The notes under the pieces are model-generated. The model had not been told where the DNA came from. It saw nothing but the letters and a program-made list of their open reading frames with translations, and searched no databases. This document shows, one piece after another, positions 1 to 64,000 of a stretch of 64,000 nucleotides of DNA. This DNA is from Candidatus Versatilivorator sp. GTDB taxonomy: Bacteria; Acidobacteriota; Terriglobia; Versatilivoradales; Versatilivoraceae. Each line of letters opens with the position of its first letter. The stretch's first letter is position 1. The stretch spans positions 928,001-992,000 of the forward strand of contig OZ242296.1 in the NCBI GenBank assembly GCA_965207735.1, read 5' to 3'. The position numbers were made by a program, and so were the translations under genes.

Positions 1-1724
1 GTGCGATTTACGGCCTCGGGGATTTCCTCGCCTTCTTCCGCTTCATGGTCCGCCTCTTCCTGGCCGCTCTCGTCGTCGGCATGGCCTCCCCCGCGCTCGG
101 CAAAACCCGGCCGGTAGCGCTGCGTCTCCAGCCTGCCGCCGAACTGGAACCTGGCGGCTTCGAATTCCAGTTCCTCAAGGACGTAGAGGGCAAAGCCGGT
201 CTGATCGATCGGGGGCGACAGCGCTTCCTCCCCGACTGCCGAGTATTCTCGATCCAGGCCCCAGAAGCCGAAGCGGCCGCTCAACGGTCCAATCTTTTTC
301 TGCTCGAAGACTCCCCGATAGACGAATTCCTGTTGGTCGAACGTCGTGCCGACAACTTGTTCCCCGTTCTCGAAGAACTCGATCTCCTTGTGATTCCAGT
401 CAGTCAAGCTCATTTTCAGAACAAATTCGTCTATTGCCGTCCCCAGGTCCCTCAATCCCCCGGTGAAACGGACGTTCCGGCGCCGTGAGTCGAGAAGGAT
501 ACGGTCGATCTCCTCCTCGCCGTGATCCTCGCCTTCCTCGCCGTGGTCCTCACCCTCTTCGTCGTGATCCTCGCCTTCCTCGTCGTCATCCTCGCCCTCT
601 TCGTCGTGATGCTCGCCTTCTTCGTCGTGGTCTTCGCCCTCTTCGTCGTGGTCCTCGTCCCCATGGCCCTCTTCGCCATGGTGTCCGTGAAACTCCTGAA
701 CGAAGGGTACGCCGTAGGCGCCGTCGTCGAATTTGGCTTCGACACTGAAGAAAATCTTGTCCCCGTACCAGCCCAGACCCGCTCCGCCATTTCTGAGTTG
801 AGAGCGTGAATTGTAGATCTGCCCCTGTTCCGCCGCCCTGTAGTCACCGGTTCGAACACCCCCACCGCGTCCCCAGATCATCCAGTTGCCGGTTCCAAAC
901 TCCAGACCGGCGCTGCCCCCACCCAAGGCGTTGGCGGTGCCGCCCGATCCGGACACGAATCCGCGAAACCCCTGGTGCGCATGGCGGTGAGCTTCGTGGT
1001 GACGACTGATGGCATTGACCGTGCCGCCCATGGCGTTTCCGCTGTAGAGCAGGGTCGCCGGTCCCTTGACGATCTCCAGCCGCTCCAGCTGCGCGGGATT
1101 GATCATCTCGCCATGGTCGCCGGACTGGGACGAAAGCGTACCTGTCCGGATGCCGTCTTCCATGATCAGCACGCGGTCCCCGTCAAAACCGCGCACGATC
1201 GGCCGGGCGGGGCCCGGTCCGAAGCTGCGCTTGGCAATCCCGGTGCCGACTCTGTGGTCCAGCATTTCCCCGAGAGAGATATCGGTCGATTGACCCAGTT
1301 CATGGGGCCCGATCGATTCCACGCTCTGGAAGGATTCAAATGTCGTCTCCCGCTTTTCCGATCCCGTGACCGTGACCTCATACTGGGGGGGAGCCAATAC
1401 CAGTCGAAAATCGGCCTCGACCGTTTGACCGGCCTCGATGGTCACCGTTGCGGAGGCTTCAGTAAAAAGGCTGTCGAGATGAGCTTCAACCGTATATCTG
1501 CCGGGAGCCACTTGTTGGAACCTGTAACTTCCATCGTCCCGGCTGAGAGTGATCCGGCCCAGTTCCACAATGGTCACGCTGACGCCGTGCAGCGGTTCCC
1601 CGCCGGCTTCCAAAGAGACGCGGCCCTTCAGGCTGCCGTCCGATTGGGCGACTGCGACTGGTTGGGCCGCCAGAGACAGCGCAGCCAACCAGAGGAGTGA
1701 AAGCAACCGGATTCCAATGTGCAT
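1..1724 (-). CDS. TonB-dependent receptor, ZnuD-like (putative Zn/metal uptake); 3' end runs off the window
   Basis: Translated by hand; absent from the ORF track because there is no stop in the window. ATG at 1724 follows a GGAGGG RBS. Signal peptide MHIGIRLLSLLWLAALSLAAQPVAVAQ, then a carboxypeptidase-regulatory-like N-domain (GSLKGRVSLEAGGEPLHGVSVTI), a plug motif SFGPGPARPIVRGFDGDRVLIMEDG..SGDHGE..RLEIVKGPATLLYSGNAMGGTVN, and a His/Asp/Glu loop. Confidence 0.9.
   Translation of the reverse strand, partial: MHIGIRLLSLLWLAALSLAAQPVAVAQSDGSLKGRVSLEAGGEPLHGVSVTIVELGRITLSRDDGSYRFQQVAPGRYTVEAHLDSLFTEASATVTIEAGQTVEADFRLVLAPPQYEVTVTGSEKRETTFESFQSVESIGPHELGQSTDISLGEMLDHRVGTGIAKRSFGPGPARPIVRGFDGDRVLIMEDGIRTGTLSSQSGDHGEMINPAQLERLEIVKGPATLLYSGNAMGGTVNAISRHHEAHRHAHQGFRGFVSGSGGTANALGGGSAGLEFGTGNWMIWGRGGGVRTGDYRAAEQGQIYNSRSQLRNGGAGLGWYGDKIFFSVEAKFDDGAYGVPFVQEFHGHHGEEGHGDEDHDEEGEDHDEEGEHHDEEGEDDDEEGEDHDEEGEDHGEEGEDHGEEEIDRILLDSRRRNVRFTGGLRDLGTAIDEFVLKMSLTDWNHKEIEFFENGEQVVGTTFDQQEFVYRGVFEQKKIGPLSGRFGFWGLDREYSAVGEEALSPPIDQTGFALYVLEELEFEAARFQFGGRLETQRYRPGFAERGGGHADDESGQEEADHEAEEGEEIPEAVNR
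511..690 (-). repeat. Imperfect 21-bp coding tandem repeat (EEGEDHD units) in the TonB receptor
   Basis: Minus strand encodes FHGHHGEEGHGDEDHDEEGEDHDEEGEHHDEEGEDDDEEGEDHDEEGEDHGEEGEDHGEEE. Confidence 0.9.
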
Positions 1725-1869
1725 GATGCCCTCCGAAGATAGCCGTGCCGAGTGCCAGCTTAATTGCCGAATCCGTTCTGCAGCCACTGGAATGTCAGGG
1801 GCGGGATATATGTTCGGATAAGCGGGATAAGAATCCGATCGAGCGGGACCGGTGACGACCACATAACAG

Positions 1870-1898
1870 TTGACGTGCTCCGTCTGTCCGGGTAATCT
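1870..1898 (+). promoter_or_regulatory. Putative sigma70 promoter for the permease-hflK operon
   Basis: TTGACG (1870-1875), 17-bp spacer, TAATCT (1893-1898). Confidence 0.55.
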
Positions 1899-1899
1899 G

Positions 1900-1919
1900 C
1901 TCAGCAACGCGTTGCGGAG
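1900..1919. promoter_or_regulatory. Palindromic operator candidate
   Basis: CTCAGCAACGCGTTGCGGAG is a 20-bp palindrome with one mismatched pair, immediately after the -10 box and between divergent metal genes. Confidence 0.5.
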
Positions 1920-2086
1920 TATTTACCGCACAGCCCAAGAAGATATGTGGACAATCCGCTTGGTTATTAGTGGGCACACTGGCCGCGCCCGGCTGCACGA
2001 CCCCCACTCCGGGTAATTCGCGGACGGGTTGAGGGGCCGTATCGGCCTCAGTTGGGAGATTCCAATTGGCTGTGGGATCCTTGAGC

Positions 2087-4489
2087 ATGTTGGCTGCATT
2101 CTTCGACTTCCTCTGGTCGTCCTTTCTCTTGTTAGCGCCCATGCTGCTGTTGGGGCTCTTTCTTTCGGGCCTCATTCACGTCTTTATTTCGCGTAAAGCT
2201 ATTCTCCGGTGGCTCCGTGACGACAGCCTGAAGTCGGTAACCACCAGTGCGGCCATCGGCGTGCCGGTCCCGCTGTGCAGTTGCTCGGTCGTGCCCGTGG
2301 TCGCCGAGATGCGGAAGAAAGGAGCGTCCCGCTCCTCCTGCATGTCGTTCCTGATCACTGCCCCGGAAACAGGCGCGGACTCGATCCTGGTCACCAACGC
2401 CTTCTTTGGATTGGTGGCGGCAATAGTCCGGCCCATCATCAGCTTCGTCACTGCGACCGTCGCCGGCATTTTTTGCATCGGTCTCATCAGAGACGATCGC
2501 GACGCGAAAGTGAGTGGTCACGGCCACGATCATGACCACGACCACGATCATGACCATGACCACGGTTCCCACGAGCCGCTCACGCCCGGCCAGGACGACT
2601 GCTATATCAGCTTTTCTCAATTGAAAGGCGCTATGGGGCGCTGGATGAGGGGAATCGCTACGGCGGCCGGGCGGGCGGTGGGCAGGTGGAAGTCCACATC
2701 CTGGGTCAAGCCGGAGTTCTATCGCGATCAGGCGCTGGCTGACGAGCCATCCGCCGACAGGTCGCAGGTCGATGCGCCCGCGGATGACCGGATGCCGAGC
2801 TTCAAGACGATCGTCAGGCATATCTTTCGCTACGGTTTCGTCGAAATCGCCGACGACATTCTCTTCGCGCTGCTCGTCGGGGTGGCCTTGGGGGGAGTGC
2901 TCTTTCTGGTGATTCCGAGCGATCTGATGTCGAACGAGTACGCCCGCTGGATGTCCTACCCCATCATGGTTCTGGTGGGAGTTCCGCTCTACATTTGCGC
3001 ATCGGCAAGCACCCCGATCGCCGCCGCGCTGGTCGCCAAGGGTTTCAGTCCGGGAGCGGCCCTGATTTTTCTCATGACGGGTCCGGCGACCAACACGGGC
3101 ACTATCGCGATCATCACAAGCCAGTTCGGCGCGCGTTTCGCGACCATCTACGTCTCGGCCGTGATCGTAGTGACCGTCATCGTGGGTATCTTGATTGATA
3201 TTCTGCTTCTGGCCACAGGCATGACCATCCCCGTGTACCTGGGGGCCTCGGACTCGCCGGCCATATTGTTGCTGCAATGGGGAGGCGCCTTGGGCCTCAT
3301 CGCCCTGATCATCTGGCGATTCCGGGCCGGCGCCTTGCGAAGCGGCTGGGAGGATCTGATGGTCAACATCCGGCCTCTGTCCAGGGGCTGGAGACAGGCG
3401 TGGGAACGTCTGACCCGAGGCCGGTCCCTCCGCGGCGCCATCACTCCGACCACTCCGGCGGGCAGGGGTCTCTCCGTTGTGGTCCTTGCCCTTTTCCTCG
3501 GCAGCGGCTTCACCTCCGTGCCTCCGGGAGAGGTCGGCTACGGTCGCCTGTTGGGCAAGGTTGTCTGGAGGGACCTGGAGCCGGGACTGCACTACCTTGT
3601 CCCCTGGCCCTTCGTTCAGGTCGATAAATGGCCGGTCCGGGAAGTGAAGTCGCTCATGGCCGGCGACGCCCACGAATACGTTTCCGGCGATCTGAACCTG
3701 ATTTCTCTCGTGGTCAATGTGCAATATCGGGTGAAGGACCCTTACCTCTACCATTACCGGATAAGCGACGCCCAGAGAATCGTCAAGGACGGCGTCAGGG
3801 ACCATGTGCGCTCCTTCGTATCCGCCCGAGATATGGATCAGCTCCTCAATGTTCATCGCGCAGCCTTGGAGGAGAGCGTCAACGAATTGTTCCAAAGCGA
3901 GCATCTGTCGCATCCGGAAGCGCAAGCCTTGGCGTTCGAGAGCGTCGAACTGGTGAAGGTGAACCTGTCGGCCATCAGTCCCGTACCCGAGGCCATGAGC
4001 GCGTTCCGGGAGGTATCGAGCGCGCAAGAGGACAAAGCTCGCATCATCACCAATGCGCAGCGGCTCCTGGTGTCTCTGATTCCCCAGGCGCACGGTAATG
4101 CCGACTACGAGGTGAAACAGGCCGCCGGCGAGGCGCACCGGAGAGTGAAGACGTCCGGGGCTGAGGCCGGTGCGATCCAGCGGGTGGCCGCGGCCATCCG
4201 AAGTGCTCCGAATGTGCTACGGAATATGCTGTGGCGGGAAAAACTGGAAACCGCACTGTCCGATAAACCCAAGATCATTGTGCCCAACAGACGTAGTCTG
4301 GATAAGGTTTCCTTGTGGAAGGGAAGATCGGCGGGGTCGGGCGCCAAAGCCCGTCATGTCGGCGCCGACAGGAACGCTGCAGACGGCGGGATGAGGGATG
4401 GCGCCAAGAGCGCCGGCCCGAAGAATTCGAAGAAGCCGGCCGACCCGCCCAAGGAATCAACAGCCAATCAGCCGGGAGAAAAAAAGTGA
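2087..4489 (+). CDS. DUF318 (ArsP/SO_0444-like) metal permease fused to a C-terminal HflK-like SPFH domain
   Basis: N-half has DUF318 motifs GVPVPLCSCSVVP, FLITAPETG, PLYICASASTPIAAAL and FLMTGPATN plus a HGHDHDHDHDHDHDH tract. C-half (from ~3480) has HflK motifs GFTSVPPGEVG..GKVV..LEPGLHY..PWPF, SGDLNLISLVVNVQYRVKDP, AFREVSSAQED and IPQAHGNA. ATG at 2087 (ORF track starts at 2066). Confidence 0.88.
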   Translation: MLAAFFDFLWSSFLLLAPMLLLGLFLSGLIHVFISRKAILRWLRDDSLKSVTTSAAIGVPVPLCSCSVVPVVAEMRKKGASRSSCMSFLITAPETGADSILVTNAFFGLVAAIVRPIISFVTATVAGIFCIGLIRDDRDAKVSGHGHDHDHDHDHDHDHGSHEPLTPGQDDCYISFSQLKGAMGRWMRGIATAAGRAVGRWKSTSWVKPEFYRDQALADEPSADRSQVDAPADDRMPSFKTIVRHIFRYGFVEIADDILFALLVGVALGGVLFLVIPSDLMSNEYARWMSYPIMVLVGVPLYICASASTPIAAALVAKGFSPGAALIFLMTGPATNTGTIAIITSQFGARFATIYVSAVIVVTVIVGILIDILLLATGMTIPVYLGASDSPAILLLQWGGALGLIALIIWRFRAGALRSGWEDLMVNIRPLSRGWRQAWERLTRGRSLRGAITPTTPAGRGLSVVVLALFLGSGFTSVPPGEVGYGRLLGKVVWRDLEPGLHYLVPWPFVQVDKWPVREVKSLMAGDAHEYVSGDLNLISLVVNVQYRVKDPYLYHYRISDAQRIVKDGVRDHVRSFVSARDMDQLLNVHRAALEESVNELFQSEHLSHPEAQALAFESVELVKVNLSAISPVPEAMSAFREVSSAQEDKARIITNAQRLLVSLIPQAHGNADYEVKQAAGEAHRRVKTSGAEAGAIQRVAAAIRSAPNVLRNMLWREKLETALSDKPKIIVPNRRSLDKVSLWKGRSAGSGAKARHVGADRNAADGGMRDGAKSAGPKNSKKPADPPKESTANQPGEKK

Positions 4490-5382
4490 TGACCTTGAAG
4501 GCAAAAAGAGTCGCCGCAACCATTGCCGTGATTGCTTTTGGCGTCGTTGCCTACGATGCCCACTACATCATCGACGAAACGCAGCAGGGGGTGCTGACCC
4601 ACTTCGGCAGGATTTCTCCTCCCGTCAAACAGCCCGGTCTCCACCTCAAGTGGCCCTGGCCCATCTCCAAGGTATACAAGGTTGATCGCCGCATTCATGT
4701 TCTCACCGACCTCACCCAGGAATTGATTACGGAAGACCAGAAGAGCGTTCTGATCAACGGGTATCTGCAATGGCGGGTCCAGGATCCCATCCTCTTCGTC
4801 GAGGCGATCCGAACCGCCCAGAGCGCCACCGAGCGGCTGAGGAATCTGTACACCTCGAGCAGCGGCATCGTCATCAGCAACGAGGCCCGGGACGCCTTTA
4901 TCAGTCTGGGCCTGGAACACGAAGATCTGACCAAGGCCGCCAGGGAGATTGTCGGCCTCATTGCGCCCATCGCAAGCGAGAACTACGGTATCGAGGTGAC
5001 CGGGGGCGGAATCGTCGAATACACCTTGCCGCTGGAGAACCGGCCAAGCGTGATTCAGCGAATGATCTCGGAGCGCGCCCGCATCGCCGCCCGCTATCGC
5101 AGTGAAGGGGAAGAGATGGCGATCCGCGTCGAGGCACGGGCCATCAACGAGCACGAAAAGCTCATGGCCGATGCCCACGCGGAAGCAACCGCCATTCTTG
5201 GCGATGCGGAAGCCGAAGCGATGCAGTTGCTCGGCAAGGCCTATCGACAGGATCCGGAGTTCTACAAGTTCATCCGCGCTCTCGACAGCTACGATCTGAT
5301 CATCGACAAGAACACTACCCTCATGCTGCCGGCGGATAACGAGTTGTTCAAGTATCTCGACAGCAGGCAAGTACCCAGATAG
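4489..5382 (+). CDS. hflC: HflC-like SPFH protein
   Basis: IIDETQQGVLTHFG..QPGLHLKWPWP, ITEDQKSVLINGYLQWRVQDP, QRMISERARIAARYRSEG and AYRQDPEFYKFIRALDSY. ATG overlaps the upstream stop (TGATG). Confidence 0.88.
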   Translation: MTLKAKRVAATIAVIAFGVVAYDAHYIIDETQQGVLTHFGRISPPVKQPGLHLKWPWPISKVYKVDRRIHVLTDLTQELITEDQKSVLINGYLQWRVQDPILFVEAIRTAQSATERLRNLYTSSSGIVISNEARDAFISLGLEHEDLTKAAREIVGLIAPIASENYGIEVTGGGIVEYTLPLENRPSVIQRMISERARIAARYRSEGEEMAIRVEARAINEHEKLMADAHAEATAILGDAEAEAMQLLGKAYRQDPEFYKFIRALDSYDLIIDKNTTLMLPADNELFKYLDSRQVPR

Positions 5383-5396
5383 TTCGGGTTCGGCTA

Positions 5397-6692
5397 ATGA
5401 ACGGACAACAATCAACTCCGACAAGCACGCGAGTCATATACGCCGTATTTGACTTTTACGGGTTGCACCGCACCCAGATTCTTGCGGGCCTCGCCGCGGT
5501 GGTCTTGATCTGCCTGCTGGCCACCGGCTTCTACATCGTCAAGAAGGAGGAGCAGGGCCTGCGCACCCGCTTCGGGCGAGTGGTCGATGCGGAAGTCGGT
5601 CCGGGAATCGGATACCGCATCCCCCTCATCGAACGGATGCACATCCGCAAGGTCAAGAGAATCGTCGGATACCGGATAGCCAGCAGGGACAGCGATACGA
5701 TCAACTTCACGGTCCTGTCCGGAGACACCAACCTTCTCGAAGTCGATGTGGCCATTCAGTACAGAATTGGCAACCTCAGGCAGTTCCTGTTTGCGAGCAC
5801 CGACCCCCAGACTTTGCTCACCATGCTCGTTCGCGAGGAACTGATCAACATTCTCGGGCAGCACTTTATCGACTTGATCTTCACTTCGAATCGCAATCTC
5901 ATTCAGCAGCATCTGATCGACGCCGTGATCGGGCGCCTCGAATCTCTGGATGTCGGCATGGAGCTCATCACGCTGAAAATCGTCAATGTGCGACCGATCC
6001 CGGAGACCCGTGATGCGTTCCGGGATGTCAACGATGCCATCGCCGAACGCGAGCAGGCCGTGAGCGGAGCAAATCGCAGGAGAGAACAGTTGATCGCTCG
6101 CAGCAAGGGGCAGGCTGAAGCGTTGATAATGAACGCCAAGGCGAGCGCCCGGGAACGGATTGTTCAGGCGCGAAGCAGCGCCGGCGTCTTCAGGGCGCTG
6201 CTGGCTGAATATCGGAAGCAGCCGCAGTCTGTGGCCATCACGCGTTACTGGCAACGCATGCGAGCGATCTTTACCGAGGCAAGCCTGGCGATGGTGAACC
6301 CGGGCCGGCCATCCACCATCGACATCAACATGATTGACGGCGCACCGGGATTCACCCCGGCCCAGATGTTGTTGCAAGCGCCGCCTACGGATTCTGCAGC
6401 TCTCGAGGGGCGGCTGCCCGGTTCGACGGTGGCGCCGGACATTCACACGCTGGAAAACATCGGGAAGGACAAACTCCTGCTGGAAGGACAGTTTCATAGA
6501 GAACGCACTGAGCGCGACCATCAAAAGGGAGCCAACCCCCGGTCGCTCATATTCGATACGCCGTCCATATTCTCCCATCGGCACATAAGGCCTCGCGGAG
6601 GGATTGTCAGGCAGCAGGAGAGCCAGAAGCCGATGGTGGAGTCGATGGCTGAGGAAGGCGCGGAGAAAGACAAGCCTGCGAAGGGGAAATAG
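5397..6692 (+). CDS. hflK: Second HflK-like SPFH protein with C-terminal extension
   Basis: GFYIVKKEEQGLRTRFGRVV..VGPGIGYRIP, LSGDTNLLEVDVAIQYRI, DAFRDVNDA and FRALLAEYRKQP. Confidence 0.85.
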   Translation: MNGQQSTPTSTRVIYAVFDFYGLHRTQILAGLAAVVLICLLATGFYIVKKEEQGLRTRFGRVVDAEVGPGIGYRIPLIERMHIRKVKRIVGYRIASRDSDTINFTVLSGDTNLLEVDVAIQYRIGNLRQFLFASTDPQTLLTMLVREELINILGQHFIDLIFTSNRNLIQQHLIDAVIGRLESLDVGMELITLKIVNVRPIPETRDAFRDVNDAIAEREQAVSGANRRREQLIARSKGQAEALIMNAKASARERIVQARSSAGVFRALLAEYRKQPQSVAITRYWQRMRAIFTEASLAMVNPGRPSTIDINMIDGAPGFTPAQMLLQAPPTDSAALEGRLPGSTVAPDIHTLENIGKDKLLLEGQFHRERTERDHQKGANPRSLIFDTPSIFSHRHIRPRGGIVRQQESQKPMVESMAEEGAEKDKPAKGK

Positions 6693-6693
6693 C

Positions 6694-7884
6694 ATGACCG
6701 AATGTCTGCTCCGGAAATGTCGATCAGCGCCGTTGCTGGTATTACCGTTGCTGTTGGCACCCTGGCCTTCGATGGCGGCCGACGGCGTCTACGCGGACAA
6801 AATCGTCTTTGGACAGAGCGCCTGTCTATCGGGGCCCAACAGGGATCTGGGGCGCCATTACCGGGCAGGTATCCTGGTGGCCTTCGGGGAACGGAACGCT
6901 CTCGGGGGGATCGACGGCAGGTCTCTGGAACTGATCACGCGCGACGACGGCTACGAGCCGGGCCAGGCAGCGGCGAACGCGCAGAGATTCGTCGCCGAGG
7001 ACGATGTGTTGGCCGTCATCGGCGGGGTGGGAACGCCTACCTCGAGGCGGATCGCTCCAGTGCTGCGAGCGGCCAAGATTCCGTTTGTGGGACACATTAC
7101 GGGCGCCGGCTTTCTGCGCGATGCCGGGCAGTATCCGAATGTCGTCAATCTGAGGGCGAGTTATCAGGACGAAATCCGCATGCTGGTAAACCACACCGTT
7201 GGCCACCACGGCAAGAGACGGTTCGGCATCATCTACCAGGACGATGCCTTCGGTCGATCGGGGCTGAAGGGCTACAAGGTGGCGCTCGACGAGCACGGTC
7301 TTCCCCTGCTGGCGAAAGCGGCCTTTTCGCGCAATACCCATGCCGTCCATGCCAGCCTCTTCTCCCTGGCCAAGGCCGATCTGGATGTGATTCTGGTCGT
7401 CGGAACCTACACCACCAATGCAGATATCATCAACTTGGCAAAGAGCCTGGGACACGACTACATCATGGCCAACCTGTCTTTCGTCCTGTCCTATGAATTG
7501 AAGAAGAGAATCGAGGTGCCGGGCAGCCGAATCGTGGTAACCGAGGTCGTGCCTGACGTGAACGACCCGAATAGTCGAGTCGTTCAGAGTTTTCGGCGCG
7601 CCCTTCGAGCGTCAGGCGGACGAACGGTAAAATCCGAAATGCCCGCGATCAACGAGGTATCTCTGGAAGGCTATATACTTGGCCGCTTTGTCATCGCCGT
7701 GCTGGAACGCATGGACGGGGAGTGGACGCGAGAGCGCTTTCTGGATCGGGCTTTGCAATCCGGCCCCGTGGACATTGATGACTGGAAGGTTGAATTCAAG
7801 CCGGGGACGAACACCGGATCGAGCTACGTCAGGTTGACCGTGTTCAATGGCCACGATTCCCACGAGAGGAGAGAGGGTCCTTGA
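6694..7884 (+). CDS. Periplasmic binding protein type 1 (branched-chain amino-acid/ligand-binding family)
   Basis: Signal peptide, then IVFGQSACLSGP, GGIDGRSLELITRDDGYEP, GGVGTPTS, NLRASYQDE and YQDDAFG. ATG at 6694, just after the hflK stop. Confidence 0.85.
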   Translation: MTECLLRKCRSAPLLVLPLLLAPWPSMAADGVYADKIVFGQSACLSGPNRDLGRHYRAGILVAFGERNALGGIDGRSLELITRDDGYEPGQAAANAQRFVAEDDVLAVIGGVGTPTSRRIAPVLRAAKIPFVGHITGAGFLRDAGQYPNVVNLRASYQDEIRMLVNHTVGHHGKRRFGIIYQDDAFGRSGLKGYKVALDEHGLPLLAKAAFSRNTHAVHASLFSLAKADLDVILVVGTYTTNADIINLAKSLGHDYIMANLSFVLSYELKKRIEVPGSRIVVTEVVPDVNDPNSRVVQSFRRALRASGGRTVKSEMPAINEVSLEGYILGRFVIAVLERMDGEWTRERFLDRALQSGPVDIDDWKVEFKPGTNTGSSYVRLTVFNGHDSHERREGP

Positions 7885-8372
7885 AAAAGGTAGACGAGTT
7901 CACCACCGAAGAGGTCGGCGAGGAATGGCTGCGCGAGCTCTACAAGGTTGTCGCTATGCGCCGTGGCACCATGTTCCGGTTGATTACCGAATCGACGCGC
8001 ATGTTGCTTTACGGAAACGCCGGCGGCGCGGCCTTGGTGGTCGGATTCATGAGAGAGCCTTCAGGAAGCCCCGAGAATACGGTGTACCACTGGTTTTCCC
8101 TGCTGACCCTGGTCGTGTTCGGGTTCGGAATCCTGGCCTCGGCCCTGACCATGGTGCTGGTGACTCTGGTCTCGGTGAAGGAGGCCCACGGGGCGGAAAC
8201 CGGATTGAAGGAGTTTGTCGACGGCGATTTGGATCGGACACGGGTGCTGTTTAAAGTTGCGGGCCAGACCTTTCGCCTCGCCGATTTCGCCACGGTGTCC
8301 GGCACCGTCAGCGCCATGAGCTTCATGCTCGGCGGATTGAGCAGCATCGTCCTGCTGACCCTGTTCTTCTAG
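7881..8372 (+). CDS. Hypothetical membrane protein
   Basis: TTG start overlaps the upstream TGA; about three hydrophobic segments; no family recognised. Confidence 0.65.
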   Translation: MKKVDEFTTEEVGEEWLRELYKVVAMRRGTMFRLITESTRMLLYGNAGGAALVVGFMREPSGSPENTVYHWFSLLTLVVFGFGILASALTMVLVTLVSVKEAHGAETGLKEFVDGDLDRTRVLFKVAGQTFRLADFATVSGTVSAMSFMLGGLSSIVLLTLFF

Positions 8373-8397
8373 CCCTCCCTAGAACCGGACCATCACC

Positions 8398-8997
8398 ATG
8401 CTTCAGCTTGCCGGTTCGCTCCTCGCCCCGGTTGCAGGCGCCTTGCTGTACGGGTGGTTGCACAACCGGCCCTATGGCGTGCGCCTCGTTGACGGCTTCA
8501 TGTATGTAGCGGTGCCGGCACTCGTCCTGTGGCAAGTCGTTCCGCACGCCTGGGCCAGTCACGGCCTACTGGCCATTGGGGTCATCGTCCTGGGCATAGT
8601 CACACCCGCTCTCATCGAGCGCCTCTCTCACAAGCTTGCTCCGCACACCGACAACCTGGCTCTCCTGGCCGGGTTGTCGGGGCTGTCGCTGCACGCGTTT
8701 CTGGAGGGAGCGGCGCTCGTTTCAAAAGCGCTTCATATCGGACTCGCCGTGATTCTGCACCGGATTCCGGTCGGCCTGACGGTCTGGTGGTTGTTACGTC
8801 CCCGTCACGGCTTCAGGGGAGCTTCACTGGGAATTGCGGCGATCCTCGTGGCCACGGTCGCCGGTTACGCTGCCGGCGCCCGTTTCTTCGGGGACGGTCA
8901 TAGCGGTGCAGGGCTCTATCAGGCGTTTGTCGGCGGATCGCTTCTGCACGTGGTGTTTCACCAGAGCCGCCGCGACCATAGTCACGAGCACGACTAG
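8398..8997 (+). CDS. ZIP-like divalent metal transporter domain protein
   Basis: Multi-TM; LHAFLEG and ILHRIPVG resemble ZIP TM4/TM5 motifs; C-terminal His-rich tail (HVVFHQSRRDHSHEHD). Confidence 0.65.
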   Translation: MLQLAGSLLAPVAGALLYGWLHNRPYGVRLVDGFMYVAVPALVLWQVVPHAWASHGLLAIGVIVLGIVTPALIERLSHKLAPHTDNLALLAGLSGLSLHAFLEGAALVSKALHIGLAVILHRIPVGLTVWWLLRPRHGFRGASLGIAAILVATVAGYAAGARFFGDGHSGAGLYQAFVGGSLLHVVFHQSRRDHSHEHD

Positions 8998-9002
8998 CGA
9001 GG

Positions 9003-9347
9003 CTATAAAGAGGCCAGAGCGCTCCAGCGCGAGTTGCGGATCAGCATGACCTGATCGAAGCCGCTGACGCGAAAAACCTCGTGGATGTTGTCCTTCATGG
9101 AGCACAAGATGAACTTGCCCTGTTTCGACTGAAACTGTTTGGCAGCTACCAGAATCACACGCATTCCCGCACTGCTGACAAATTTGAGCCGGCTGAAGTC
9201 GATAATCAGGTTCTGTTCACCGTTCCTGATGTGATCCATTACCAGTGATTCAAACGAGTCCGCATTCGGGCCGTACAAGCGGTTGACAGGGATCAGAACC
9301 AACACCCCGGATTCTCGCTCCTCGATTACTTCAATATCAGTGATCAT
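9003..9347 (-). CDS. STAS-domain anti-sigma-factor antagonist
   Basis: LIIDFSRLKFVSSAGMRVIL..IHEVFRVSGF; likely ATG at 9347. Confidence 0.85.
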   Translation of the reverse strand: MITDIEVIEERESGVLVLIPVNRLYGPNADSFESLVMDHIRNGEQNLIIDFSRLKFVSSAGMRVILVAAKQFQSKQGKFILCSMKDNIHEVFRVSGFDQVMLIRNSRWSALASL

Positions 9348-9465
9348 TGTGGCACCTGAATGTCGGCCTGCCCCCAGTCGTCTCGGACGGGCTGATGGTT
9401 CCTGTACGCCATGAATTTGCAGAAGGGTAAAGTATCCACGATCAATTTGTCCAGGGCGATTTGCA

Positions 9466-12400
9466 TCACGCCTCATCGTCGCTTTCGAGCCAGCGATACA
9501 GCGATGGAAGCACGAAAAGCGTCAGCAGAGTCGAGGTTACCAGTCCACCGATGACGACCGTCGCCAAGGGACTCTGCACCTCGGCACCCGCACTGGTCGA
9601 CAAGGCCATGGGAACGAATCCGAGACTGGCGACCAGTGCCGTCATCAGGACCGGCCTCATGCGGCGCTCGGCGCCCTGACGCACCGCCTCGTCCACCGTC
9701 ATACCCTGCTTTCTGAGGTCGAGAAAGTAGGAAACCATCACGACGCCGTTCAGCACCGCAACGCCGAAGAGCGCGATGAAGCCGACGCCGGCTGAGATGC
9801 TGAGAGGCAGTCCGCGCAGGAACAGCGCCAGGATGCCTCCGGTGGCCGCCAGCGGGATGTTGAAGTAGATGAGCATTGCCGGCTTGGCCGCCTTGAAGGC
9901 CGTATAGAGCAATAGAAAGATCAGGAAGAGTGCAATCGGCACGACCAGGGCCAAGCGTTTGGTGGCCCGCTCCATGTTCTCGAACTGTCCACCGTATTCC
10001 ACGGAATAGCCGGGTGGCAGATCGACTCCGCCGGCAACCGCCGCCCGCACATCTGTGGCGAAACTGCCGAGATCGCGGCCGCGCACGTTGGCTTCGACTG
10101 TAATTCTCCGCTGGATCTGCTCCCGGCTAATCTGAGCCGGGCCCTCCTCGGTCCAGATCTCGGCGAGTTGCGACAGCGGGATCATGGCGCCGCCAGGATC
10201 AGACACCCGGATCGATCGGATCTGCTCGATATTGTTGCGGGCCTCGGGCACGAACCTCGCCCGCAAGGGGAAGCGAGCCTGTCCCTCGAGCACCTCGCCG
10301 AGCGTCGTTCCTCCCATCGTCTCGACCACGGCCAGTACGTCGGCGACATTGATGCCATAACGAGCCACCGCTGCACGATCGATCCGTACACGCAGAAAAG
10401 GCAGTCCGGACGTCTGTTCCGCCTTGACGTCGGCGGCGCCGGGAACGCCGGCCACCACCCGCCGCACCTCGTCCCCGATGCGTCGTAACTCGTCGAGGTC
10501 GGGACCGTATACGGTGACCGCCAAGTCGGAACGGACACCAGCGATCATCTCCTGCATGCGCAATTCGATGGGTTGCGAGTAGCTGAAGATGTTGCCGGGC
10601 ACCCGATGCTCGAGCGCACGGTTGATCTCCTCGATCAGGCCTTCCTTGGTATCGGCCGTTTCCCAGTTACTGTCGTCGGTCAGGATCGCATAGATGTCGC
10701 TGGTCTCAACCCCCATCGGGTCGGTGGGGATCTCGGCTTGACCGGTCCGAGAAACCACCGTCACAACCTCGGGGAATTCCAGCAGCGTCTTCTCGATGAG
10801 TGTCGTGCTCTTGGTTGACTCCGAGAGCGCTACGCTTGGGAGACGCCAAGCCTGAACCGCAATGGCGCCCTCGTTGAGCTTGGGCAGGAACTCCGTGCCC
10901 ATGAAGGGGACCAACAGGAGCGAAGCGGCAAAGACGAGCGCCGCTCCGGCTCCGGCCAGGCGCGGATACGACAGAACCCTGTCGAGCAGCGGTCGGTACA
11001 GCCTCAGCAGCCAGGCCACCAGGCGGGGGGTCTTGTGTGGGATTCGCTTCCGAAACACCATCAGGGAGAGCACCGGCATCAGCGTCAGAGCCAACACCAG
11101 TGAAGCCACCAGAGCGAAGACCACGGTCAGGGCCATTGGCCGGAACATCTTTCCTTCGATTCCCTGCAGGACCATGATGGGCAGGTAGACGATGATGATG
11201 ATCATCACCGCAAAGAACACCGGGCGCGCCACTTCGCGACCTGCCCAGCCCACCACCTCACCACGTATCTGTCCATTTCGCGCCTGGCTCAGGCGCCGAA
11301 CGATGTTCTCGACCATGACAACCGATCCGTCGACGATCAGCCCGAAGTCGATTGCGCCCAGGCTCATCAAGTTGCCGGAAAGCCCTGCCTGTACCATTCC
11401 GGTAAAGGCGAACAGCATCGATAACGGAATCACCGAGGCGACGATCAATCCTCCGCGCAGGTTGCCCAGAAACAGCAGGAGCACGGCGATCACCAGCAGG
11501 CCCCCTTCCACCAGGTTCTGCTGCACGGTGGCTATGGTCCGCCGGACCAGATCGGTTCGGTCGTAGAAGGTTTCGATTTCAACGCCTGGAGGCAATGTCG
11601 GTTTGATGCGCGCCAACTCCTCGTCCACCTTTCGAGCAACGACGCGCGGGTTCTCGCCCATCAGCATCATGACGACGCCGGTCACCACCTCGCCTCTACC
11701 GTCTCGAGTCACGGCGCCCTGCCGGACCATGGGCGCGAAGGCGGCTTTGCCGATATTGCGAATGAAGATGGGAGTACCGTCCTCGACGGCCGTGACCACG
11801 ATATTGTCGATGTCCTCAAGGGAGTCGATCAGGCCCTCGCCGCGAATGACGTACTGCTCCTGGGAGCGTTCGATGTAAGCGCCTCCCGCATTCGCGTTGT
11901 TCTCTCGAAGCGCGTCGAAGACCATTTCGAGCGAAACGTTGTGGGCAACCAGGCGATTGGGATCGAGCTGCACCTCATAGGTTTTGAGCTCGCCACCGTA
12001 GGAATTCACCTCGACCACGCCCGGTACCGACTGCAGCTTGAACCCGATCTCCCAGTCGAGGATGCTGCGCAACTCCATTGGGGTATACCCTTCGCCACGA
12101 ACCTCGAACTGGTAGATCTCACCCAACCCGGTGCTGATCGGACCCATTGAGGGTGTGCCGTAGCCCTCCGGAATCAACTCGCGGGCCTCGGGCAGCCGCT
12201 CCATTACGAGCCGGCGTGCGAAGTAGAGGTCGATCGACTCTTCGAAATAGATGTAGACCGACGAGAGTCCGAACCGCGAAACCGATCGGATCTTGGTGAT
12301 GCCGGGAAGGCCGCTCATTGCGGTTTCGACTGGAAAGGTGACAAACTGCTCGACCTCCACCGGCCCGAGCCCGGGCGTCTGGGTCAAAACCGCCACCTGG

Positions 12401-12531
12401 TTTGGAGTCACGTCGGGCACCGCATCGATCGGCAACTGGAACATCGAGTAGACGCCGAAGCCGGCAGCCAACAGGGTGAACGCCAGGATGAGAAACCGAT
12501 TGCGGAGGGAGAAATCGATGAGGCGATGCAT
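9466..12531 (-). CDS. czcA: CusA/CzcA heavy-metal efflux RND transporter
   Basis: LPIDAVPDVT, GNLMSLGAIDFGLIVDG, GFIALFGVAVLNG and RPVLMTALVASLGFVPMA; 1021 aa. Confidence 0.95.
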   Translation of the reverse strand: MHRLIDFSLRNRFLILAFTLLAAGFGVYSMFQLPIDAVPDVTPNQVAVLTQTPGLGPVEVEQFVTFPVETAMSGLPGITKIRSVSRFGLSSVYIYFEESIDLYFARRLVMERLPEARELIPEGYGTPSMGPISTGLGEIYQFEVRGEGYTPMELRSILDWEIGFKLQSVPGVVEVNSYGGELKTYEVQLDPNRLVAHNVSLEMVFDALRENNANAGGAYIERSQEQYVIRGEGLIDSLEDIDNIVVTAVEDGTPIFIRNIGKAAFAPMVRQGAVTRDGRGEVVTGVVMMLMGENPRVVARKVDEELARIKPTLPPGVEIETFYDRTDLVRRTIATVQQNLVEGGLLVIAVLLLFLGNLRGGLIVASVIPLSMLFAFTGMVQAGLSGNLMSLGAIDFGLIVDGSVVMVENIVRRLSQARNGQIRGEVVGWAGREVARPVFFAVMIIIIVYLPIMVLQGIEGKMFRPMALTVVFALVASLVLALTLMPVLSLMVFRKRIPHKTPRLVAWLLRLYRPLLDRVLSYPRLAGAGAALVFAASLLLVPFMGTEFLPKLNEGAIAVQAWRLPSVALSESTKSTTLIEKTLLEFPEVVTVVSRTGQAEIPTDPMGVETSDIYAILTDDSNWETADTKEGLIEEINRALEHRVPGNIFSYSQPIELRMQEMIAGVRSDLAVTVYGPDLDELRRIGDEVRRVVAGVPGAADVKAEQTSGLPFLRVRIDRAAVARYGINVADVLAVVETMGGTTLGEVLEGQARFPLRARFVPEARNNIEQIRSIRVSDPGGAMIPLSQLAEIWTEEGPAQISREQIQRRITVEANVRGRDLGSFATDVRAAVAGGVDLPPGYSVEYGGQFENMERATKRLALVVPIALFLIFLLLYTAFKAAKPAMLIYFNIPLAATGGILALFLRGLPLSISAGVGFIALFGVAVLNGVVMVSYFLDLRKQGMTVDEAVRQGAERRMRPVLMTALVASLGFVPMALSTSAGAEVQSPLATVVIGGLVTSTLLTLFVLPSLYRWLESDDEA

Positions 12532-12532
12532 G

Positions 12533-12667
12533 TTAGTGCGAGTGGCCGATCCGCACGTGATCGATCGGCAATTGGAACATTGAATGCACTCCGAACTCGG
12601 AAGCCACTACCGTGAACGCCAGGATGCGATACCGATTGTGGCGGGAGGAATCGACGAGGGAATTCAT
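12533..12667 (-). other. 44-codon chimeric mini-ORF from a diverged ~136-bp tandem duplication of the czcB/czcA junction
   Basis: MNSLVDSSRHNRYRILAFTVVASEFGVHSMFQLPID-HVRIGHSH* aligns codon by codon to the CzcA N-terminus (MHRLIDFSLRNRFLILAFTLLAAGFGVYSMFQLPID) plus the CzcB C-terminus (HERIGHSH*). Confidence 0.85.
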
Positions 12668-12668
12668 G

Positions 12669-14024
12669 TTAGTGCGAATGACCGATTCGCTCGTGAAGCA
12701 ACGCGGTTTTCAAATAGAAGCTGCCGGTCGACACGATCGTTTCGCCCGGCTTCAGGCCGCTGACCACCTCAACCTGACCGCCGGCCGTCGAACCGAGCGT
12801 CACGTCGCGGCGCTCAAAGGCGGTCGGTCCTGTCCGCGCGAAGACAACTGACTGCCCGTCAATCTGTTGAACCGCATCCACGGGAGCCACCAGCGTGGAA
12901 ACCTTCTCATTTGTAGGGATGGAAACTCTGGTGAACATGCCGAGCTTCAGCGCCTTGTCGGGATTCTTGACGACACAGCGCACGTGAGCGGCGCGCGTGC
13001 TCATTTCGATGGTGTCCGAGATGTAGGTGATGCGGCCGGTGAACACCCGGTCCGGATAGGCATCGACCTGAATCGTGACTTCGGCGTCCGTTGGGAGGCG
13101 GCCCAGGTCGGGCTCGTAGACATCGGCGAGAACCCAAACCGTTGACATGTTGGTAATCGTCAGCAGCTCGCGGCCAGGATCGACCAGGTCGCCCACTGCC
13201 ACACCGAACTCCGTCACGGTCCCCGCGAAGGGTGCGCGAAGCACATTGAGCGACATTTCGCGGTGTCGTTCCGCGGCCGCCCGCATCTCGTCGGCACTAC
13301 CGCTCGGGGCGACTTCCGAAAGGTCTTCGTCCGTCAGTCCGAAGCGATGTATCCGCTCCTCGATTCTGCTCACCTCCGCCTGGTTGCTGACCAGGCCGGC
13401 CCGGGCCTGCTCGAACTCCGACCGGCGCAGATCGAGGGTCTGCTGAGAGATCGCCTCAAGGCCGATCAATTGCTCTGCCCGTTGCAAGCTCCGTTGCAAG
13501 ACCTCTAGGTCGGCCTCGGCCTGGCGTCGAGCCGCTACCGCCGCCCGGTATTCCCCGATGTGGTCTCCAAGCGCGATGTTGTCGTAATGCACGAGCACTT
13601 GTCCCGCTCGCACGCGGTCGCCAAGGCTGACGTCGACTTGCTTGACGACCCCCTCCGCCAACGGCCGCAGGCGCACCACTCGTGAGATGACGGGCGTGAC
13701 CAGACCGGTCACGTTCATCGGTACGGGATGGGCACGGCGCTCCGCGGCTGCAACCTGCATGCCGGCGTTCTGCTGGGCCTCCAGGGGAATCTCCAGCGAA
13801 CCATCGGCCTCGTCTCCGGCGTGCTCTTCACCGTCATGGGTCTCGCCGGCGTGTTCCTCCTCAGCGTGGTCTTCCCCATGGTGAGCCCCATTGTTTCCCG
13901 TCTCCAGGCAGGCTGAACCTGCCGCGGCTCCCAAGCAGATCGCCAGCCAGACGAGCACTGCACCCAGCCCGCCTTGCCGGCGCAGTCTGTGACGCAGTCG
14001 GTGACGCGGTCCATGCATTTGCAA
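12669..14024 (-). CDS. czcB: CzcB-like RND membrane fusion protein
   Basis: His/Glu-rich N-segment; LRAPFAGTV, VWVLADVYE, FTGRITYI and LKLGMF. Confidence 0.92.
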   Translation of the reverse strand: MQMHGPRHRLRHRLRRQGGLGAVLVWLAICLGAAAGSACLETGNNGAHHGEDHAEEEHAGETHDGEEHAGDEADGSLEIPLEAQQNAGMQVAAAERRAHPVPMNVTGLVTPVISRVVRLRPLAEGVVKQVDVSLGDRVRAGQVLVHYDNIALGDHIGEYRAAVAARRQAEADLEVLQRSLQRAEQLIGLEAISQQTLDLRRSEFEQARAGLVSNQAEVSRIEERIHRFGLTDEDLSEVAPSGSADEMRAAAERHREMSLNVLRAPFAGTVTEFGVAVGDLVDPGRELLTITNMSTVWVLADVYEPDLGRLPTDAEVTIQVDAYPDRVFTGRITYISDTIEMSTRAAHVRCVVKNPDKALKLGMFTRVSIPTNEKVSTLVAPVDAVQQIDGQSVVFARTGPTAFERRDVTLGSTAGGQVEVVSGLKPGETIVSTGSFYLKTALLHERIGHSH

Positions 14025-14043
14025 TCGCTCCCTCGGAGCCGGG

Positions 14044-15351
14044 TCAGGGTTTTCCCGTCGGCCGGATGCCGACGGCCGCCGCCATCTCTATCAGGCTGAT
14101 GCGCAGGTCGTAGAGAGCCTGGTTGCGCACCTGCTGAGTTACGATGAATTCGCGCTGCACATCCAGGAAATCGATCAGCGCGGTCTCGCCAAGGTGGTAG
14201 GAGGCCTGGATCAGGTCATGCAATTCCCTTGAGCTGCGAAGATACTCCTGGTCAATATAGCGGACCCGCTTCGCACTGCTGTCGACGGCGTTGGCCGCCA
14301 TCTGCAACTCGGTGTCGACCGCCAACTTTTCCGCCCTCTCCAGTGCCTGGGCTCGGCGTCGTTCGGCAAAGGCCCGCTGTACTCCAGCGGGATTCAGACT
14401 GCCGAATAACGGAATCGGGATGCTGACTTCGAAATCCATGGCGTGCTCGCCGAAATCCCGGCGGTAGCCCCAGGCGAAAGTGACATTTGGAGCACGCATC
14501 GCGTGTTGCAGCTCCATCTCGGCTTCAGCGCGTTCGCGGGCATGGCGAGCGGCCTGCAGATCCGGCCGGATTGAGGCAGCGTCCTTCCGCAACGAATTCA
14601 ATTCAGCCGTGACGCCCTCACCCGTGGCGATCAGTCCACCGTCCGGACTTCGGAGTGGAGACGGCTCCAGCGGATCTATCGCTTCGAGCTGTTGCCGCAG
14701 GTCGGCTGCTCCGAGCAGATTCAGCAACACCACGCGTGCGTCGCTCATCGCCAGTTCCGTTGTCAGGACCTCATCGAAGAAATGGAGGCGCTCCACCTGC
14801 AGCCGGCGGAGCTCCGTGCCTGCCACTTCACCCACCTTGAACCTGGCCTCGGTCAAGGCGATGACACGCTCAATATCCTTGAGCGCCGCTTCCGCCGTGG
14901 TCTGATTGGCTTGGGCGAGTGCAAGCTGGAAGTATGCCTTGCTTACTTCGAGCTGCAGACGTCGAAGTTCATCGGCAACTTCCGAGCGCGCCACCCCGAT
15001 ACCGGCGTCAGCTGCTTTCATGCGGTGCCCACGACGGCCGGCGGTCTCGATCTCCTGCTCCATTCGGACGATCAAGGCCTGGCCGTTCAGGAATGAGGGA
15101 ACGTTGGGCCCAAAGATCGAATACTCCTCGCCTTCCACTGCAATTTCGGGGTTCGGCCGGCTGGCCGCCTCGCGCGCATCCGCCTCCGCGATCTCAACCA
15201 GGTTTCGGGCGGCGCGGAAATTGGCGTTGGCCACCTCGGCGATGCGCAGGGCATCGGCAAGCGTCAACCTTTCCGGGATCTCCGTATCCTGCCCCGATGC
15301 CGGAATATAAAGCAGGAACAGGGCACAGAAGAACAGCGTGGCGAACCTCAT
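14044..15351 (-). CDS. czcC: CzcC/TolC-family outer membrane efflux protein
   Basis: Signal peptide from ATG 15351; LTLADALRIA, RPDLQAAR and SYHLGETALIDFLDVQR. Confidence 0.9.
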   Translation of the reverse strand: MRFATLFFCALFLLYIPASGQDTEIPERLTLADALRIAEVANANFRAARNLVEIAEADAREAASRPNPEIAVEGEEYSIFGPNVPSFLNGQALIVRMEQEIETAGRRGHRMKAADAGIGVARSEVADELRRLQLEVSKAYFQLALAQANQTTAEAALKDIERVIALTEARFKVGEVAGTELRRLQVERLHFFDEVLTTELAMSDARVVLLNLLGAADLRQQLEAIDPLEPSPLRSPDGGLIATGEGVTAELNSLRKDAASIRPDLQAARHARERAEAEMELQHAMRAPNVTFAWGYRRDFGEHAMDFEVSIPIPLFGSLNPAGVQRAFAERRRAQALERAEKLAVDTELQMAANAVDSSAKRVRYIDQEYLRSSRELHDLIQASYHLGETALIDFLDVQREFIVTQQVRNQALYDLRISLIEMAAAVGIRPTGKP

Positions 15352-15644
15352 CGGACTAAAAAAGGGGATGGGGTCGTGGATAAGCAATTCTATGTCAAGT
15401 CGCAGCCGGTGCTCCGGAGCCCGCCTCGGAGTCTTGCACAAGGGGATCTCCGGCGGAATACGGCAGTTCGTGTCGTCGAAGGCTGAACAGCTGCGATCTC
15501 CTTGAAATCACTTTATTTGGAAGCAATTCAGAGTACGAAGTATATCATAGGCTCGTAGGAAGTCGGTCGGAGACAAACCGGGGTCCGGCTTTCAACCGCT
15601 GCCACGCTGTTCCCCCAAGGCAAATTCTCACATCTGAGGCACAC

Positions 15645-16793
15645 ATGGAACCAACGCAACTGAAAATCGTCCGGTCAAGGCTTGTCCCCTGGCTAATCGT
15701 CATCGTGTCGTTATACGTGCTGCTTGTGGCGGTTGACGTGATCGGCAAGGGCTTTCGTCAAGAATTCGGTGGTGCGGAGGGCGCCGAATCTCTGTTCATG
15801 TTTGCAACGAACCCGTTCATCGGATTGGTACTCGGCATACTGGCCACCTCATTGATCCAATCTTCCAGCACCGTTACATCCATCATCGTCGCTCTTGTAG
15901 CGGGTGGATTGCCCATTGCAACGGCAATTCCAATGATAATGGGCGCCAACGTGGGAACGACAGTCACCAATACCATAGTCAGTTTCGGTCATGTGAATCG
16001 GCCGGGGGAATTCAGAAACGCGTTTGCAGCCGCCACTGTACACGACTTTTTCAATCTGCTGAGTATCCTGATATTCCTGCCCTTGGAACTCGCGTTCGGT
16101 TTTCTTGAAAAACTGAGCGGCGCTCTAACCCATGTCATCGAGAACATGGGGACTGTTGATGCTTCGGGCAAGGGCATAGTGAAAATCGTGGTCGGTGCCG
16201 GTACTGGTTTTGTAGAGTCGTTGACGTCTTCGCTGCCCGACCTGTGGGCGGGTCTGGTTTTAATTGGTGTGGGAATCCTGCTCATTCTGCTGTCGATCAC
16301 CTATCTTGGAAGCGCGCTCAAAACCGTCTTCGTGGGCAGGTCCCGAAGCTTTCTGCAGGCAGCCGTCGGAAAGGGTCCGGTGACCGGCATACTTTCCGGC
16401 ACCGTGGTTACAGTGCTGGTGCAATCGTCCTCGACTACCACAAGCATCATTGTGCCCTTGGCGGGTAGCGGCATGATCGGTCTGCGTCATGTCTACCCGT
16501 TCACGCTGGGGGCCAACATCGGAACCACAGTCACTGCGCTTATAGCTGCGACGGCGATTACGGGCGCTACTCATGCCATTGCGCACCAGATCGCCATTGC
16601 GCACTTTCTTTACAATCTGCTGGGCGTAGTCGTCATTTACAGTATTCCTTGGCTGCGGCTGATTCCGACAGCGGGAGCCGAGTGGATCGCACGGCTGGGG
16701 AGTGAGCGCAAAGGATTGGCCGTCGCTTATATGCTCTCTGTATTTTTCGGCGTTCCGGGACTGCTCGTATTGTTCAAGACCTGGCTGTCCTGA
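15645..16793 (+). CDS. Na+/Pi cotransporter (NptA-like)
   Basis: Two QSSS repeats with MGANVGTTVT and LGANIGTTVT; AAATVHDFFN. Confidence 0.92.
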   Translation: MEPTQLKIVRSRLVPWLIVIVSLYVLLVAVDVIGKGFRQEFGGAEGAESLFMFATNPFIGLVLGILATSLIQSSSTVTSIIVALVAGGLPIATAIPMIMGANVGTTVTNTIVSFGHVNRPGEFRNAFAAATVHDFFNLLSILIFLPLELAFGFLEKLSGALTHVIENMGTVDASGKGIVKIVVGAGTGFVESLTSSLPDLWAGLVLIGVGILLILLSITYLGSALKTVFVGRSRSFLQAAVGKGPVTGILSGTVVTVLVQSSSTTTSIIVPLAGSGMIGLRHVYPFTLGANIGTTVTALIAATAITGATHAIAHQIAIAHFLYNLLGVVVIYSIPWLRLIPTAGAEWIARLGSERKGLAVAYMLSVFFGVPGLLVLFKTWLS

Positions 16794-16809
16794 AGTACCA
16801 GGGGTCAAT

Positions 16810-17568
16810 CGGCACCGGCAATATGGGCCTTGCCGATCCTCATCCACGAGCGCTTCCGGTAGCCGGTAGCTGCGTATCACGCTGCCATGCCAGCTTGTCG
16901 AAAGCAGCGTCGACCCGTCCGACCATAGCCCCGACGGGTCGGTGTCCCAACCTGCGGCGACGATGTCCCTCCCAGGCTGCCGCTCGCCGCCCGACAGACG
17001 ATAGGCGTAGATCTGCTCTGCCCAATCCGCAACCCACATTGTCTCCCCGTCCGACCACAGGCCCACCGGCTCCTCATTCGCCGAGAGCGCCACGTCCCGC
17101 ATGTTGAGCCGCGAGCCATCCGACAGCCGATGCGCCCGCAGCTTCCCCTCAAGCCCTGCCGCCCATACCGTGTCCCCGTCCGACCACGTCCCCATCTCCT
17201 GCCGGCAGTATCCGGAACGTCCAGGGCAGGTTTGATCCCTACACCAGCCGCTTCGCACGCCGGACCGTTCCTGCTGTCACCTCAAAGGCGTCGTCGCGCA
17301 GCGTCCTGAAGCCAACCGGAAACTCCTCGCTGAAGCGTAGCTCGAACTCGAACGCATTCTCGCCGTCATGCGTCACCGGCATGTCCAAGAACTCTGCCGT
17401 CAAGGGCGTGACCGTGGCCCGCTGAATCGTCAACGATACCGTGTCGATAGCCGTACCGTTGTAGCTTGCTGCAACCGAAACGGTCTCGTCGCCTTCGGTG
17501 TCGGAATCCGCCGTTGCAGCGATGGTCGAGGAGTCGTTGTCTGAAGTCACTGTTCGAATCAGAAGCAC
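16810..17568 (-). pseudogene. Remnant of a large adhesin/beta-propeller surface-protein gene
   Basis: Fragment 17239-17568 (PLTAEFLDMPVTHDGENAFEFELRFSEEF..RTLRDDAFEVT) and, in another frame, three WSDG repeats (WSDGDTVW, GLWSDGETMWVAD, GLWSDGSTLL). No proper start; the frame runs on antisense into the Na/Pi gene. Confidence 0.7.
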
Positions 17569-17718
17569 TCATGCCGCTCATAAGGATGTGGGGCTTCCCG
17601 GCATCTTCAGCCCCCATAGCTCTTGCGTGTTGATGGTGACCGTCTTGCTCTGTGCCCTCGGGACAAGAAGAAGGCAACACGGGGTAACTACCTTCGATAA
17701 CAGAGTCCTGCAGGTCCC

Positions 17719-20700
17719 CTACTCCCTCGCCGGCAGGTAGGCTCCATCCCCGCTCCTCTCTCCAGGCGCCCTGCCGTCGTTTACCACTCCGTAGGCCAGG
17801 AACGGGTTCTCTCCCGACACCTTCTCGATCCGGATATACCCCTGACGGGTCTCCGGGTTGGCTCTCAGCAGGATGCCGTCGATCTGATGCCAGCCCCGGG
17901 CCGGGATCGGCTTGGTCACCACCGTATCCGCCAGCATTCCCGTCTCCCCGTTGTAGATCTCCAGGTGGAAGACGCTCTCGCTGCCGTCCACCTCCCCCGT
18001 GTTGACCAGCGCCAGGTTGCTCCGGTTCTCCTCGTTCTGCTGCAATCCCTCCACCCAGGCCTCCTCGGTGAAACCCTCACCCTGCGGCACCGCGTTGTAG
18101 AAGACGCTGTATTGCCCGCCCCCTCCCTTTGAACCCGTTCTGGCTCCGATCACAATCCCGCTCAGGTCTCCCTCTTCGGCCACCACGAACAACGGTCCCA
18201 GGTAAAAGCCCCGGCTCGTGCCCAGCCCCGCCACTCCCTGGCGCCGCAACTCCTCCACCACCTCGGGCACGATCTCCTGCTCGCCCCCTTCCAGCTCCAT
18301 GCTGAAAGCAACCGTCTTGTCGTCGGTCTTGACTTGCTCGCCCGCAAACTCGAATTCCAGCCTCCTGGGCTGCTGGGAGAAGTTCGTCACCGTCAGCTCG
18401 CTCCTGAACTCCCCGGTCTCCACAATTACGGGCAAGGTCTGTCGGGTTGTCCCCGTCAGTGAACTGGCCGTCACCGGAAAGACGAACGACCCGTCCGAGT
18501 TGGCCTGGTCGTTGATCACCCCGTAGGCGTAGAAGGGCGCCTCTCCCTCCACCCGCTCCACCTTCACGTAGCCGTTCTCCACACTCCCCAGCAGCCCCGA
18601 GTACTGGTGAAACCCTCCCGGCTCCAGCGTTACATCGTCCAGCTCCCGGGGGCTGGTGTCGGATGCCTCGCCCGAGTAGACCGTGGTCTTGAGCGTGATC
18701 GCACCCTCTTCTGAGGTCCCCATGTTCTGGAAGGCCACGTTCGAGCGGTCCTGGCTGTTCTGTCTGAGGCCGCACAGATAGACCGGTTCGTCAAAGCCTT
18801 CTTCCTCCGCCACCCCAAGGTAGGCCAGCCCCGCCCTTCCCTCAGGCACCAGCGTCGTGGTCCGCACCACCGCCTCCACCTCGGACTTCACTGCGACCTC
18901 CACTCTCAATGTCCCGATCCGGTTCCCGGTTGCGGGGATCGGTACCCCCAGACCCCTCAGATAGTCCAGGGCGTCGGTCTCGATCTTCTGCCGACCTGCG
19001 TCGAGCCGGTCGGTGGCCGTGCCGCTTCCCCCACCTGCATCCGCCGTGTAGATGTAGTGGAGGGTGGCCTCTTCCATCCCCCGGTTGGTCAGCGTCAGCT
19101 CCGAGGTGAAAAAGGAGTTGTTCCGCCCCGCCGAGGACAGGATCACCGGAACGAACGGCGACCCCGTCGTCAGCCGGAAGCTCCCTTCGGCCACCTCCCC
19201 CTCCCCGCAGTCATAGACGAACCTGCCCTCTCCCAACTCGGTGAAGGTCAGCGAAACTTCACAGGAACTCCCGTCATCGTAGTCCAGCCCCAGCCTTCCC
19301 TTGCGCGGACCTGTCCTCTCATAGGTGTAGGCGCCCGTTCGGGAAGCGCCCTCGGTCCTGGTCGCAGTTTGCTCTCCGCCCGACTCCATCTGCTCGAACC
19401 GGTTGTCCTCTCCGAACCGCAGCTCAAGGCTGCCGGCGGGCTCCTCCCCACCCGTGAGCCGTAACCTCAACCGTCTGCCCTCCAGGTCCTCCCCGGTGAA
19501 GTGAGAAGGATCGTCCGGGTCGGGCTCCTCTGCCTCCGTCCTCCCTTCTCCCGGCTGCGACCACTCACCCCTCCCCTCTTCATTCACGGCCCTCACCTCC
19601 ACCCGGTAGAGCCTCTCCTCCTCCAGGCCCGTCAGCGTCAACCTCAGTCCCGTCCCCTCGTGCCCTCCATCCCGGTAGCCTTCCTCCCCCTCCTCCCGGT
19701 AGCGCACCTCATAGCCGGTGATCTCAGGCCCCCGGTTCTCAGGCTCGGACCAGCTCACCGTCAGGCTGTCCGTGCCCTCAGCTCTCACCTCCGGCGCCGC
19801 CACCGCCCCCGGCGGCTCCTCCTCGTCACTCACCCGCACCCGTATGGCCCTCTGTCTCCTCCGCTCCCTCTCCCCCTCCCCGCTCCTCGCCTCCACCACC
19901 ACCACGTATTCGTTGTCTCCCGCTCCGCTTGCCGGGTCGGTGCCGGCCGCATCGGCAGGCCTCTCATAGTCCGGCGCCTCCGTGAAGCTCAGCTCTCCCG
20001 TTTCCTCAACTACCGTAAACAGCGCTGCGTCCGCTCCCCCCGCGATCCCGTAGCCGGCAACCTCGTCCCCCTCGTCGGAGTCCACCGCTTCCAGCCGCAC
20101 TACCTTCGTCTGGTTCTCCACCACCTCGAACTGCCCCGGGCTGGTGATCTCAGGCAGCCGGTTCAGCTCGCTCAGCCGGAAGCTCCCCTGTCCCTGCAAC
20201 GCGCCCCCGCAGCGGTAGCTGTAGCTGCCTGCTCCCACTCCGCCGAAGCTCATCCGCAGTTCGCACGTCTCCCCCCCGTCGTAGTCCAGGCTCAGCTCTC
20301 CCGTCGTCCGGCTGGTGTAGCGGTACCGGTAGCTCCCCATGCGGGTCGCCGTCACTTCCCCCGCTGCATCCAGCTCCCTCTCCTCAAACCGCAGACCCCC
20401 TCCAAACCTCACCTTCAGACTCCGCCGGCTTCCTCCAAACGGCGTCCACTCCAATCCGGCCTCTCCACCCTCCAGGTCCTCCGCCCGGAAGTTGGACCGA
20501 TAGGCCGGATCCAGCGGCATCACCACCTCCACCGCCTCCGACACTCGCCCGTTGCCGATCTGGTTGACCGCCCGCAGCTCAAAGACATAGACCGTCCCGT
20601 TGCCAAGGTTACTAACCGTGTATCCGGTGGCGTTGACCTCGCCGGGAGCGCTGTCTTCGATCCGGACCCACTCGCCAAACGCTTCCCGCCCGTCCTTCAA

Positions 20701-23007
20701 CCGGTACTCAAAGCGCTGGATGGGAGAACCCCCGTCGCTTTCCGGCGGGCTCCACTCCAGCCGCACTGCCCCGTCGCCGGGTGTCGCCGTCAGGACTGCC
20801 GGCGCCTCCGGAGGAAACAGCAGGCCCCCCCCACCACCGCCTCGTGGCGGTGGGGGTGGCGGCGGTGGCGGAGGGGGTGGTGGGGGTGGCGTGGCCATCA
20901 CCGTCTCAGCCCCGCCCTTTCCCAGGGCATTGACCGCACGCACCTCAAAGACATACTCCCGGCCATTGATCAGGCCTCCCACCGTCACCCCATTCGACCC
21001 CGCTCCAACACTCTCCCACTCGCTCCATGCCTCACTAGTGGGCGCGTACCGGTACTCATAGCAGAGGATAGCCGAGCCTCCGTTATTAGACGGCCGGTTC
21101 CAGCTCAACCTTACCGACCCGCTGCCGGGACTCGCCCGCAGGCCGATGGAAGAAATCGCCTCGGGCGCCGACGGCGGTGACACCCGCACCTCCATCCAAA
21201 CAACTCCAGCTGCCTCAAGATCGTCTTTATCCCGAATGCCGCCCGTGTCCGGCACCTTGTAGGTGAGCCCCACCGTCTCGCCGCTGGTCCGCGCCTCCGT
21301 CAGCGTCAACTGCACGTCGTTCCCGTTCACCGCAACCTCCTCCACCTGCGCTGATTTGTATCCTGGTTTTACGACAACCGTAAACGCGCTTGCGGGCGGG
21401 ACGGCGTCGGCGTCCAGCTCCTCATCAAAGCTCAGCTTCACCTGGCAGCAAATCGCTTCGAGCCGGACTGGGGTCGGTCCGGTGTTGCCCGATTCGCGCG
21501 CAGTCAGTGCAGCCTGTACGGCGGTGCCGAATGCTTCGTTTTCCTCCTCCCCGAACACGATCACCGGCGAGTCGGAAATTTGCCTGCCCCGAGAGATCGC
21601 GCGGGAGGACAGTGCATGGTAGTCGAGGCGTGCCGCCATTTCGTCGACCTTGACTGTTTCGGTCTCCGCGAGGTTCGTGGTTTCGTACGGATCCTCGGCG
21701 ATGTTAAAAAGCCGCAGTTCTCCGGACACCCACTGGCTGGTGTGCGCGATCCGTTCGATCAGCTTCCAGTCGCCCTGGCGTAGCACGAAGGCCGAATGCA
21801 CCAGCTCGGTTCGCGGGCTCTCCGCGCCATTGGCGATGGCGGCCCAGGCATCCAGTCCATCGAGCGGCAGGCCGTCGGTGGTGGATGCCCCGGCCAATCC
21901 GGCGAACGTGGGGAACACGTCCACCGCGTGCAGCAGCGCATCGCTTTGGGTACCCGCCGGGATCTCGCCGGGCCAGCGAGCGACGGCAGGCACCCGGATG
22001 CCGCCCTCGAAATACGTAGCCTTTTGGCCCCGGTACGGGCTCTGGCCCGCGGTACGGGCCTCCGGGGCGTCTCCGTTGTCGCTCAGGAACATGACCAGGG
22101 TGTTGTCCAGCACACCCTTTTCCTCGAGCGCGGCGAGCACCAAGCCGATCGCGTCATCCATTGCCTTGAGCATCGCGCGCTGCTTGTATTTCAGACCGCT
22201 GAAGAGGTCCAGATACTCCTGTGGCGCTTCATGGGGGGCATGCACCGCGTTGAACGGCAGGTAGAGAAAGAACGGACTCGCGCCATCGTGGCGCCCGATC
22301 AGTTGGGCCGCTTCGTCCGCCAGCAGGAAGCTCGAGTAGCCGGACTCCACAACGGGCCGTCCGTTGCGGTGCCAGTCGAGAACCTGGCGGTCGTGCGCGG
22401 CCCGGGTGTGCTTGAAGGACCTGAGTTTACCCGTATACATCCCGTAGTGATGATCGAATCCGCGCTGCAGGGGCAGGTGCTCCGTGAGCCATTGCCCGAG
22501 GTGCCACTTGCCGACGATCCAGGTCGCGTAGCCAACGTCGCCCAGGGACTCGGCGATCGTGCGCTCGTCCAGGAGCAACCCACCAGTCATCTCCGGATGG
22601 GGGATCGTATCCACGCCGTTCTTCCACGAGTAGCGACCCGTGAGCAGGGCCGCCCGGGTCGGGGCGCACTGCGGCTGGACGTAAAACTGGGTGAGTTTGA
22701 CGCCTTCGTCGGCGATGCGGTCGATGTTGGGAGTCGATACCTCAGTGCCCCCGTTGAAGCCGGGCTGGCCCCAGCCCAGGTCGTCGGCGACGATGAGGAC
22801 AATGTTGGGCCGCGCGGTCGCCTCTGAGTCTTCAGCCTGGGAAACGGCCCGTTCGGGCGTCCCGAAGGCTATTGCGGCCGCGAGGGCCGCAATAGCCAAT
22901 TTGCCGACCGCAGAGCGATGCGCGCTGAGCAGGCCACTAATCGCGTGAAACCCGCGGAGCACAGGATCGCTGTCGGTCTCCCAGCACCCTGCCGGCACGC
23001 TCAACAT
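17719..23007 (-). CDS. Large secreted arylsulfatase with SwmB-like, FN3 and cadherin modules and a duplicated C-terminal module
   Basis: PNIVLIVADDLGW, CAPTRAALLTG, GKWHLG and FLSDNG; then LSFDEELD..SAFTV, three FN3 domains (LSWNRP..YEYRY..YVFEVRAVN), poly-Pro, a cadherin-like domain (LEAVDSD..PDYERP) and a twofold repeated C-terminal module. Start codon uncertain. Confidence 0.9.
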   Translation of the reverse strand: MLSVPAGCWETDSDPVLRGFHAISGLLSAHRSAVGKLAIAALAAAIAFGTPERAVSQAEDSEATARPNIVLIVADDLGWGQPGFNGGTEVSTPNIDRIADEGVKLTQFYVQPQCAPTRAALLTGRYSWKNGVDTIPHPEMTGGLLLDERTIAESLGDVGYATWIVGKWHLGQWLTEHLPLQRGFDHHYGMYTGKLRSFKHTRAAHDRQVLDWHRNGRPVVESGYSSFLLADEAAQLIGRHDGASPFFLYLPFNAVHAPHEAPQEYLDLFSGLKYKQRAMLKAMDDAIGLVLAALEEKGVLDNTLVMFLSDNGDAPEARTAGQSPYRGQKATYFEGGIRVPAVARWPGEIPAGTQSDALLHAVDVFPTFAGLAGASTTDGLPLDGLDAWAAIANGAESPRTELVHSAFVLRQGDWKLIERIAHTSQWVSGELRLFNIAEDPYETTNLAETETVKVDEMAARLDYHALSSRAISRGRQISDSPVIVFGEEENEAFGTAVQAALTARESGNTGPTPVRLEAICCQVKLSFDEELDADAVPPASAFTVVVKPGYKSAQVEEVAVNGNDVQLTLTEARTSGETVGLTYKVPDTGGIRDKDDLEAAGVVWMEVRVSPPSAPEAISSIGLRASPGSGSVRLSWNRPSNNGGSAILCYEYRYAPTSEAWSEWESVGAGSNGVTVGGLINGREYVFEVRAVNALGKGGAETVMATPPPPPPPPPPPPPPPRGGGGGGLLFPPEAPAVLTATPGDGAVRLEWSPPESDGGSPIQRFEYRLKDGREAFGEWVRIEDSAPGEVNATGYTVSNLGNGTVYVFELRAVNQIGNGRVSEAVEVVMPLDPAYRSNFRAEDLEGGEAGLEWTPFGGSRRSLKVRFGGGLRFEERELDAAGEVTATRMGSYRYRYTSRTTGELSLDYDGGETCELRMSFGGVGAGSYSYRCGGALQGQGSFRLSELNRLPEITSPGQFEVVENQTKVVRLEAVDSDEGDEVAGYGIAGGADAALFTVVEETGELSFTEAPDYERPADAAGTDPASGAGDNEYVVVVEARSGEGERERRRQRAIRVRVSDEEEPPGAVAAPEVRAEGTDSLTVSWSEPENRGPEITGYEVRYREEGEEGYRDGGHEGTGLRLTLTGLEEERLYRVEVRAVNEEGRGEWSQPGEGRTEAEEPDPDDPSHFTGEDLEGRRLRLRLTGGEEPAGSLELRFGEDNRFEQMESGGEQTATRTEGASRTGAYTYERTGPRKGRLGLDYDDGSSCEVSLTFTELGEGRFVYDCGEGEVAEGSFRLTTGSPFVPVILSSAGRNNSFFTSELTLTNRGMEEATLHYIYTADAGGGSGTATDRLDAGRQKIETDALDYLRGLGVPIPATGNRIGTLRVEVAVKSEVEAVVRTTTLVPEGRAGLAYLGVAEEEGFDEPVYLCGLRQNSQDRSNVAFQNMGTSEEGAITLKTTVYSGEASDTSPRELDDVTLEPGGFHQYSGLLGSVENGYVKVERVEGEAPFYAYGVINDQANSDGSFVFPVTASSLTGTTRQTLPVIVETGEFRSELTVTNFSQQPRRLEFEFAGEQVKTDDKTVAFSMELEGGEQEIVPEVVEELRRQGVAGLGTSRGFYLGPLFVVAEEGDLSGIVIGARTGSKGGGGQYSVFYNAVPQGEGFTEEAWVEGLQQNEENRSNLALVNTGEVDGSESVFHLEIYNGETGMLADTVVTKPIPARGWHQIDGILLRANPETRQGYIRIEKVSGENPFLAYGVVNDGRAPGERSGDGAYLPARE

Positions 23008-23456
23008 CGCGCCTCACTTCCCAATTGCACGACGTGCTTGGCCTGCCCAGAACGGACGAACGGAACTCGCCACGCCGCGCATGTCCCGCCACCGCGTACC
23101 TTTCCGCTAGCACCTTGAAAGAACTCCCTGAGGGGATTCCGTTCGGAGCGTCAGCCGCATGGAAGACGCCAACTGCCACCGACGCCTAGCGACGGTGAAA
23201 CGTCGCGAATTACCCCCAAACGCTGGAACACCGCAGGAAATCTTGAGGCGCCTTTGGACCACGCAGGCGACACAATATCCATGCCAAATACTCTAAAAGA
23301 TTGTGCATGAGAAGTGCGTGAGATTATGGTTTAATAAATGATATTATGATGATCATTCGGACAGACACGCCGTCGTGACCGTGGAGATTCGGAACATTGT
23401 GCGGGGTGTACACCGAGGCGTTGCGCTGATCCAGCGCATAAAAGGAGCGTGAGCTG

Positions 23457-25388
23457 TTGACCACTCATAACAAACGCGAGTGTGATGAAGTAGCCGGGCG
23501 CTATGATCGGGAGAACGCTTCGGCACCGCATATCGGCGAGAGCCCCGGTATTGAAACAGCCCCTGGCGATGAGATGGAAGGCGATCGCGTGCGGGCTTGT
23601 CTCGATTCTCTTGTGGAGACCTCGCCGGTCGGTGTCGTGATATTCGATGCCGAATCCGGCAACGTGTTCTGGATCAACCACGAAGCCAAACGCATCGTCG
23701 AAGGACTTCGCACGGCTGGACGCACGGCCGTGCAGATGCTTGAGGTGATCACGTGGCGGCGCGCCGACGGACGTGCTTTCGACCTCGCGGAGTCTTCTCT
23801 AACTGACGCGCTGGCTAACGCCGAGACGGTGCGCGGTGAGGAGGTGCTGGTCGAGGCCCCTGACGGACGCAAGGTCACGATGCTGGTCAATGCGACGCCG
23901 GTGCATTCCGCAGACGGGGCGCTCGTTTCGGTAGTCGTCACGATGCAGGACCTGGCGCCCATCCAGGAACTGGAACGCTTGCGCTCCGAGTTCCTGAGCA
24001 TGGTGAGCCATGAGCTGCGTGCGCCACTTACCTCGATTAAGGGTTCGATCGTCACGCTACTGGAGACCAACTCGGACCTGGATCCGGCGGAGATGCGCGA
24101 ATTCTTCCGCATCATCGCTGATCAAGCGGATCACATGCGCGGTCTCATCAGCGATCTGCTTGATGCCGGGCGTATCGACGCGGGCACGCTCTCGGTGGCG
24201 CCCGAGCCTACGGAGTTCGCGGCCTTGGTGGACCGGGCGCGGAACACTTTCTTGTCAGGCGGCGGGCGGCACACAGTGCTCATCGACCTATCGGTGCCGC
24301 TGCCCCGCGTCATGGCCGACCGGCGGCGCATCGTGCAGGTGCTGAACAATCTCTTCGCCAACGCCGCGCGGCATGCCCCCGAGTCCTCCCCGATTCGCCT
24401 CGCCGTCCGGCGTGACGGCGTACACATTGAAGTCTCGGTCTCAGACGAGGGCAGCGGCGTGGCACCCGAGCAGCTGTCGCAACTGTTCCAGAAGTACACG
24501 GGAACGGGCGACGCCGGGCGCGGGCTTGGGGAAACGGGCCTCGGCCTGTCGATCTGCAAGGGGCTGGTGGAAGCGCATGGTGGGCGCATCTGGGCCGAGA
24601 GCGGCGGTGTCGGACAGGGGACGCGGTTGACTTTTACACTGCCGTTGGCCGAAGAGGGGCTCACAGGGTTCGGGAGCCTCCCAAGTCCGCCCCGTGAAGA
24701 ATCGAGCGAGACGCGAATCCTGGTGGTTGACGATGACCCGCAGACGCTGCGCTACGTGCGCGACGCCCTCTCGGACGCCGGCTACGTTCCTCTCGTGACC
24801 GGTGACCATCGGGAGCTCGCCCGCGTCATCAAGACGGAGAGGCCACAGTTGGTCGTGCTCGACTTGATACTGCCCGAAGCCGACGGCATAGAGCTGATGG
24901 AAAGCGTCCCGGAACTCGCTGACCTCCCGGTCATCTTCATCTCCGCATACAGGCGGGACGAGACCATAGCGCGTGCGCTCGAGGCCGGCGCCGCCGACTA
25001 CATTGTCAAGCCTTTCTCGGCAACGGAGCTAACGGCACGAATCCGCGCAGCATTGCGACGCCGGGCTGAGCCTAGCTCCTTCGTCCTGGGCAAACTGGCC
25101 ATCGGCTACGATGAGCGACAGGTGAGATTGGCCGGGCGCGTGGTCAAACTGACCGCCTCCGAGTACGATCTCTTGCGTGTACTCTCGCTTAACGCGGGAC
25201 GCATCATGGAGTACAAATCCTTGCTGCGCCAAGTCTCCGGAAAGGGCGACGCTAGCGCCGGCAAGGCTGCTCTGCGAACCCTCGTCAAGAGCCTCCGGCG
25301 CAAGTTGAATGATGACGCAACCGACCCAGCCTATATCCTCAACGAGCGCGACGTCGGCTACCGCATGCCACGACCCGACACTTCGTGA
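23457..25388 (+). CDS. Cytoplasmic hybrid PAS-HisKA-HATPase-REC-OmpR/PhoB wHTH protein
   Basis: SHELRAPLTSIKG, QVLNNLFANA, GLGLSICK, ILVVDDD, DYIVKPF, KLTASEYDLL and ILNERDVGYR. Start uncertain. Confidence 0.9.
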   Translation: MTTHNKRECDEVAGRYDRENASAPHIGESPGIETAPGDEMEGDRVRACLDSLVETSPVGVVIFDAESGNVFWINHEAKRIVEGLRTAGRTAVQMLEVITWRRADGRAFDLAESSLTDALANAETVRGEEVLVEAPDGRKVTMLVNATPVHSADGALVSVVVTMQDLAPIQELERLRSEFLSMVSHELRAPLTSIKGSIVTLLETNSDLDPAEMREFFRIIADQADHMRGLISDLLDAGRIDAGTLSVAPEPTEFAALVDRARNTFLSGGGRHTVLIDLSVPLPRVMADRRRIVQVLNNLFANAARHAPESSPIRLAVRRDGVHIEVSVSDEGSGVAPEQLSQLFQKYTGTGDAGRGLGETGLGLSICKGLVEAHGGRIWAESGGVGQGTRLTFTLPLAEEGLTGFGSLPSPPREESSETRILVVDDDPQTLRYVRDALSDAGYVPLVTGDHRELARVIKTERPQLVVLDLILPEADGIELMESVPELADLPVIFISAYRRDETIARALEAGAADYIVKPFSATELTARIRAALRRRAEPSSFVLGKLAIGYDERQVRLAGRVVKLTASEYDLLRVLSLNAGRIMEYKSLLRQVSGKGDASAGKAALRTLVKSLRRKLNDDATDPAYILNERDVGYRMPRPDTS

Positions 25389-25632
25389 AGGGTGTCGGCG
25401 GTGCAGCAACATCCCGGACTGATCAACGCCAAATTCGGCAAACCTACGTAATGCGGTTTCGCTCACAAGTCAGTAGTGTCTGACCACCACTCCAACTCAA
25501 AATGCACGAAATCAGAAAGACTGAGGAAGCTTTGGAGTGTTATCGGCGTAACAGGTGGGGGACCATATGGGGGATCAGTTGCGGCAAAATGAACAATATA
25601 TTATTGATAATAATATATTTATATCGAATGTC

Positions 25633-25726
25633 TGGCGGAGAGGGCGGGATTCGAACCCGCGTGGGAGCGACTAACCCCCTAACCGCTTTCGAGGCGGCCC
25701 CGTTATGACCACTTCGGTACCTCTCC
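25633..25726 (-). tRNA. tRNA-Ser(CGA)
   Basis: Reverse complement GGAGAGGTACCGAAGTGG..CTCGAAA..long variable arm..GGTTCGAATCCCGCCCTCTCCGCCA; acceptor stem GGAGAGG/CCTCTCC; encoded CCA. Confidence 0.95.
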
Positions 25727-25763
25727 GCGTGATTGGTCTATGTTTCGACTGCCCGGAACGGCG

Positions 25764-26231
25764 CTAGCGGCGAAGCCGGAAGAACTCCTGCAGCAGCCTC
25801 ACCGCCTGGACTTCCCCGACTCCCGACACGACCTCCACCCGGTGGTTGACCGATTCCGATTCAAACAGCCGGAGTTGGGAGTCGACGGCGCCGGCCTTGG
25901 GGTCTCTGGCGCCGTAGACCAGACGTTGGACCCGCGCCCAAACCAGGCTGCCGGCACACATGGCACAAGGTTCCAAGGTGCAATAAATTGTTGCCGAAGT
26001 CAAACGGTAATTCCCCATCCGCCTGGCAGCCTGCCGCAGGGCCAGGATCTCGGCGTGGGCCGTGGGGTCCGATCGGGCGAGGCTTTGGTTGTAGCCCCGG
26101 CCCACCACTTTGCCATCCACCACCACCACCGCTCCCACCGGGACCTCCTCCAGCGAGAAGGCCCTTTGGGCCAGGCGCAATGCCATTTTCATGAACGGAT
26201 CGGTTACAGGTGGGTCCGGATGGCTCAACAA
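25764..26231 (-). CDS. tadA: tRNA adenosine(34) deaminase
   Basis: [24 protein letters not shown] and DPKAGA. Confidence 0.95.
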
Positions 26232-26352
26232 GATTCCTCAAGCGGGACTTGGAGTCGTTTGCAACATCCGCCGGCCGCACTCCCCTGCGCAGCCGATGCG
26301 GTTGCCGCACAGTCCGAAGGACCGCCGGGGAATTCTTCTGCACTGGCCAGTT

Positions 26353-27102
26353 TCAATCGCAAGGCAACTGGTAGGCCAATCTGCGTGTCTTGCGGGTCTT
26401 GAGGTCTCGCACGGACTCGCAGACCAGGAACTCGGATTGCGGAATGTCGGGGCTCGTAGGGCACTTGATCCTGCGTCCCTCCGAGATGAGCCCGGGCCGG
26501 GACGCGGCCCTCAGGCTTCCGTCCGTTCCGATCACCAGATAGGCTTTCACGTCCAGGGTTTGGCCAGAGCAGAGCGGCTGCGGGTCCCAGCTCACCCAGA
26601 CCGAATCTCCTTGAACCGCCCGAACCGGCGCGTTCAAGGGGACATCCCAGCGGGCAATGACCTTGCCCTTCTTGTTGAATTCCAGCACCCAGTCGGGCAG
26701 CAGCCATTCCGACAGGCCGTAGCTCCCAAGATCCTTGACAAATACCTGGACGAACCTTCCGCAGGGATGGGCCTGAAGGCGACCTGCCGCTCCCGACCGC
26801 CTCAGCCGCTCACGGACACCCGATTGAAGGGCTCCGCTGCCTTCCTGAGCCAGCATGAACCGGAGCGGGATTCCCTGCTCTTGCCGATACGCTTCCAACT
26901 GTTCGCCGGCGATCCGTCGGACCAGGAACCCCAGCAGAAAGCGGTCCCAAACCAGGGCTTTTTGCCGCATGGGACCGAAGACCGTTGTTTCCTCGCCTTC
27001 GGGGACCTCAAAACAGCCCGTCTGCCTCGGTGTCGGCGGAGGCGAGGACGGAAACGCCAGTCCGGACAGCAGCAGCACGACCAGCATGACACCGGTGATC
27101 AT
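26353..27102 (-). CDS. Hypothetical exported protein
   Basis: Signal-like N-terminus; co-oriented with neighbours; several Cys. Confidence 0.55.
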   Translation of the reverse strand: MITGVMLVVLLLSGLAFPSSPPPTPRQTGCFEVPEGEETTVFGPMRQKALVWDRFLLGFLVRRIAGEQLEAYRQEQGIPLRFMLAQEGSGALQSGVRERLRRSGAAGRLQAHPCGRFVQVFVKDLGSYGLSEWLLPDWVLEFNKKGKVIARWDVPLNAPVRAVQGDSVWVSWDPQPLCSGQTLDVKAYLVIGTDGSLRAASRPGLISEGRRIKCPTSPDIPQSEFLVCESVRDLKTRKTRRLAYQLPCD

Positions 27103-27141
27103 GACAGACCGAGGAATGCGAGGAAGTGAGACGGCAGAGCC

Positions 27142-28503
27142 TTAACCCATCTCTTCCCTGACCACTCGGGCCAGATAGATCGAGGCGGGAGGCATCTTGC
27201 CCGGCCAGAGCCCGCCGCCTATGTACTGATGGCTGTCTGTGGTGATTGAGTGGGAATAATAGACCACCAGCAAGTCGCCATTGGCGTCCTCGATCATGCC
27301 CGGATAGGAACAGTCTCCCCAACTGGGCAAGGTAACCGCCTGGGTCAGGGCTCCGGTCCGATCCTCCAGGGTCCACATGCGCGTCCCGTAGCGCTGTGCT
27401 TTATGAGGATAGTCAGCGCGGTGCGGGTGAACCTGCTCGGTCTCCCCGTCGATATAGCGGCCGGCGACTATCCATCGATCCCTGGCCCAGCGCACCGCCG
27501 GGGCTTGAATCATTCGATCCAGGGGCAGGCGCCGCCAGCTCCGATAGGGCGGATGGCTGAGGTATGCGATGGCATGCCGACTCCCCGGCCTGGCTCCCGG
27601 ATGCAACCTGGAGGAAGCGCCCTTGCGGCTCACCGCCAGGATTCGGCCATCCGGGGCGAAGTCGAAGTCGCTCTCGTCGTTGTCTTCGGCGGCGATATCG
27701 CTGACCTTGTTCCACCCCAAACCGTCTGCCGAATTGAAAAGCGAGGCGCTCTCGAACATCTCGAAGGTGTCGGCATGCGGAATCATGCTCTCCAGTTCCG
27801 GCGAAAAGGACCACTCCTGTCCATGGCAACGGTAGCCGATAATATAGTGGCGCCCCTTGAAGGTCTGAGGTCGCCACACACGCCAGCTCGGGTCCAGCAA
27901 AGGCTCAGGATCCTCAAAGTGACGGCCGTCCTCGGAGTAGCTGACCCCGGTACGGAAGGAGGTATTGTGGTGGCCGACCCACCGTTCGAAGCTCTCCTCC
28001 GATCCCTTCAGGCTCAGCCAGCGGCGCTTGAGATCGGCCTTTCGTTGCGGGCTGACGTCCGTGTCTCCTTCGGTATAGAAATAGAAGACCAGAATCAGCC
28101 GATCTTCGAGAGGCAGAAATTTCGGGCACACGGTGGTGCGGGTGGTGTTCTCCAGGACTCCCCACTCCCCTGCAGACTTGTGAAGCACCGTTTCCCAGTT
28201 GAGGCCGTCGGCCGAAGAGAGCACCAAGAGACCGTGGCCTCCGCCGTGGTTCTTGCCGCCTGAGTTGAAGGCCACATAATAGCGGTCCCGCCAGCGACAG
28301 ATGTCGGGCCAGGCGTTGTGGGTGCCGTCTCCATGGATCTCCCGCACGCTGACCCAGCGGTATTGAACCCCCGGGGAGGGTTTGGCGGGCCGCGACCCGC
28401 CAGGGAGAGCCCATGCTCCCGAAGCTCCGGCCAGGCTCACTCCCAGCCCGGCGCCGAATGTCCTCAAGAAGCCTCGACGATCTGCCAGTTTCCACTCGTT
28501 CAT
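27142..28503 (-). CDS. Tat-exported BNR/Asp-box (sialidase-fold-like) protein
   Basis: RRGFL Tat motif; Asp boxes SADGLNW, SEDGRHF and SADGLGW; GDCSYPG..LLVVYYS. Confidence 0.75.
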   Translation of the reverse strand: MNEWKLADRRGFLRTFGAGLGVSLAGASGAWALPGGSRPAKPSPGVQYRWVSVREIHGDGTHNAWPDICRWRDRYYVAFNSGGKNHGGGHGLLVLSSADGLNWETVLHKSAGEWGVLENTTRTTVCPKFLPLEDRLILVFYFYTEGDTDVSPQRKADLKRRWLSLKGSEESFERWVGHHNTSFRTGVSYSEDGRHFEDPEPLLDPSWRVWRPQTFKGRHYIIGYRCHGQEWSFSPELESMIPHADTFEMFESASLFNSADGLGWNKVSDIAAEDNDESDFDFAPDGRILAVSRKGASSRLHPGARPGSRHAIAYLSHPPYRSWRRLPLDRMIQAPAVRWARDRWIVAGRYIDGETEQVHPHRADYPHKAQRYGTRMWTLEDRTGALTQAVTLPSWGDCSYPGMIEDANGDLLVVYYSHSITTDSHQYIGGGLWPGKMPPASIYLARVVREEMG

Positions 28504-28678
28504 CGATTCCGACCTCCGTTTAACGCCATTGTCGCCTCCGGACGGTATCCGCTGATCCCCGGGGTCCACCTATCGAAAGCGCCCAAAAGGCCAACCTCGA
28601 GACCCCTGTTGGCCACATGGACGCGACCGCCCAGGCAGACAAGGCAAGCCATCTTCCATTGAGCGAGAGATGAGAGAG

Positions 28679-28755
28679 TGGTACGCCCGGCAAGATTCGA
28701 ACTTGCGACCTTTGGTTTCGTAGACCAACGCTCTATCCAACTGAGCTACGGGCGC
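28679..28755 (-). tRNA. tRNA-Arg(ACG)
   Basis: Reverse complement GCGCCCGTAGCTCAGTTGGATAGAGCGTTGGTCTACGAAACCAAAGGTCGCAAGTTCGAATCTTGCCGGGCGTACCA; anticodon ACG. Confidence 0.96.
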
Positions 28756-28941
28756 TCCGCGTGAGGACCGGTTTGGCGAGATCGTCTTTCATCAGACGAT
28801 CCCCATCTTGTAACATATCTGCCCCGGCCGGATCAAATCGCGGCCGGCGCCGGTAACAGCAGGTCTTTGCCACGGCCCAGGCCATCCGGAGTCTCCGGGC
28901 ACACTCATTTCAACCCGTCTTCAGCACTCTGGGAGGTAACA

Positions 28942-29787
28942 ATGCCTGAAAAATTCATACTGGCCGGGGTGCAGATGGACCCCACCCTGATGGACAAGGA
29001 GGCCAATCTTGCCGGGATGATCGATTCGGTGGAGCAAGCTGTCGCCAAGCAGGCCCGACTGGTGGTTTTCCCGGAATGCGCCCTGACGGGGTACTGTTTC
29101 GAGAACCTGCAGGAAGCCCTTCCCTACGCCGAATCCATTCCCGGGCCCTCCACTCAACTCCTGGCAGGTCTCTGCCGCCGGACCCGGGTCTACCTGGTTC
29201 TGGGAATGCTGGAGAAAGACGGTGACCGCTGTTTCAATGCGGCAGCCCTGATTGGACCGGAGGGAGTGGTGGGCAAATACCGCAAGGTGCACCTGCCTTT
29301 TCTGGGCGTGGACCGGTTCGTGGACTCAGGAGATCTCGGTTTCGCGGTTCACGAGACCCGCCTGGGACGCATCGGGCTCAACATCTGCTACGACGGATCC
29401 TTTCCGGAGAGCGCGCGCACGATGGCACTCCAGGGAGCCGACATGATTCTGCTTCCAACCAATTGGCCCAAGGGGGCGGAGCAGTTCGCCGAGTTTCTGG
29501 TGAACGCCAGGGGCCTGGAAAACCACGTGTTTTCGGTGGCGGTCAATCGGGTAGGCCGGGAGCGGGGATTCCGCTTCATCGGCAGAAGCCGAATCGCCGA
29601 CCCCTCGGGCAGGACGTTGGCTCTGGCCAGCGCCGATGGCGAGGAGGTTATCTTCGCCGAAATCGATCCCTCGACAGCCCGCGACAAGCACATCACCCGT
29701 GTACCCGGCAAACACGAAATCAACCGCTTCAAGGACCGCCGGCCCCGGTATTACGGCAAGATCGTAGAAGCGTCCGACTCGGACTGA
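28942..29787 (+). CDS. Carbon-nitrogen hydrolase (nitrilase family)
   Basis: VVFPECALTGY, YRKVHL and ICYDGSFPE (E-K-C triad); GGGAGG RBS before ATG 28942. Confidence 0.92.
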   Translation: MPEKFILAGVQMDPTLMDKEANLAGMIDSVEQAVAKQARLVVFPECALTGYCFENLQEALPYAESIPGPSTQLLAGLCRRTRVYLVLGMLEKDGDRCFNAAALIGPEGVVGKYRKVHLPFLGVDRFVDSGDLGFAVHETRLGRIGLNICYDGSFPESARTMALQGADMILLPTNWPKGAEQFAEFLVNARGLENHVFSVAVNRVGRERGFRFIGRSRIADPSGRTLALASADGEEVIFAEIDPSTARDKHITRVPGKHEINRFKDRRPRYYGKIVEASDSD

Positions 29788-31298
29788 GGGGTCGACCCGG
29801 TTTGAGGAGCCGCCCCGGACTGGGGGATCGGCCCGGGCTGCCAGGGGACGGCGCCGGCCTTTTGGATTCGCAGTCGCAGTGCCCGGGAGAGCCTGGAGAC
29901 CGTTCCAGGATCCTGTTCGGCCAAGTCGTGTACCTCCAGCGGATCCGCCCTCAGGTTGAACAGCTTGAAGGGTTCGAAGGGTGAGTTCTGCAGCAGCTTC
30001 CAGTGACCCTGGCGGACGGCATAGTAATCCTGACCCTGATGGAGTCGTCCCCCCTCCCGGCGAACCCAATGCAGCGTCCGCTCCATCGGCGGCGCCATCT
30101 GACCCACCAAGGTTCTGAACAGGGATACCCCGTCAATCTCCGACTCGATCGTCAGGCCCGCTACCGTGCAGATCGTGGGGAAGAGATCCATGGTCAGCGC
30201 CACCCGGTTGGATGAAGTGCCGGGCCGGACCTTGCCCGGCCAGACCGCCACCATGGGCACTCGAATCCCGCCTTCGTACATCTCCCGCTTTCCGCCCCGC
30301 TGGTCCCCGCAGTTGGCTTCCGCCCGCAGGTCCCCGCCGTTGTCGCTGGTAAACAGAACCAGGGTCCGGGTGTCCTGACCGGCCTCCTGCAATGCCTCCA
30401 TCACCTTCCCGATTCCCGCGTCCAGATGCTCGATCAGGGCCGCCAACCGGGCCCGCTTTTGGCTCAGTCCCCCTCCCCGCTGCCTGACTCGCTCCAGGTA
30501 GGAAGGCGGCGGTTGAGCCGGCACATGGGGGGCATTGTAGGAAAGAAGGAGGAAAAAGGGCTGGTCGCCGGCGCTCCGCTCCTTCAGGTAGTCGATGGCC
30601 CATTGGGTGAAGAGGTCGGTGGCATGGCCGTCCGGCTCGATGGTTTCTGCATTGAAGCGCATGTGGTTCACGCCGCGGCGGGTGTGAAGGAAGTAGTCGT
30701 CCATCCGGTCGGCCAGGAACCCTTGGAAGCGGTGGAATCCCCGCTCGTTGGGGAGATTGGGCGATTCCAGGCCCAAATGCCACTTGCCGATCAAGGCGGT
30801 GTGGTAACCCGCCTGTTGCAGCAGCGCGGGGAGCAGAGCCGCCTCCGGGCTCAGGTAGCCCCAATTTCTCTCCGGCTCGGGCCGAATGGTTCCCGGAACT
30901 CCTACCAGGTCGGGATACCTCCCGGTCAACAGTGACGCCCGAGTGGGGGCGCCCACCGTCGAGTTGGCGTAGAAACGCTTGAAGGACATGCCCGACTCGA
31001 CCAGGGCGTCGATGTGGGGGGTCTGCAAGTCCTCCGCTCCCGAACTGGACAAATCCCCATAGCCCAGATCGTCTACCAGGATCAGTAGGACGTTCGGCGG
31101 TCGAGGGGGCTCCTCTTCTTCGGCTTCCGCGGCCTCTTCCCCCTCTTCAGCTCCTTCAGTATCTTCAGTATCTTCAGTATCCTCACCCTCGTGAGCCTGC
31201 TGAGTCTCCTCCGGCGGGTCTTCCTGCCGGGAAGCCCGGAGTTCGGAACCCCAGTGAAGCGTCCCCAGGGCAAGCGCCAACGCAAGTAGGATCCTCAT
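29751..31298 (-). CDS. Sulfatase-family protein with Gly at the formylglycine position
   Basis: PNVLLILVDDLGYGD, GAPTRASLLTG, GKWHLG and FTSDNG; signal peptide MRILLALALALG; acidic linker. Confidence 0.88.
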   Translation of the reverse strand: MRILLALALALGTLHWGSELRASRQEDPPEETQQAHEGEDTEDTEDTEGAEEGEEAAEAEEEEPPRPPNVLLILVDDLGYGDLSSSGAEDLQTPHIDALVESGMSFKRFYANSTVGAPTRASLLTGRYPDLVGVPGTIRPEPERNWGYLSPEAALLPALLQQAGYHTALIGKWHLGLESPNLPNERGFHRFQGFLADRMDDYFLHTRRGVNHMRFNAETIEPDGHATDLFTQWAIDYLKERSAGDQPFFLLLSYNAPHVPAQPPPSYLERVRQRGGGLSQKRARLAALIEHLDAGIGKVMEALQEAGQDTRTLVLFTSDNGGDLRAEANCGDQRGGKREMYEGGIRVPMVAVWPGKVRPGTSSNRVALTMDLFPTICTVAGLTIESEIDGVSLFRTLVGQMAPPMERTLHWVRREGGRLHQGQDYYAVRQGHWKLLQNSPFEPFKLFNLRADPLEVHDLAEQDPGTVSRLSRALRLRIQKAGAVPWQPGPIPQSGAAPQTGSTPQSESDASTILP

Positions 31299-31456
31299 CG
31301 AAATGCCGCACCCCCAACGCCGCCCGTCCGAGTCGATGCCCAATCCGGGAATAGCGCCGATTGAGCCCGCCTCCCGGCTGATTCGGAATGGATTTGCAAC
31401 CAAAACCCGCTACAATAACCCCCACGCCAAGCAAGCGCCCACCCCAAGGTGAGTTC

Positions 31457-32215
31457 GTGAACTACCGCTATCGATACGCCACCAGCTCCGTCTCCTTTGG
31501 GGGCCCCCTGACACCCACGGTGAAACGCATCATCATAGCCTGCGTGGTGGTGTTTGTGATGCAGGTCCTTTCGGGTGGTCTGGGCGGACCCATCACCGCC
31601 CTGTTCAGCCTCACCCCGTCGATGGTGATCGGCAGTCTCTACCTCTGGCAGTTGTTTACCTACATCTTCCTGCACGGCGGCCCCTTTCATCTTGCGATCA
31701 ATATGCTGATCCTGTTCATGTTCGGTTGCGAACTGGAACGTTACTGGGGAAGGCGCCAGTTCTGGCGATACTTCCTGGTGACCGGGATCGGCGCCGGCAT
31801 CTGCATCACGCTGTTCAACTTCTTTTCCTATCAAGGATCGACCTTGGGGGCTTCGGGAGCCATCTATGGCGTCCTGCTGGCCTACGGCTTGAGCTTTCCC
31901 GACCGCATCATCCACGTGATGCTGTTTTTCCCGCTTCCGGCCAAATACGCCGTGATGGTCTTCGGGGGCATTGCCTTTCTTTCAAGCCTGTCCGGAAGCG
32001 ACTCCGGAGTATCGCATGCGGCTCACCTGGGAGGCATGCTGGTCGGCTACCTCTATCTGAAGCGCGGCCCCTTTCGCGACCGTCCGGGTGCGAGCTGGTA
32101 TCAACCGATCAAGGATGCCTATCTGGAGTACCGATTTCGCCGGGCCCGGCAAAGATTCGAGGTCTACCTGAACCGGAAAGAGCGAGAGCGCCGCGATAAC
32201 GACACCATCCATTGA
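31457..32215 (+). CDS. Rhomboid intramembrane serine protease
   Basis: WQLFTYIFLHG..HLAINM, GASGAIYG and HAAHLGG. Confidence 0.92.
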   Translation: MNYRYRYATSSVSFGGPLTPTVKRIIIACVVVFVMQVLSGGLGGPITALFSLTPSMVIGSLYLWQLFTYIFLHGGPFHLAINMLILFMFGCELERYWGRRQFWRYFLVTGIGAGICITLFNFFSYQGSTLGASGAIYGVLLAYGLSFPDRIIHVMLFFPLPAKYAVMVFGGIAFLSSLSGSDSGVSHAAHLGGMLVGYLYLKRGPFRDRPGASWYQPIKDAYLEYRFRRARQRFEVYLNRKERERRDNDTIH

Positions 32216-32423
32216 CTCCGCTTTCCCGGATAAGCTCTCTCTGAAACACCCCCGTTTCACCCTGTTTGATCTGCCCGGTAATGGCGGGCGGGGGCCCGGC
32301 TAACCTGCTTGCAGCAACCCCTTTTTCTTGTCTCATCCAGCCCCCCCCACGACAAATGCGAGCAAGAAGTGCAACCGGGCCGGGACCCATTTCCGATACT
32401 CCCAGTATTCCGGAGCGGACAGG

Positions 32424-33503
32424 TCAAAACCCGGCCCGGTCCGTCTCGGGAACGAAATAGGTGGTGCGGGTCCTGACTCGAAGACTGGGGTCTTTCACCT
32501 CAACCCGGACGCGTCGCATTCCGCCCTGGTGTGCGGGGCTGTTGGAATAGTATGCCAGGCTGAAGGTGTGCCTCAATTCATGGGCAACCTTGGAATACTC
32601 TCCTTTCAGGTCCGACAGGTCGGCCACAAGGAACATCTTTCCGCCGGTTTCCCCGGAGAGCTGGCTCAATCGTTCGGTTTGAATCTGATAGACCTCCTCC
32701 AGCACCGAGAGACTCAGCCGAGCATTTTCAACGTAGGGATCCTCCTCTTTTTCCTGGCTTTCCCGGATATAACGTTCCAGGAGATCCTTATGCCGATCCT
32801 TGTTCACGATGGTGATGGGATAAAAGACGGCATCGTCCTGTGCCAATTGCCTGCGCAGTTCGTCGAAAGACACCCGGCTGGAGTTTTCCATTCCGTCGCT
32901 GAGCACCACGATGGCCTTGCGGCCGCTGCGAGTCCGTTGCAGGCTCTTGAGGGCCATGGCCACCCCGTCGTAAACCTGGGAGCCACCGTGGGGATAGGTG
33001 GACAACCGTTTGATGGCTCTTCGCAGCAGCTTGCGGTTATTGGTGAACTTCTGAACCTCCTGGGTGAAAAAGTGGGTTTCGGTGACCGAAATCTGGTCGT
33101 CGGGACGCAGCTCCTTGGTGAAATTGCGTGCAGCGTCCTTGATCAGCCTGAGGTTGTTTCGGGTGCTGATGCTGGTGTCGACCAGAAGCACCAGCTTGAA
33201 GGGAGCTTCCACCGGAAAAAAGGTTGAGATGTCCTGCCGGATCCCGTTCTCGTAGACCGCAAAATCCTCCCGCGTCAGGGTGGTGACGTTGTCTCCGTTT
33301 TCGTCCATCACGGTGACGTTCAACACCACCAGGTCCACGTCCACTTCCAGGCGGAACGACCCATCGTCGTCCTGTGGACTGCCGGGTGGAGGGGTATGGC
33401 CTGCCAACGGCAAAGGCAACCCCGGCGCCAACCCGAGCAGGATCACCATGGCGGTCCGAGCGCAACGGGAGTACATGGCCTTGGATTCTAACACGGGTGT
33501 CAT
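32424..33503 (-). CDS. VWA domain protein (acidobacterial type)
   Basis: VDVDLVVLNVTV..DFAVYENG, MIDAS-like DTSIS and RKAIVVLSDG. Confidence 0.88.
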   Translation of the reverse strand: MTPVLESKAMYSRCARTAMVILLGLAPGLPLPLAGHTPPPGSPQDDDGSFRLEVDVDLVVLNVTVMDENGDNVTTLTREDFAVYENGIRQDISTFFPVEAPFKLVLLVDTSISTRNNLRLIKDAARNFTKELRPDDQISVTETHFFTQEVQKFTNNRKLLRRAIKRLSTYPHGGSQVYDGVAMALKSLQRTRSGRKAIVVLSDGMENSSRVSFDELRRQLAQDDAVFYPITIVNKDRHKDLLERYIRESQEKEEDPYVENARLSLSVLEEVYQIQTERLSQLSGETGGKMFLVADLSDLKGEYSKVAHELRHTFSLAYYSNSPAHQGGMRRVRVEVKDPSLRVRTRTTYFVPETDRAGF

Positions 33504-33511
33504 GCAGCGGT

Positions 33512-36337
33512 TTAGGGCTCAGACCCCGGGACCACCCCGGCAACGAAGAGCTCCGGTCGGAAGAATTGCCGCACCACCGCGGAAACATCCTCGGGTTCCA
33601 CCGCCTCGATTTGTTTCAGGCTGTTGGTGACGTCATAGATGGACTGCCCGAAGATGGCTCTTTCAGCCAGTTCCAGAACCTGCCGGAGTGAATGCTGGGC
33701 GGCGATCCGGTAACTTCGAACCGCTGCCTTCCTGGCCTGATCGATGGCCTCTTCCGACAGCGATCCCTTGTCCAGCCCGGTCAGTTGGGCCTCGACGGCC
33801 TCCAGAGCCTCGGCGCCGTTGGCGGGTGGGGCCGTCAGGCGGGCGTAGAAGTATCCCCCCCACTGCAGACGCTGCTGCGAGGTCAGGATGTCCATCGCCA
33901 AACCCTGGCGTTGTTTCAGAGCCAGGGGCAAGACCCCGCTCACGCCGGAGGTCAAGTACTGCAACACGGTAAAGGCCGCAATGCGCGGGTCAGAGGGCGG
34001 CGGTCCCAGAAACCCGGCCTGAGCCCTGAAGGGTTGTCCCTGCCTGGCCTCTCCCGCAAGAGTCCGGGTCCTGGACAGGGTTGGCACCTCGCCAATGTCC
34101 TCATAGTCGATGCGGGAGATGCCGGAGCGCCGCCACTTGCCGGCAAACCTGGCGGCAAAGGCGCTCCCCTCCACGTCCCCGGCAATGACCACGACCGGTT
34201 GACCCTCCCTGACGAATCGCCGGTGCCATGCCATCAGGTCCTGGCGAGTGAGCGATTGCAGCGCCGTCCTCTCTCCGTAAGAGCCTCTCCCGTAGGGATG
34301 GGCACCGTAGGCGGCCCGCAGGAACAGCCGTTCCGCCTCACGAATTGGATCGTCCATCAGCCCGGCGGCCCGCAAACGCAAGGCCTGCTTTTGAGCCGCG
34401 ATGGCCTCTTCTTCAAAGGTCGGACGTTGCAAGGCTTCGGCCAGAATGTCTACGCAAGCGGCGAAATTCCCGGACAGTCCATGGAGCACGAAGCCAAAAT
34501 AATCCGGCTTTACAACTGCGTTCACCACCACTCCCAGCCTCTCCAGCAAGGCAGCCGGATGGGAAGGCTGCAGGGCCGATCCGGCCCCGACGGCCGTGGC
34601 AGCCATCAACCCGGTGATTCCCTGTTGGTCGGCAGGTTCCAGGGACTGCCCACCCCGAAAGAAGATTCCCATCGAAGCCAGGGGCAACCAGCGTCCTTCC
34701 TGGACCCAAACGTCGGGCCCTCGCAGGATGGAGAACTTCTTCGGGGGCGGGACCAGTTCCGCCGTGCTGATTTCTCTGGGATCCCTCTGCCCCGGCGACC
34801 GGCCATCTGCCCGCACCCTCTCCTCCGGCAGGGGAACCTCGATCCAGTCGCTGCCCTTCATTTCTGCGCTGACGCGATTCAGGGCCAGCCTCAAGAACTC
34901 GCGGTAACTGGCGGAGCTGAATTGCCTCATCTCCTGTGAGACCGGCTGGTACTCCAGAAGCGTGCACTGTTCCAGATCGAGATAGCGACGTGCCGCGGCA
35001 ACCACCTCCTCGAGGGTCACCGATTCGATTGTCGGGAGAGTTTCCACCCAGGTCTTGAACTCCGCCAAGTGCTCGTGGCGGGCGATCTGAACCGCCAGAT
35101 CGGCCAGATCCTCCTGTTCCTGCAGAAACTCGACCGTGAGCAGCGCCCGAGCGCGCTGCAGATCCGATTCGGTCAGCACGCCCTGCTTGATCCGCTCCAT
35201 GGCGGCAAACGCCGTCACTGCCGACCGGTCCGGCCCCAAGGCGCCCACGGGCAGGCTGAGGACGAGATAGCTGGTCCGGCCCAGCGAAAAGGGATTGGAG
35301 GCAACCGCCTGAAGCGGCGAACGGGAGATCCTCAACAGGTGATTCAGCACCGAGGTCTCGCCCGCCGTCAGAACGGCTTGTAGCAATTTGCAGGCGTACC
35401 ACTCCCGGGTGAAAGCGGCAGGCAGGGGAAACCCGATCCCGATTCCACCTTGATGCAGGTCCGCCCGGCGGTTGGCGTAGGTGAAGCCATTCGTTTCGGG
35501 GGCGGGAGAAGGCGGAGAATCGGCCAGGGCTCTCTTGGGGAGGGAGCGGTAACGCTTGACGACCTCCCGCAGGAGCGCCCGCCGGTCGAAGTCGCCGGTG
35601 ATCGCCAGCAGGACGTTGCCGGGAACGAACCAACGACTTTGAAAGCCGGCGATCCGAGAACTGTCGACCGCGGGCCGGTTGCCGAGCGTACGACTCCTCT
35701 GGTCCGGTTGCCTTCCCCTTCGGGACGCCAAATTCAACAGTTGCCGCCTGTACTCCCTCTCCGGAGGGGCTTGGCTCAATTCGTAATGCCGCCGGACCGT
35801 TCGGTTGAGTCTACGCACTCTCTCGGGCGAGGGATTCCATGGCTGAAGTGCGGCGACTTGAAGGTCCAGCCCCTTCCGATAGGCTTCCCTCGGAAGGACG
35901 GTGGAAAACCAGGCGTGGTCTTCACCCACCCCGGTGTCCAACCCGGCACCGATCCTCCTGGCTTCCGCGGAAAGTGTTCCCTTTCCATCCGGAAGCGGGG
36001 AGTGCAGCAACAGGGGAGACCAGAAATCCCAGAACCCCGGCCCGGACACGTCCTGGTGAAGCCGGCCGGCCTTGACATAGGTCACCATGGCCACCAGGGG
36101 CGCGTTGCTCCTTTCAAAAAGGAGCACGGTCAAGCCGTTCTTGAACACCACCCTGGTGAAGGGGCCGACATCCTCTCGAGACAAATAGGGGCCGACTATT
36201 CTCGGCGGTGCAGAGTCGGGTGGGTCGTCCTGCGAGGCCTGGCAGGTGCTGACGTGATCCACCAGGCCGACCGGACCGAAGAGCCCCAGCCAACCACAGA
36301 GAACCGTCGCTCTCCAGGTGAATCGTGTGGTGACCAT
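33512..36337 (-). CDS. M16 (insulinase)-family protein lacking HxxEH
   Basis: FKNGLTV, WFVPGNVLLAITGDFD and AYGAHPYGR; two-lobed M16 architecture; no HxxEH motif. Confidence 0.82.
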   Translation of the reverse strand: MVTTRFTWRATVLCGWLGLFGPVGLVDHVSTCQASQDDPPDSAPPRIVGPYLSREDVGPFTRVVFKNGLTVLLFERSNAPLVAMVTYVKAGRLHQDVSGPGFWDFWSPLLLHSPLPDGKGTLSAEARRIGAGLDTGVGEDHAWFSTVLPREAYRKGLDLQVAALQPWNPSPERVRRLNRTVRRHYELSQAPPEREYRRQLLNLASRRGRQPDQRSRTLGNRPAVDSSRIAGFQSRWFVPGNVLLAITGDFDRRALLREVVKRYRSLPKRALADSPPSPAPETNGFTYANRRADLHQGGIGIGFPLPAAFTREWYACKLLQAVLTAGETSVLNHLLRISRSPLQAVASNPFSLGRTSYLVLSLPVGALGPDRSAVTAFAAMERIKQGVLTESDLQRARALLTVEFLQEQEDLADLAVQIARHEHLAEFKTWVETLPTIESVTLEEVVAAARRYLDLEQCTLLEYQPVSQEMRQFSSASYREFLRLALNRVSAEMKGSDWIEVPLPEERVRADGRSPGQRDPREISTAELVPPPKKFSILRGPDVWVQEGRWLPLASMGIFFRGGQSLEPADQQGITGLMAATAVGAGSALQPSHPAALLERLGVVVNAVVKPDYFGFVLHGLSGNFAACVDILAEALQRPTFEEEAIAAQKQALRLRAAGLMDDPIREAERLFLRAAYGAHPYGRGSYGERTALQSLTRQDLMAWHRRFVREGQPVVVIAGDVEGSAFAARFAGKWRRSGISRIDYEDIGEVPTLSRTRTLAGEARQGQPFRAQAGFLGPPPSDPRIAAFTVLQYLTSGVSGVLPLALKQRQGLAMDILTSQQRLQWGGYFYARLTAPPANGAEALEAVEAQLTGLDKGSLSEEAIDQARKAAVRSYRIAAQHSLRQVLELAERAIFGQSIYDVTNSLKQIEAVEPEDVSAVVRQFFRPELFVAGVVPGSEP

Positions 36338-36339
36338 GA

Positions 36340-37296
36340 TCAGGAAAGGCTAACCGCGTAGGGGAGGTGTTTGCCTTCCAAACCGGCGCGAATGTTGTCC
36401 ACGGTCATCTGTGCCATGCGGAGGCGAGTCCGCGACCCGGCTGAACCCAGGTGAGGAGTGATCACCAGGTTGTTCAATTGCAACAGGGGGTGGTCGCGCG
36501 GCAACGGCTCAGGCTCGGTGACATCGATGGCGGCGCCCGCAATCCTTCTTTCGGCCAGGGCCCGATAGAGGGCCGCATGGTCCACCACGCCTCCCCGGGC
36601 CACGTTGACCAGAATGCCGTCCGGACGCATGCAGGCAAGCTGATCCTCTCCAATCAGGTGTCTGGTCTCCGGCGTCATGGGAACATTGAGCGTCACGAAA
36701 TGCGCCTGTTCCAGAAGGCCCCTCAAACTGGCATACTCCACTCCCAGTTCGCTCTCAGCCTCCGGCTTTCTGTGTCGGGAGTGGTAAAGGATCCGCATGT
36801 CGAACCCGCGAGCCCGTCGAGCCACCTCCCGCCCGATGTGGCCCAGGCCGACAATCCCCAGCGTGCTGCCGTGGACCTCGCGCCCCAGGAACAGGGACGG
36901 GTCGTAGTAGTGAAAGTCAGGCCCCCTTGCATAGCGGTCACCGGCAACTACGTTGCGGGCGCAGGCCAGCAGCAGAGCCATGGTCATGTCGGCGGTGGCC
37001 CCCTCCACCGCTCCGGGCGTGTTCCCAACCGGTATGCCCCGAGCCGCCGCGGCCGCCAGATCCACATGGTCGATGCCGACGCCGAAGTTGCTGATCACCT
37101 TGAGATTGGGCAAGCGGTCCATGAAGGCACCGTCGATGACGGGATGGCCGTAAAGAAACAGTCCCGCGACTTCCTGCAAGGACTCATCGGATCCCTCCTC
37201 CAGGAGGCTCCAGGGTCCCGAGCGACAGTCCGGGGCCAACAACTCTTCAATAAAGGCGGCCAGAGGCACGTCCGCTAGAATCAGGGCTTGATGCAT
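36340..37296 (-). CDS. D-2-hydroxyacid (glyoxylate/D-glycerate) dehydrogenase
   Basis: GVGIDHVD, GIVGLGHIG, VNVARG, DVTEPEP and TPHLGS. Confidence 0.92.
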   Translation of the reverse strand: MHQALILADVPLAAFIEELLAPDCRSGPWSLLEEGSDESLQEVAGLFLYGHPVIDGAFMDRLPNLKVISNFGVGIDHVDLAAAAARGIPVGNTPGAVEGATADMTMALLLACARNVVAGDRYARGPDFHYYDPSLFLGREVHGSTLGIVGLGHIGREVARRARGFDMRILYHSRHRKPEAESELGVEYASLRGLLEQAHFVTLNVPMTPETRHLIGEDQLACMRPDGILVNVARGGVVDHAALYRALAERRIAGAAIDVTEPEPLPRDHPLLQLNNLVITPHLGSAGSRTRLRMAQMTVDNIRAGLEGKHLPYAVSLS

Positions 37297-37438
37297 CGGC
37301 GGATCCCGGTGAACTTCAGGGGGTAACGGGCTCTGCTCGCAGGTCCCAAGACCGGCAGGCGGGAACAGGCTTTCGGCTGCGGCGTTCCGAGTGCAGAACC
37401 GCAGCGGGCCGGCGGCGCCGGACCGGATCCCCGGGGAA

Positions 37439-38257
37439 TCAGGTGTCATCCGGCCTGAGCTTGCCGGCTGCCAGGACGCCTTCCGGCTTTTGTTTGACCA
37501 AGCCGTAAGCTTTCCACCCCAATCCCGAAAACGCATATCCGGCGGCCATGAGGAGCAGGACAATCTGCGAGTAGAAGTAGATGAGCGCCACCAGCATGGC
37601 CATGAGCACGAAATTGACGAATCGCTTGCGGCTCTTGAGGTCGACATGCTTGAAACTGGGATATTTCAGAGTGCTGACCATCAAGAAGCCCAGGAATCCG
37701 ACCACCACATTCCAGAGTATCCCCGTGAGCCAGTGTTCCGGAGGTTCCGGAGAAAAGTGGACCGCGGCGGCAATCATGGCCGCGCCGGCGGGAATCGGCA
37801 TGCCGACAAAGGGCCTTTCCGAGTCCCTTCCCGAGGGCAAAGGCTTTGCGCTCTGCAAATTGAAGCGAGCCAGCCGCATGGCGCCGCATACCAGGAAGCC
37901 AAAGCAAACAATCCATCCCAGTTGTTGCAGGTGCAGAGTATGAGGCGACTCCGGAGATAGCGCCCGCACTCCCCAGAGGTAGGCCAGTATGGCCGGAGCC
38001 AAACCAAAGGTGACCACATCGGCCAGCGAATCGATTTGCACACCGAATTCGCTGCAGGAGTTGGTCATGCGGGCGATCCTGCCGTCCAACCCATCAAACA
38101 CCACCGCAAAGCCGATGGCAATGGCAGCCAGGTTGAATTCGCCCTTGAGAGCGTTGGTGACCGCGAAAAATCCGCAGAAGATGGTACCGATGGTGAACAG
38201 CGTGGGCAGGACGTAAATGCCCCGCCGAAACCGGCGTTTTTGGGAATTATTCCTCAC
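37439..38257 (-). CDS. pssA: CDP-diacylglycerol-serine O-phosphatidyltransferase
   Basis: DGLDGRIAR..SEFGVQIDSLADVVTFG and RLARFN. Confidence 0.93.
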   Translation of the reverse strand: MRNNSQKRRFRRGIYVLPTLFTIGTIFCGFFAVTNALKGEFNLAAIAIGFAVVFDGLDGRIARMTNSCSEFGVQIDSLADVVTFGLAPAILAYLWGVRALSPESPHTLHLQQLGWIVCFGFLVCGAMRLARFNLQSAKPLPSGRDSERPFVGMPIPAGAAMIAAAVHFSPEPPEHWLTGILWNVVVGFLGFLMVSTLKYPSFKHVDLKSRKRFVNFVLMAMLVALIYFYSQIVLLLMAAGYAFSGLGWKAYGLVKQKPEGVLAAGKLRPDDT

Positions 38258-38867
38258 TCCGCACCACCCTTCCGATAACGGTGCTGCCGCCCCGCACCCG
38301 GTCTCCCCGGCTCAATTCCAGAACCACCCTGTCGGGAACAAAAACATCCACCCTGGAACCGAAGCGAATCAAGCCGATGCGCTCGCCGGATTCAACCGCG
38401 TCACCCGGCTTCTTCCAGCAAACGATGCGACGCGCCAAAATCCCGGCGATCTGACTGAAACGCACCGTCAAGGAGCCATTTCCGACCGTCAGCACGTTTC
38501 GCTCGTTCTCTACGGAGGCGCGCCGGTCGAAGGCCATTCGGAACTTTCCCGGATGGTATCGGACCTCCTGGATGGTGCCCCCGATCGGCGAGCGGTTGAT
38601 GTGCACATCCCAAAGCGAGAGAAAGATGGAAACCCTGGTGGTCCCGTCCGCTTGCTTTGCCAGATCCAGGACCTTCCCGTCCGCCGGGGCCAGAATCAGG
38701 CCCTTTTCATCGGGGATTTTCCGGTGGGGATCCCTGAAAAAGAAGCCGACCAGAAAAGCGATCGCCAGACAGACCCACCCGACCGGCGCAAAGCCCAAGA
38801 TCCACAGCAGGCCGGCCATCACCAACAAGGGAATCAGGAAGACAAAGGCATCGGCGGCAATCTTCAT
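38247..38867 (-). CDS. psd: Phosphatidylserine decarboxylase
   Basis: FFRDP, APADG, DVHINRSP, NERN and IRFGSRVD (GS cleavage site). Confidence 0.93.
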   Translation of the reverse strand: MKIAADAFVFLIPLLVMAGLLWILGFAPVGWVCLAIAFLVGFFFRDPHRKIPDEKGLILAPADGKVLDLAKQADGTTRVSIFLSLWDVHINRSPIGGTIQEVRYHPGKFRMAFDRRASVENERNVLTVGNGSLTVRFSQIAGILARRIVCWKKPGDAVESGERIGLIRFGSRVDVFVPDRVVLELSRGDRVRGGSTVIGRVVRSEE

Positions 38868-39021
38868 GGCAGAGACTCGAGCAGGCCTGGGCAGGCAACT
38901 GGCTCCGGACATTATATATCAGGTGCCGGAAGGACGCTGAGACAAGGCAATAACTCGACTGCTCCGGAGCGGCTTGCTGTTGGAAAACGGAGCCTGGATG
39001 TGCCATCGGCCTTCCGGAACC

Positions 39022-39049
39022 AAAAAAGGGAACCCGGGGGTTCCCTTTT
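39022..39049 (-). terminator. Intrinsic terminator
   Basis: AAAAGGGAACC..GGTTCCCTTTT hairpin with a T-tract on the minus strand, downstream of the DUF465 gene. Confidence 0.7.
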
Positions 39050-39118
39050 CGATCCAACCATCCTCCAAGGTCCAACCATTCCCGGGCGCGCCCGAGTCGG
39101 GCCCGGCCTCGCGGACTC

Positions 39119-39346
39119 TCAATCCTGCTGCTGCAGTTGGGCTTGAATTATCTGCTGCATTCGGTCCTTGGTCCGCAGCTTCAACTTCTTCAAGTTCACT
39201 TTCTCAAGCTGCTCTTCCTGAGACAGGAAACTTCTGTTCAGCAAAAGGGAGAGTTTTTCGTCATAGGTGCTGTGTTCTCTGGCAAGTTTTCTGAATTCGT
39301 CATTGGACTGCAAGAGATGCTCTCTGATATCCAAAGTGCTAGACAC
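39119..39346 (-). CDS. DUF465/YdcH-like small coiled-coil protein
   Basis: EFRKLAREHSTYDEKL..LKKLKLRTKDRM; GTG start with a GGAGGAGG RBS. Confidence 0.8.
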   Translation of the reverse strand: MSSTLDIREHLLQSNDEFRKLAREHSTYDEKLSLLLNRSFLSQEEQLEKVNLKKLKLRTKDRMQQIIQAQLQQQD

Positions 39347-39454
39347 CGTTTGTCGTCCTCCTCCTGTATCGCAAAAGGTGGTTGCCGCTCCGCATTCCAA
39401 AGCTATCACAGCGCCAAAGACCAACTCAAGGAGCAATCGGACCGGTCTTGACGG

Positions 39455-40222
39455 CTACAGCTTCAAGTATTCCTTCAGCTTTCTGGAGTTGGAACGGCTG
39501 ACCGGAATCTCGGTCTCGTCCTGGTCGTCCATCTTGAGCTGCAGGGTCCGGTTGAACCAGGGCACCACCTCCTTGATCTTGTTGATATTTACCAGGAAGG
39601 ACCGATGAACCCGCCAGAAGATCTGGGGGTCCAGGTTGGCCTGCAGTTCCTCCAGGGTTCGATAATGGGTCTCCCCATTGAGATCGTGCGTGGCCACCTG
39701 GACGGAGCCATCCGAGACGCTGGCGAAGACAATATCGTCGGCGTCGACCATCAGATGGCGGTTTCTGTCCGTGACCAGCAGCTTCGACTTCCTGGGCGCG
39801 GCGGGAATGATCTGATTGAGCAGGTTCTTGATCCGGTCGTCCACCGGAATATTGGACTCCAGTTGCTTCCGTGCCCTCTGGAGGGCCATCTCGAGCCTTG
39901 ATTTCTCGACCGGTTTGAGGATGTAGTCCACCGCGTTGACTTCAAAGGCCCTGACCGCGTACTGGTCGTAAGCCGTGACAAAAACAACCTGGGGCAGCAC
40001 CTCCTCCTTGACCAGCTGGTGAACCACCTGAAACCCGTTGAGCCCGGGCATCTGTATGTCGAGAAACATCAGATCCGGCTCCAACTCCTTGACCAGGCGA
40101 ATGGCCTCCACCCCGTTGCGGCCCTGGCCAACCACCCCCACGCCGGGAACGGAATCCAGCAGGAAGTGAAGCTCTTCCAGGGCCAACTCCTCGTCGTCGA
40201 CCAGAATGCAGGAAATGGGCAT
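39455..40222 (-). CDS. LytTR-family response regulator
   Basis: ILVDDE, FLDIQMP, VTAYDQYA and FWRVHRSFLVN. Confidence 0.95.
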   Translation of the reverse strand: MPISCILVDDEELALEELHFLLDSVPGVGVVGQGRNGVEAIRLVKELEPDLMFLDIQMPGLNGFQVVHQLVKEEVLPQVVFVTAYDQYAVRAFEVNAVDYILKPVEKSRLEMALQRARKQLESNIPVDDRIKNLLNQIIPAAPRKSKLLVTDRNRHLMVDADDIVFASVSDGSVQVATHDLNGETHYRTLEELQANLDPQIFWRVHRSFLVNINKIKEVVPWFNRTLQLKMDDQDETEIPVSRSNSRKLKEYLKL

Positions 40223-40249
40223 TTCAGGAGGCTCTCTCCCCGGGAGCAA

Positions 40250-41596
40250 TCAGCCGGTGTTCATCCGGCTTTCCCGGGATTGCTGCAGAGGGATTTCAAT
40301 ATGGGTGAAGGTGCCTTCCCCTGGCCGGCTGCTCACCTTGAATGCAAAGTCGGTCTGATAGGCTACCTTCAAGCGTTCCAGGACATTGCTGATACCGATT
40401 CCGGAATTGTAGATCGAGGACAGCTTGTCCTCGGAAATTCCGAGCCCGTCGTCCGTAACCTGGATGCAAAGACGATGCTGATGGAGTGCCGAGCGAATCT
40501 TGATGCGGCCCCCTTCGATCTTGGTCGAAATGCCGTGCCTGATCGAATTCTCGATGATGGGCTGCAGGATCATGCTCGGGATCATGCACGGCAGTGTCCG
40601 ATCGTCGATATCCTTTTCGACACGCAGCTTGTCTTTCCCGAAGCGACTCACCTCGATGTCCAGGTAGTTGTCGATAAACTCCACTTCCTCCCGCAAGGGG
40701 ATGAAATTCTCGTGGCCCTGCAACAGCTTGCGCAGGATGTGCGAGAGCTTCAGGACCATGGCTCTCGCCTTGGCCGGATTGGAACGGATCAGCGACGCAA
40801 TGGAGTTCAGGGTGTTGAAAAGGAAATGAGGGTTGATCTGATTGGCCAGGGCGTCCAGCCGGGCCTTCACCACCAGTACTTCCTGTTCGGCAAGCTTGAT
40901 TTCCAGGCGGGTGTTGTTCCAGACCTTCAGGGTGACTCCAACGCAGCTCAGCGATGCCACCAGTATCAGGGCAAACACAATGAAACTGTCGGTGGGAAAA
41001 TAAAACAGGCGCGCCGAGGTCAACGCTTGTCCCAGGACCTGACGCAGGGTCTCCACGCCGACGCAACTGAAAAAGAAGATGAGTTGCCAGCCGCTCTTGC
41101 TGAAAAGCTGCCTGGAGAAAAAGGAAAGAACCAGGTTGATGAAAACGAAGGGCGAGAAGTTCCAGATCTCTTCTTTCCTGGGCGAAAGATTGCGCAGCAG
41201 CCCACTCAACAGCCCCAGGGTCGGGTAGATCGCCAAGGCCGCCCACTCCTGCTGCTGCAGCAACGCCACCATCCCTACGCAGCCGCCGACAATGGCTCCG
41301 ACGACGGTGCCGCCCAGGAGACCGGCAATGAAAGTGCCCTCCAGGCTGAGGTCGAAGGCAGCGAAAGGATTGATGGTCCCACTGCCCACCCCGGCGCCTC
41401 GGATGACCACTCCGATACAGAGCGGCAGGCCCCAAAACCGGATGAGGGTGAGTTTTTCCCCAGCTTCCCTTTCCTCTGCAAAGAGCGTCTTGCGAAAGGT
41501 TTGAGAACGAGTCAGCAACGATGCCAGGGAGGCGATTACCCCCAGTTTGACCAAGAGAGCAATCAATATCTCCCGGTTGGCGGCAAAGATTTCCAC
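40250..41596 (-). CDS. LytS-type sensor histidine kinase
   Basis: TM N-terminus; QINPHFLFNTLN, LQPIIENSIRHG and GIGISNV. Confidence 0.93.
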   Translation of the reverse strand: MEIFAANREILIALLVKLGVIASLASLLTRSQTFRKTLFAEEREAGEKLTLIRFWGLPLCIGVVIRGAGVGSGTINPFAAFDLSLEGTFIAGLLGGTVVGAIVGGCVGMVALLQQQEWAALAIYPTLGLLSGLLRNLSPRKEEIWNFSPFVFINLVLSFFSRQLFSKSGWQLIFFFSCVGVETLRQVLGQALTSARLFYFPTDSFIVFALILVASLSCVGVTLKVWNNTRLEIKLAEQEVLVVKARLDALANQINPHFLFNTLNSIASLIRSNPAKARAMVLKLSHILRKLLQGHENFIPLREEVEFIDNYLDIEVSRFGKDKLRVEKDIDDRTLPCMIPSMILQPIIENSIRHGISTKIEGGRIKIRSALHQHRLCIQVTDDGLGISEDKLSSIYNSGIGISNVLERLKVAYQTDFAFKVSSRPGEGTFTHIEIPLQQSRESRMNTG

Positions 41597-41889
41597 TGCC
41601 GTTCGTCCCTCGGCGGCAATCCAGGCCGGCAAGATCCGGCGCCATGATCGCTTCCCCGGTGAGACCCGCGGGGCAAGCATCATCTCGGTTGGTTACTGTA
41701 ACACCCGACTTCGGAGAATTCCAGGCAGGGCGCGTGGGATGTGGCCGGCGTTCCTTTGGAGAGCCCATGCGTCTCGGGAGGCAGCTCTTAATCCGCCGCC
41801 TACGCGGCTGCGGGTGCCGGCGGTCGTCACTTACGGGACGCCGCGTTTGCCCCCCTCCGGATCGACTGCGGGCTGCGCCCTTGTCTCTC

Positions 41890-42042
41890 CGACTCCCCCT
41901 CAAGGGGGGAGTGATACCTGAGGCCTGTAGAGGGCTTCTTGCCCAATCGCTGGGCAGGATGTAAACCATGTTCCCGGTCTACCGCATAAACTCCGTTCCC
42001 TCTTCATAACACGAGTATCACTCCCCCCTTGAGGGGGAGTCG
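41890..42042. repeat. Pair of inverted 28-bp REP-like hairpin repeats
   Basis: CGACTCCCCCTCAAGGGGGGAGTGATAC (41890-41917) is the exact reverse complement of 42015-42042; each copy is itself a hairpin. Confidence 0.85.
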
Positions 42043-42273
42043 CAGAAGCCGAGCCGAATGGCGAAGGCTGATGCGGTGGGGGGCAGACGCCGGCGCCTCC
42101 GAACGGTAGCGCCGTGCACAATGTCCGCTACTCATTTGGGAGGCCGTGCATTCGCGTCCCGAATCTGCCGCTTGGCCAGGCTCTGTCGGGAAAATTCTTC
42201 AATCCTGGTACGAGAATCGATATTCTGCACACAGGTTCGCATTCCTGGGGCTCTTGGACCACGGTGACTCCCC

Positions 42274-43248
42274 ATGCTCTACCTGACCGAAGCCGACGTC
42301 GAGCAGCTCCTCACCATGCCGATTGCCCTGGAGGCGGTCGAGGAGGCTTTCCACCACCTCGGAACGGGCAAGGCCGAAAACATTCCCAGGCGCCGGCTGC
42401 GCCTCCCCCAGGGTTCTCTGCACTTGATGGCGGCTGCCCTGCCCGACCTGGGCTATATGGGCTACAAGGCCTATACCGTCTTTCGAGGACGGCTCCAGTT
42501 CTACTTCTGGCTTTACGAGACCGAGAGCGGGGCACTGCTCTCCATGCTGGAAGCCAACCTCCTGGGACAAATGCGCACTGGGGCCGCCAGCGGCGTGGCC
42601 ACAGGCTGGATGGCCCGCCGGGACGTGCAAACCGCCGGCATCCTGGGTGCCGGCTGGCAGGCCTGCAGCCAGTTGGAAGCCGTTTGCGCAGTTCGACCCA
42701 TCCGCAGGGTCCTGGCCTACTGCCGCACCGCCGCGCGCCTGGAACGGTTCTGCGGAGCCATGCAGGAGCAGCTGGGGATACCCTGCCTCCCGGCAAGCTC
42801 GGCCGAGGCAGTGGTGGAGCAGTCCAACATCCTGACCACCATCACCAGTTCCTCCAGTCCGGTCTTTGACGGTGACCGCATTCGGCCGGGAACCCACATC
42901 AACGCGGCCGGAGGCAATTCCCTGGCCCGCCGGGAGCTGGACGAGGCCTGCCTGAGGCGTTGCGGTGCCATCGTGGTCGACTCCAGGGATCAGGCCAGGC
43001 TGGAATGCGGTGAATTCCTGCGGCCCATCGAAAGAGGAGTCCTGCACTGGGAACAGATCGGGGAGCTGGGGGAAGTGGTCACCGGAAGACGGGCTCCCAG
43101 AAACAGCCCGGGAGAGATCACTCTGTTCAAATCCCTCGGTCTGGCCGTCGAGGACGTAGCCGTGGCCGCGAGGGTGTACCGGCTGGCCCTGGAGCAGAAC
43201 AAGGGTCGAGTCGTGCCGATTGTCAATCATCCGCGGGCAACGGTATAA
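42274..43248 (+). CDS. Ornithine cyclodeaminase/mu-crystallin family protein
   Basis: MRTGAASGVA, ILGAGWQA, PGTHINAAG and FKSLGLAVEDVA. Confidence 0.92.
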   Translation: MLYLTEADVEQLLTMPIALEAVEEAFHHLGTGKAENIPRRRLRLPQGSLHLMAAALPDLGYMGYKAYTVFRGRLQFYFWLYETESGALLSMLEANLLGQMRTGAASGVATGWMARRDVQTAGILGAGWQACSQLEAVCAVRPIRRVLAYCRTAARLERFCGAMQEQLGIPCLPASSAEAVVEQSNILTTITSSSSPVFDGDRIRPGTHINAAGGNSLARRELDEACLRRCGAIVVDSRDQARLECGEFLRPIERGVLHWEQIGELGEVVTGRRAPRNSPGEITLFKSLGLAVEDVAVAARVYRLALEQNKGRVVPIVNHPRATV

Positions 43249-43312
43249 TGGGCGCCACCTGCCAGGCCAACAGGCGAGTTTACGCACCTCCGGGAGCCAA
43301 AAGGAGAACGCT

Positions 43313-43792
43313 ATGAAGATGCTTTTGCCGGGAGCCTTGATGCTCATTCTAACCGCGCCGACCCTCCACGCTCAGGTAAACCCCCGAGGAGAGACGACCC
43401 TGGAACTCAGCGGCGGCAACGTCACCGTCGAATACGGACGCCCCTCGCTCAAGGGACGGGACATCAAGACGATGATATATCCCGGCGAGACGTGGCGCCT
43501 GGGGGCGGACGGCGACACCACCCTGACCACCGAGGTGGGACTGAAGTTCGGCGATAGTTCCCTGGCCCGGGGGACCTATATTCTGCGAGCCAAGTTCCTC
43601 GAAGAGGGGAAATGGCACTTGCAGATCAGTGGCACCGACTATTCCAAAGTGGCCGAGGTCCCCATGAAGCTTGAGGAGACCTCCTCCGAGGTGGACCGCC
43701 TGAGCCTTCGGCTCGAAGGCGAGCAGAAGGCGGGCACATTCAAGGTGATGTGGGGTAAATTGAGTCTCAGCACGGAATTTACCGCACCTTGA
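43313..43792 (+). CDS. DUF2911-like exported protein
   Basis: VTVEYGRPSLKGR..WRLGAD. Confidence 0.8.
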   Translation: MKMLLPGALMLILTAPTLHAQVNPRGETTLELSGGNVTVEYGRPSLKGRDIKTMIYPGETWRLGADGDTTLTTEVGLKFGDSSLARGTYILRAKFLEEGKWHLQISGTDYSKVAEVPMKLEETSSEVDRLSLRLEGEQKAGTFKVMWGKLSLSTEFTAP

Positions 43793-43958
43793 GCAGCGAC
43801 GCCGATGGTAACGGGACGGCCCTGGCCCTGTCCTGACCGGTGCCGCCGCCCGGAGTGCAACTTCCCCCTGTCCGCGTTGAACCGCCGTACAGCCCTTCGG
43901 GGACCGGGGTCGCTACCCCTCCGGCGGTGAGTGTCCGGAGCGACCCTTTCTTTCACAA

Positions 43959-45353
43959 ATGGCCAACATGGCATCTTCTGCCCAGAACTGGCTCGAGCCA
44001 ACCTTCCTGCTGAGCCAGCGTCGCTCCACCCTGGCGGTGGAAGCTCGGGCCGGCCTATCCACCTTCCTGGTGATGGCCTACATCATCTTCGTCAATCCCA
44101 CGATTCTGGGCGGCATCCCCGACTCGACCGGGGCCACGCTGCCGTCGGGCGCCGTCTTGACCCTCACCTGCCTTGCCGCGGGGGTGCTTTCCATACTCAT
44201 GGGCCTGCTCAGCAACTACCCTTTTGCCCTGGCTCCCGGAATGGGCTTGAACGCCGTGGTGTCCCTCCACCTGGTCGGCCAGTTGCAACTCACCTGGGTC
44301 CAGGCCATGACGGTGGTCTTCCTCCAGGGTCTGATCATTCTGGTTCTGGTGCTGACCCGGTTTCGGGAAGCCATGATGGACGCCATCCCCATCTCGCTCA
44401 AGAAATCCATAGGAGCAGGTATCGGGTTGTTTCTGGCGGTCATCGGTTTCAGCAACGCTGGCTTGATCTCCCGGGGAGAGGGGGCCACGTTCTCACTGGG
44501 CAATCCGGACACCTTGGGCGTGGTGACCTTCCTGTTCGGTTTCTTTCTGACCCTATGGCTGATTTCCCGCAGGGTGCAGGCGGCCCTGCTTGGGGGGATC
44601 CTGTCCGCCACCCTGGTGGCCATCCTGCTGAACGCCGGGTTCGGCAACCAACAGGCCTTTGGCGGGGCCGCCACATTGCCCTCCAGCCTGGTCGGACTTC
44701 CTCAGGGACTGACGGGCACCGAGGCGATCTTCGGCCGCTTGGACTGGGGCTTTTTCCCTCGGCTGGGGCTGTTGGCGGCGGCCCTGGCGGTCTTTTCCCT
44801 GATGCTTACCGATTTCTTCGACACCATGGGTACCGTGGTGGGCCTGGGGGAAGAGGCGGGGTTCCTCGAACAGGACGGCAAACTCCCGGGGATCCACCGG
44901 GTGTTGCTGGTAGATTCGCTGGGCGCCGTATTTGGCGGGCTGTCCAATTGCAGCAGCAATACCACCTATATCGAAAGCGCCGCCGGGATCGCCCAAGGAG
45001 GGCGCACCGGCTTGACCTCGGTGGTGGTGGGACTGCTGTTTCTGTCCGGCATGTTTTTCAGCCCCTTGGCGGGAATTATTCCCAAGCAGGCCACGGCCGC
45101 CTCTCTGATCTTGGTGGGATTTCTGATGATGGGCGTTCTGCAGGATATCTCCTGGCGCCGTATTGGCGAAGGCGTTCCCGCCTTCCTCACCCTGCTCCTC
45201 ATGCCATTCACCTTCTCCATCAGCAATGGCATCGGGGCCGGAATCATCAGCTATACCTTTCTGAAGCTGGCGGCCGGCAAGCGCCGGGAACTCCACGGGC
45301 TGATGGTGGCGGCTGCCGTTGCCTTTGCGCTTTACTTCGTCCTGTCAGCCTGA
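43959..45353 (+). CDS. NCS2/AzgA-type nucleobase permease
   Basis: MAYIIFVNP, APGMGLNA, DFFDTMGT and YIESAAGIAQGGRTGL. Confidence 0.94.
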   Translation: MANMASSAQNWLEPTFLLSQRRSTLAVEARAGLSTFLVMAYIIFVNPTILGGIPDSTGATLPSGAVLTLTCLAAGVLSILMGLLSNYPFALAPGMGLNAVVSLHLVGQLQLTWVQAMTVVFLQGLIILVLVLTRFREAMMDAIPISLKKSIGAGIGLFLAVIGFSNAGLISRGEGATFSLGNPDTLGVVTFLFGFFLTLWLISRRVQAALLGGILSATLVAILLNAGFGNQQAFGGAATLPSSLVGLPQGLTGTEAIFGRLDWGFFPRLGLLAAALAVFSLMLTDFFDTMGTVVGLGEEAGFLEQDGKLPGIHRVLLVDSLGAVFGGLSNCSSNTTYIESAAGIAQGGRTGLTSVVVGLLFLSGMFFSPLAGIIPKQATAASLILVGFLMMGVLQDISWRRIGEGVPAFLTLLLMPFTFSISNGIGAGIISYTFLKLAAGKRRELHGLMVAAAVAFALYFVLSA

Positions 45354-45378
45354 CTTGAACTTGAAAAATCAACGACGC

Positions 45379-46452
45379 ATGAAGCCACTGCTCATACTGG
45401 TCCTGCTGGGGCTGGCACTGCCCGCAACCGGCGCGCCGGTTGAATTGGAAACGCTCATGGAGAAGCTGGCTCGGGAGACCGGCTGCGCGCCCTTGGGTCC
45501 ATTGGCCCGACACGCCTTGGACGATCCGGGCGTATTCGAACCCGGGGAAGCTCAAGTCCTGGCGGAGTACGGATTCAACGACCTCAGCCGCCAGCAGTTC
45601 CGCTGCCGCGGTCGTTCCCTTCAGATCGAGATCTATCGCATGTTGGACGCCCCGGCCGCCTATGGGGTCTTTACCCTTTACCGGAAGTCCCATTCCCGGG
45701 TTCCGGAGGGTTTCCCCCGGTTGGTCGAAGAAAGCGAGCACTGGACGGCATTCGCTCAAAGCCGGTTCTACGTCAGGATCCGGCGCCCTGCCCTGCCCGC
45801 CGGGCGTGCCGCGGCCCTGGAGGCCGCCCGCTTCCTGGCCCAGGCCCTGCCTGCCGATTGGGCGCTTCCCTCGCTTGTGGACTATCTGCCCAGACAACAC
45901 CTGGTTCCCGGCAGCGAGGTGTTCTTCATGGGGCATCGAGCCTTGGGCCTCAGGCTCCCGCTGGGGCAGGAGGACCTCTTCGGGCTGGCCCACGGCGCGG
46001 AAGTCCTGATGGCGGACTACCTGCCGCGCAACGGTTCGGCCAGGCTCCTGCTGATGATCTACCCCACCCAGCAACTGGCCGGCAAGCATCTCCAAAGCGG
46101 CTACCGGCGGATGATGCAGCAACACCCCGACTGGCAGGTCTTCTACAAGCGGGAAGGGCCTCTGGTGGTGATGGTTCTGAACCCGACCGACCCGGAGGTC
46201 GCCTCATCCTTCCTGGACGAAGTCTCCTATGTCTCCTCGGTGAGTTGGGACCCAAAGGCGGAGCCCCTGTCGGTGGGACGCATGATGCTGAGCGTGTTCC
46301 TCTACGTGGGAGCGGTGATCGGGATCACGATGGTGGTGGGGCTGGGGTTCGGACTGCTGAGGTTGCTGATCAGTTGGTTCTTTCCGGGCAAGATCTTCGA
46401 CCGCAAGGAGAGTTACGAGGTCATTCGTCTTAAATTGCCGCCACCGCGATAA
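45379..46452 (+). CDS. Hypothetical exported protein with C-terminal TM anchor (DUF6599-like)
   Basis: Signal peptide, IEIYRM..AAYGVFT and a C-terminal TM helix. Confidence 0.65.
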   Translation: MKPLLILVLLGLALPATGAPVELETLMEKLARETGCAPLGPLARHALDDPGVFEPGEAQVLAEYGFNDLSRQQFRCRGRSLQIEIYRMLDAPAAYGVFTLYRKSHSRVPEGFPRLVEESEHWTAFAQSRFYVRIRRPALPAGRAAALEAARFLAQALPADWALPSLVDYLPRQHLVPGSEVFFMGHRALGLRLPLGQEDLFGLAHGAEVLMADYLPRNGSARLLLMIYPTQQLAGKHLQSGYRRMMQQHPDWQVFYKREGPLVVMVLNPTDPEVASSFLDEVSYVSSVSWDPKAEPLSVGRMMLSVFLYVGAVIGITMVVGLGFGLLRLLISWFFPGKIFDRKESYEVIRLKLPPPR

Positions 46453-46494
46453 GGCAGGGATAGTCGCCGTCAACGGCGGAAGTTGGACGGCGGA

Positions 46495-48771
<2,277 letters not shown>

Positions 48772-49041
48772 AGGCGACTACCTCTCTGGAAGTGATTGGT
48801 GGAGAGTGGTTAATGGATAGTTTCGGGAACAAGCCGGCACCTCGCTGCGTTGTGAAGCTCGTATCGGGAATGGATCCTCCGGCAGAAATCAATCAACGCG
48901 GTGAGAGAAGAACGGTTGGCGGATAGCCGCTATCCACCAGGAAACTCTTGGGCAAAACAGGGCGCTTTGTAACATTTTTCACAAAAGACTGTCAAGACTG
49001 GCTGCCCGCTGACATTCCCGTAATGCGGAGAAGCGCCACGA

Positions 49042-50016
49042 TCACTCCTCTGCAGAGTGACCGCCTTGAAATGCCAGGCAGGCGGCTCCGTAGATTCCGG
49101 CCCGACTGCCCAGGCCGGACCTGAGAATCGGCCGCGGGTCCGACTGCTGTACGAAGGAGCGCCGTCTGGCCTCCTCGAACATCGGCCTGTGAAATGCGTC
49201 CCAGGCCTCGATGGCGCCGCCTCCCAGCACCACGGCTTCCAGGTCAAGGATGTGAATGAAGCTGGCGATGCCGATGCCCAGGGCAGCACCCATTTCCTGA
49301 AACACCAGTCCGGCGGATGCATCTCCTTGCCGGGCCAGAGCGTAGACCCGATCAGCGGTGAGCGCTCCCTCCCCTCGGACCAGTCGATCCAGCTCCGGAC
49401 TGGCCCGGCCGGAGTCCGCCAGTTCGGTGGCGCACCGCACCACCGCCGTGGCCGATGCATAGGCTTCCAGGCAACCACGGTTGCCGCAGTTGCACAGGCG
49501 CCCTTCCGGCCAAACATTGATGTGCCCCAACTCGGCCGCCATCCCCCTGGCTCCGTGCCAGACGCGGCCATTCAGGATCAATCCCCCGCCGATGCCGGTC
49601 CCCAGGGTGAGAAAGGCCAGTTGGTTCATATCCCTGGCCACCCCCATCCATTTCTCTCCCAGCGCCGCGGCATTGGCGTCGTTTTCCAGGGTAAAGGCAG
49701 CGTCCATCTCCTGGCGGATCCGGTTGCGAACATTGAAGCCGGACCACCCCGGCAAGTTGGGAGCCGCAATCACCAGGCCCAGGGGGAGCTTCATGATGCC
49801 GGCCACCGCCACGCCAATCCCGGCCAGAGCGCACCGCCCGACCCAGCGGTCCCTCAGTTTCAGGATGGCCCGGCACATGCGAGCCACCACATCTTCCGGG
49901 CCCTTGCGGGCATCCGCCGCCAGTTCCAGGTGCTCCAGCAGGTCGCCGTCTTCCGCTATGACGCCCAGCTTCAGATTGGTCCCGCCCAGGTCGACTCCGA
50001 TGGCGAAGCGCTTCAT
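49042..50016 (-). CDS. ROK-family glucokinase
   Basis: GVDLGGT, ENDANAAALGE, GTGIGGG and ELGH..CNCGNRGCLE. Confidence 0.93.
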   Translation of the reverse strand: MKRFAIGVDLGGTNLKLGVIAEDGDLLEHLELAADARKGPEDVVARMCRAILKLRDRWVGRCALAGIGVAVAGIMKLPLGLVIAAPNLPGWSGFNVRNRIRQEMDAAFTLENDANAAALGEKWMGVARDMNQLAFLTLGTGIGGGLILNGRVWHGARGMAAELGHINVWPEGRLCNCGNRGCLEAYASATAVVRCATELADSGRASPELDRLVRGEGALTADRVYALARQGDASAGLVFQEMGAALGIGIASFIHILDLEAVVLGGGAIEAWDAFHRPMFEEARRRSFVQQSDPRPILRSGLGSRAGIYGAACLAFQGGHSAEE

Positions 50017-50017
50017 G

Positions 50018-51583
50018 CTATCCGCCCGACAATGCGCCGTATTCAGGCTGAACAGACACGGTGGCGCCGGATTCCCCGGCGTCCTTCCCCGTCGCTGGCT
50101 GGACGCCCATCGCCAGAGCCATGATTTTTTCCTGATCGGCCTCGTCCCGAGACATCTCTCCGGTAATGCGGCCGGCATGCATCACCAGAATGCGGTCGCA
50201 CAGTCGGAGGACCTCGGGAAGCTCGGAGGAAATCATGAGGATGGCGATTCCCTGACTGACCAGCCGAAGCATCAATCGGTAGATCTCCTCCTTGGCGCCG
50301 ACGTCGATGCCACGAGTAGGTTCGTCGAAAATCAAGATGCGGCTTTGCGTAAAGAGCCACTTGCTCAATACCACCTTCTGTTGGGTCCCGCCGCTCAGGT
50401 TGCGAACCCTTTCCTCGGTCGAGGGGGTCTTGATGGCCAGTTGCCTGATAAAGTCCTGGACGCTTTCCCTTTCCCTGACCGAGTCGACCACTCCCCACCG
50501 GATCAGCTTGCCCAACCTCGACAAGGTGGTGTTCTCCCGCACTCGCATGCCCAACACCAGCCCCTGAGACTTGCGGTCCTCGGTCAAGAGGCCGATCCCG
50601 AGGTCGATGGCCTGGCGAGGCGAAAGCGGCCGGATCTGCTTACCCTCCAGGAACATCCTCCCCCGATCGGGTGCTTCGACTCCGAACAGGATCCTGGCCA
50701 ACTCGGTCCGCCCGGCTCCTACCAGCCCGGTCAGTCCCACGATCTCGCCCCGGAAAAGCCTGAGGTCGATGTCCTCCAGTTTTCCAGCCTGCCCGATTCC
50801 CTCCACTCGGAGCACTTCGGCACCCGGATTGGCAGAGGTCCGCCGGACCGACGCCTTGAGCTCCCGGCCCACCATCAGGCGGATCACTTCCTCCCGGTCC
50901 AGGTCCGAGGTCGGCCGGGTGGCAATGGTGCGGCCGTCCCTCATCACGGTGGTTCGATCGCACACATTGAAAATCTCTTCCAGCCGGTGCGAGATATAGA
51001 TTACAGACACCCCTTGCTCCTTGAGGCGACCGATCAGGCCGAAAAGCTCCGCCAGTTCGCGTTCGGTAAGGATGGCGGAAGGCTCGTCCATTATGATGAG
51101 GCGGGAACTCACCGACAGCGCCTTGGCGATCTCCACCATCTGCTGTTGGGCCAGGCTGAGGTTCTTCACCAGCACGCGACCGCTCATTTCCTGACCGAAG
51201 CTGGCCAGCAACTCCTCCGAGCGCCGTTCCATCGCCTCGCGGTCCAGCCATCCCAGGGGTCCCTGCACCAGTTCATGTCCCAGGAAGATGTTTTCAGCCA
51301 CCGTCATCCCCTGAAGCAGGTTCAGCTCCTGGTGGATCATGGTGATTCCCAGATTCCTGGCCACGATGGGCGAGTCCACCCGATGGAAATGCCCACCCAA
51401 CCGGATCTTGCCGGCGTCGGGCTGGTAGGCGCCCGACAGAATCTTCATCAAGGTCGACTTCCCGGCGCCGTTCTCCCCCACCAGCGCATGGCATTCCCCG
51501 GCCTCCACGTCGAGGTTGGCCCTGTCAAGAGCCAGCACTCCCGGGAACTGCTTGGTGATGGCCTGCATCTCAAGCAACGGCAT
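50018..51583 (-). CDS. Sugar ABC transporter ATP-binding protein (RbsA-like)
   Basis: GENGAGKST, LSGGTQQKV and DEPTRGIDVGAK. Confidence 0.95.
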   Translation of the reverse strand: MPLLEMQAITKQFPGVLALDRANLDVEAGECHALVGENGAGKSTLMKILSGAYQPDAGKIRLGGHFHRVDSPIVARNLGITMIHQELNLLQGMTVAENIFLGHELVQGPLGWLDREAMERRSEELLASFGQEMSGRVLVKNLSLAQQQMVEIAKALSVSSRLIIMDEPSAILTERELAELFGLIGRLKEQGVSVIYISHRLEEIFNVCDRTTVMRDGRTIATRPTSDLDREEVIRLMVGRELKASVRRTSANPGAEVLRVEGIGQAGKLEDIDLRLFRGEIVGLTGLVGAGRTELARILFGVEAPDRGRMFLEGKQIRPLSPRQAIDLGIGLLTEDRKSQGLVLGMRVRENTTLSRLGKLIRWGVVDSVRERESVQDFIRQLAIKTPSTEERVRNLSGGTQQKVVLSKWLFTQSRILIFDEPTRGIDVGAKEEIYRLMLRLVSQGIAILMISSELPEVLRLCDRILVMHAGRITGEMSRDEADQEKIMALAMGVQPATGKDAGESGATVSVQPEYGALSGG

Positions 51584-51595
51584 GGGTTGCTCCCA

Positions 51596-52510
51596 CTACA
51601 CCAACTCCCAGGCCTCACGAAGGGTTCGTTTGGCGTTGGCCAGCACGATCCGGCTGCTCTCGCCGGCCATGGGCTTGACCTCAAAGCTCAGGATGCGTGG
51701 TTGATTTTCCTTGAGATATCCGATTTCAATCAGGGTTCTGATGTACTCCACCACCTCGGCCACATCGTTTTCTCCACCCGCAACGCCAAACCTCGGGTGC
51801 TGGTCGCCATAGGCCGGATGAGTGGTGTCCCGCACGACGCAATTTCCCATGTGGGCGTGGACCAGGTGATCCTTGGCTACGTGGAGTGCCTGCCGGGTGG
51901 TTTCTCTCTGCAAGGGCAGATGGCTCAAATCCAGCATGAGGCCAAAATTGTCGTGATTTTGCCGCACGCGTTCCGAAAAGCTCACCGCCTCGGCGTTGGG
52001 ACCGATGAGGGCCTTCTTGTCTATGTCGAAATCGAATGTCTCCACAACCACCTTGAGGTCACCCCTGGAGGCGGCATGGGAGCAGATTCTGTCGAAGGAA
52101 TCCACCAGCAGGTCGGTGGCCAATTGCCGCTTCTCCTCGCCCGGATGGGGTCCGCTCAGAAAGGCAACCCCACGGCAACCCATCTCCACGGCCTCATCCA
52201 CGCAGGAGAGGCAGCGGTCAATCGCGGCCTGGCGCGTTTCGACATCCAGGCTGTTGAGATCGAGCTTGTTGACCAACTCTACCGGCTGGCTCCCGTAGGT
52301 GACCACGATCTTGCTGGATTCCAACATCTCCCGCGCCGTTTTGCGAACCTCGGGATCCCGGATGGTCGTGATCTCAATGACGTCGAAGAAATCGTCGGTC
52401 AAGACCGACTCCAGGGTCTCCAGCACCGGACCCTCCCCCGTGAGCACCTCGGGGAAAGCCATGAAATGAACCAATCCGACCTGCATGTATTTTTTCCAGG
52501 AAACATCCAT
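51596..52510 (-). CDS. Sugar-phosphate isomerase/epimerase (xylose-isomerase-like TIM barrel)
   Basis: VVETFD, GLMLDLSH, HAHMGN and SFEVKP. Confidence 0.82.
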   Translation of the reverse strand: MDVSWKKYMQVGLVHFMAFPEVLTGEGPVLETLESVLTDDFFDVIEITTIRDPEVRKTAREMLESSKIVVTYGSQPVELVNKLDLNSLDVETRQAAIDRCLSCVDEAVEMGCRGVAFLSGPHPGEEKRQLATDLLVDSFDRICSHAASRGDLKVVVETFDFDIDKKALIGPNAEAVSFSERVRQNHDNFGLMLDLSHLPLQRETTRQALHVAKDHLVHAHMGNCVVRDTTHPAYGDQHPRFGVAGGENDVAEVVEYIRTLIEIGYLKENQPRILSFEVKPMAGESSRIVLANAKRTLREAWELV

Positions 52511-52984
52511 CGGGGCCTCCTAGGGCTTGAAGAAATTTCGCATGTCGCTGCTTGCCCACGACGCCATCGGCGGCGCCCCCAATCATACACAAATCGAAAC
52601 CCGTTTCAACCGGAGCCGCCGGGGAGCATTGCGTCCCGCTCCAAAGCCAAGAATCCAGGTTGCCCCCTGCGATCCTGGCCATTGCACCAAAGCCTCGACA
52701 ACACCACCCGTAGTCTTCATGGGATCTGCGAACCCTTTACGAATTCTAAGCGCGCATCTGGCGGAAAAGCAGGCCCGTATTTGGCCTGCGCCGCCTTTTC
52801 TCGACGACCGGCACAACCGCATACCTCAGAATGCGAGTGTCGAGGAACGCGATCGCCGGATGTGGTAAAACTTTCCGGCGTCGAGGAAACGGATCTGTCG
52901 TACAATAGCCGCTGATCCTCAAGGATAGGCAGGCTCTGCCGTTTCCGCCGCGAGGGGCTGCTTCTTCCGGTCCAGCACGTTGCC

Positions 52985-54382
52985 ATGAATTCAACAGCCC
53001 TTGGCTGCCTGACCGCATTGCTGATTGCGGCACTGCCAGCCGCCGGCCAGCACCGTTCCGAGGCGACCGACCCGCCCAACATTCTTCTGGTTACCATCGA
53101 TACCCTGCGGGCCGATCATCTTTCCTGTTACGGCTACCACCGCAAGACCAGTCCCAACATCGACGCTCTGGCTGCCGAGGGGGTTCGCTTCGAGCACGCC
53201 TACTGCACGATCCCTCTGACCGGTCCTTCCCACGTTTCGCTCTTCTCCAGCCGATATCCGCAAGAGCACGGGGTTCGCATCAACGGCGTCCCCATCCCCG
53301 AGGACTCCAAGTGGCTTTACCTGCCCCAAATCCTGCGCCGCTTCGGCTATTTCAACGCGGCCTTCGTCAGCGCCTGGCCGCTGGCTGCTCACTTGACCGG
53401 CTTTTCCCATTGGTTCCAGATCTACGATCAGGACATGAAGCGGAGCTATCAGTTCCTGAGCTCCAGCCGCTTTGCGGAAGATGTTACGCCTCGAGCCATT
53501 GCCTGGCTTAAGGATCAGCGGGTGGAGCCCTTCTTTCTTTGGGTGCATTACTTCGATCCGCACGCCCCCTACCATCTGAGAAAGGATTTCGCCGACCCGG
53601 CGACCAATGGGCATGCAGCCATAACCGGTCCCGAGGTCAGCGGCGCCATGAGGGATCGCATTCGCCGCTATGACTCGGAAATCAGCTATGTCGACCACCA
53701 CCTGGGTTTGCTGCTGAGGGCCCTGGACAAACTGGGGGTCAGCGACTCCACGCTGCTGGTTCTGACAGCCGACCATGGAGAGAGCCTGGGAGAGCACGAT
53801 TACGTCGGCCACGGACGCCACCTCTACGACTCCATCCTGAGAGTCCCTCTGATTGTGCGGTACCCCGGCCGGATCGAACCCGGAAAAGTCATCGACTCCC
53901 CGGTCAGCCTGCTGGATGTGACGCCCACGATTCTGGAGCTCTCGGGACTCTCCCAACGCCAGCCCCCCATTCCCGCCAACTTCGTGGGAAGAAGCCTGGC
54001 AGGAGCCATTCAAAACGGAAATTCCCTGCAGGACCATCCCGTGCGGTTCCTGACTTTTGCCGGCAAGAAAGGCTGGACCCCCTCCTGGCTCTCCTTTTCC
54101 TGGGCCTGGCTGCGTTACCCCAAGCTGCCGCTCCGCCTGGGTTGGCTGAATGGCCCGACCAAGTCCGTTTGGACCCCCCGGGAGAAATCCCTCCTCATTT
54201 TCGATCTGGCCAGCGATGTCCATGAGTTGGATCCTTTGTCGATCAGTTCCGAGAACGACCGCTTCGCTGAGGAGACGACTCCTCTGGAGCTTTGGTTCAA
54301 GGCCACGGACTTGACCGAGGCGGACATGAAACGCGCCAAGCGGGACGAAGAAATCCTGAAGAGCCTGGGGTACACGCAATAG
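52985..54382 (+). CDS. Sulfatase-like hydrolase/transferase (Thr-type TGPSH motif)
   Basis: NILLVTIDTLRADH, TGPSH, WVHYFDPH, TADHGE and LKSLGY. Confidence 0.88.
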   Translation: MNSTALGCLTALLIAALPAAGQHRSEATDPPNILLVTIDTLRADHLSCYGYHRKTSPNIDALAAEGVRFEHAYCTIPLTGPSHVSLFSSRYPQEHGVRINGVPIPEDSKWLYLPQILRRFGYFNAAFVSAWPLAAHLTGFSHWFQIYDQDMKRSYQFLSSSRFAEDVTPRAIAWLKDQRVEPFFLWVHYFDPHAPYHLRKDFADPATNGHAAITGPEVSGAMRDRIRRYDSEISYVDHHLGLLLRALDKLGVSDSTLLVLTADHGESLGEHDYVGHGRHLYDSILRVPLIVRYPGRIEPGKVIDSPVSLLDVTPTILELSGLSQRQPPIPANFVGRSLAGAIQNGNSLQDHPVRFLTFAGKKGWTPSWLSFSWAWLRYPKLPLRLGWLNGPTKSVWTPREKSLLIFDLASDVHELDPLSISSENDRFAEETTPLELWFKATDLTEADMKRAKRDEEILKSLGYTQ

Positions 54383-54449
54383 AGTTTCTCCCTGCCAAGC
54401 TGAGCCCCCGTCTCTCAGCGGGTAGCTGGCGCCTCCGGATGGATGCGGC

Positions 54450-56774
54450 ATGAGCGGCTATTGGCGTTGGGTCCTGAAGCAGTCGGTCTGGGTCCTTCTT
54501 TTGCTGGGAGCCGTCGGTGCCCTGCTGCTCCCCGCCCTCGACGACCTCGAGATCAACACCGCACCCTCCACCCTGATTCTCGCCGACTCCCCGGCCAACC
54601 TTTTCCACCAGAAAACACGCCGGATTTTCGGCAATGACGAAGTCCTGCTGATCGGTCTCACGGTCGACAACCTGCTCCAACCGGACACCCTCTCTTCCAT
54701 TCGGCAAGTCACCCGGGACATCGAGGCGATTCCCGGGGTAAGGCGGGTCCTGAGCCTCACCAATACGCTGGACATTCTGGAAAGAGACGGCGCCGTCGAA
54801 ATCTCCCTCCTGATTCCCGAATCCCCGGAACAGTTGGATCTGCAGGCATTACGGGCCCGCCTCCGCGACAACCCCCTGTTCGATAAGGAGTTGATCTCTT
54901 CAGATTTGAGGACCACCTCCCTACTGGTATTCCTGGAGGAACGATCCTCCGGGAGCGAAGACCGGATGAGTCGCCTCGTCCCCGACATCCGGACCGCCGC
55001 AGCCCCGCTCGCTCGCCTTGGACACCTCTTCTTCGGAGGAGTTCCGGAAATGGAAACTGCCGGAATGCGGAACATGATCCGGGACCTCTGGGTCTTTACT
55101 CCCATCACCGTGCTGCTGGTGATGGTGATTCTGACCTTCGACTTTCACGCCCGCCGCGGCGTCGCTCTGCCGCTGCTGGCAATTGGACTGACCCTGGTAT
55201 GCACCCTGGCGGCTATGGTGATGGGCGGATTCCCACTGAAACCCACCACTCTGGTGCTGCCCTCGCTGCTGATCGCCAACGGAAGCGCCTATACGATTCA
55301 CCTCCTCACTCATTACTACCAGTGCCTGCTTCAGGCCTATGACCGGGAATCCTCCGGGGGCCAGGGCCGACTCTCCCGGCAGCAATATCGGGAGGTTCTG
55401 GCCGAGAGCCTTCACCGCGCCCACAGACCGATTGCCACTTCAGCTTTCACCACCATGGCCGGCTTCGCCGCCCTCATATTCAATCGAATTCCGGCCATCC
55501 GCGATCTGGGGCTCTTCGCCGTCCTGGGTGTCTTCCTGAGCTATGTCTTCTGTATGCACTTGATTCCGGCAATCCTGGTCTACCTGCCCGTCCCATCCAG
55601 GCACCGCATTTCCGGGCACGAGCGCAGCCATCGACACACTTTTTTCGAGAAACTGGGCCACTTCAATCTCAAACACCGCCGTTGGATCTATTCGATCGCG
55701 GGTCTGTGCGCCGTCCTGGGATTGGCAGGCGCCTTCCAGGTAAAGGTTCGAACCGATTATCTCGGACACTTCCGGGACTCGGCGCCCGTGGTACAGGCCA
55801 CCAGAACCTTCGAGAAGCATCTTTCCGGGTTATCCGGCTTTTCCATCGTGATCGAGAGCAGGGACCAATCGCCCCTGACCGACCCGGCCACCCTGAGCGC
55901 CGTGGATCAGATCCAGCAGCGATTGCAGGATTTTCCCGGCGTGGATCGAACCCTCTCGATCGTCGACAGCATGAAACTGCTGAATCAAGCCCTTCACCAG
56001 AACCAGTCTGCCTTTTTCAGCCTTCCCGGCCAGCAGGACATCCTGGAGGAAATGCTGGAGCTGATCGAATCCGATCCGCGAGAATTGAGCCGTGATTTTC
56101 TCTCCGAGGATCACACGGCACTGCGCATTCTGGTCCGGTCTTCGCTGTTCGAATCCACACAGTTGAAAGCGCTCACCGACCAGGTCGGCAAGTTGGCCGC
56201 CCCGTTACTCCCTCCAACCGCGCAACTGCAAACCACCGGTACGCTGGTCCTGATGAACCTGACCTCGGATCAACTGGCGAGGGAACAAGTGAAGAGCCTG
56301 CTGCTTTCGGTGACCTTCATCTTCACCATCCTGATCTTCCTCTGCCGATCCTTCAAGGTGGGCCTGATGTGCATGATCCCGGCCGGCCTGCCCGTCCTGA
56401 TGTTCTTCGGCCTGCTGGGCTGGAGCGGCCTTTCGCTGAACGTGAACACCAGCGTCATTGCCGCCATCGCCATCGGAATCGGCGTCGACAACTGCATCCA
56501 GTACCTGGTCCGGTTCCAGCGCTGCCGAAAGGAAGGACTGTCCCCCCAGGCCTCCGCCCGCCAAAGTCTTACCAGAGCCGGGGGGCCCATGTCGGCGGCC
56601 GCGGCCGTGGTGGTGCTGGGATTTCTGGTCTTCGGGTTGTCCCGTTTTGCGCCCGTTTCCCAGTTCGGCTTGCTTTCGGCATTCGTCATGGGGTTCAATT
56701 TAGTGACGAACCTGTTGCTCTTGCCCTCTCTTCTGCTGGTCGTGCATAGGAGTTCTCGGGCTGCGGAGGGTTAG
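54450..56774 (+). CDS. MMPL/RND-family transporter
   Basis: Two repeats of periplasmic domain plus TMs; SAFTTMAGF and IGIGVDNCIQ. Confidence 0.88.
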   Translation: MSGYWRWVLKQSVWVLLLLGAVGALLLPALDDLEINTAPSTLILADSPANLFHQKTRRIFGNDEVLLIGLTVDNLLQPDTLSSIRQVTRDIEAIPGVRRVLSLTNTLDILERDGAVEISLLIPESPEQLDLQALRARLRDNPLFDKELISSDLRTTSLLVFLEERSSGSEDRMSRLVPDIRTAAAPLARLGHLFFGGVPEMETAGMRNMIRDLWVFTPITVLLVMVILTFDFHARRGVALPLLAIGLTLVCTLAAMVMGGFPLKPTTLVLPSLLIANGSAYTIHLLTHYYQCLLQAYDRESSGGQGRLSRQQYREVLAESLHRAHRPIATSAFTTMAGFAALIFNRIPAIRDLGLFAVLGVFLSYVFCMHLIPAILVYLPVPSRHRISGHERSHRHTFFEKLGHFNLKHRRWIYSIAGLCAVLGLAGAFQVKVRTDYLGHFRDSAPVVQATRTFEKHLSGLSGFSIVIESRDQSPLTDPATLSAVDQIQQRLQDFPGVDRTLSIVDSMKLLNQALHQNQSAFFSLPGQQDILEEMLELIESDPRELSRDFLSEDHTALRILVRSSLFESTQLKALTDQVGKLAAPLLPPTAQLQTTGTLVLMNLTSDQLAREQVKSLLLSVTFIFTILIFLCRSFKVGLMCMIPAGLPVLMFFGLLGWSGLSLNVNTSVIAAIAIGIGVDNCIQYLVRFQRCRKEGLSPQASARQSLTRAGGPMSAAAAVVVLGFLVFGLSRFAPVSQFGLLSAFVMGFNLVTNLLLLPSLLLVVHRSSRAAEG

Positions 56775-56799
56775 CTGCATTCTCCCCGAGGGAATCCCA

Positions 56800-57600
56800 A
56801 TGAAGCCTCGGCGACTGTTGATCCCCTGCATTTACCTGGCGCTGGTATCCCCGGCTCTGGCCGATGAGCGTGGGGACGAGTTGATCGCTGCCTACCTGGA
56901 CCAGGCCGCCCGCAAGAATGCGCGTGTCACCGTCCAGGTGAAGCACGTCAAGGGCAGCCAACCTCCCATCCTACTGGCCTTCACCTGGATGAGACGTGTT
57001 CAGGCAAAGCTGACCTCCCACTTCATTCGCATGGAGGCTCCCGAGTCCGAACAGGGAAAGCTCCTCCTGGTCCACGAACGACCCGACGGTTCCTCCGATT
57101 TCGTGGCCTATCGCCCCCAAAGCGCGCTCAGGAAAAAGGTTCGAATTTCCGGCGCCCGCCATTACAAGTACAAAAGCCTTCGAATCTCGGTCCAGGAGCT
57201 GATTGGCGGGGAGTTGGCCAAATACACCCACCACTTCCTGGGCAGTCGGGAAATCGGAGGGGTACACTGCCACCTGGTGGAGAACCGGCTCAAGCCCGAA
57301 TTCATCGGCAAGAGCGATTTCCTCCGTTCCATCCTGGCTTTGAGCGCGGACAGCATGACCATGGTCCAGTGGGAGCTGTACGACCGGACCAACCGATTGG
57401 CGAGAAAGATCGTGGCCACCGAAACCAAGGTCGTCGAGGGAACACCCACGGTGACCCAGGCTCAGATCAGCAATCCCCAACGAAACTCCCGGCTCCAATG
57501 GACGGTACAGTCCATCGAATTCGATCCCTCATTCGAACCCGATCTGTTTCGGAAAGAGTCCCTCCAGCGCCAAACCGCCTCGCCGACTTCCCCGAAATAG
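56800..57600 (+). CDS. Outer-membrane lipoprotein-sorting (LolA-like) protein
   Basis: Signal peptide; RMEAPESEQGKLLL, KVRISG and ELYDRTNRLAR; directly follows the MMPL gene. Confidence 0.7.
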   Translation: MKPRRLLIPCIYLALVSPALADERGDELIAAYLDQAARKNARVTVQVKHVKGSQPPILLAFTWMRRVQAKLTSHFIRMEAPESEQGKLLLVHERPDGSSDFVAYRPQSALRKKVRISGARHYKYKSLRISVQELIGGELAKYTHHFLGSREIGGVHCHLVENRLKPEFIGKSDFLRSILALSADSMTMVQWELYDRTNRLARKIVATETKVVEGTPTVTQAQISNPQRNSRLQWTVQSIEFDPSFEPDLFRKESLQRQTASPTSPK

Positions 57601-57657
57601 TTCCTTCCTCACGACCCTTGGCGGAACCCACTCGAGTCTTCTCCAACCCCTTCATGG

Positions 57658-58043
57658 CTTGTCTGAAACAACCGAAAAACGACAAGAGACAAAAGAAAAA
57701 GACTTATCCACGAAGGGGCGCGAAGAACGACGAAGGGGCACGAAGGCGCTGAGGTTAACCGCGACGGGATACAAGTTCGCGAAAGGATTGTCGATTTCTG
57801 ATTGTTTCACTCTCGAATGATCCGCCCGGCAGGGCGGGGGCGGGACTTGTCTGAAACAACCGAAAAAAGACAAAAGAAAAAAGACTTATCCACGAAGGGG
57901 CACGAAGAACAACGAAGGGACACTAAGGCGCTGAGGTTGACCGCGACGGGATACCAAGTTCACGAAGGCACTATCGATTTCCGATTGTTTCACTCTATGT
58001 ATGATCCGCACACCAGGGCGGGGGCCCGGCTTGTCGGGAACAA
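57658..58043 (+). repeat. Tandem ~186-bp direct repeat (two copies plus the start of a third)
   Basis: Units begin CTTGTCTGAAACAACCGAAAA at 57658 and 57846, and CTTGTCGGGAACAA at 58030. They share GACTTATCCACGAAGGGG, GGCGCTGAGGTT-ACCGCGACGGGATAC and GATTGTTTCACTCT. Confidence 0.9.
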
Positions 58044-58072
58044 GGGCCATGTCGTGCAGAACCGGTTTTCCA

Positions 58073-58293
58073 TTTATTGAACATGGATGCACAGGATAAA
58101 CAGGATAAACAGCACGAGAGGCTGTGCCACCGAAGCAGACCCGCTTGATGATCGGGTGGGTGTTGGAAGTAGTCCAAGAGCCCGGGAGCGGGTTTTGGGA
58201 AATCCGTGTTGGAACAGAGGCGATGGTTGAACTCAAGACGGTGGAAACTCTCGCCCAATAATCCTGTGCATCCTGTGCATCCATGTTAATAAA
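58073..58293. mobile_element. MITE-like element with ~33-40-bp terminal inverted repeats
   Basis: TTTATTGAACATGGATGCACAGGATAAACAGGAT on the left and ATCCTGTGCATCCTGTGCATCCATGTTAATAAA on the right; no coding capacity inside. Confidence 0.65.
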
Positions 58294-58657
58294 CCAACTA
58301 CCCATGCGTGCCTTTGAACCGGTTTCCCACCACCCGGCACAAGGCATTGTTTCAAACAAACATCATTGCGTCGGCTTGTGCTTCACTTGGGCTCACCGGC
58401 ATTTGCTGCCGCCGCCTACGCGGCTCGACATCCATACGCAACGATTCCCATGGGTTGACGCCCACGGCTAAGTGCTGCCGCGGCTTGGCCGCTCTCAAGG
58501 AAGAGCGAAATTTGGGGGAGGGCGCAGGAGATGTTACCCTATCGCTGTTTGGCGGGAATGCGCCGCCGGCAGGCAAAGCCCCGTGACATATCCGGGCTGC
58601 TCGGCGGCCGGTGCCGATCTTGACCGAGATGTTCGGAGGCCATCAAGGAGCGTTGCA

Positions 58658-59680
58658 GTGGCAATCCCAAAGGTCGCCATCATTGGAGCCAGCGGATACT
58701 CGGGCTCGGAGATTGTCCGATTGCTGTTAGCCCACCCCGAGGTGGAACTGACGACGCTGATGACCGCCAACCGGGAGCGAACCGGAACCCGGCTCTACAG
58801 TGACGAACTGAGACAGTTCCGCCATCGTTGCGACCTGCAGATCGAGCCCCTGGACTACGACCTTCTCCAGCAACGAGAGATCTCCCTGGTGTTTCTGGCC
58901 ACACCGAACCAGACCGCTCACGACCTGGCTCCCGAACTCCTCAAGAGGCGGCTGCGTCTGATCGATCTGAGTGGGGCGTTTCGGCTGAGAGATGCCGGAC
59001 TCTACCCTCGCTGGTACGGATTCGAACACCGGTTTGCACAGCACCTGTCGGAGGCCGTCTATGGACTTACCGAGGTGGTACGCCCGGCAATCCGGGAGGC
59101 TCGACTCGTGGCCAATCCGGGCTGCTATCCCACTTCGGCTCTACTCCCCCTGATTCCGCTGCATCAGGCCGGCATGGTGGCTCCTCAGAGCCGGATTGTC
59201 TGCGACTCCAAGTCGGGGGTGAGCGGAGCAGGAAAGACACCGTCCTCAAACACGCACTTTTCCGAAGTCACGGAAAGCTTCAAGGCCTACAACGTCTGGC
59301 GTCACCGGCATTCTCCAGAAATCTGGCAAGAGCTGGGTCACCAGCGTCTCATTTTCACGGCCCATCTGCTGCCCATCAACCGGGGCATCCTCTCGACCAT
59401 CTATATAAGGACTGCAAGCTCCGCTTCGCCCGCGGAGGTCAGCGCCTGCCTGAAGCAGGCTTATGCCCGGGAACCCCTCATCCGCCTGTACCCCGAAGGT
59501 GAGTTTCCGGAGGTGAAACACGTGGCCCACACCAATTTCTGCGATATCGGCTGGTGTCAGCAGGACCTGGATCTCATCATCGTGTCCACCATCGACAACC
59601 TGGGCAAGGGAGCAGCCGGCCAGGCGGTTCAAAACATGAATGTCATGCTGGGACTGGAGGAAACCCTGGGCCTGCTGTAA
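58658..59680 (+). CDS. argC: N-acetyl-gamma-glutamyl-phosphate reductase
   Basis: IIGASGYSG, ANPGCYPT, SGVSGAG and DNLGKGAAGQAVQNMN. Confidence 0.96.
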   Translation: MAIPKVAIIGASGYSGSEIVRLLLAHPEVELTTLMTANRERTGTRLYSDELRQFRHRCDLQIEPLDYDLLQQREISLVFLATPNQTAHDLAPELLKRRLRLIDLSGAFRLRDAGLYPRWYGFEHRFAQHLSEAVYGLTEVVRPAIREARLVANPGCYPTSALLPLIPLHQAGMVAPQSRIVCDSKSGVSGAGKTPSSNTHFSEVTESFKAYNVWRHRHSPEIWQELGHQRLIFTAHLLPINRGILSTIYIRTASSASPAEVSACLKQAYAREPLIRLYPEGEFPEVKHVAHTNFCDIGWCQQDLDLIIVSTIDNLGKGAAGQAVQNMNVMLGLEETLGLL

Positions 59681-59741
59681 CCGTCCGGTCGGCCCTGTCT
59701 CCGGGGGGTTCGGGAAGAGTTTCCAAACGGGAGGCGCTGTC

Positions 59742-60536
59742 GTGCGTTTGGTCGTCAAACTGGGCGGAAGCTTGTTGACGGAACCCGGGCTTCTCCATAG
59801 AATTGTCGCCCAACTTCTGGGCCTGAGGCGTCGCGGCCACCAGATTATCGTGGTTCACGGCGGCGGAAAGCAGATCAAGCATTACTTGAATGAGTTGCGC
59901 ATTCCCACAGAAACCCATAGGGGGTTGCGGGTTACCGACGCGGAGACCATGCGGGTGGTGCTGATGGTCCTGGGCGGCTTGGTCAACAAGAACATCGTAG
60001 CGGTTTTCAATGACCTGGAGGGAAGAGCGGTCGGTCTGTGCGGCGCCGACGGATCGAGCTTTCTGGCTCACAAATTCCGGGATGACCAGGAGGAGGATCC
60101 TCCCTTCGACTACGGGCAGGTAGGAGAGATCTCCCAGGGAAATCCCTCCCTGGTGGACCTGCTGCTGGAGCACAACTACTGTCCGATTATCGCCTGTATC
60201 GGAGTCGGGCCGGACGCCGCATTCTACAACGTAAACGCCGATGAGATGGCCTCGGCCGTAGCCCTCATCTGCCGGGCCGATCGGCTGATCTTTCTCACCG
60301 ATGTCCCGGGCGTGCTGGATGCCGACCGTCAGGTCATTCCCCAACTCAGCCGGACGGAAATGGAGCGTCTGCGGAGTGAGGGCGTGATTTCGGAGGGCAT
60401 GCTTCCCAAGACGCGTGCCTGTGAACGGGCCATCCGGGAAGGACTCTCCCAGGTGCATATTGTGGGCGGGAAAGAGGAAGACTGCCTGGTTCGGCTGCTG
60501 CAAAACGGTGAGCCCCTGGGGACGGCGATCCACTGA
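59742..60536 (+). CDS. argB: Acetylglutamate kinase
   Basis: VKLGG, VHGGG, GLRVTD, NVNAD and GMLPK. Confidence 0.95.
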   Translation: MRLVVKLGGSLLTEPGLLHRIVAQLLGLRRRGHQIIVVHGGGKQIKHYLNELRIPTETHRGLRVTDAETMRVVLMVLGGLVNKNIVAVFNDLEGRAVGLCGADGSSFLAHKFRDDQEEDPPFDYGQVGEISQGNPSLVDLLLEHNYCPIIACIGVGPDAAFYNVNADEMASAVALICRADRLIFLTDVPGVLDADRQVIPQLSRTEMERLRSEGVISEGMLPKTRACERAIREGLSQVHIVGGKEEDCLVRLLQNGEPLGTAIH

Positions 60537-60659
60537 CGGTGGCTGCGCTCGCACTGCTCCCCGGGATTGGATACCGCTCCCATCGGTTCCCGGGTCAGTC
60601 TCTTGGGAGCTCCCCGGCGCTGTCCACGGCGCCCCACTCACGGTTCGGAGGACTTTTCG

Positions 60660-61865
60660 ATGAATCTGAAACAAATCGAGGAATTCGAGTCCCAGGTCCT
60701 GTTCAGCAACTACAAGAAGTATCCCCTTTTTGTGCAAAAGGGCCGCAAGTGCATGCTTTACGACTTTGAGGGCAAGCGTTACCTCGATCTGCTATCCGGC
60801 ATCGCCGTCAGCGCCTTGGGCTACAATCACCCGCGCATCACCAACGTAATGCGCAAGCAGCTCAAGAAGTTGGTCCACATCTCCAACCTCTTCTATCACC
60901 CCTATCAGGCCTTGCTGGCCCGGAAGCTGCTGGAAATCTCGGGAATGGAGCGGGCATTCTTCTGCAACAGCGGCACCGAGGCCGTGGAAGCCTCCTTCAA
61001 GCTGGCTCGGGGCTATGCCTACAAGAACAAGCTGGGCGAAGACAAGAACCAGGTTCTGACGCTGGACGATTCCTTCCATGGACGGACTTATGGAAGCCTT
61101 TCCGCCACCTACAACGACACCTATCGGACCCCCTTCGGACCCCTGGTCCCGGGGTTTCAGTTTGTGAAGCGCAACGAGGTGGAAGACCTGCAAGCCAAGT
61201 TCAATGACAAGGTCTGCGCCATTGTCATCGAACCCATCCAGGGCGAGGGCGGAGTGCACTCCTGTTCCCGGGAATTTCTGCAAGCGGCGCGTGACCTCTG
61301 CCAAAAACACCGGGCTTTGCTCATTTTCGACGAGATCCAGAGCGGCCTGGGACGAACGGGGCGCTACTTCTACTTCCAGAAGTTCGGTATCCGACCGGAC
61401 ATCATTACTCTCGCCAAGCCACTGGGGGTAGGCTTGCCGCTGGGTTCGGTGCTGACCTCCAAAGAGATCTCCTTGACCTTTGGACCCGGCGACCACGGAA
61501 CCACCTTCGGAGGAGGCCCCCTGGCTTGCCGCATGGGTTTCGAATTCATCAAGGTCCTTCAGGAAGAAGGGTTTCTGGCGGGAATTCGCGAGAAAGGGGA
61601 GTTTTTCAAGCAGAAACTGCTGGATCTGAAACGGAAGTATTCCTTCGTGGTGGATGTGCGCGGCGAGGGGCTGATGCTGGCTATTGAAGTCAACTTTCCG
61701 GCCCGGGAGATCGTCAACCAGTGCCTGGAGGCCGGTTTTGTGATCAACGTGACCGCCAACACGGTGCTGCGTTTTCTTCCACCCTATATCATCACCAAAA
61801 AAGAGATCGCTCGCTTTGTCAAAGCCCTCGACAAAATTTTCTCCAAAGTTCCCGCCGCTCAATAG
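60660..61865 (+). CDS. argD: Acetylornithine aminotransferase
   Basis: NSGTEA, SFHGRT, EPIQGEGG, DEIQSG..AKPLG and HGTTFGG. Confidence 0.95.
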   Translation: MNLKQIEEFESQVLFSNYKKYPLFVQKGRKCMLYDFEGKRYLDLLSGIAVSALGYNHPRITNVMRKQLKKLVHISNLFYHPYQALLARKLLEISGMERAFFCNSGTEAVEASFKLARGYAYKNKLGEDKNQVLTLDDSFHGRTYGSLSATYNDTYRTPFGPLVPGFQFVKRNEVEDLQAKFNDKVCAIVIEPIQGEGGVHSCSREFLQAARDLCQKHRALLIFDEIQSGLGRTGRYFYFQKFGIRPDIITLAKPLGVGLPLGSVLTSKEISLTFGPGDHGTTFGGGPLACRMGFEFIKVLQEEGFLAGIREKGEFFKQKLLDLKRKYSFVVDVRGEGLMLAIEVNFPAREIVNQCLEAGFVINVTANTVLRFLPPYIITKKEIARFVKALDKIFSKVPAAQ

Positions 61866-61945
61866 GGCTCGGAGCATCCCGGCGGCAACCAACGGGCCCC
61901 GGTGCATCCCTGCACCTCCGGCCCTCAGGCCCAGGGGCGGTGCTC

Positions 61946-62905
61946 ATGTCTGATCCCGCCGCGCACGGTTCAGCCTCCAGGGAGCGTCTCGGCGTCTCCG
62001 ATCTGTTGTCCATTCAGGACCTGACTCCCGAGGACATCCGGCTCATCTTCACGGTCACCCGTCGAATCAAGCAGGCCCCTGACGAATTCGCCCGCAGCCT
62101 GAAGGGTAAGACACTGGCCATGATCTTCGAGAAGCCGTCCCTGAGAACGCGGGCGACCTTCGACGTGGGCATGACCAGCATGGGAGGACAGGCCCTGTTT
62201 TTGGACCACAGCGACGCCAAGCTGGGAGAACGGGAATCCATCAAGGACGTGGCGCGCAATCTGGAGCGCTGGGTCCACGGGATCGTGGCCCGCACCTACA
62301 AGAACCGCTCGGTGGTAGAGTTGGCGGAACATGCCCGGATTCCGGTGATCAACGGACTCACGGATCTGCTGCACCCCTGCCAGGCCCTGGCGGACTACTT
62401 CACCCTGAGCGAGAAGCTGGCCTTGGGCTCCGGTGTCAGACTCTGCTTTGTGGGAGACGGCAACAATACCTGTCACTCTCTGATCCTGGGGGCCGCCCGG
62501 CTGGGAATTCACTTGTCGGTGGCCACCCCGGCGGGCTATGAACCCAACCCCGAGATCGTCCGTGCCGCCATGCGCACGGCTGCCGGCACCGGCGCCACCA
62601 TCGCGATTTTGAGAAATCCCAGGGAAGCCGTCCGGGGGGCGCAAGCTGTCTACACCGACGTATGGGCCAGCATGGGTCAGGAAGCGGAGACGGAAGACCG
62701 GGCAGCGGTATTTGCCGGCTATCAAGTAAACAGCGAACTGATGGAGCTGGCCGACAGGGAGGCGTTGTTCATGCACTGCTTGCCCGCTCATCGCGGCTAT
62801 GAAGTGGCGCCCCAGGTGATCGACTCGCCGCAATCGGCGGTCTACGACCAGGCCGAGAATCGCCTTCACGTTCAAAAGGCCTTGCTGTTGCTGCTGATGA
62901 GTTAG
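61946..62905 (+). CDS. argF: Ornithine carbamoyltransferase
   Basis: KPSLRTR, HPCQ, TDVWASMG and HCLP. Confidence 0.95.
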   Translation: MSDPAAHGSASRERLGVSDLLSIQDLTPEDIRLIFTVTRRIKQAPDEFARSLKGKTLAMIFEKPSLRTRATFDVGMTSMGGQALFLDHSDAKLGERESIKDVARNLERWVHGIVARTYKNRSVVELAEHARIPVINGLTDLLHPCQALADYFTLSEKLALGSGVRLCFVGDGNNTCHSLILGAARLGIHLSVATPAGYEPNPEIVRAAMRTAAGTGATIAILRNPREAVRGAQAVYTDVWASMGQEAETEDRAAVFAGYQVNSELMELADREALFMHCLPAHRGYEVAPQVIDSPQSAVYDQAENRLHVQKALLLLLMS

Positions 62906-62917
62906 AGGAGGTTTGCC

Positions 62918-64000
62918 GTGGTCAGGAAAGTCGTACTCGCCTATTCCGGCGGGTTGGATACCTCGATCATCATTCCCTGGCTTAAGGACAACTATGGCTG
63001 TGAAGTGATCGCCATGGCGGGCGATGTCGGCCAGGCCGAAGAGCTGGAGGGACTGCAGGAAAAGGCGCTGAAAACCGGAGCCAGCAAGCTCTACGTGGAG
63101 GATCTCAGGGAGGAGTTCATTCGGGACTATGTCTGGCCCACCTTGCGGGCCGGAGCCATTTTCGAGCGCAAATACCTGCTGGGAACCTCCATTGCCCGCC
63201 CCATTCTGGCCAAGCGCCAGGTTGAGATCGCCATCCTGGAAGGAGCGGATGCGGTGGCTCACGGTTGCACCGGCAAGGGCAACGACCAGGTCCGTTTCGA
63301 ACTCACCTACAAGGCCCTGGCTCCCCACCTGCAGGTGATTGCTCCCTGGCGGGAGTGGGACATCATATCCCGGGAGGATGCCATCGATTACGCCCACCAG
63401 CGGCGAATCCCCATCACGGCAAGCAAGGAAAAGATCTACAGCGAAGACCGCAACCTATGGCACCTCAGTCATGAAGGGGGGTCGCTGGAAGACCCGACCT
63501 CCGAACCCGAGGAATCGGTCTGGAGTCTCACCGCGGCGCCGGAGGAGGCGCCCGACCGGCCCCGTTATCTGGAAGTGGAATTCGAATCGGGGACCCCGGT
63601 CGGACTGGACGGCCGGCGCCTGGCGGCAGCCGAACTGGTCGAGCAGGCTAACCGGATTGGGGGAGAACACGGCATCGGACGGGTCGACATGGTTGAGAAT
63701 CGATTGGTGGGAATGAAGTCCAGAGGGACCTACGAGACTCCGGGCGGAACCATTCTGATGCAGGCTCATCGAGAGCTGGAGTCCATCTGCCTGGACCGGG
63801 ACACCCTGCGGGTCAAGGACACGCTGGCTCTCACCTACGCCGACCTGGTCTACAACGGGCAGTGGTTCACCCCGCTGCGCGAGGCCCTGGATGCCTTTGT
63901 GACGGCGACTCAGCAGCCGGTCAGCGGCGCCGTCCGCCTGAAACTCTACAAGGGCAACCTCACGGTGGCCTCCCGCTCCTCCCCCCACAGCCTCTACCGG
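62918..64000 (+). CDS. argG: Argininosuccinate synthase (truncated by window end)
   Basis: Hand translation from GTG 62918 (GAGGAGG RBS): [27 protein letters not shown] and [17 protein letters not shown]. Confidence 0.96.

Follow-up and report, generated by a model that had tools for sequence, protein, structure and literature searches.

A candidate HflK/HflC-type ring tethered to a zinc-type permease, encoded by a conserved five-gene cassette

Ordinary HflK and HflC form a 24-subunit cage that binds FtsH. In Pseudomonas aeruginosa, the PA2439–PA2434 cluster contains three SPFH genes together with the P1B-ATPase HmtA; the SPFH genes have been given no function, PA2437–2439 are induced 9–14-fold under zinc depletion, and the promoter is bound by Zur (PMC4542158, PMC11761036, PMC8531726). 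One study saw no repression of the hmtA mRNA by zinc, and one paper ties PA2438/PA2439 to FtsH by annotation. In eukaryotes, human stomatin is reported to form a dome that encloses AQP1 and UT-B (PMC12407830). The preliminary description of the locus analysed here mentioned an association of hflK/hflC clusters with P-type ATPases, which the hmtA cluster shows to be real. No description of transporter–HflK fusions was found in the literature searched; the hmtA cluster came closest.

The window (the whole stretch of 64,000 nucleotides that was analysed) carries six co-oriented open reading frames on the + strand, joined, as first described, by a TGATG overlap at 4487–4491, spacers of 14 bp and 1 bp, an overlap of 4 bp and a 25-bp spacer. 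Gene A (2087–4489, 800 aa, or 807 aa from an alternative TTG start at 2066) encodes a permease of the SO_0444/ArsP family followed by an HflK-like SPFH/coiled-coil part (K1). Gene B (4489–5382, 297 aa) encodes an HflC-like SPFH subunit and gene C (5397–6692, 431 aa) a second HflK-like SPFH subunit with a C-terminal extension (K2), followed by gene D (6694–7884, 396 aa), a periplasmic LivJ-type (class I) binding protein, gene E (7881–8372, 163 aa), a family-less protein with about three membrane helices that is translationally coupled to D, and gene F (8398–8997, 199 aa), a probable shortened and divergent ZIP transporter in a variable sixth slot. On the − strand, a His-rich TonB-dependent receptor (1–1724) is divergent from the cassette and extends past the window edge, with a ZIP gene coming after it in the genome (C1:926313–927152); ZnuD, to which the receptor had been likened, is its best NCBIfam match, but the score is far under the ZnuD cut-off. 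Downstream, the czcC-czcB-czcA genes of a heavy-metal RND exporter (− strand, 9003–15441 including a STAS gene; TIGR00914, 1213 bits, and Pfam) are convergent with the cassette, the STAS gene (9003–9476) lying between gene F and czcA-czcB-czcC. Both ftsH and hflX are absent from the window.

In gene A, Pfam places ArsP_1/DUF318 (PF03773) at residues 3–371 (E 2e-44) and Band_7 (PF01145) at 477–658, and the layout is a permease (residues 1 to ~410), an Arg-rich linker, one anchor helix, an HflK-like SPFH domain and a coiled coil. An assembly artefact can be dismissed as the origin of the fusion, since two contigs cross it intact. One, from run X3, which may be the source sample, spans 2526–4887 with zero differences; the other, from run X5 of another study, spans 1–4884 with 78 substitutions and a compensating indel pair at 4357/4364, far past the fusion junction. 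RNA runs X1 and X2 yielded short scattered contigs only.

The permease belongs to the SO_0444 family by its score against NF033936 (SO_0444 family Cu/Zn efflux; 318 bits, cut-off 300) and by its C64-S-C66 motif (2276–2284, + strand), the SO_0444/SaoE signature, which is located in the first of two pseudo-symmetric loops and has C304 (2996–2998) as its partner. All three cysteines are invariant across 145 sequences and likely form the metal-binding site of the permease. A His-Asp repeat with nine His (2519–2572, + strand) occupies the central loop, predicted to be cytoplasmic from the charge pattern; at least five His are found here in all 120 close relatives, versus 48 of 111 distant ones. HHalign detects an internal repeat in the permease (probability 99%), and a model of the permease alone (pLDDT 87, pTM 0.83) aligns with 13 elevator-type transporters at Z 8.9–12.3 (rmsd 4.5–6.3 Å over 242–283 residues), the next Z being 5.1. 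The best fold matches are Pho90 and ArsB (Z 12.3, rmsd 4.5–4.8 Å, 272–274 residues, 8–15% identity). The predicted model has the inverted repeat, two hairpin loops and ArsB/DASS-like fold of the IT superfamily, suggesting a two-hairpin elevator fold like that of ArsB, DASS and TRAP transporters, in which C64/C66 would lie on one symmetric loop and C304 on the other; a Z of 12 on a helical membrane protein is suggestive, short of proof. Foldseek returned no match to the permease model at E ≤ 0.001, no solved structure of an ArsP/DUF318 permease was found in the PDB, and the predicted elevator assignment would be the first fold assignment for these permeases. The full-length model of gene A is too poor (pLDDT 61, pTM 0.42) to show where the permease lies with respect to the ring.

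Band_7 scores above the Pfam cut-off in A, B and C, and the anchor helix, Band_7 domain and long coiled coil place the subunits in the HflK/HflC branch of the SPFH/Band 7 family; the model of gene A shows the anchor, the SPFH domain and a helix at 634–706, with HflK/C as the best structural matches. Gene B passes the hflC model (TIGR01932, 157.5 bits, cut-off 134.4) and has E. coli HflC as its best PDB match (E 4e-31). Gene C, whose best PDB match is E. coli HflK (E 2e-27), reaches 144.2 bits against hflK (TIGR01933), and gene A, for which hflK is again the top score, 126.7 bits; both are below the cut-off of 159.4, so that B alone scores as an ordinary equivalog, and the three genes make up a K-C-K unit rather than a two-gene hflK–hflC pair. 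Phylogenetically, a single branch holds all 20 transporter-fused SPFH domains (support 82/83; the fused-K1 branch is unstarred), and K1 of gene A groups there with domains that are likewise joined to a permease (100/98). Support for a trio HflC group is weak (63/89), and on an unresolved backbone K2 and B form long branches. Past its coiled coil, K2 ends in a tail (6444–6578, + strand) with H350, D358, H367, E372, H375, D387 and H394, six of which are invariant in 18 of 18 sequences and H375 in 17 of 18. This His/Asp/Glu tail, a type absent from the other trios compared, is a candidate for binding metal at the cage top.

Elsewhere, other metal pumps occupy the place of the permease. CDF–HflK fusions carry PF01545 and PF01145 in all 120 relatives listed, and P1B-ATPase–HflK fusions occur in 8 loci, of which 4 were scanned and all confirmed by Pfam. 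BLAST finds no similarity between the CDF part of the Aquibium K1 and the N-terminal region of its Verrucomicrobiales counterpart. In such trios, the first subunit is found fused to members of three unrelated metal-transporter families (ArsP permease, CDF and P1B-ATPase). When trios were collected by SPFH similarity alone, a metal transporter was fused or directly downstream in 14/14, and annotated two-gene hflKC pairs on plasmid records had one in 0/7; look-alike trios with a downstream P1B-ATPase are present in Burkholderia, Rhizobium and Verrucomicrobiales records. Matches of a trio-HflC alignment to 401 Pseudomonadota genomes were mostly ordinary hflC and were left out of the counts. Because two unrelated metal pumps join a subunit of the same kind elsewhere, a cage around metal transporters rather than FtsH is likely.

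The fusion itself is widespread: 120 full-length relatives of gene A are listed from several phyla, about 117 of them annotated with both Pfam domains, and 64 of 66 distant representatives also have both. The fused permeases form a clade (support 100) apart from the 12 unfused distant permeases sampled. In metagenome loci that are long enough, gene A is followed by B and C (19/19), D (18/18) and E (15/15), and A–E constitute a conserved five-gene cassette of fixed order. Tabulating the neighbours, as the preliminary description had proposed, narrows its six-gene neighbourhood to these five (A–E in 15/15 long-enough loci), with gene F, the TonB receptor and czcCBA as inconstant companions. The receptor adjoins the cassette only within the genus of the window, and the idea that it channels metal to the system was dropped as a general feature. 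In the sixth slot, relatives vary between ZIP and ZnuABC zinc importers. Gene F, described at first as ZIP-like, falls in a ZIP cluster of the Atlas (0.92; ZIPs are 25 of 30 matches) and can be aligned with ZIPs along 152 columns in which its HAFLEG and HRIP match the His motifs of TM4 and TM5, but the alignment is weak (E 0.003) and no Pfam family, PF02535 included, matches, which leaves it a probable shortened ZIP.

Gene D is not a metal-type (ZnuA-like) binding protein; PF13458 (E 9e-46) and its PDB matches, which are LIV-type binding proteins, assign it instead to the LivJ type (amino-acid/sensor class). It carries a cassette-specific HxxH, with H216 in 17/17 and H219 in 15/17 sequences, and both residues are missing from the two D paralogues in the genome, which precede sensor kinases. 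Gene E always comes after D in cassette loci and has 363 relatives (the best 120 at 66–96% identity), with no match in Pfam or the PDB. DctQ was considered as an identity for E and rejected by sequence and profile, PF04290 being unmatched in 15 E sequences at E ≤ 5 and a profile comparison with 11 DctQ proteins giving a probability of 0.2%. A likeness of E to Pycsar effectors scored 0.80 and is a lead only.

On balance, we favour a dedicated K1-C-K2 SPFH ring that is tethered to a zinc-type permease and aids uptake. The components of this reading differ in strength. The A, B and C subunits very probably form one ring, its substrate is quite probably zinc or another soft transition metal, and its main client is likely the tethered transporter, not FtsH; that the permease lies inside the ring is somewhat favoured, and the direction leans towards import. 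A, B and C would build a periplasmic ring of the HflK/C type for themselves, with subunits in the order K1-C-K2-C, which would hold several permease copies in one membrane patch and so help to import zinc or a similar metal under scarcity. Judging from conservation alone, the His-rich K2 tail and the HxxH-bearing D may collect metal in the periplasm, and the His loop of the permease may take it over on the cytoplasmic side. Among the close relatives, six non-redundant ones have the permease alone and are nested among fused forms at no fewer than five places, which suggests that the cage was lost at least five times with the permease kept. Because the permease persists without it in several lineages, the cage would be an enhancer, not a requirement.

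The direction of transport is contested, since the neighbours point both ways and the SO_0444 family is named as a Cu/Zn exporter. An unlikely alternative is that the same tethered ring serves export, the permease expelling excess Zn/Cu into the periplasm and the ring holding the metal or passing it to Czc-type RND pumps. Such RND genes are present in the window and lie in 7 of 13 non-redundant cassette loci, gene A exceeds the SO_0444 Cu/Zn efflux cut-off, and ArsB, an exporter, is among the closest folds of the predicted model. CDF and CPC-motif P1B pumps, the families fused in other trios, are usually exporters. In addition, the Shewanella DUF318 gene Shew_3410 is reported to be needed under zinc stress. 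However, ZIP or Znu genes occur in 12 of the 13 loci (one weak), and as the co-oriented gene directly 3′ of the cassette these importers are far commoner than RND; the distant trios L154 and L156 lead directly into znu genes, and in Pseudomonas Zur binds the promoter of the trio, whose expression rises when zinc is lacking. Upstream, 26 regions share no motif and no conserved palindrome, and no sigma-70-like promoter was found. A Zur-like box is present in one of the 26 (L033; 4 mismatches, 0/60 shuffles) and not in the window.

Less probable still is a ring that continues to dock FtsH, in which the fusion would place the transporter beside the protease, to be shielded or removed according to metal status, or to supply a zinc protease with zinc. 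The cassette SPFH genes are the only hflK/hflC-like genes of the genome, whose FtsH has a periplasmic domain; no separate ordinary hflKC was found, so the set does not consist of extra copies here. Of the cage proposed at the outset, the tie to metal transporters rather than a protease is supported by the comparative fusions, the single branch and the absence of ftsH. K2 is a free HflK-like subunit whose grouping with ordinary HflK is not rejected (AU test, p 0.20), FtsH is reported to bind via HflK only, and there is the annotated link of PA2438/PA2439 to FtsH. Of the E. coli HflK FtsH-contact sites (R141/E142/R185), the first two read K/S in gene A, where 185 varies, and C has none; ordinary HflK proteins of other taxa lack them as well, which makes the sites uninformative. 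Against docking, neither ftsH nor hflX is present in any of 39 trio loci or in the window (positive controls included), hflC is absent from 11 of 14 genomes of the genus, in which the cassette is accessory and patchy (3/14), a separate ordinary hflC is retained in 5/5 other trio-bearing genomes tested, and the cassette is found across phyla at 60–75% identity, fitting a self-contained module. That the SPFH subunits merely organise lipids around large membrane transporters or help them to fold, joined to metal by chance of fusion and with D and E as a separate sensor module, is very improbable: the several cage losses in which the permease was retained, the sensor kinases behind the D paralogues and the altered membrane curvature and lipid scrambling reported for HflK/C would suit it, but all three fused families are metal transporters, the invariant K2 tail and the His substitutions of D are specific to the cassette, and D and E, present in every complete cassette, are absent from all 8 permease-only loci.

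For the tethered, uptake-aiding ring, the locus has several uses. Clients of SPFH cages are loosely bound and hard to name, and in this cassette a cage subunit and its presumed client form one polypeptide; fused and cage-less permeases that are up to 95% identical (L013 versus L018) are natural matched pairs for the effect of the cage on rate, selectivity, direction and lifetime. One subunit lineage has received three unrelated metal pumps in exchange for one another, and the reading suggests what the SPFH genes in the Zur-controlled hmtA operon of P. aeruginosa, so far without explanation, may do. A bolder and rather doubtful extension is a general class of bacterial SPFH cages with interchangeable metal pumps, represented here by a periplasmic metal-collecting chamber in which a His-lined top (the K2 tail) and the His-modified D would gather zinc for TRAP-style delivery, with E, to an elevator ring on the floor.

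Compared with TRAP transporters (DctP-DctQ-DctM), the system shares a predicted elevator large subunit (Z 9–10 to IseQM and SiaQM) co-encoded with a binding protein and a small membrane protein. It differs in that D is of the LivJ type, not DctP, and E has no sequence or profile similarity to DctQ, and in that distant trios and permease-only relatives have the permease but neither D nor E. SO_0444/ArsP/DUF318 (UPF0718) permeases have in common with gene A the NF033936 match, the CSC motif, the two-repeat architecture and the central His-rich loop, whereas gene A adds a C-terminal HflK domain and a five-gene cassette. The stomatin dome is likewise an SPFH assembly with transporters rather than a protease as clients, but it is a eukaryotic homo-oligomer with non-covalent clients, in contrast to a bacterial three-subunit set with a genetically fused one (PMC12407830). 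P. aeruginosa PA2439–PA2434 likewise has three HflK/C-family genes beside a metal transporter, a kinship that rests on the annotation of those papers and on look-alike loci; there the pump is a separate gene of another family, and D and E are absent. The E. coli HflK/HflC cage with FtsH (PDB 7VHP, 7WI3, 9CZ2, 9PAW; PMC13220708, PMC12048511) matches the subunits over their whole length in anchor helix, SPFH domain and coiled coil, and in its adjacent K–C genes; it has two subunits with hflX upstream, whereas the cassette has three, the first fused to a transporter and K2 bearing a His tail, with no linkage to hflX or ftsH.

The permease-HflK cassette (genes A to E) is real and conserved, and it is apparently undescribed in print: no description of such fusions or of caged bacterial metal transporters was found in a search of main-text literature with few subscription journals. 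All six ORFs and five junctions of the preliminary description were confirmed on the sequence. Gene A (2087–4489, 800 aa) joins a permease (ArsP_1 at residues 3–371 in Pfam) to an HflK-like subunit (Band_7 at 477–658), and is accompanied by the HflC-like gene B and the second HflK-like gene C, both with a Band_7 domain, by D, which Pfam assigns to the class I periplasmic binding proteins, and by the small membrane protein E and the probable shortened ZIP protein F, neither of which has a match in Pfam. In NCBIfam, A clears the threshold for SO_0444 Cu/Zn transporters and B that for hflC, while A and C are nearest to hflK yet fall below its cut-off. The fusion junction of A is spanned in frame by contigs of two DNA runs from different studies, one of them possibly the source sample.

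Among the surrounding genes, a STAS anti-anti-sigma gene (9003–9476, minus strand) overlaps the end of czcA and has a paralogue near one of the paralogues of D (position 4129183 of the genome contig). A Na+/phosphate cotransporter gene (15645–16793, plus strand) adjoins czcC, and PHO4-family phosphate transporters recur beside the cassette at the relative loci L022, L024 and L033, and weakly at L013, L018 and L029. The window also encodes a 1762-aa sulfatase (17722–23007, minus strand) that combines a Pro-rich linker with fibronectin III repeats and is probably surface-exposed. An ORF of 1144 aa (49481–52912, plus strand), which Pfam leaves unmatched at E ≤ 1e-8, is located upstream of sulfatase, MMPL-protein and LolA-like genes.

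The best 120 relatives of A are long proteins of 61–89% identity, with both domains listed for 117 of them; the few that are named belong to Gemmatimonadota, Opitutae, Latescibacteria and Gammaproteobacteria. Both domains are also present in 64 of 66 long, distant representatives scanned from the best 150 of a profile search; the fusion is therefore an old one. Gene order within the cassette is kept: B and C lie behind A in 19/19 metagenome loci with enough sequence, followed by D in 18/18 and E in 15/15 loci of sufficient length, whilst F was seen only in two same-genus loci. The 15 complete cassette loci reduce to 13 once near-identical pairs are merged, and in these, judged by comparison with Pfam-named reference proteins, E is immediately followed by a ZIP gene in six, Znu components adjoin the cassette in five (a further locus has a weak ZnuA-like match alone and another has no flank), and Czc-type RND genes occur in seven, distantly in one. 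The TonB receptor adjoins the cassette only within the genus of the window. Two adjacent Zur-like boxes are located about 150–200 bases upstream of the fusion gene at L033, the sole case in 26 upstream regions; the best has 4 mismatches to a Zur consensus, and 0 of 60 shuffles were as good.

The permease model (pLDDT 87, pTM 0.83, from 145 sequences) contains an internal repeat (99%) that pairs C64-S-C66 with C304, all three cysteines being invariant in the permease sequences. A structural search with this predicted model placed 13 elevator-type transporters at the top, with Z scores of 12.3 for Pho90 and ArsB, 10.9 for INDY, 10.2 for YdaH, 10.1 for TRAP and 9.5 for CNT, the next score being 5.1; Foldseek returned nothing significant. 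The positive-inside rule predicts a cytoplasmic location for the permease's His loop and for the linker (413–460) and a periplasmic one for the SPFH domain, matching HflK. In the C-terminal tail of C, four His are invariant or nearly so and are joined by three acidic residues; no such tail was seen in other trios (three-gene HflK-HflC-HflK sets). D carries an HxxH motif that is absent from its two genomic paralogues, both of which precede sensor kinases, and E, which matches no known family, has about three membrane helices and an invariant His on a short outer loop.

The source genome is a single, 100% complete contig with seven Band_7 genes. The preliminary description had regarded the SPFH set as paralogous, but there is no separate canonical hflKC, and the three genes of the window are the sole HflK/HflC-like members of the seven. 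The cassette lies about 2.2 Mb from the only ftsH and about 3.8 Mb from hflX. Within the genus, hflC occurs in 3 of 14 genomes, exactly the three with the cassette. The cassette is thus an accessory element, without which the FtsH of this lineage has no HflK/C. Its GC content (58–64%) is similar to that of the genome (62%).

In a FastTree of 216 SPFH domains, HflK (94) and HflC (82) of ordinary two-gene sets stand apart from all trio subunits. A 56-row tree places all 20 SPFH domains fused to ArsP, CDF or P1B-ATPase on one branch (82/83, unstarred), with weak branches for ordinary HflK (74/90) and trio HflC (63/89); the AU test did not reject a tree in which gene C's set was constrained to join ordinary HflK (p-AU 0.20). 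The residues through which E. coli HflK contacts FtsH, as given in PMC13220708, vary even among ordinary HflK and thus decide nothing. In a tree of 51 permease domains, six permease-only relatives are nested in the fused clade at at least five places. The eight permease-only loci (L013, L040, L041, L043, L044–L046 and L051), where the protein ends just before the HflK anchor helix, all lack B to E, and two still have the ZIP gene behind the permease; the L013 permease shares 95% identity with its fused counterpart at L018. The cage was thus repeatedly lost with the permease frame kept open (429–477 aa).

The link between hflK/C and heavy-metal P-type ATPases that the preliminary description mentions was borne out. 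An hflK-family search of 301 sampled genomes of the window's phylum yielded ten fetched places with paired second matches, comprising eight trios whose first subunit is fused in frame to a P1B-ATPase with a CPC motif (about 1005–1025 aa; L134–L138 and L140–L142, for example L134:8496–11525, minus strand) and two with an ArsP permease; four further fetched places held one pair, two single genes and one cut locus. A secreted-looking protein of 154–162 aa follows the P1B-fused trio in five of six loci examined downstream and lies upstream in the sixth. Directly upstream of the fusion at L135 (11595–12347) and L142 (11204–12061), on the minus strand in both, is a membrane protein with an HTLxGxDH-like motif, suggestive of a Ni/Co transporter, and no Pfam match at E ≤ 0.01.

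A third fusion heads a trio on an Aquibium conjugative plasmid record (L095:6317–9962), where a CDF membrane domain without the usual CDF C-terminal domain is fused to the first HflK, followed by hflC, hflK, a PPIase and a His-rich P1B-ATPase; the CDF and Band_7 architecture recurs in 120/120 relatives among the matches listed (Alphaproteobacteria, Chloroflexi). In three other trios, from Verrucomicrobiales, Burkholderia and Rhizobium (L014:7961–9850, L150:6239–8131, L151:6269–8284), the first subunit has a multi-helix membrane N-terminus of 280–340 aa of no Pfam family, possibly a further, fourth type of cargo or else a pump adaptor, and the P1B-ATPase lies downstream. A fusion-profile search matched in 7/401 genomes and added four ArsP-fused trios, two leading into znu genes; neither D nor E was among the genes examined around six distant ArsP-fused trios. 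A metal transporter is fused to, or adjacent to, each of the 14 trios reached via SPFH similarity. In the control, a hand-picked comparison rather than a statistical one, no heavy-metal transporter is annotated within 7 kb of any of seven plasmid-borne, annotated hflKC pairs of two genes (an eighth, unannotated record was left out). Orphan hflK-hflC plasmid pairs without ftsH occur at L096, L098–L101 and L103, and several of them belong to a conserved block that also holds genes for a Crp/Fnr regulator and a fatty acid desaturase as well as small hypothetical ones. Neither ftsH nor hflX was found in any of 39 trio loci, and an ordinary hflC is present elsewhere in 5/5 trio-bearing genomes tested.

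On the simplest reading, A, B and C would build an HflK/C-type ring in which the HflK part of A and C share the HflK positions; the covalent tether would then bring several permeases to the ring. Zinc uptake is the favoured role, since the genes co-oriented with the cassette are importers and the trio of the Pseudomonas aeruginosa hmtA cluster is, according to PMC4542158, PMC11761036 and PMC8531726, induced by zinc lack and bound by Zur. The same two observations weigh against metal export, which the permease may nevertheless perform, as suggested by the family name, the Czc neighbours and the Shewanella mutant phenotype (Shew_3410) in 10.1101/072470. SO_0444 and the CSC motif are treated in 10.1101/2022.07.06.499078, and the upstream region of an ArsP_1 permease operon binds Zur, interpreted as positive regulation in PMC6336718.

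This putative uptake route resembles TRAP systems, which likewise pair an elevator permease with a small membrane protein and a binding protein. The likeness is one of analogy only, because neither D nor E belongs to the family of the corresponding TRAP subunit, DctP and DctQ respectively. The HflK/C proteins of E. coli assemble into a periplasmic cage of 24 subunits above a membrane patch (cage work in PMC13220708 and PMC12048511), and human stomatin forms a dome around AQP1 and UT-B according to PMC12407830. The cassette would be a variant of the HflK/C cage, a putative ring with a built-in metal transporter, and would belong to a class in which the pump is interchangeable and of at least three kinds.

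What the first reader, a model, noticed from the sequence alone, without database searches (positions are those of the whole stretch)
2087..4489. Single polypeptide joining a His-rich DUF318 permease to HflK
Seen: one uninterrupted ~800-codon frame carries the complete CSC/YIC permease motifs, an (HD)n tract, an extra ~80-aa hydrophilic insert, an Arg/Trp-rich linker, a TM helix and a full HflK domain. Inference: the fusion fixes the stoichiometry at one permease per HflK protomer, so a ring would array many permeases. The unfused second HflK could dilute them to a number that fits.
Basis: partly seen in the sequence, partly recalled or inferred. Interest (0 to 1): 0.8.

Follow-up and report, generated by a model that had tools for sequence, protein, structure and literature searches.

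The report
Metal permease welded to HflK cage
One gene joins a zinc/copper-type membrane transporter to a subunit of an HflK/HflC-type membrane scaffold and sits beside two partner scaffold genes in many bacteria, so the transporter is likely held by its own protein cage, probably to help gather zinc.

Summary
Confirmed. 2087-4489 is one 800-aa frame: an SO_0444/ArsP permease (318 bits, cut-off 300) fused to an HflK-like SPFH domain. All 120 best homologs are fused, 108 of 150 distant representatives carry both domains, and contigs of four runs bridge the junction. hflC and a second hflK follow in 22 of 22 loci with enough DNA. The same three-gene layout carries a P1B-ATPase (3 genomes) or a CDF domain (1 plasmid) in place of the permease, and the HflC partners of all three types form one tree group apart from ordinary hflC. 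Charge bias puts the SPFH domain in the periplasm and the His loop in the cytoplasm. ZnuA/ZnuB/ZIP genes flank 11 of 17 fused versus 1 of 36 unfused loci. Best reading (0.5): a dedicated cage holding a zinc permease, leaning to uptake. Against: the characterised family member exports Zn/Cu, no Zur box was found, and the SPFH half was lost repeatedly. Assembly, transport direction and the 'dilution' idea are untested. I found no paper describing the fusion; this scan has reported it before on other genomes.

The parts
2087..4489 (+). Fused gene: SO_0444/ArsP-family permease + HflK-like SPFH subunit (K1), 800 aa
   Evidence: 120 of 120 listed homologs fused
2087..3325 (+). Permease domain, residues 1-413: two repeats, each with a predicted re-entrant hairpin and a broken helix, plus one extra membrane helix
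   Evidence: NF033936 318 bits; model pLDDT 87, pTM 0.83; repeats by hhalign 99% probability
2276..2284 (+). CSC motif (C64, C66), predicted metal ligands in hairpin 1
   Evidence: invariant in 135 of 135 aligned proteins
2519..2572 (+). His/Asp tract (9 His, residues 145-162), predicted cytoplasmic
   Evidence: sequence; charge bias; variable across the wider family
2573..2800 (+). Clade-specific hydrophilic insert (residues 163-238); first half partly conserved (51%), second half not (19%)
   Evidence: loop median 52 aa in the distant set
2990..2998 (+). YIC motif (C304), predicted metal ligand in hairpin 2
   Evidence: C304 invariant
3326..3466 (+). Arg/Trp-rich linker with a predicted amphipathic helix (416-443), cytoplasmic side
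   Evidence: linker length 50 in 107 of 120 close rows
3455..3502 (+). HflK-type membrane anchor helix (457-472)
   Evidence: model; alignment to E. coli HflK 87-95
3515..4297 (+). SPFH domains and coiled coil of K1, predicted periplasmic
   Evidence: Band_7 477-658; Foldseek 7vhq_E E 3.9e-12; phmmer HflK E 4e-17
4489..5382 (+). hflC partner, 297 aa; its ATG overlaps the stop of the fusion by one base
   Evidence: TIGR01932 157.5 bits over cut-off 134.4; junction sequence
5397..6692 (+). Second, unfused hflK-like gene (K2), 431 aa, with a conserved His-bearing C-terminal extension in the close clade
   Evidence: TIGR01933 144 bits, under cut-off 159; alignment of 13 tails
6694..7884 (+). LivK-like periplasmic binding protein; fourth gene in the close clade only
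   Evidence: Peripla_BP_6; 12 of 12 close loci with enough DNA, 0 of 9 distant; best PDB match 4kv7
7881..8372 (+). Small membrane protein of no known family, 163 aa, about three hydrophobic segments; fifth gene in the close clade only
   Evidence: no Pfam or NCBIfam hit; 58-93% identity over 9 rows; Atlas: unnamed clusters
8398..8997 (+). Divergent ZIP-like membrane protein (context); family assignment indirect
   Evidence: no Pfam hit; 38% identical to the N-terminal domain of an ArsP fusion; a protein with that layout, P0269, has Pfam Zip; Pfam ZIP genes hold this position in L027, L029, L034, L041
3..1724 (-). Divergent His-rich TonB-dependent receptor, ZnuD-like (context; continues beyond the window start)
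   Evidence: best NCBIfam match ZnuD, 94 bits, far under cut-off 950

Best explanation
The gene encodes a cysteine-lined metal permease covalently joined to an HflK-type subunit that likely co-assembles with the adjacent HflC and second HflK into a dedicated periplasmic cage, probably serving zinc acquisition rather than the FtsH protease. Shown: the fusion, the three-gene operon, its conservation, the invariant C64/C66/C304, and the zinc-uptake neighbourhood. Predicted: about eight membrane-spanning helices plus two opposed re-entrant hairpins, His loop and linker inside, SPFH outside. Inferred from E. coli HflK/C: HflC takes every second ring position and the loaded K1 and unloaded K2 share the K positions, so up to about 12 but probably fewer permeases are tethered per cage. 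Inferred from stomatin and HflK/C: the cage corrals the permease in a membrane patch, shielding or gating it. Inferred from neighbours: it works when zinc is short, downstream of the ZnuD-like outer-membrane receptor, in a genome where no ZnuA was found.
For: Fusion in 120 of 120 close homologs and 108 of 150 representatives. hflC and hflK follow in 22 of 22 loci. Permease halves are the best-conserved parts (87% and 79% against 59% for SPFH), so the carrier is probably active. Alternating loop charge gives SPFH-out. P1B-ATPase and CDF domains occupy the same slot and the HflC partners of all three types group together at 98/96 support, apart from two-gene hflC. 4 of 5 triad genomes checked keep a separate hflC. 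The single ftsH found here lies 2.2 Mb away. ZnuA/ZnuB/ZIP within 6 kb of 11 of 17 fused and 1 of 36 unfused loci; Pfam confirms ZnuA/ABC-3/Zip at those loci and finds Zip beside 1 of 22 unfused loci scanned. No ZnuA in this genome. Analogues: P. aeruginosa PA2437-PA2439 beside hmtA rise 9-14-fold in zinc depletion (PMC4542158 Table 2) and Zur binds the PA2439 promoter (PMC8531726); stomatin encloses AQP1 and UT-B (PMC12407830, abstract).
Against: The characterised relatives (Shewanella SO_0444, Shew_3410) are needed for Zn/Cu resistance, that is export (PMC3219624, 10.1101/072470). RND efflux genes also flank 5 of 17 fused loci, against 3 of 36 unfused, including this window. No Zur-like box upstream. 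The SPFH half is missing in 5 of 20 complete close-clade metagenome loci and in L001, nested inside the fused group, so the permease gene persists without the cage. FtsH-contact positions are not clearly lost in distant K1 (R at 141 in 69 of 99, at 185 in 49 of 99). K-type branches of the tree are unresolved, and in the careful tree E. coli HflK falls among them. The neighbourhood profiles were seeded from fused loci and the loci are not independent. hmtA mRNA was not repressed by zinc in PMC8531726.
Confidence: 0.5

Rival explanations
1. Same dedicated cage, but the permease exports Zn/Cu like SO_0444, and the periplasmic dome would collect the metal for hand-over to an RND (CzcCBA-type) pump.
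For: Passes the NF033936 'Cu/Zn efflux' cut-off; SO_0444 mutants are Zn/Cu sensitive (PMC3219624); CzcCBA-type genes lie at 9466-15441 here and near 5 of 17 fused loci; the other cargoes, P1B-ATPase and CDF, are usually exporters (established knowledge); the His loop is predicted cytoplasmic, as in many exporters.
Against: ZnuABC-type genes are direct neighbours on the same strand in L020, L031, L038, L048 and L052; cysteine-poor S14 and cysteine-free L31 copies lie about 2 kb from L017; ArsR regulators were seen beside 3 of 22 unfused loci and in none of the fused-locus neighbours scanned.
Confidence: 0.25
2. The triad is a metal-linked modulator of FtsH: it cages FtsH as E. coli HflK/C does, and the tethered permease supplies zinc to the protease or is itself turned over by it according to metal status.
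For: All three subunits are HflK/HflC-like; this genome has no other hflK/hflC; FtsH is a zinc protease (established); distant K1 often keeps Arg at the E. coli contact positions.
Against: In the close clade R185 is kept in 7 of 120 and the R141-E142 pair in 0 of 120 (alignment gappy there); 4 of 5 triad genomes have a separate ordinary hflC; most genus mates live without any match (2 of 13 have it); fused permeases would crowd the interior.
Confidence: 0.15
3. The fusion is an incidental, tolerated join of co-regulated neighbours; permease and scaffold work independently.
For: Repeated loss of the SPFH half with the cysteine motifs intact; unfused SO_0444-type permeases are common.
Against: Fusion kept across about 100 clusters at 50% identity; fixed linker length in the close clade; three unrelated transporter families fused at the same slot; no unfused permease had an SPFH gene within 6 kb (0 of 36).
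Confidence: 0.1

Closest known systems
E. coli HflK/HflC cage with FtsH (PDB 7VHP, 7VHQ, 7WI3, 9CZ1/2, 9PAW)
   Same: HflK- and HflC-like subunits with one anchor helix, SPFH domains and coiled coil (21-27% identity); predicted periplasmic.
   Different: Three subunits instead of two; one carries a 413-residue permease; not in an hfq-hflX-hflK-hflC locus; FtsH link not shown; HflC groups apart in the tree.
SO_0444 family Cu/Zn efflux transporter (NCBIfam NF033936; Pfam PF03773 ArsP_1/DUF318)
   Same: Passes the family cut-off; same CSC and YxC motifs and two-repeat plan.
   Different: Fused to HflK; flanked by zinc-uptake genes rather than ZntR/ArsR; direction untested; no solved structure of the family found.
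Pseudomonas aeruginosa PA2439-PA2437 SPFH trio with HmtA (PA2435); probably PaFlo5-7 of strain PA14 (that equivalence is my inference)
   Same: Three SPFH genes in one operon with a metal transporter; induced by zinc depletion; Zur binds the promoter (PMC4542158, PMC11761036, PMC8531726, PMC13086221).
   Different: Transporter is a separate P-type ATPase gene. I had no P. aeruginosa sequence; look-alike loci (L002, L108) fall outside the ArsP/P1B/CDF group on long branches, so this is an analogue, not a shown ortholog.
Human stomatin enclosing aquaporin-1 and urea transporter UT-B (PMC12407830; PDB 9ZD2)
   Same: An SPFH dome associated with a transporter.
   Different: Non-covalent, single-paralog, eukaryotic; no metal link.

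Membership tests
SO_0444 family Cu/Zn efflux transporter (NF033936) | Score over the curated cut-off | tested here: met
   318 bits against 300
SO_0444 family Cu/Zn efflux transporter (NF033936) | Conserved Cys motifs in two repeats | tested here: met
   C64, C66, C304 invariant; repeats
SO_0444 family Cu/Zn efflux transporter (NF033936) | Exports Zn/Cu and confers resistance | not testable with these tools
   neighbours lean to uptake; no assay
HflK (TIGR01933) | Score over the equivalog cut-off | tested here: not met
   K1 126.7 and K2 144.2 bits against 159.4; HflK-like, not filed as HflK
HflK (TIGR01933) | Anchor helix, SPFH domains, coiled coil on the periplasmic side | tested here: met
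   model and fold match; charge bias; predicted, not measured
HflK (TIGR01933) | FtsH-contact residues R141, E142, R185 (PMC13220708) | tested here: inconclusive
   window K1 K/-/K, K2 V/S/T; gappy alignment; ordinary two-gene HflK of this phylum also keeps only R185
HflC (TIGR01932) | Score over the equivalog cut-off | tested here: met
   157.5 against 134.4
HflK/C-FtsH system | Alternating K/C ring of about 24 subunits | not tested
HflK/C-FtsH system | Binds and modulates FtsH | not testable with these tools
   single ftsH match 2.2 Mb away
P. aeruginosa hmtA-type SPFH trio | Orthology of the three SPFH proteins | tested here: inconclusive
   only look-alike loci L002 and L108 were in the trees; they lie outside on long branches
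P. aeruginosa hmtA-type SPFH trio | Zur box upstream | tested here: not met
   no match upstream with a recalled proteobacterial consensus; no shared palindrome in 22 upstream regions; the host's own motif is unknown

The most novel reading that the evidence does not exclude
Bacteria have a modular 'caged transporter' device: a K1-HflC-K2 SPFH cage whose K1 slot is loaded by gene fusion with interchangeable metal carriers (ArsP permease, P1B-ATPase, CDF). The periplasmic dome acts as a private antechamber that concentrates or gates zinc for the carriers tethered to it, with the unloaded K2 setting how many carriers a cage holds.
Probability: 0.3. Interest if true: 0.85.

Novelty: new variant of a known kind. 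Interest (0 to 1): 0.62.

Why it matters
What SPFH cages do to their client proteins is an open question, and bacterial clients other than FtsH are barely known. Here the client is named by the gene itself. The fusion gives a clean experiment: cut the linker or remove K2 and measure transport, stability and copy number per cage. It also offers a route to a first structure of the ArsP/SO_0444 family (none found) and a testable role for zinc-regulated SPFH trios such as the one beside P. aeruginosa hmtA.

Tried and rejected
Assembly artefact or frameshift-joined genes: rejected. Zur box: none upstream; no sigma-70-like promoter in 1650-9500. No fusion among 200 genomes of the class of G335 at E 1e-25. 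No fusion on plasmids or their records at 80% cover. Foldseek on the permease model found nothing at E 0.001 or better; the wider structural search could not be run, so an elevator-type fold is suggested only by the predicted hairpins. Complex prediction (permease dimer) was not available, so oligomeric state is open. No RNA holder listed. The claim in earlier notes that the membrane domain on hmtA-type K1 is a decayed CDF got no support from one pairwise BLAST, a weak test. A single origin of the ArsP-K1 fusion is unsettled: the AU test on SPFH parts does not reject it (p 0.44), but two fused permeases (L022, L060) sit among unfused ones across a 98/94 branch. The Atlas hint of a Pycsar-effector-like family for the small protein scored 0.80 and was not pursued. 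Literature searches without a description of the fusion: (listings only; subscription papers and supplements not covered).

Full report
Observation. The frame 2087-4489 gives 800 residues without a stop. Pfam finds ArsP_1 at 3-371 and Band_7 at 477-658. NCBIfam places the front part in the SO_0444 Cu/Zn transporter family above cut-off and the back part near HflK below cut-off. Contigs from four runs of four studies bridge the junction without an indel. Of the 120 listed close homologs all 120 carry both domains in this order, and so do 108 of the 150 best 50%-identity representatives, 100 of them at least 650 aa long. Source names on four close homologs point to Gemmatimonadota, Opitutae, Latescibacteria and Gammaproteobacteria. 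Only 2 of 13 other genomes of the window's genus have it. This patchy spread suggests horizontal transfer (inference).

Anatomy. The permease model is confident (pLDDT 87, pTM 0.83). It has two related halves (hhalign 99%), each with a helix-loop-helix around the Cys motif and a broken helix. C64, C66 and C304 are invariant in 135 aligned proteins. Mean Lys+Arg counts over about 100 fused proteins alternate: 2.6-3.4 at residues 34-48, 73-82, 236-250 and 344-352, 7.6 in the linker, but 0-1.0 at 104-112, 276-288, 314-322 and 374-392. By the positive-inside rule the His loop and linker are cytoplasmic and the SPFH domain periplasmic, the same side as in E. coli HflK, so the fusion keeps the right parity. 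The His tract and insert are features of the close clade, not of the whole family. No solved relative of the permease was found. The C-terminal part matches HflK by sequence and fold.

Operon. hflC starts on the last base of the fusion's stop codon and a second hflK-like gene follows. This order holds in 22 of 22 other loci with enough DNA downstream and in the two genus mates. The close clade adds a LivK-like binding protein (12 of 12) and a conserved 163-aa membrane protein of no family (9 of 9); the 9 distant loci show neither. These are the genome's only HflK/HflC-like genes: its other four Band_7 matches look like stomatin, QmcA or prohibitin types by inspection, and the one ftsH match is 2.2 Mb away.

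The cargo slot is interchangeable. Three genomes of the same phylum have a P1B-type ATPase fused to the first HflK of the same three-gene layout (for L121 the hflC is taken). An Aquibium plasmid has a CDF domain there. A Burkholderia plasmid and a Verrucomicrobiales locus have an unassigned membrane domain there, with a P-type ATPase next door. In the careful tree (47 of 63 rows; outgroups and near-duplicates left out) the HflC proteins of ArsP, P1B and CDF operons form one group at 98/96, apart from two-gene hflC. The K-type branches grouped at 88 in the quick tree but are unresolved in the careful one, where E. coli HflK falls among them. Four of five triad genomes checked have a second, separate hflC. 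So the triad looks like an extra kit tied to metal transporters.

Which metal, which way. With profiles built from a few seed genes, ZnuA, ZnuB or ZIP genes lay within 6 kb of 11 of 17 fused loci and 1 of 36 unfused loci having at least 5 kb of flank. The seeds came from fused loci and some loci are near-duplicates; merging those by hand leaves about 10 of 14. An independent Pfam scan of 47 immediate neighbours of 22 unfused loci found Zip once, no ZnuABC part, and ArsR regulators three times. In this window a His-rich ZnuD-like receptor is transcribed divergently, a ZIP gene lies just outside the window, and no ZnuA was found in the complete genome. Against uptake: SO_0444 and Shew_3410 protect Shewanella from Zn/Cu (passages of PMC3219624 and 10.1101/072470), RND efflux genes flank 5 of 17 fused loci, and I found no Zur box.

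Dispensability. Five of 20 complete close-clade metagenome loci, and L001, end shortly after the linker helix and have no SPFH genes. The five put in a permease tree nest inside the fused group, need at least three separate losses, and keep the Cys motifs. The permease gene can therefore persist without its cage. Two distant fused permeases group with unfused ones, so the join may have happened twice.

Mechanism. [quoted passage not shown] By analogy HflC would take every second place here and K1 and K2 would share the rest. With ring widths of 19-21 nm taken from prohibitin and erlin cages (10.1101/2025.04.21.649849, passages) and my own helix-area assumption, 12 permeases would nearly fill the inside but fit around the outside. 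The FtsH-contact residues named in PMC13220708 (passages) are mostly absent in the close clade and partly present in distant K1, which is inconclusive. Stomatin associating with aquaporin-1 and UT-B (PMC12407830, abstract only) shows that SPFH domes can hold transporters. The P. aeruginosa SPFH trio beside hmtA rises under zinc depletion (PMC4542158 and PMC11761036, passages) and its promoter binds Zur, although hmtA mRNA was not repressed by zinc (PMC8531726, passages). Deleting the PA14 trio gave only mild phenotypes in the passages I read (PMC13086221, passages and section 19). I put a dedicated, uptake-leaning zinc-permease cage at 0.5, an efflux version at 0.25, an FtsH modulator at 0.15 and an incidental fusion at 0.1.

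Novelty. Both domains are known and automatic annotations name them, but five searches showed no paper describing the fusion or the interchangeable-cargo triad; subscription papers and supplements were not covered. Earlier reports of this scan describe the same cassette on other genomes; they are leads, and the claims above rest on my own calls. I class it as a new variant of a known kind, interest 0.62.

Noticed in passing
L121:7110-10001, L122:7301-10000, L123:7017-10001 (all - strand): P1B-type ATPase fused to an HflK-like domain, followed by hflC and a second hflK, in three genomes of the window's phylum.
   Followed up: partly
L107:5430-9075 (Aquibium oceanicum plasmid NZ_CP018172.1): CDF membrane domain fused to HflK, annotated only as hflK, followed by hflC, hflK, a heavy-metal ATPase, PCuAC and SCO; a named species carrying a triad.
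   Followed up: partly
L002:6021-12198 and L108:4919-10931: Triads whose first HflK carries about 290 residues of unassigned membrane domain, followed by a P-type ATPase; in L002 K2 and the ATPase start with His/Asp tracts.
   Followed up: partly
window 6300-6692: The K2 tail beyond the HflK region keeps invariant His-containing motifs (H, G-x-x-H, ER, RSL-x-FD, H) in 13 of 13 close-clade loci; possible metal or partner site at the cage cap.
   Followed up: partly
residue 631 of the fusion (window about 3977-3979): Distant K1 proteins have a His here in 94 of 101 rows (HxP/HPP), as do P1B-fused K1; the close clade has other residues and K2 lacks it.
   Followed up: no
L025:4864-6675, P0269, P0230: Other fusions of the same permease: ZIP-like domain + ArsP, and ArsP + ABC ATPase; HMA-tailed forms in L012 and L084.
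   Followed up: no
window 500-690 (- strand): The TonB-dependent receptor has a tandem His/Glu/Asp repeat (DHDEEGE-like units) whose copy number differs in genus mates.
   Followed up: no
window 4357-4364: Contigs of three runs show a compensated +1/-1 indel pair in the disordered tail of the fusion.
   Followed up: no
window 9466-15441 (- strand): CzcCBA-type RND efflux genes with a His-rich adaptor, converging on the cassette, followed by an anti-sigma antagonist; Na/Pi cotransporter at 15645-16793.
   Followed up: partly
window 23457-25385: Hybrid protein with histidine kinase, receiver and OmpR-type DNA-binding domains in one chain.
   Followed up: no
window 17722-23007 (- strand): 1762-aa sulfatase with fibronectin type III repeats.
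   Followed up: no
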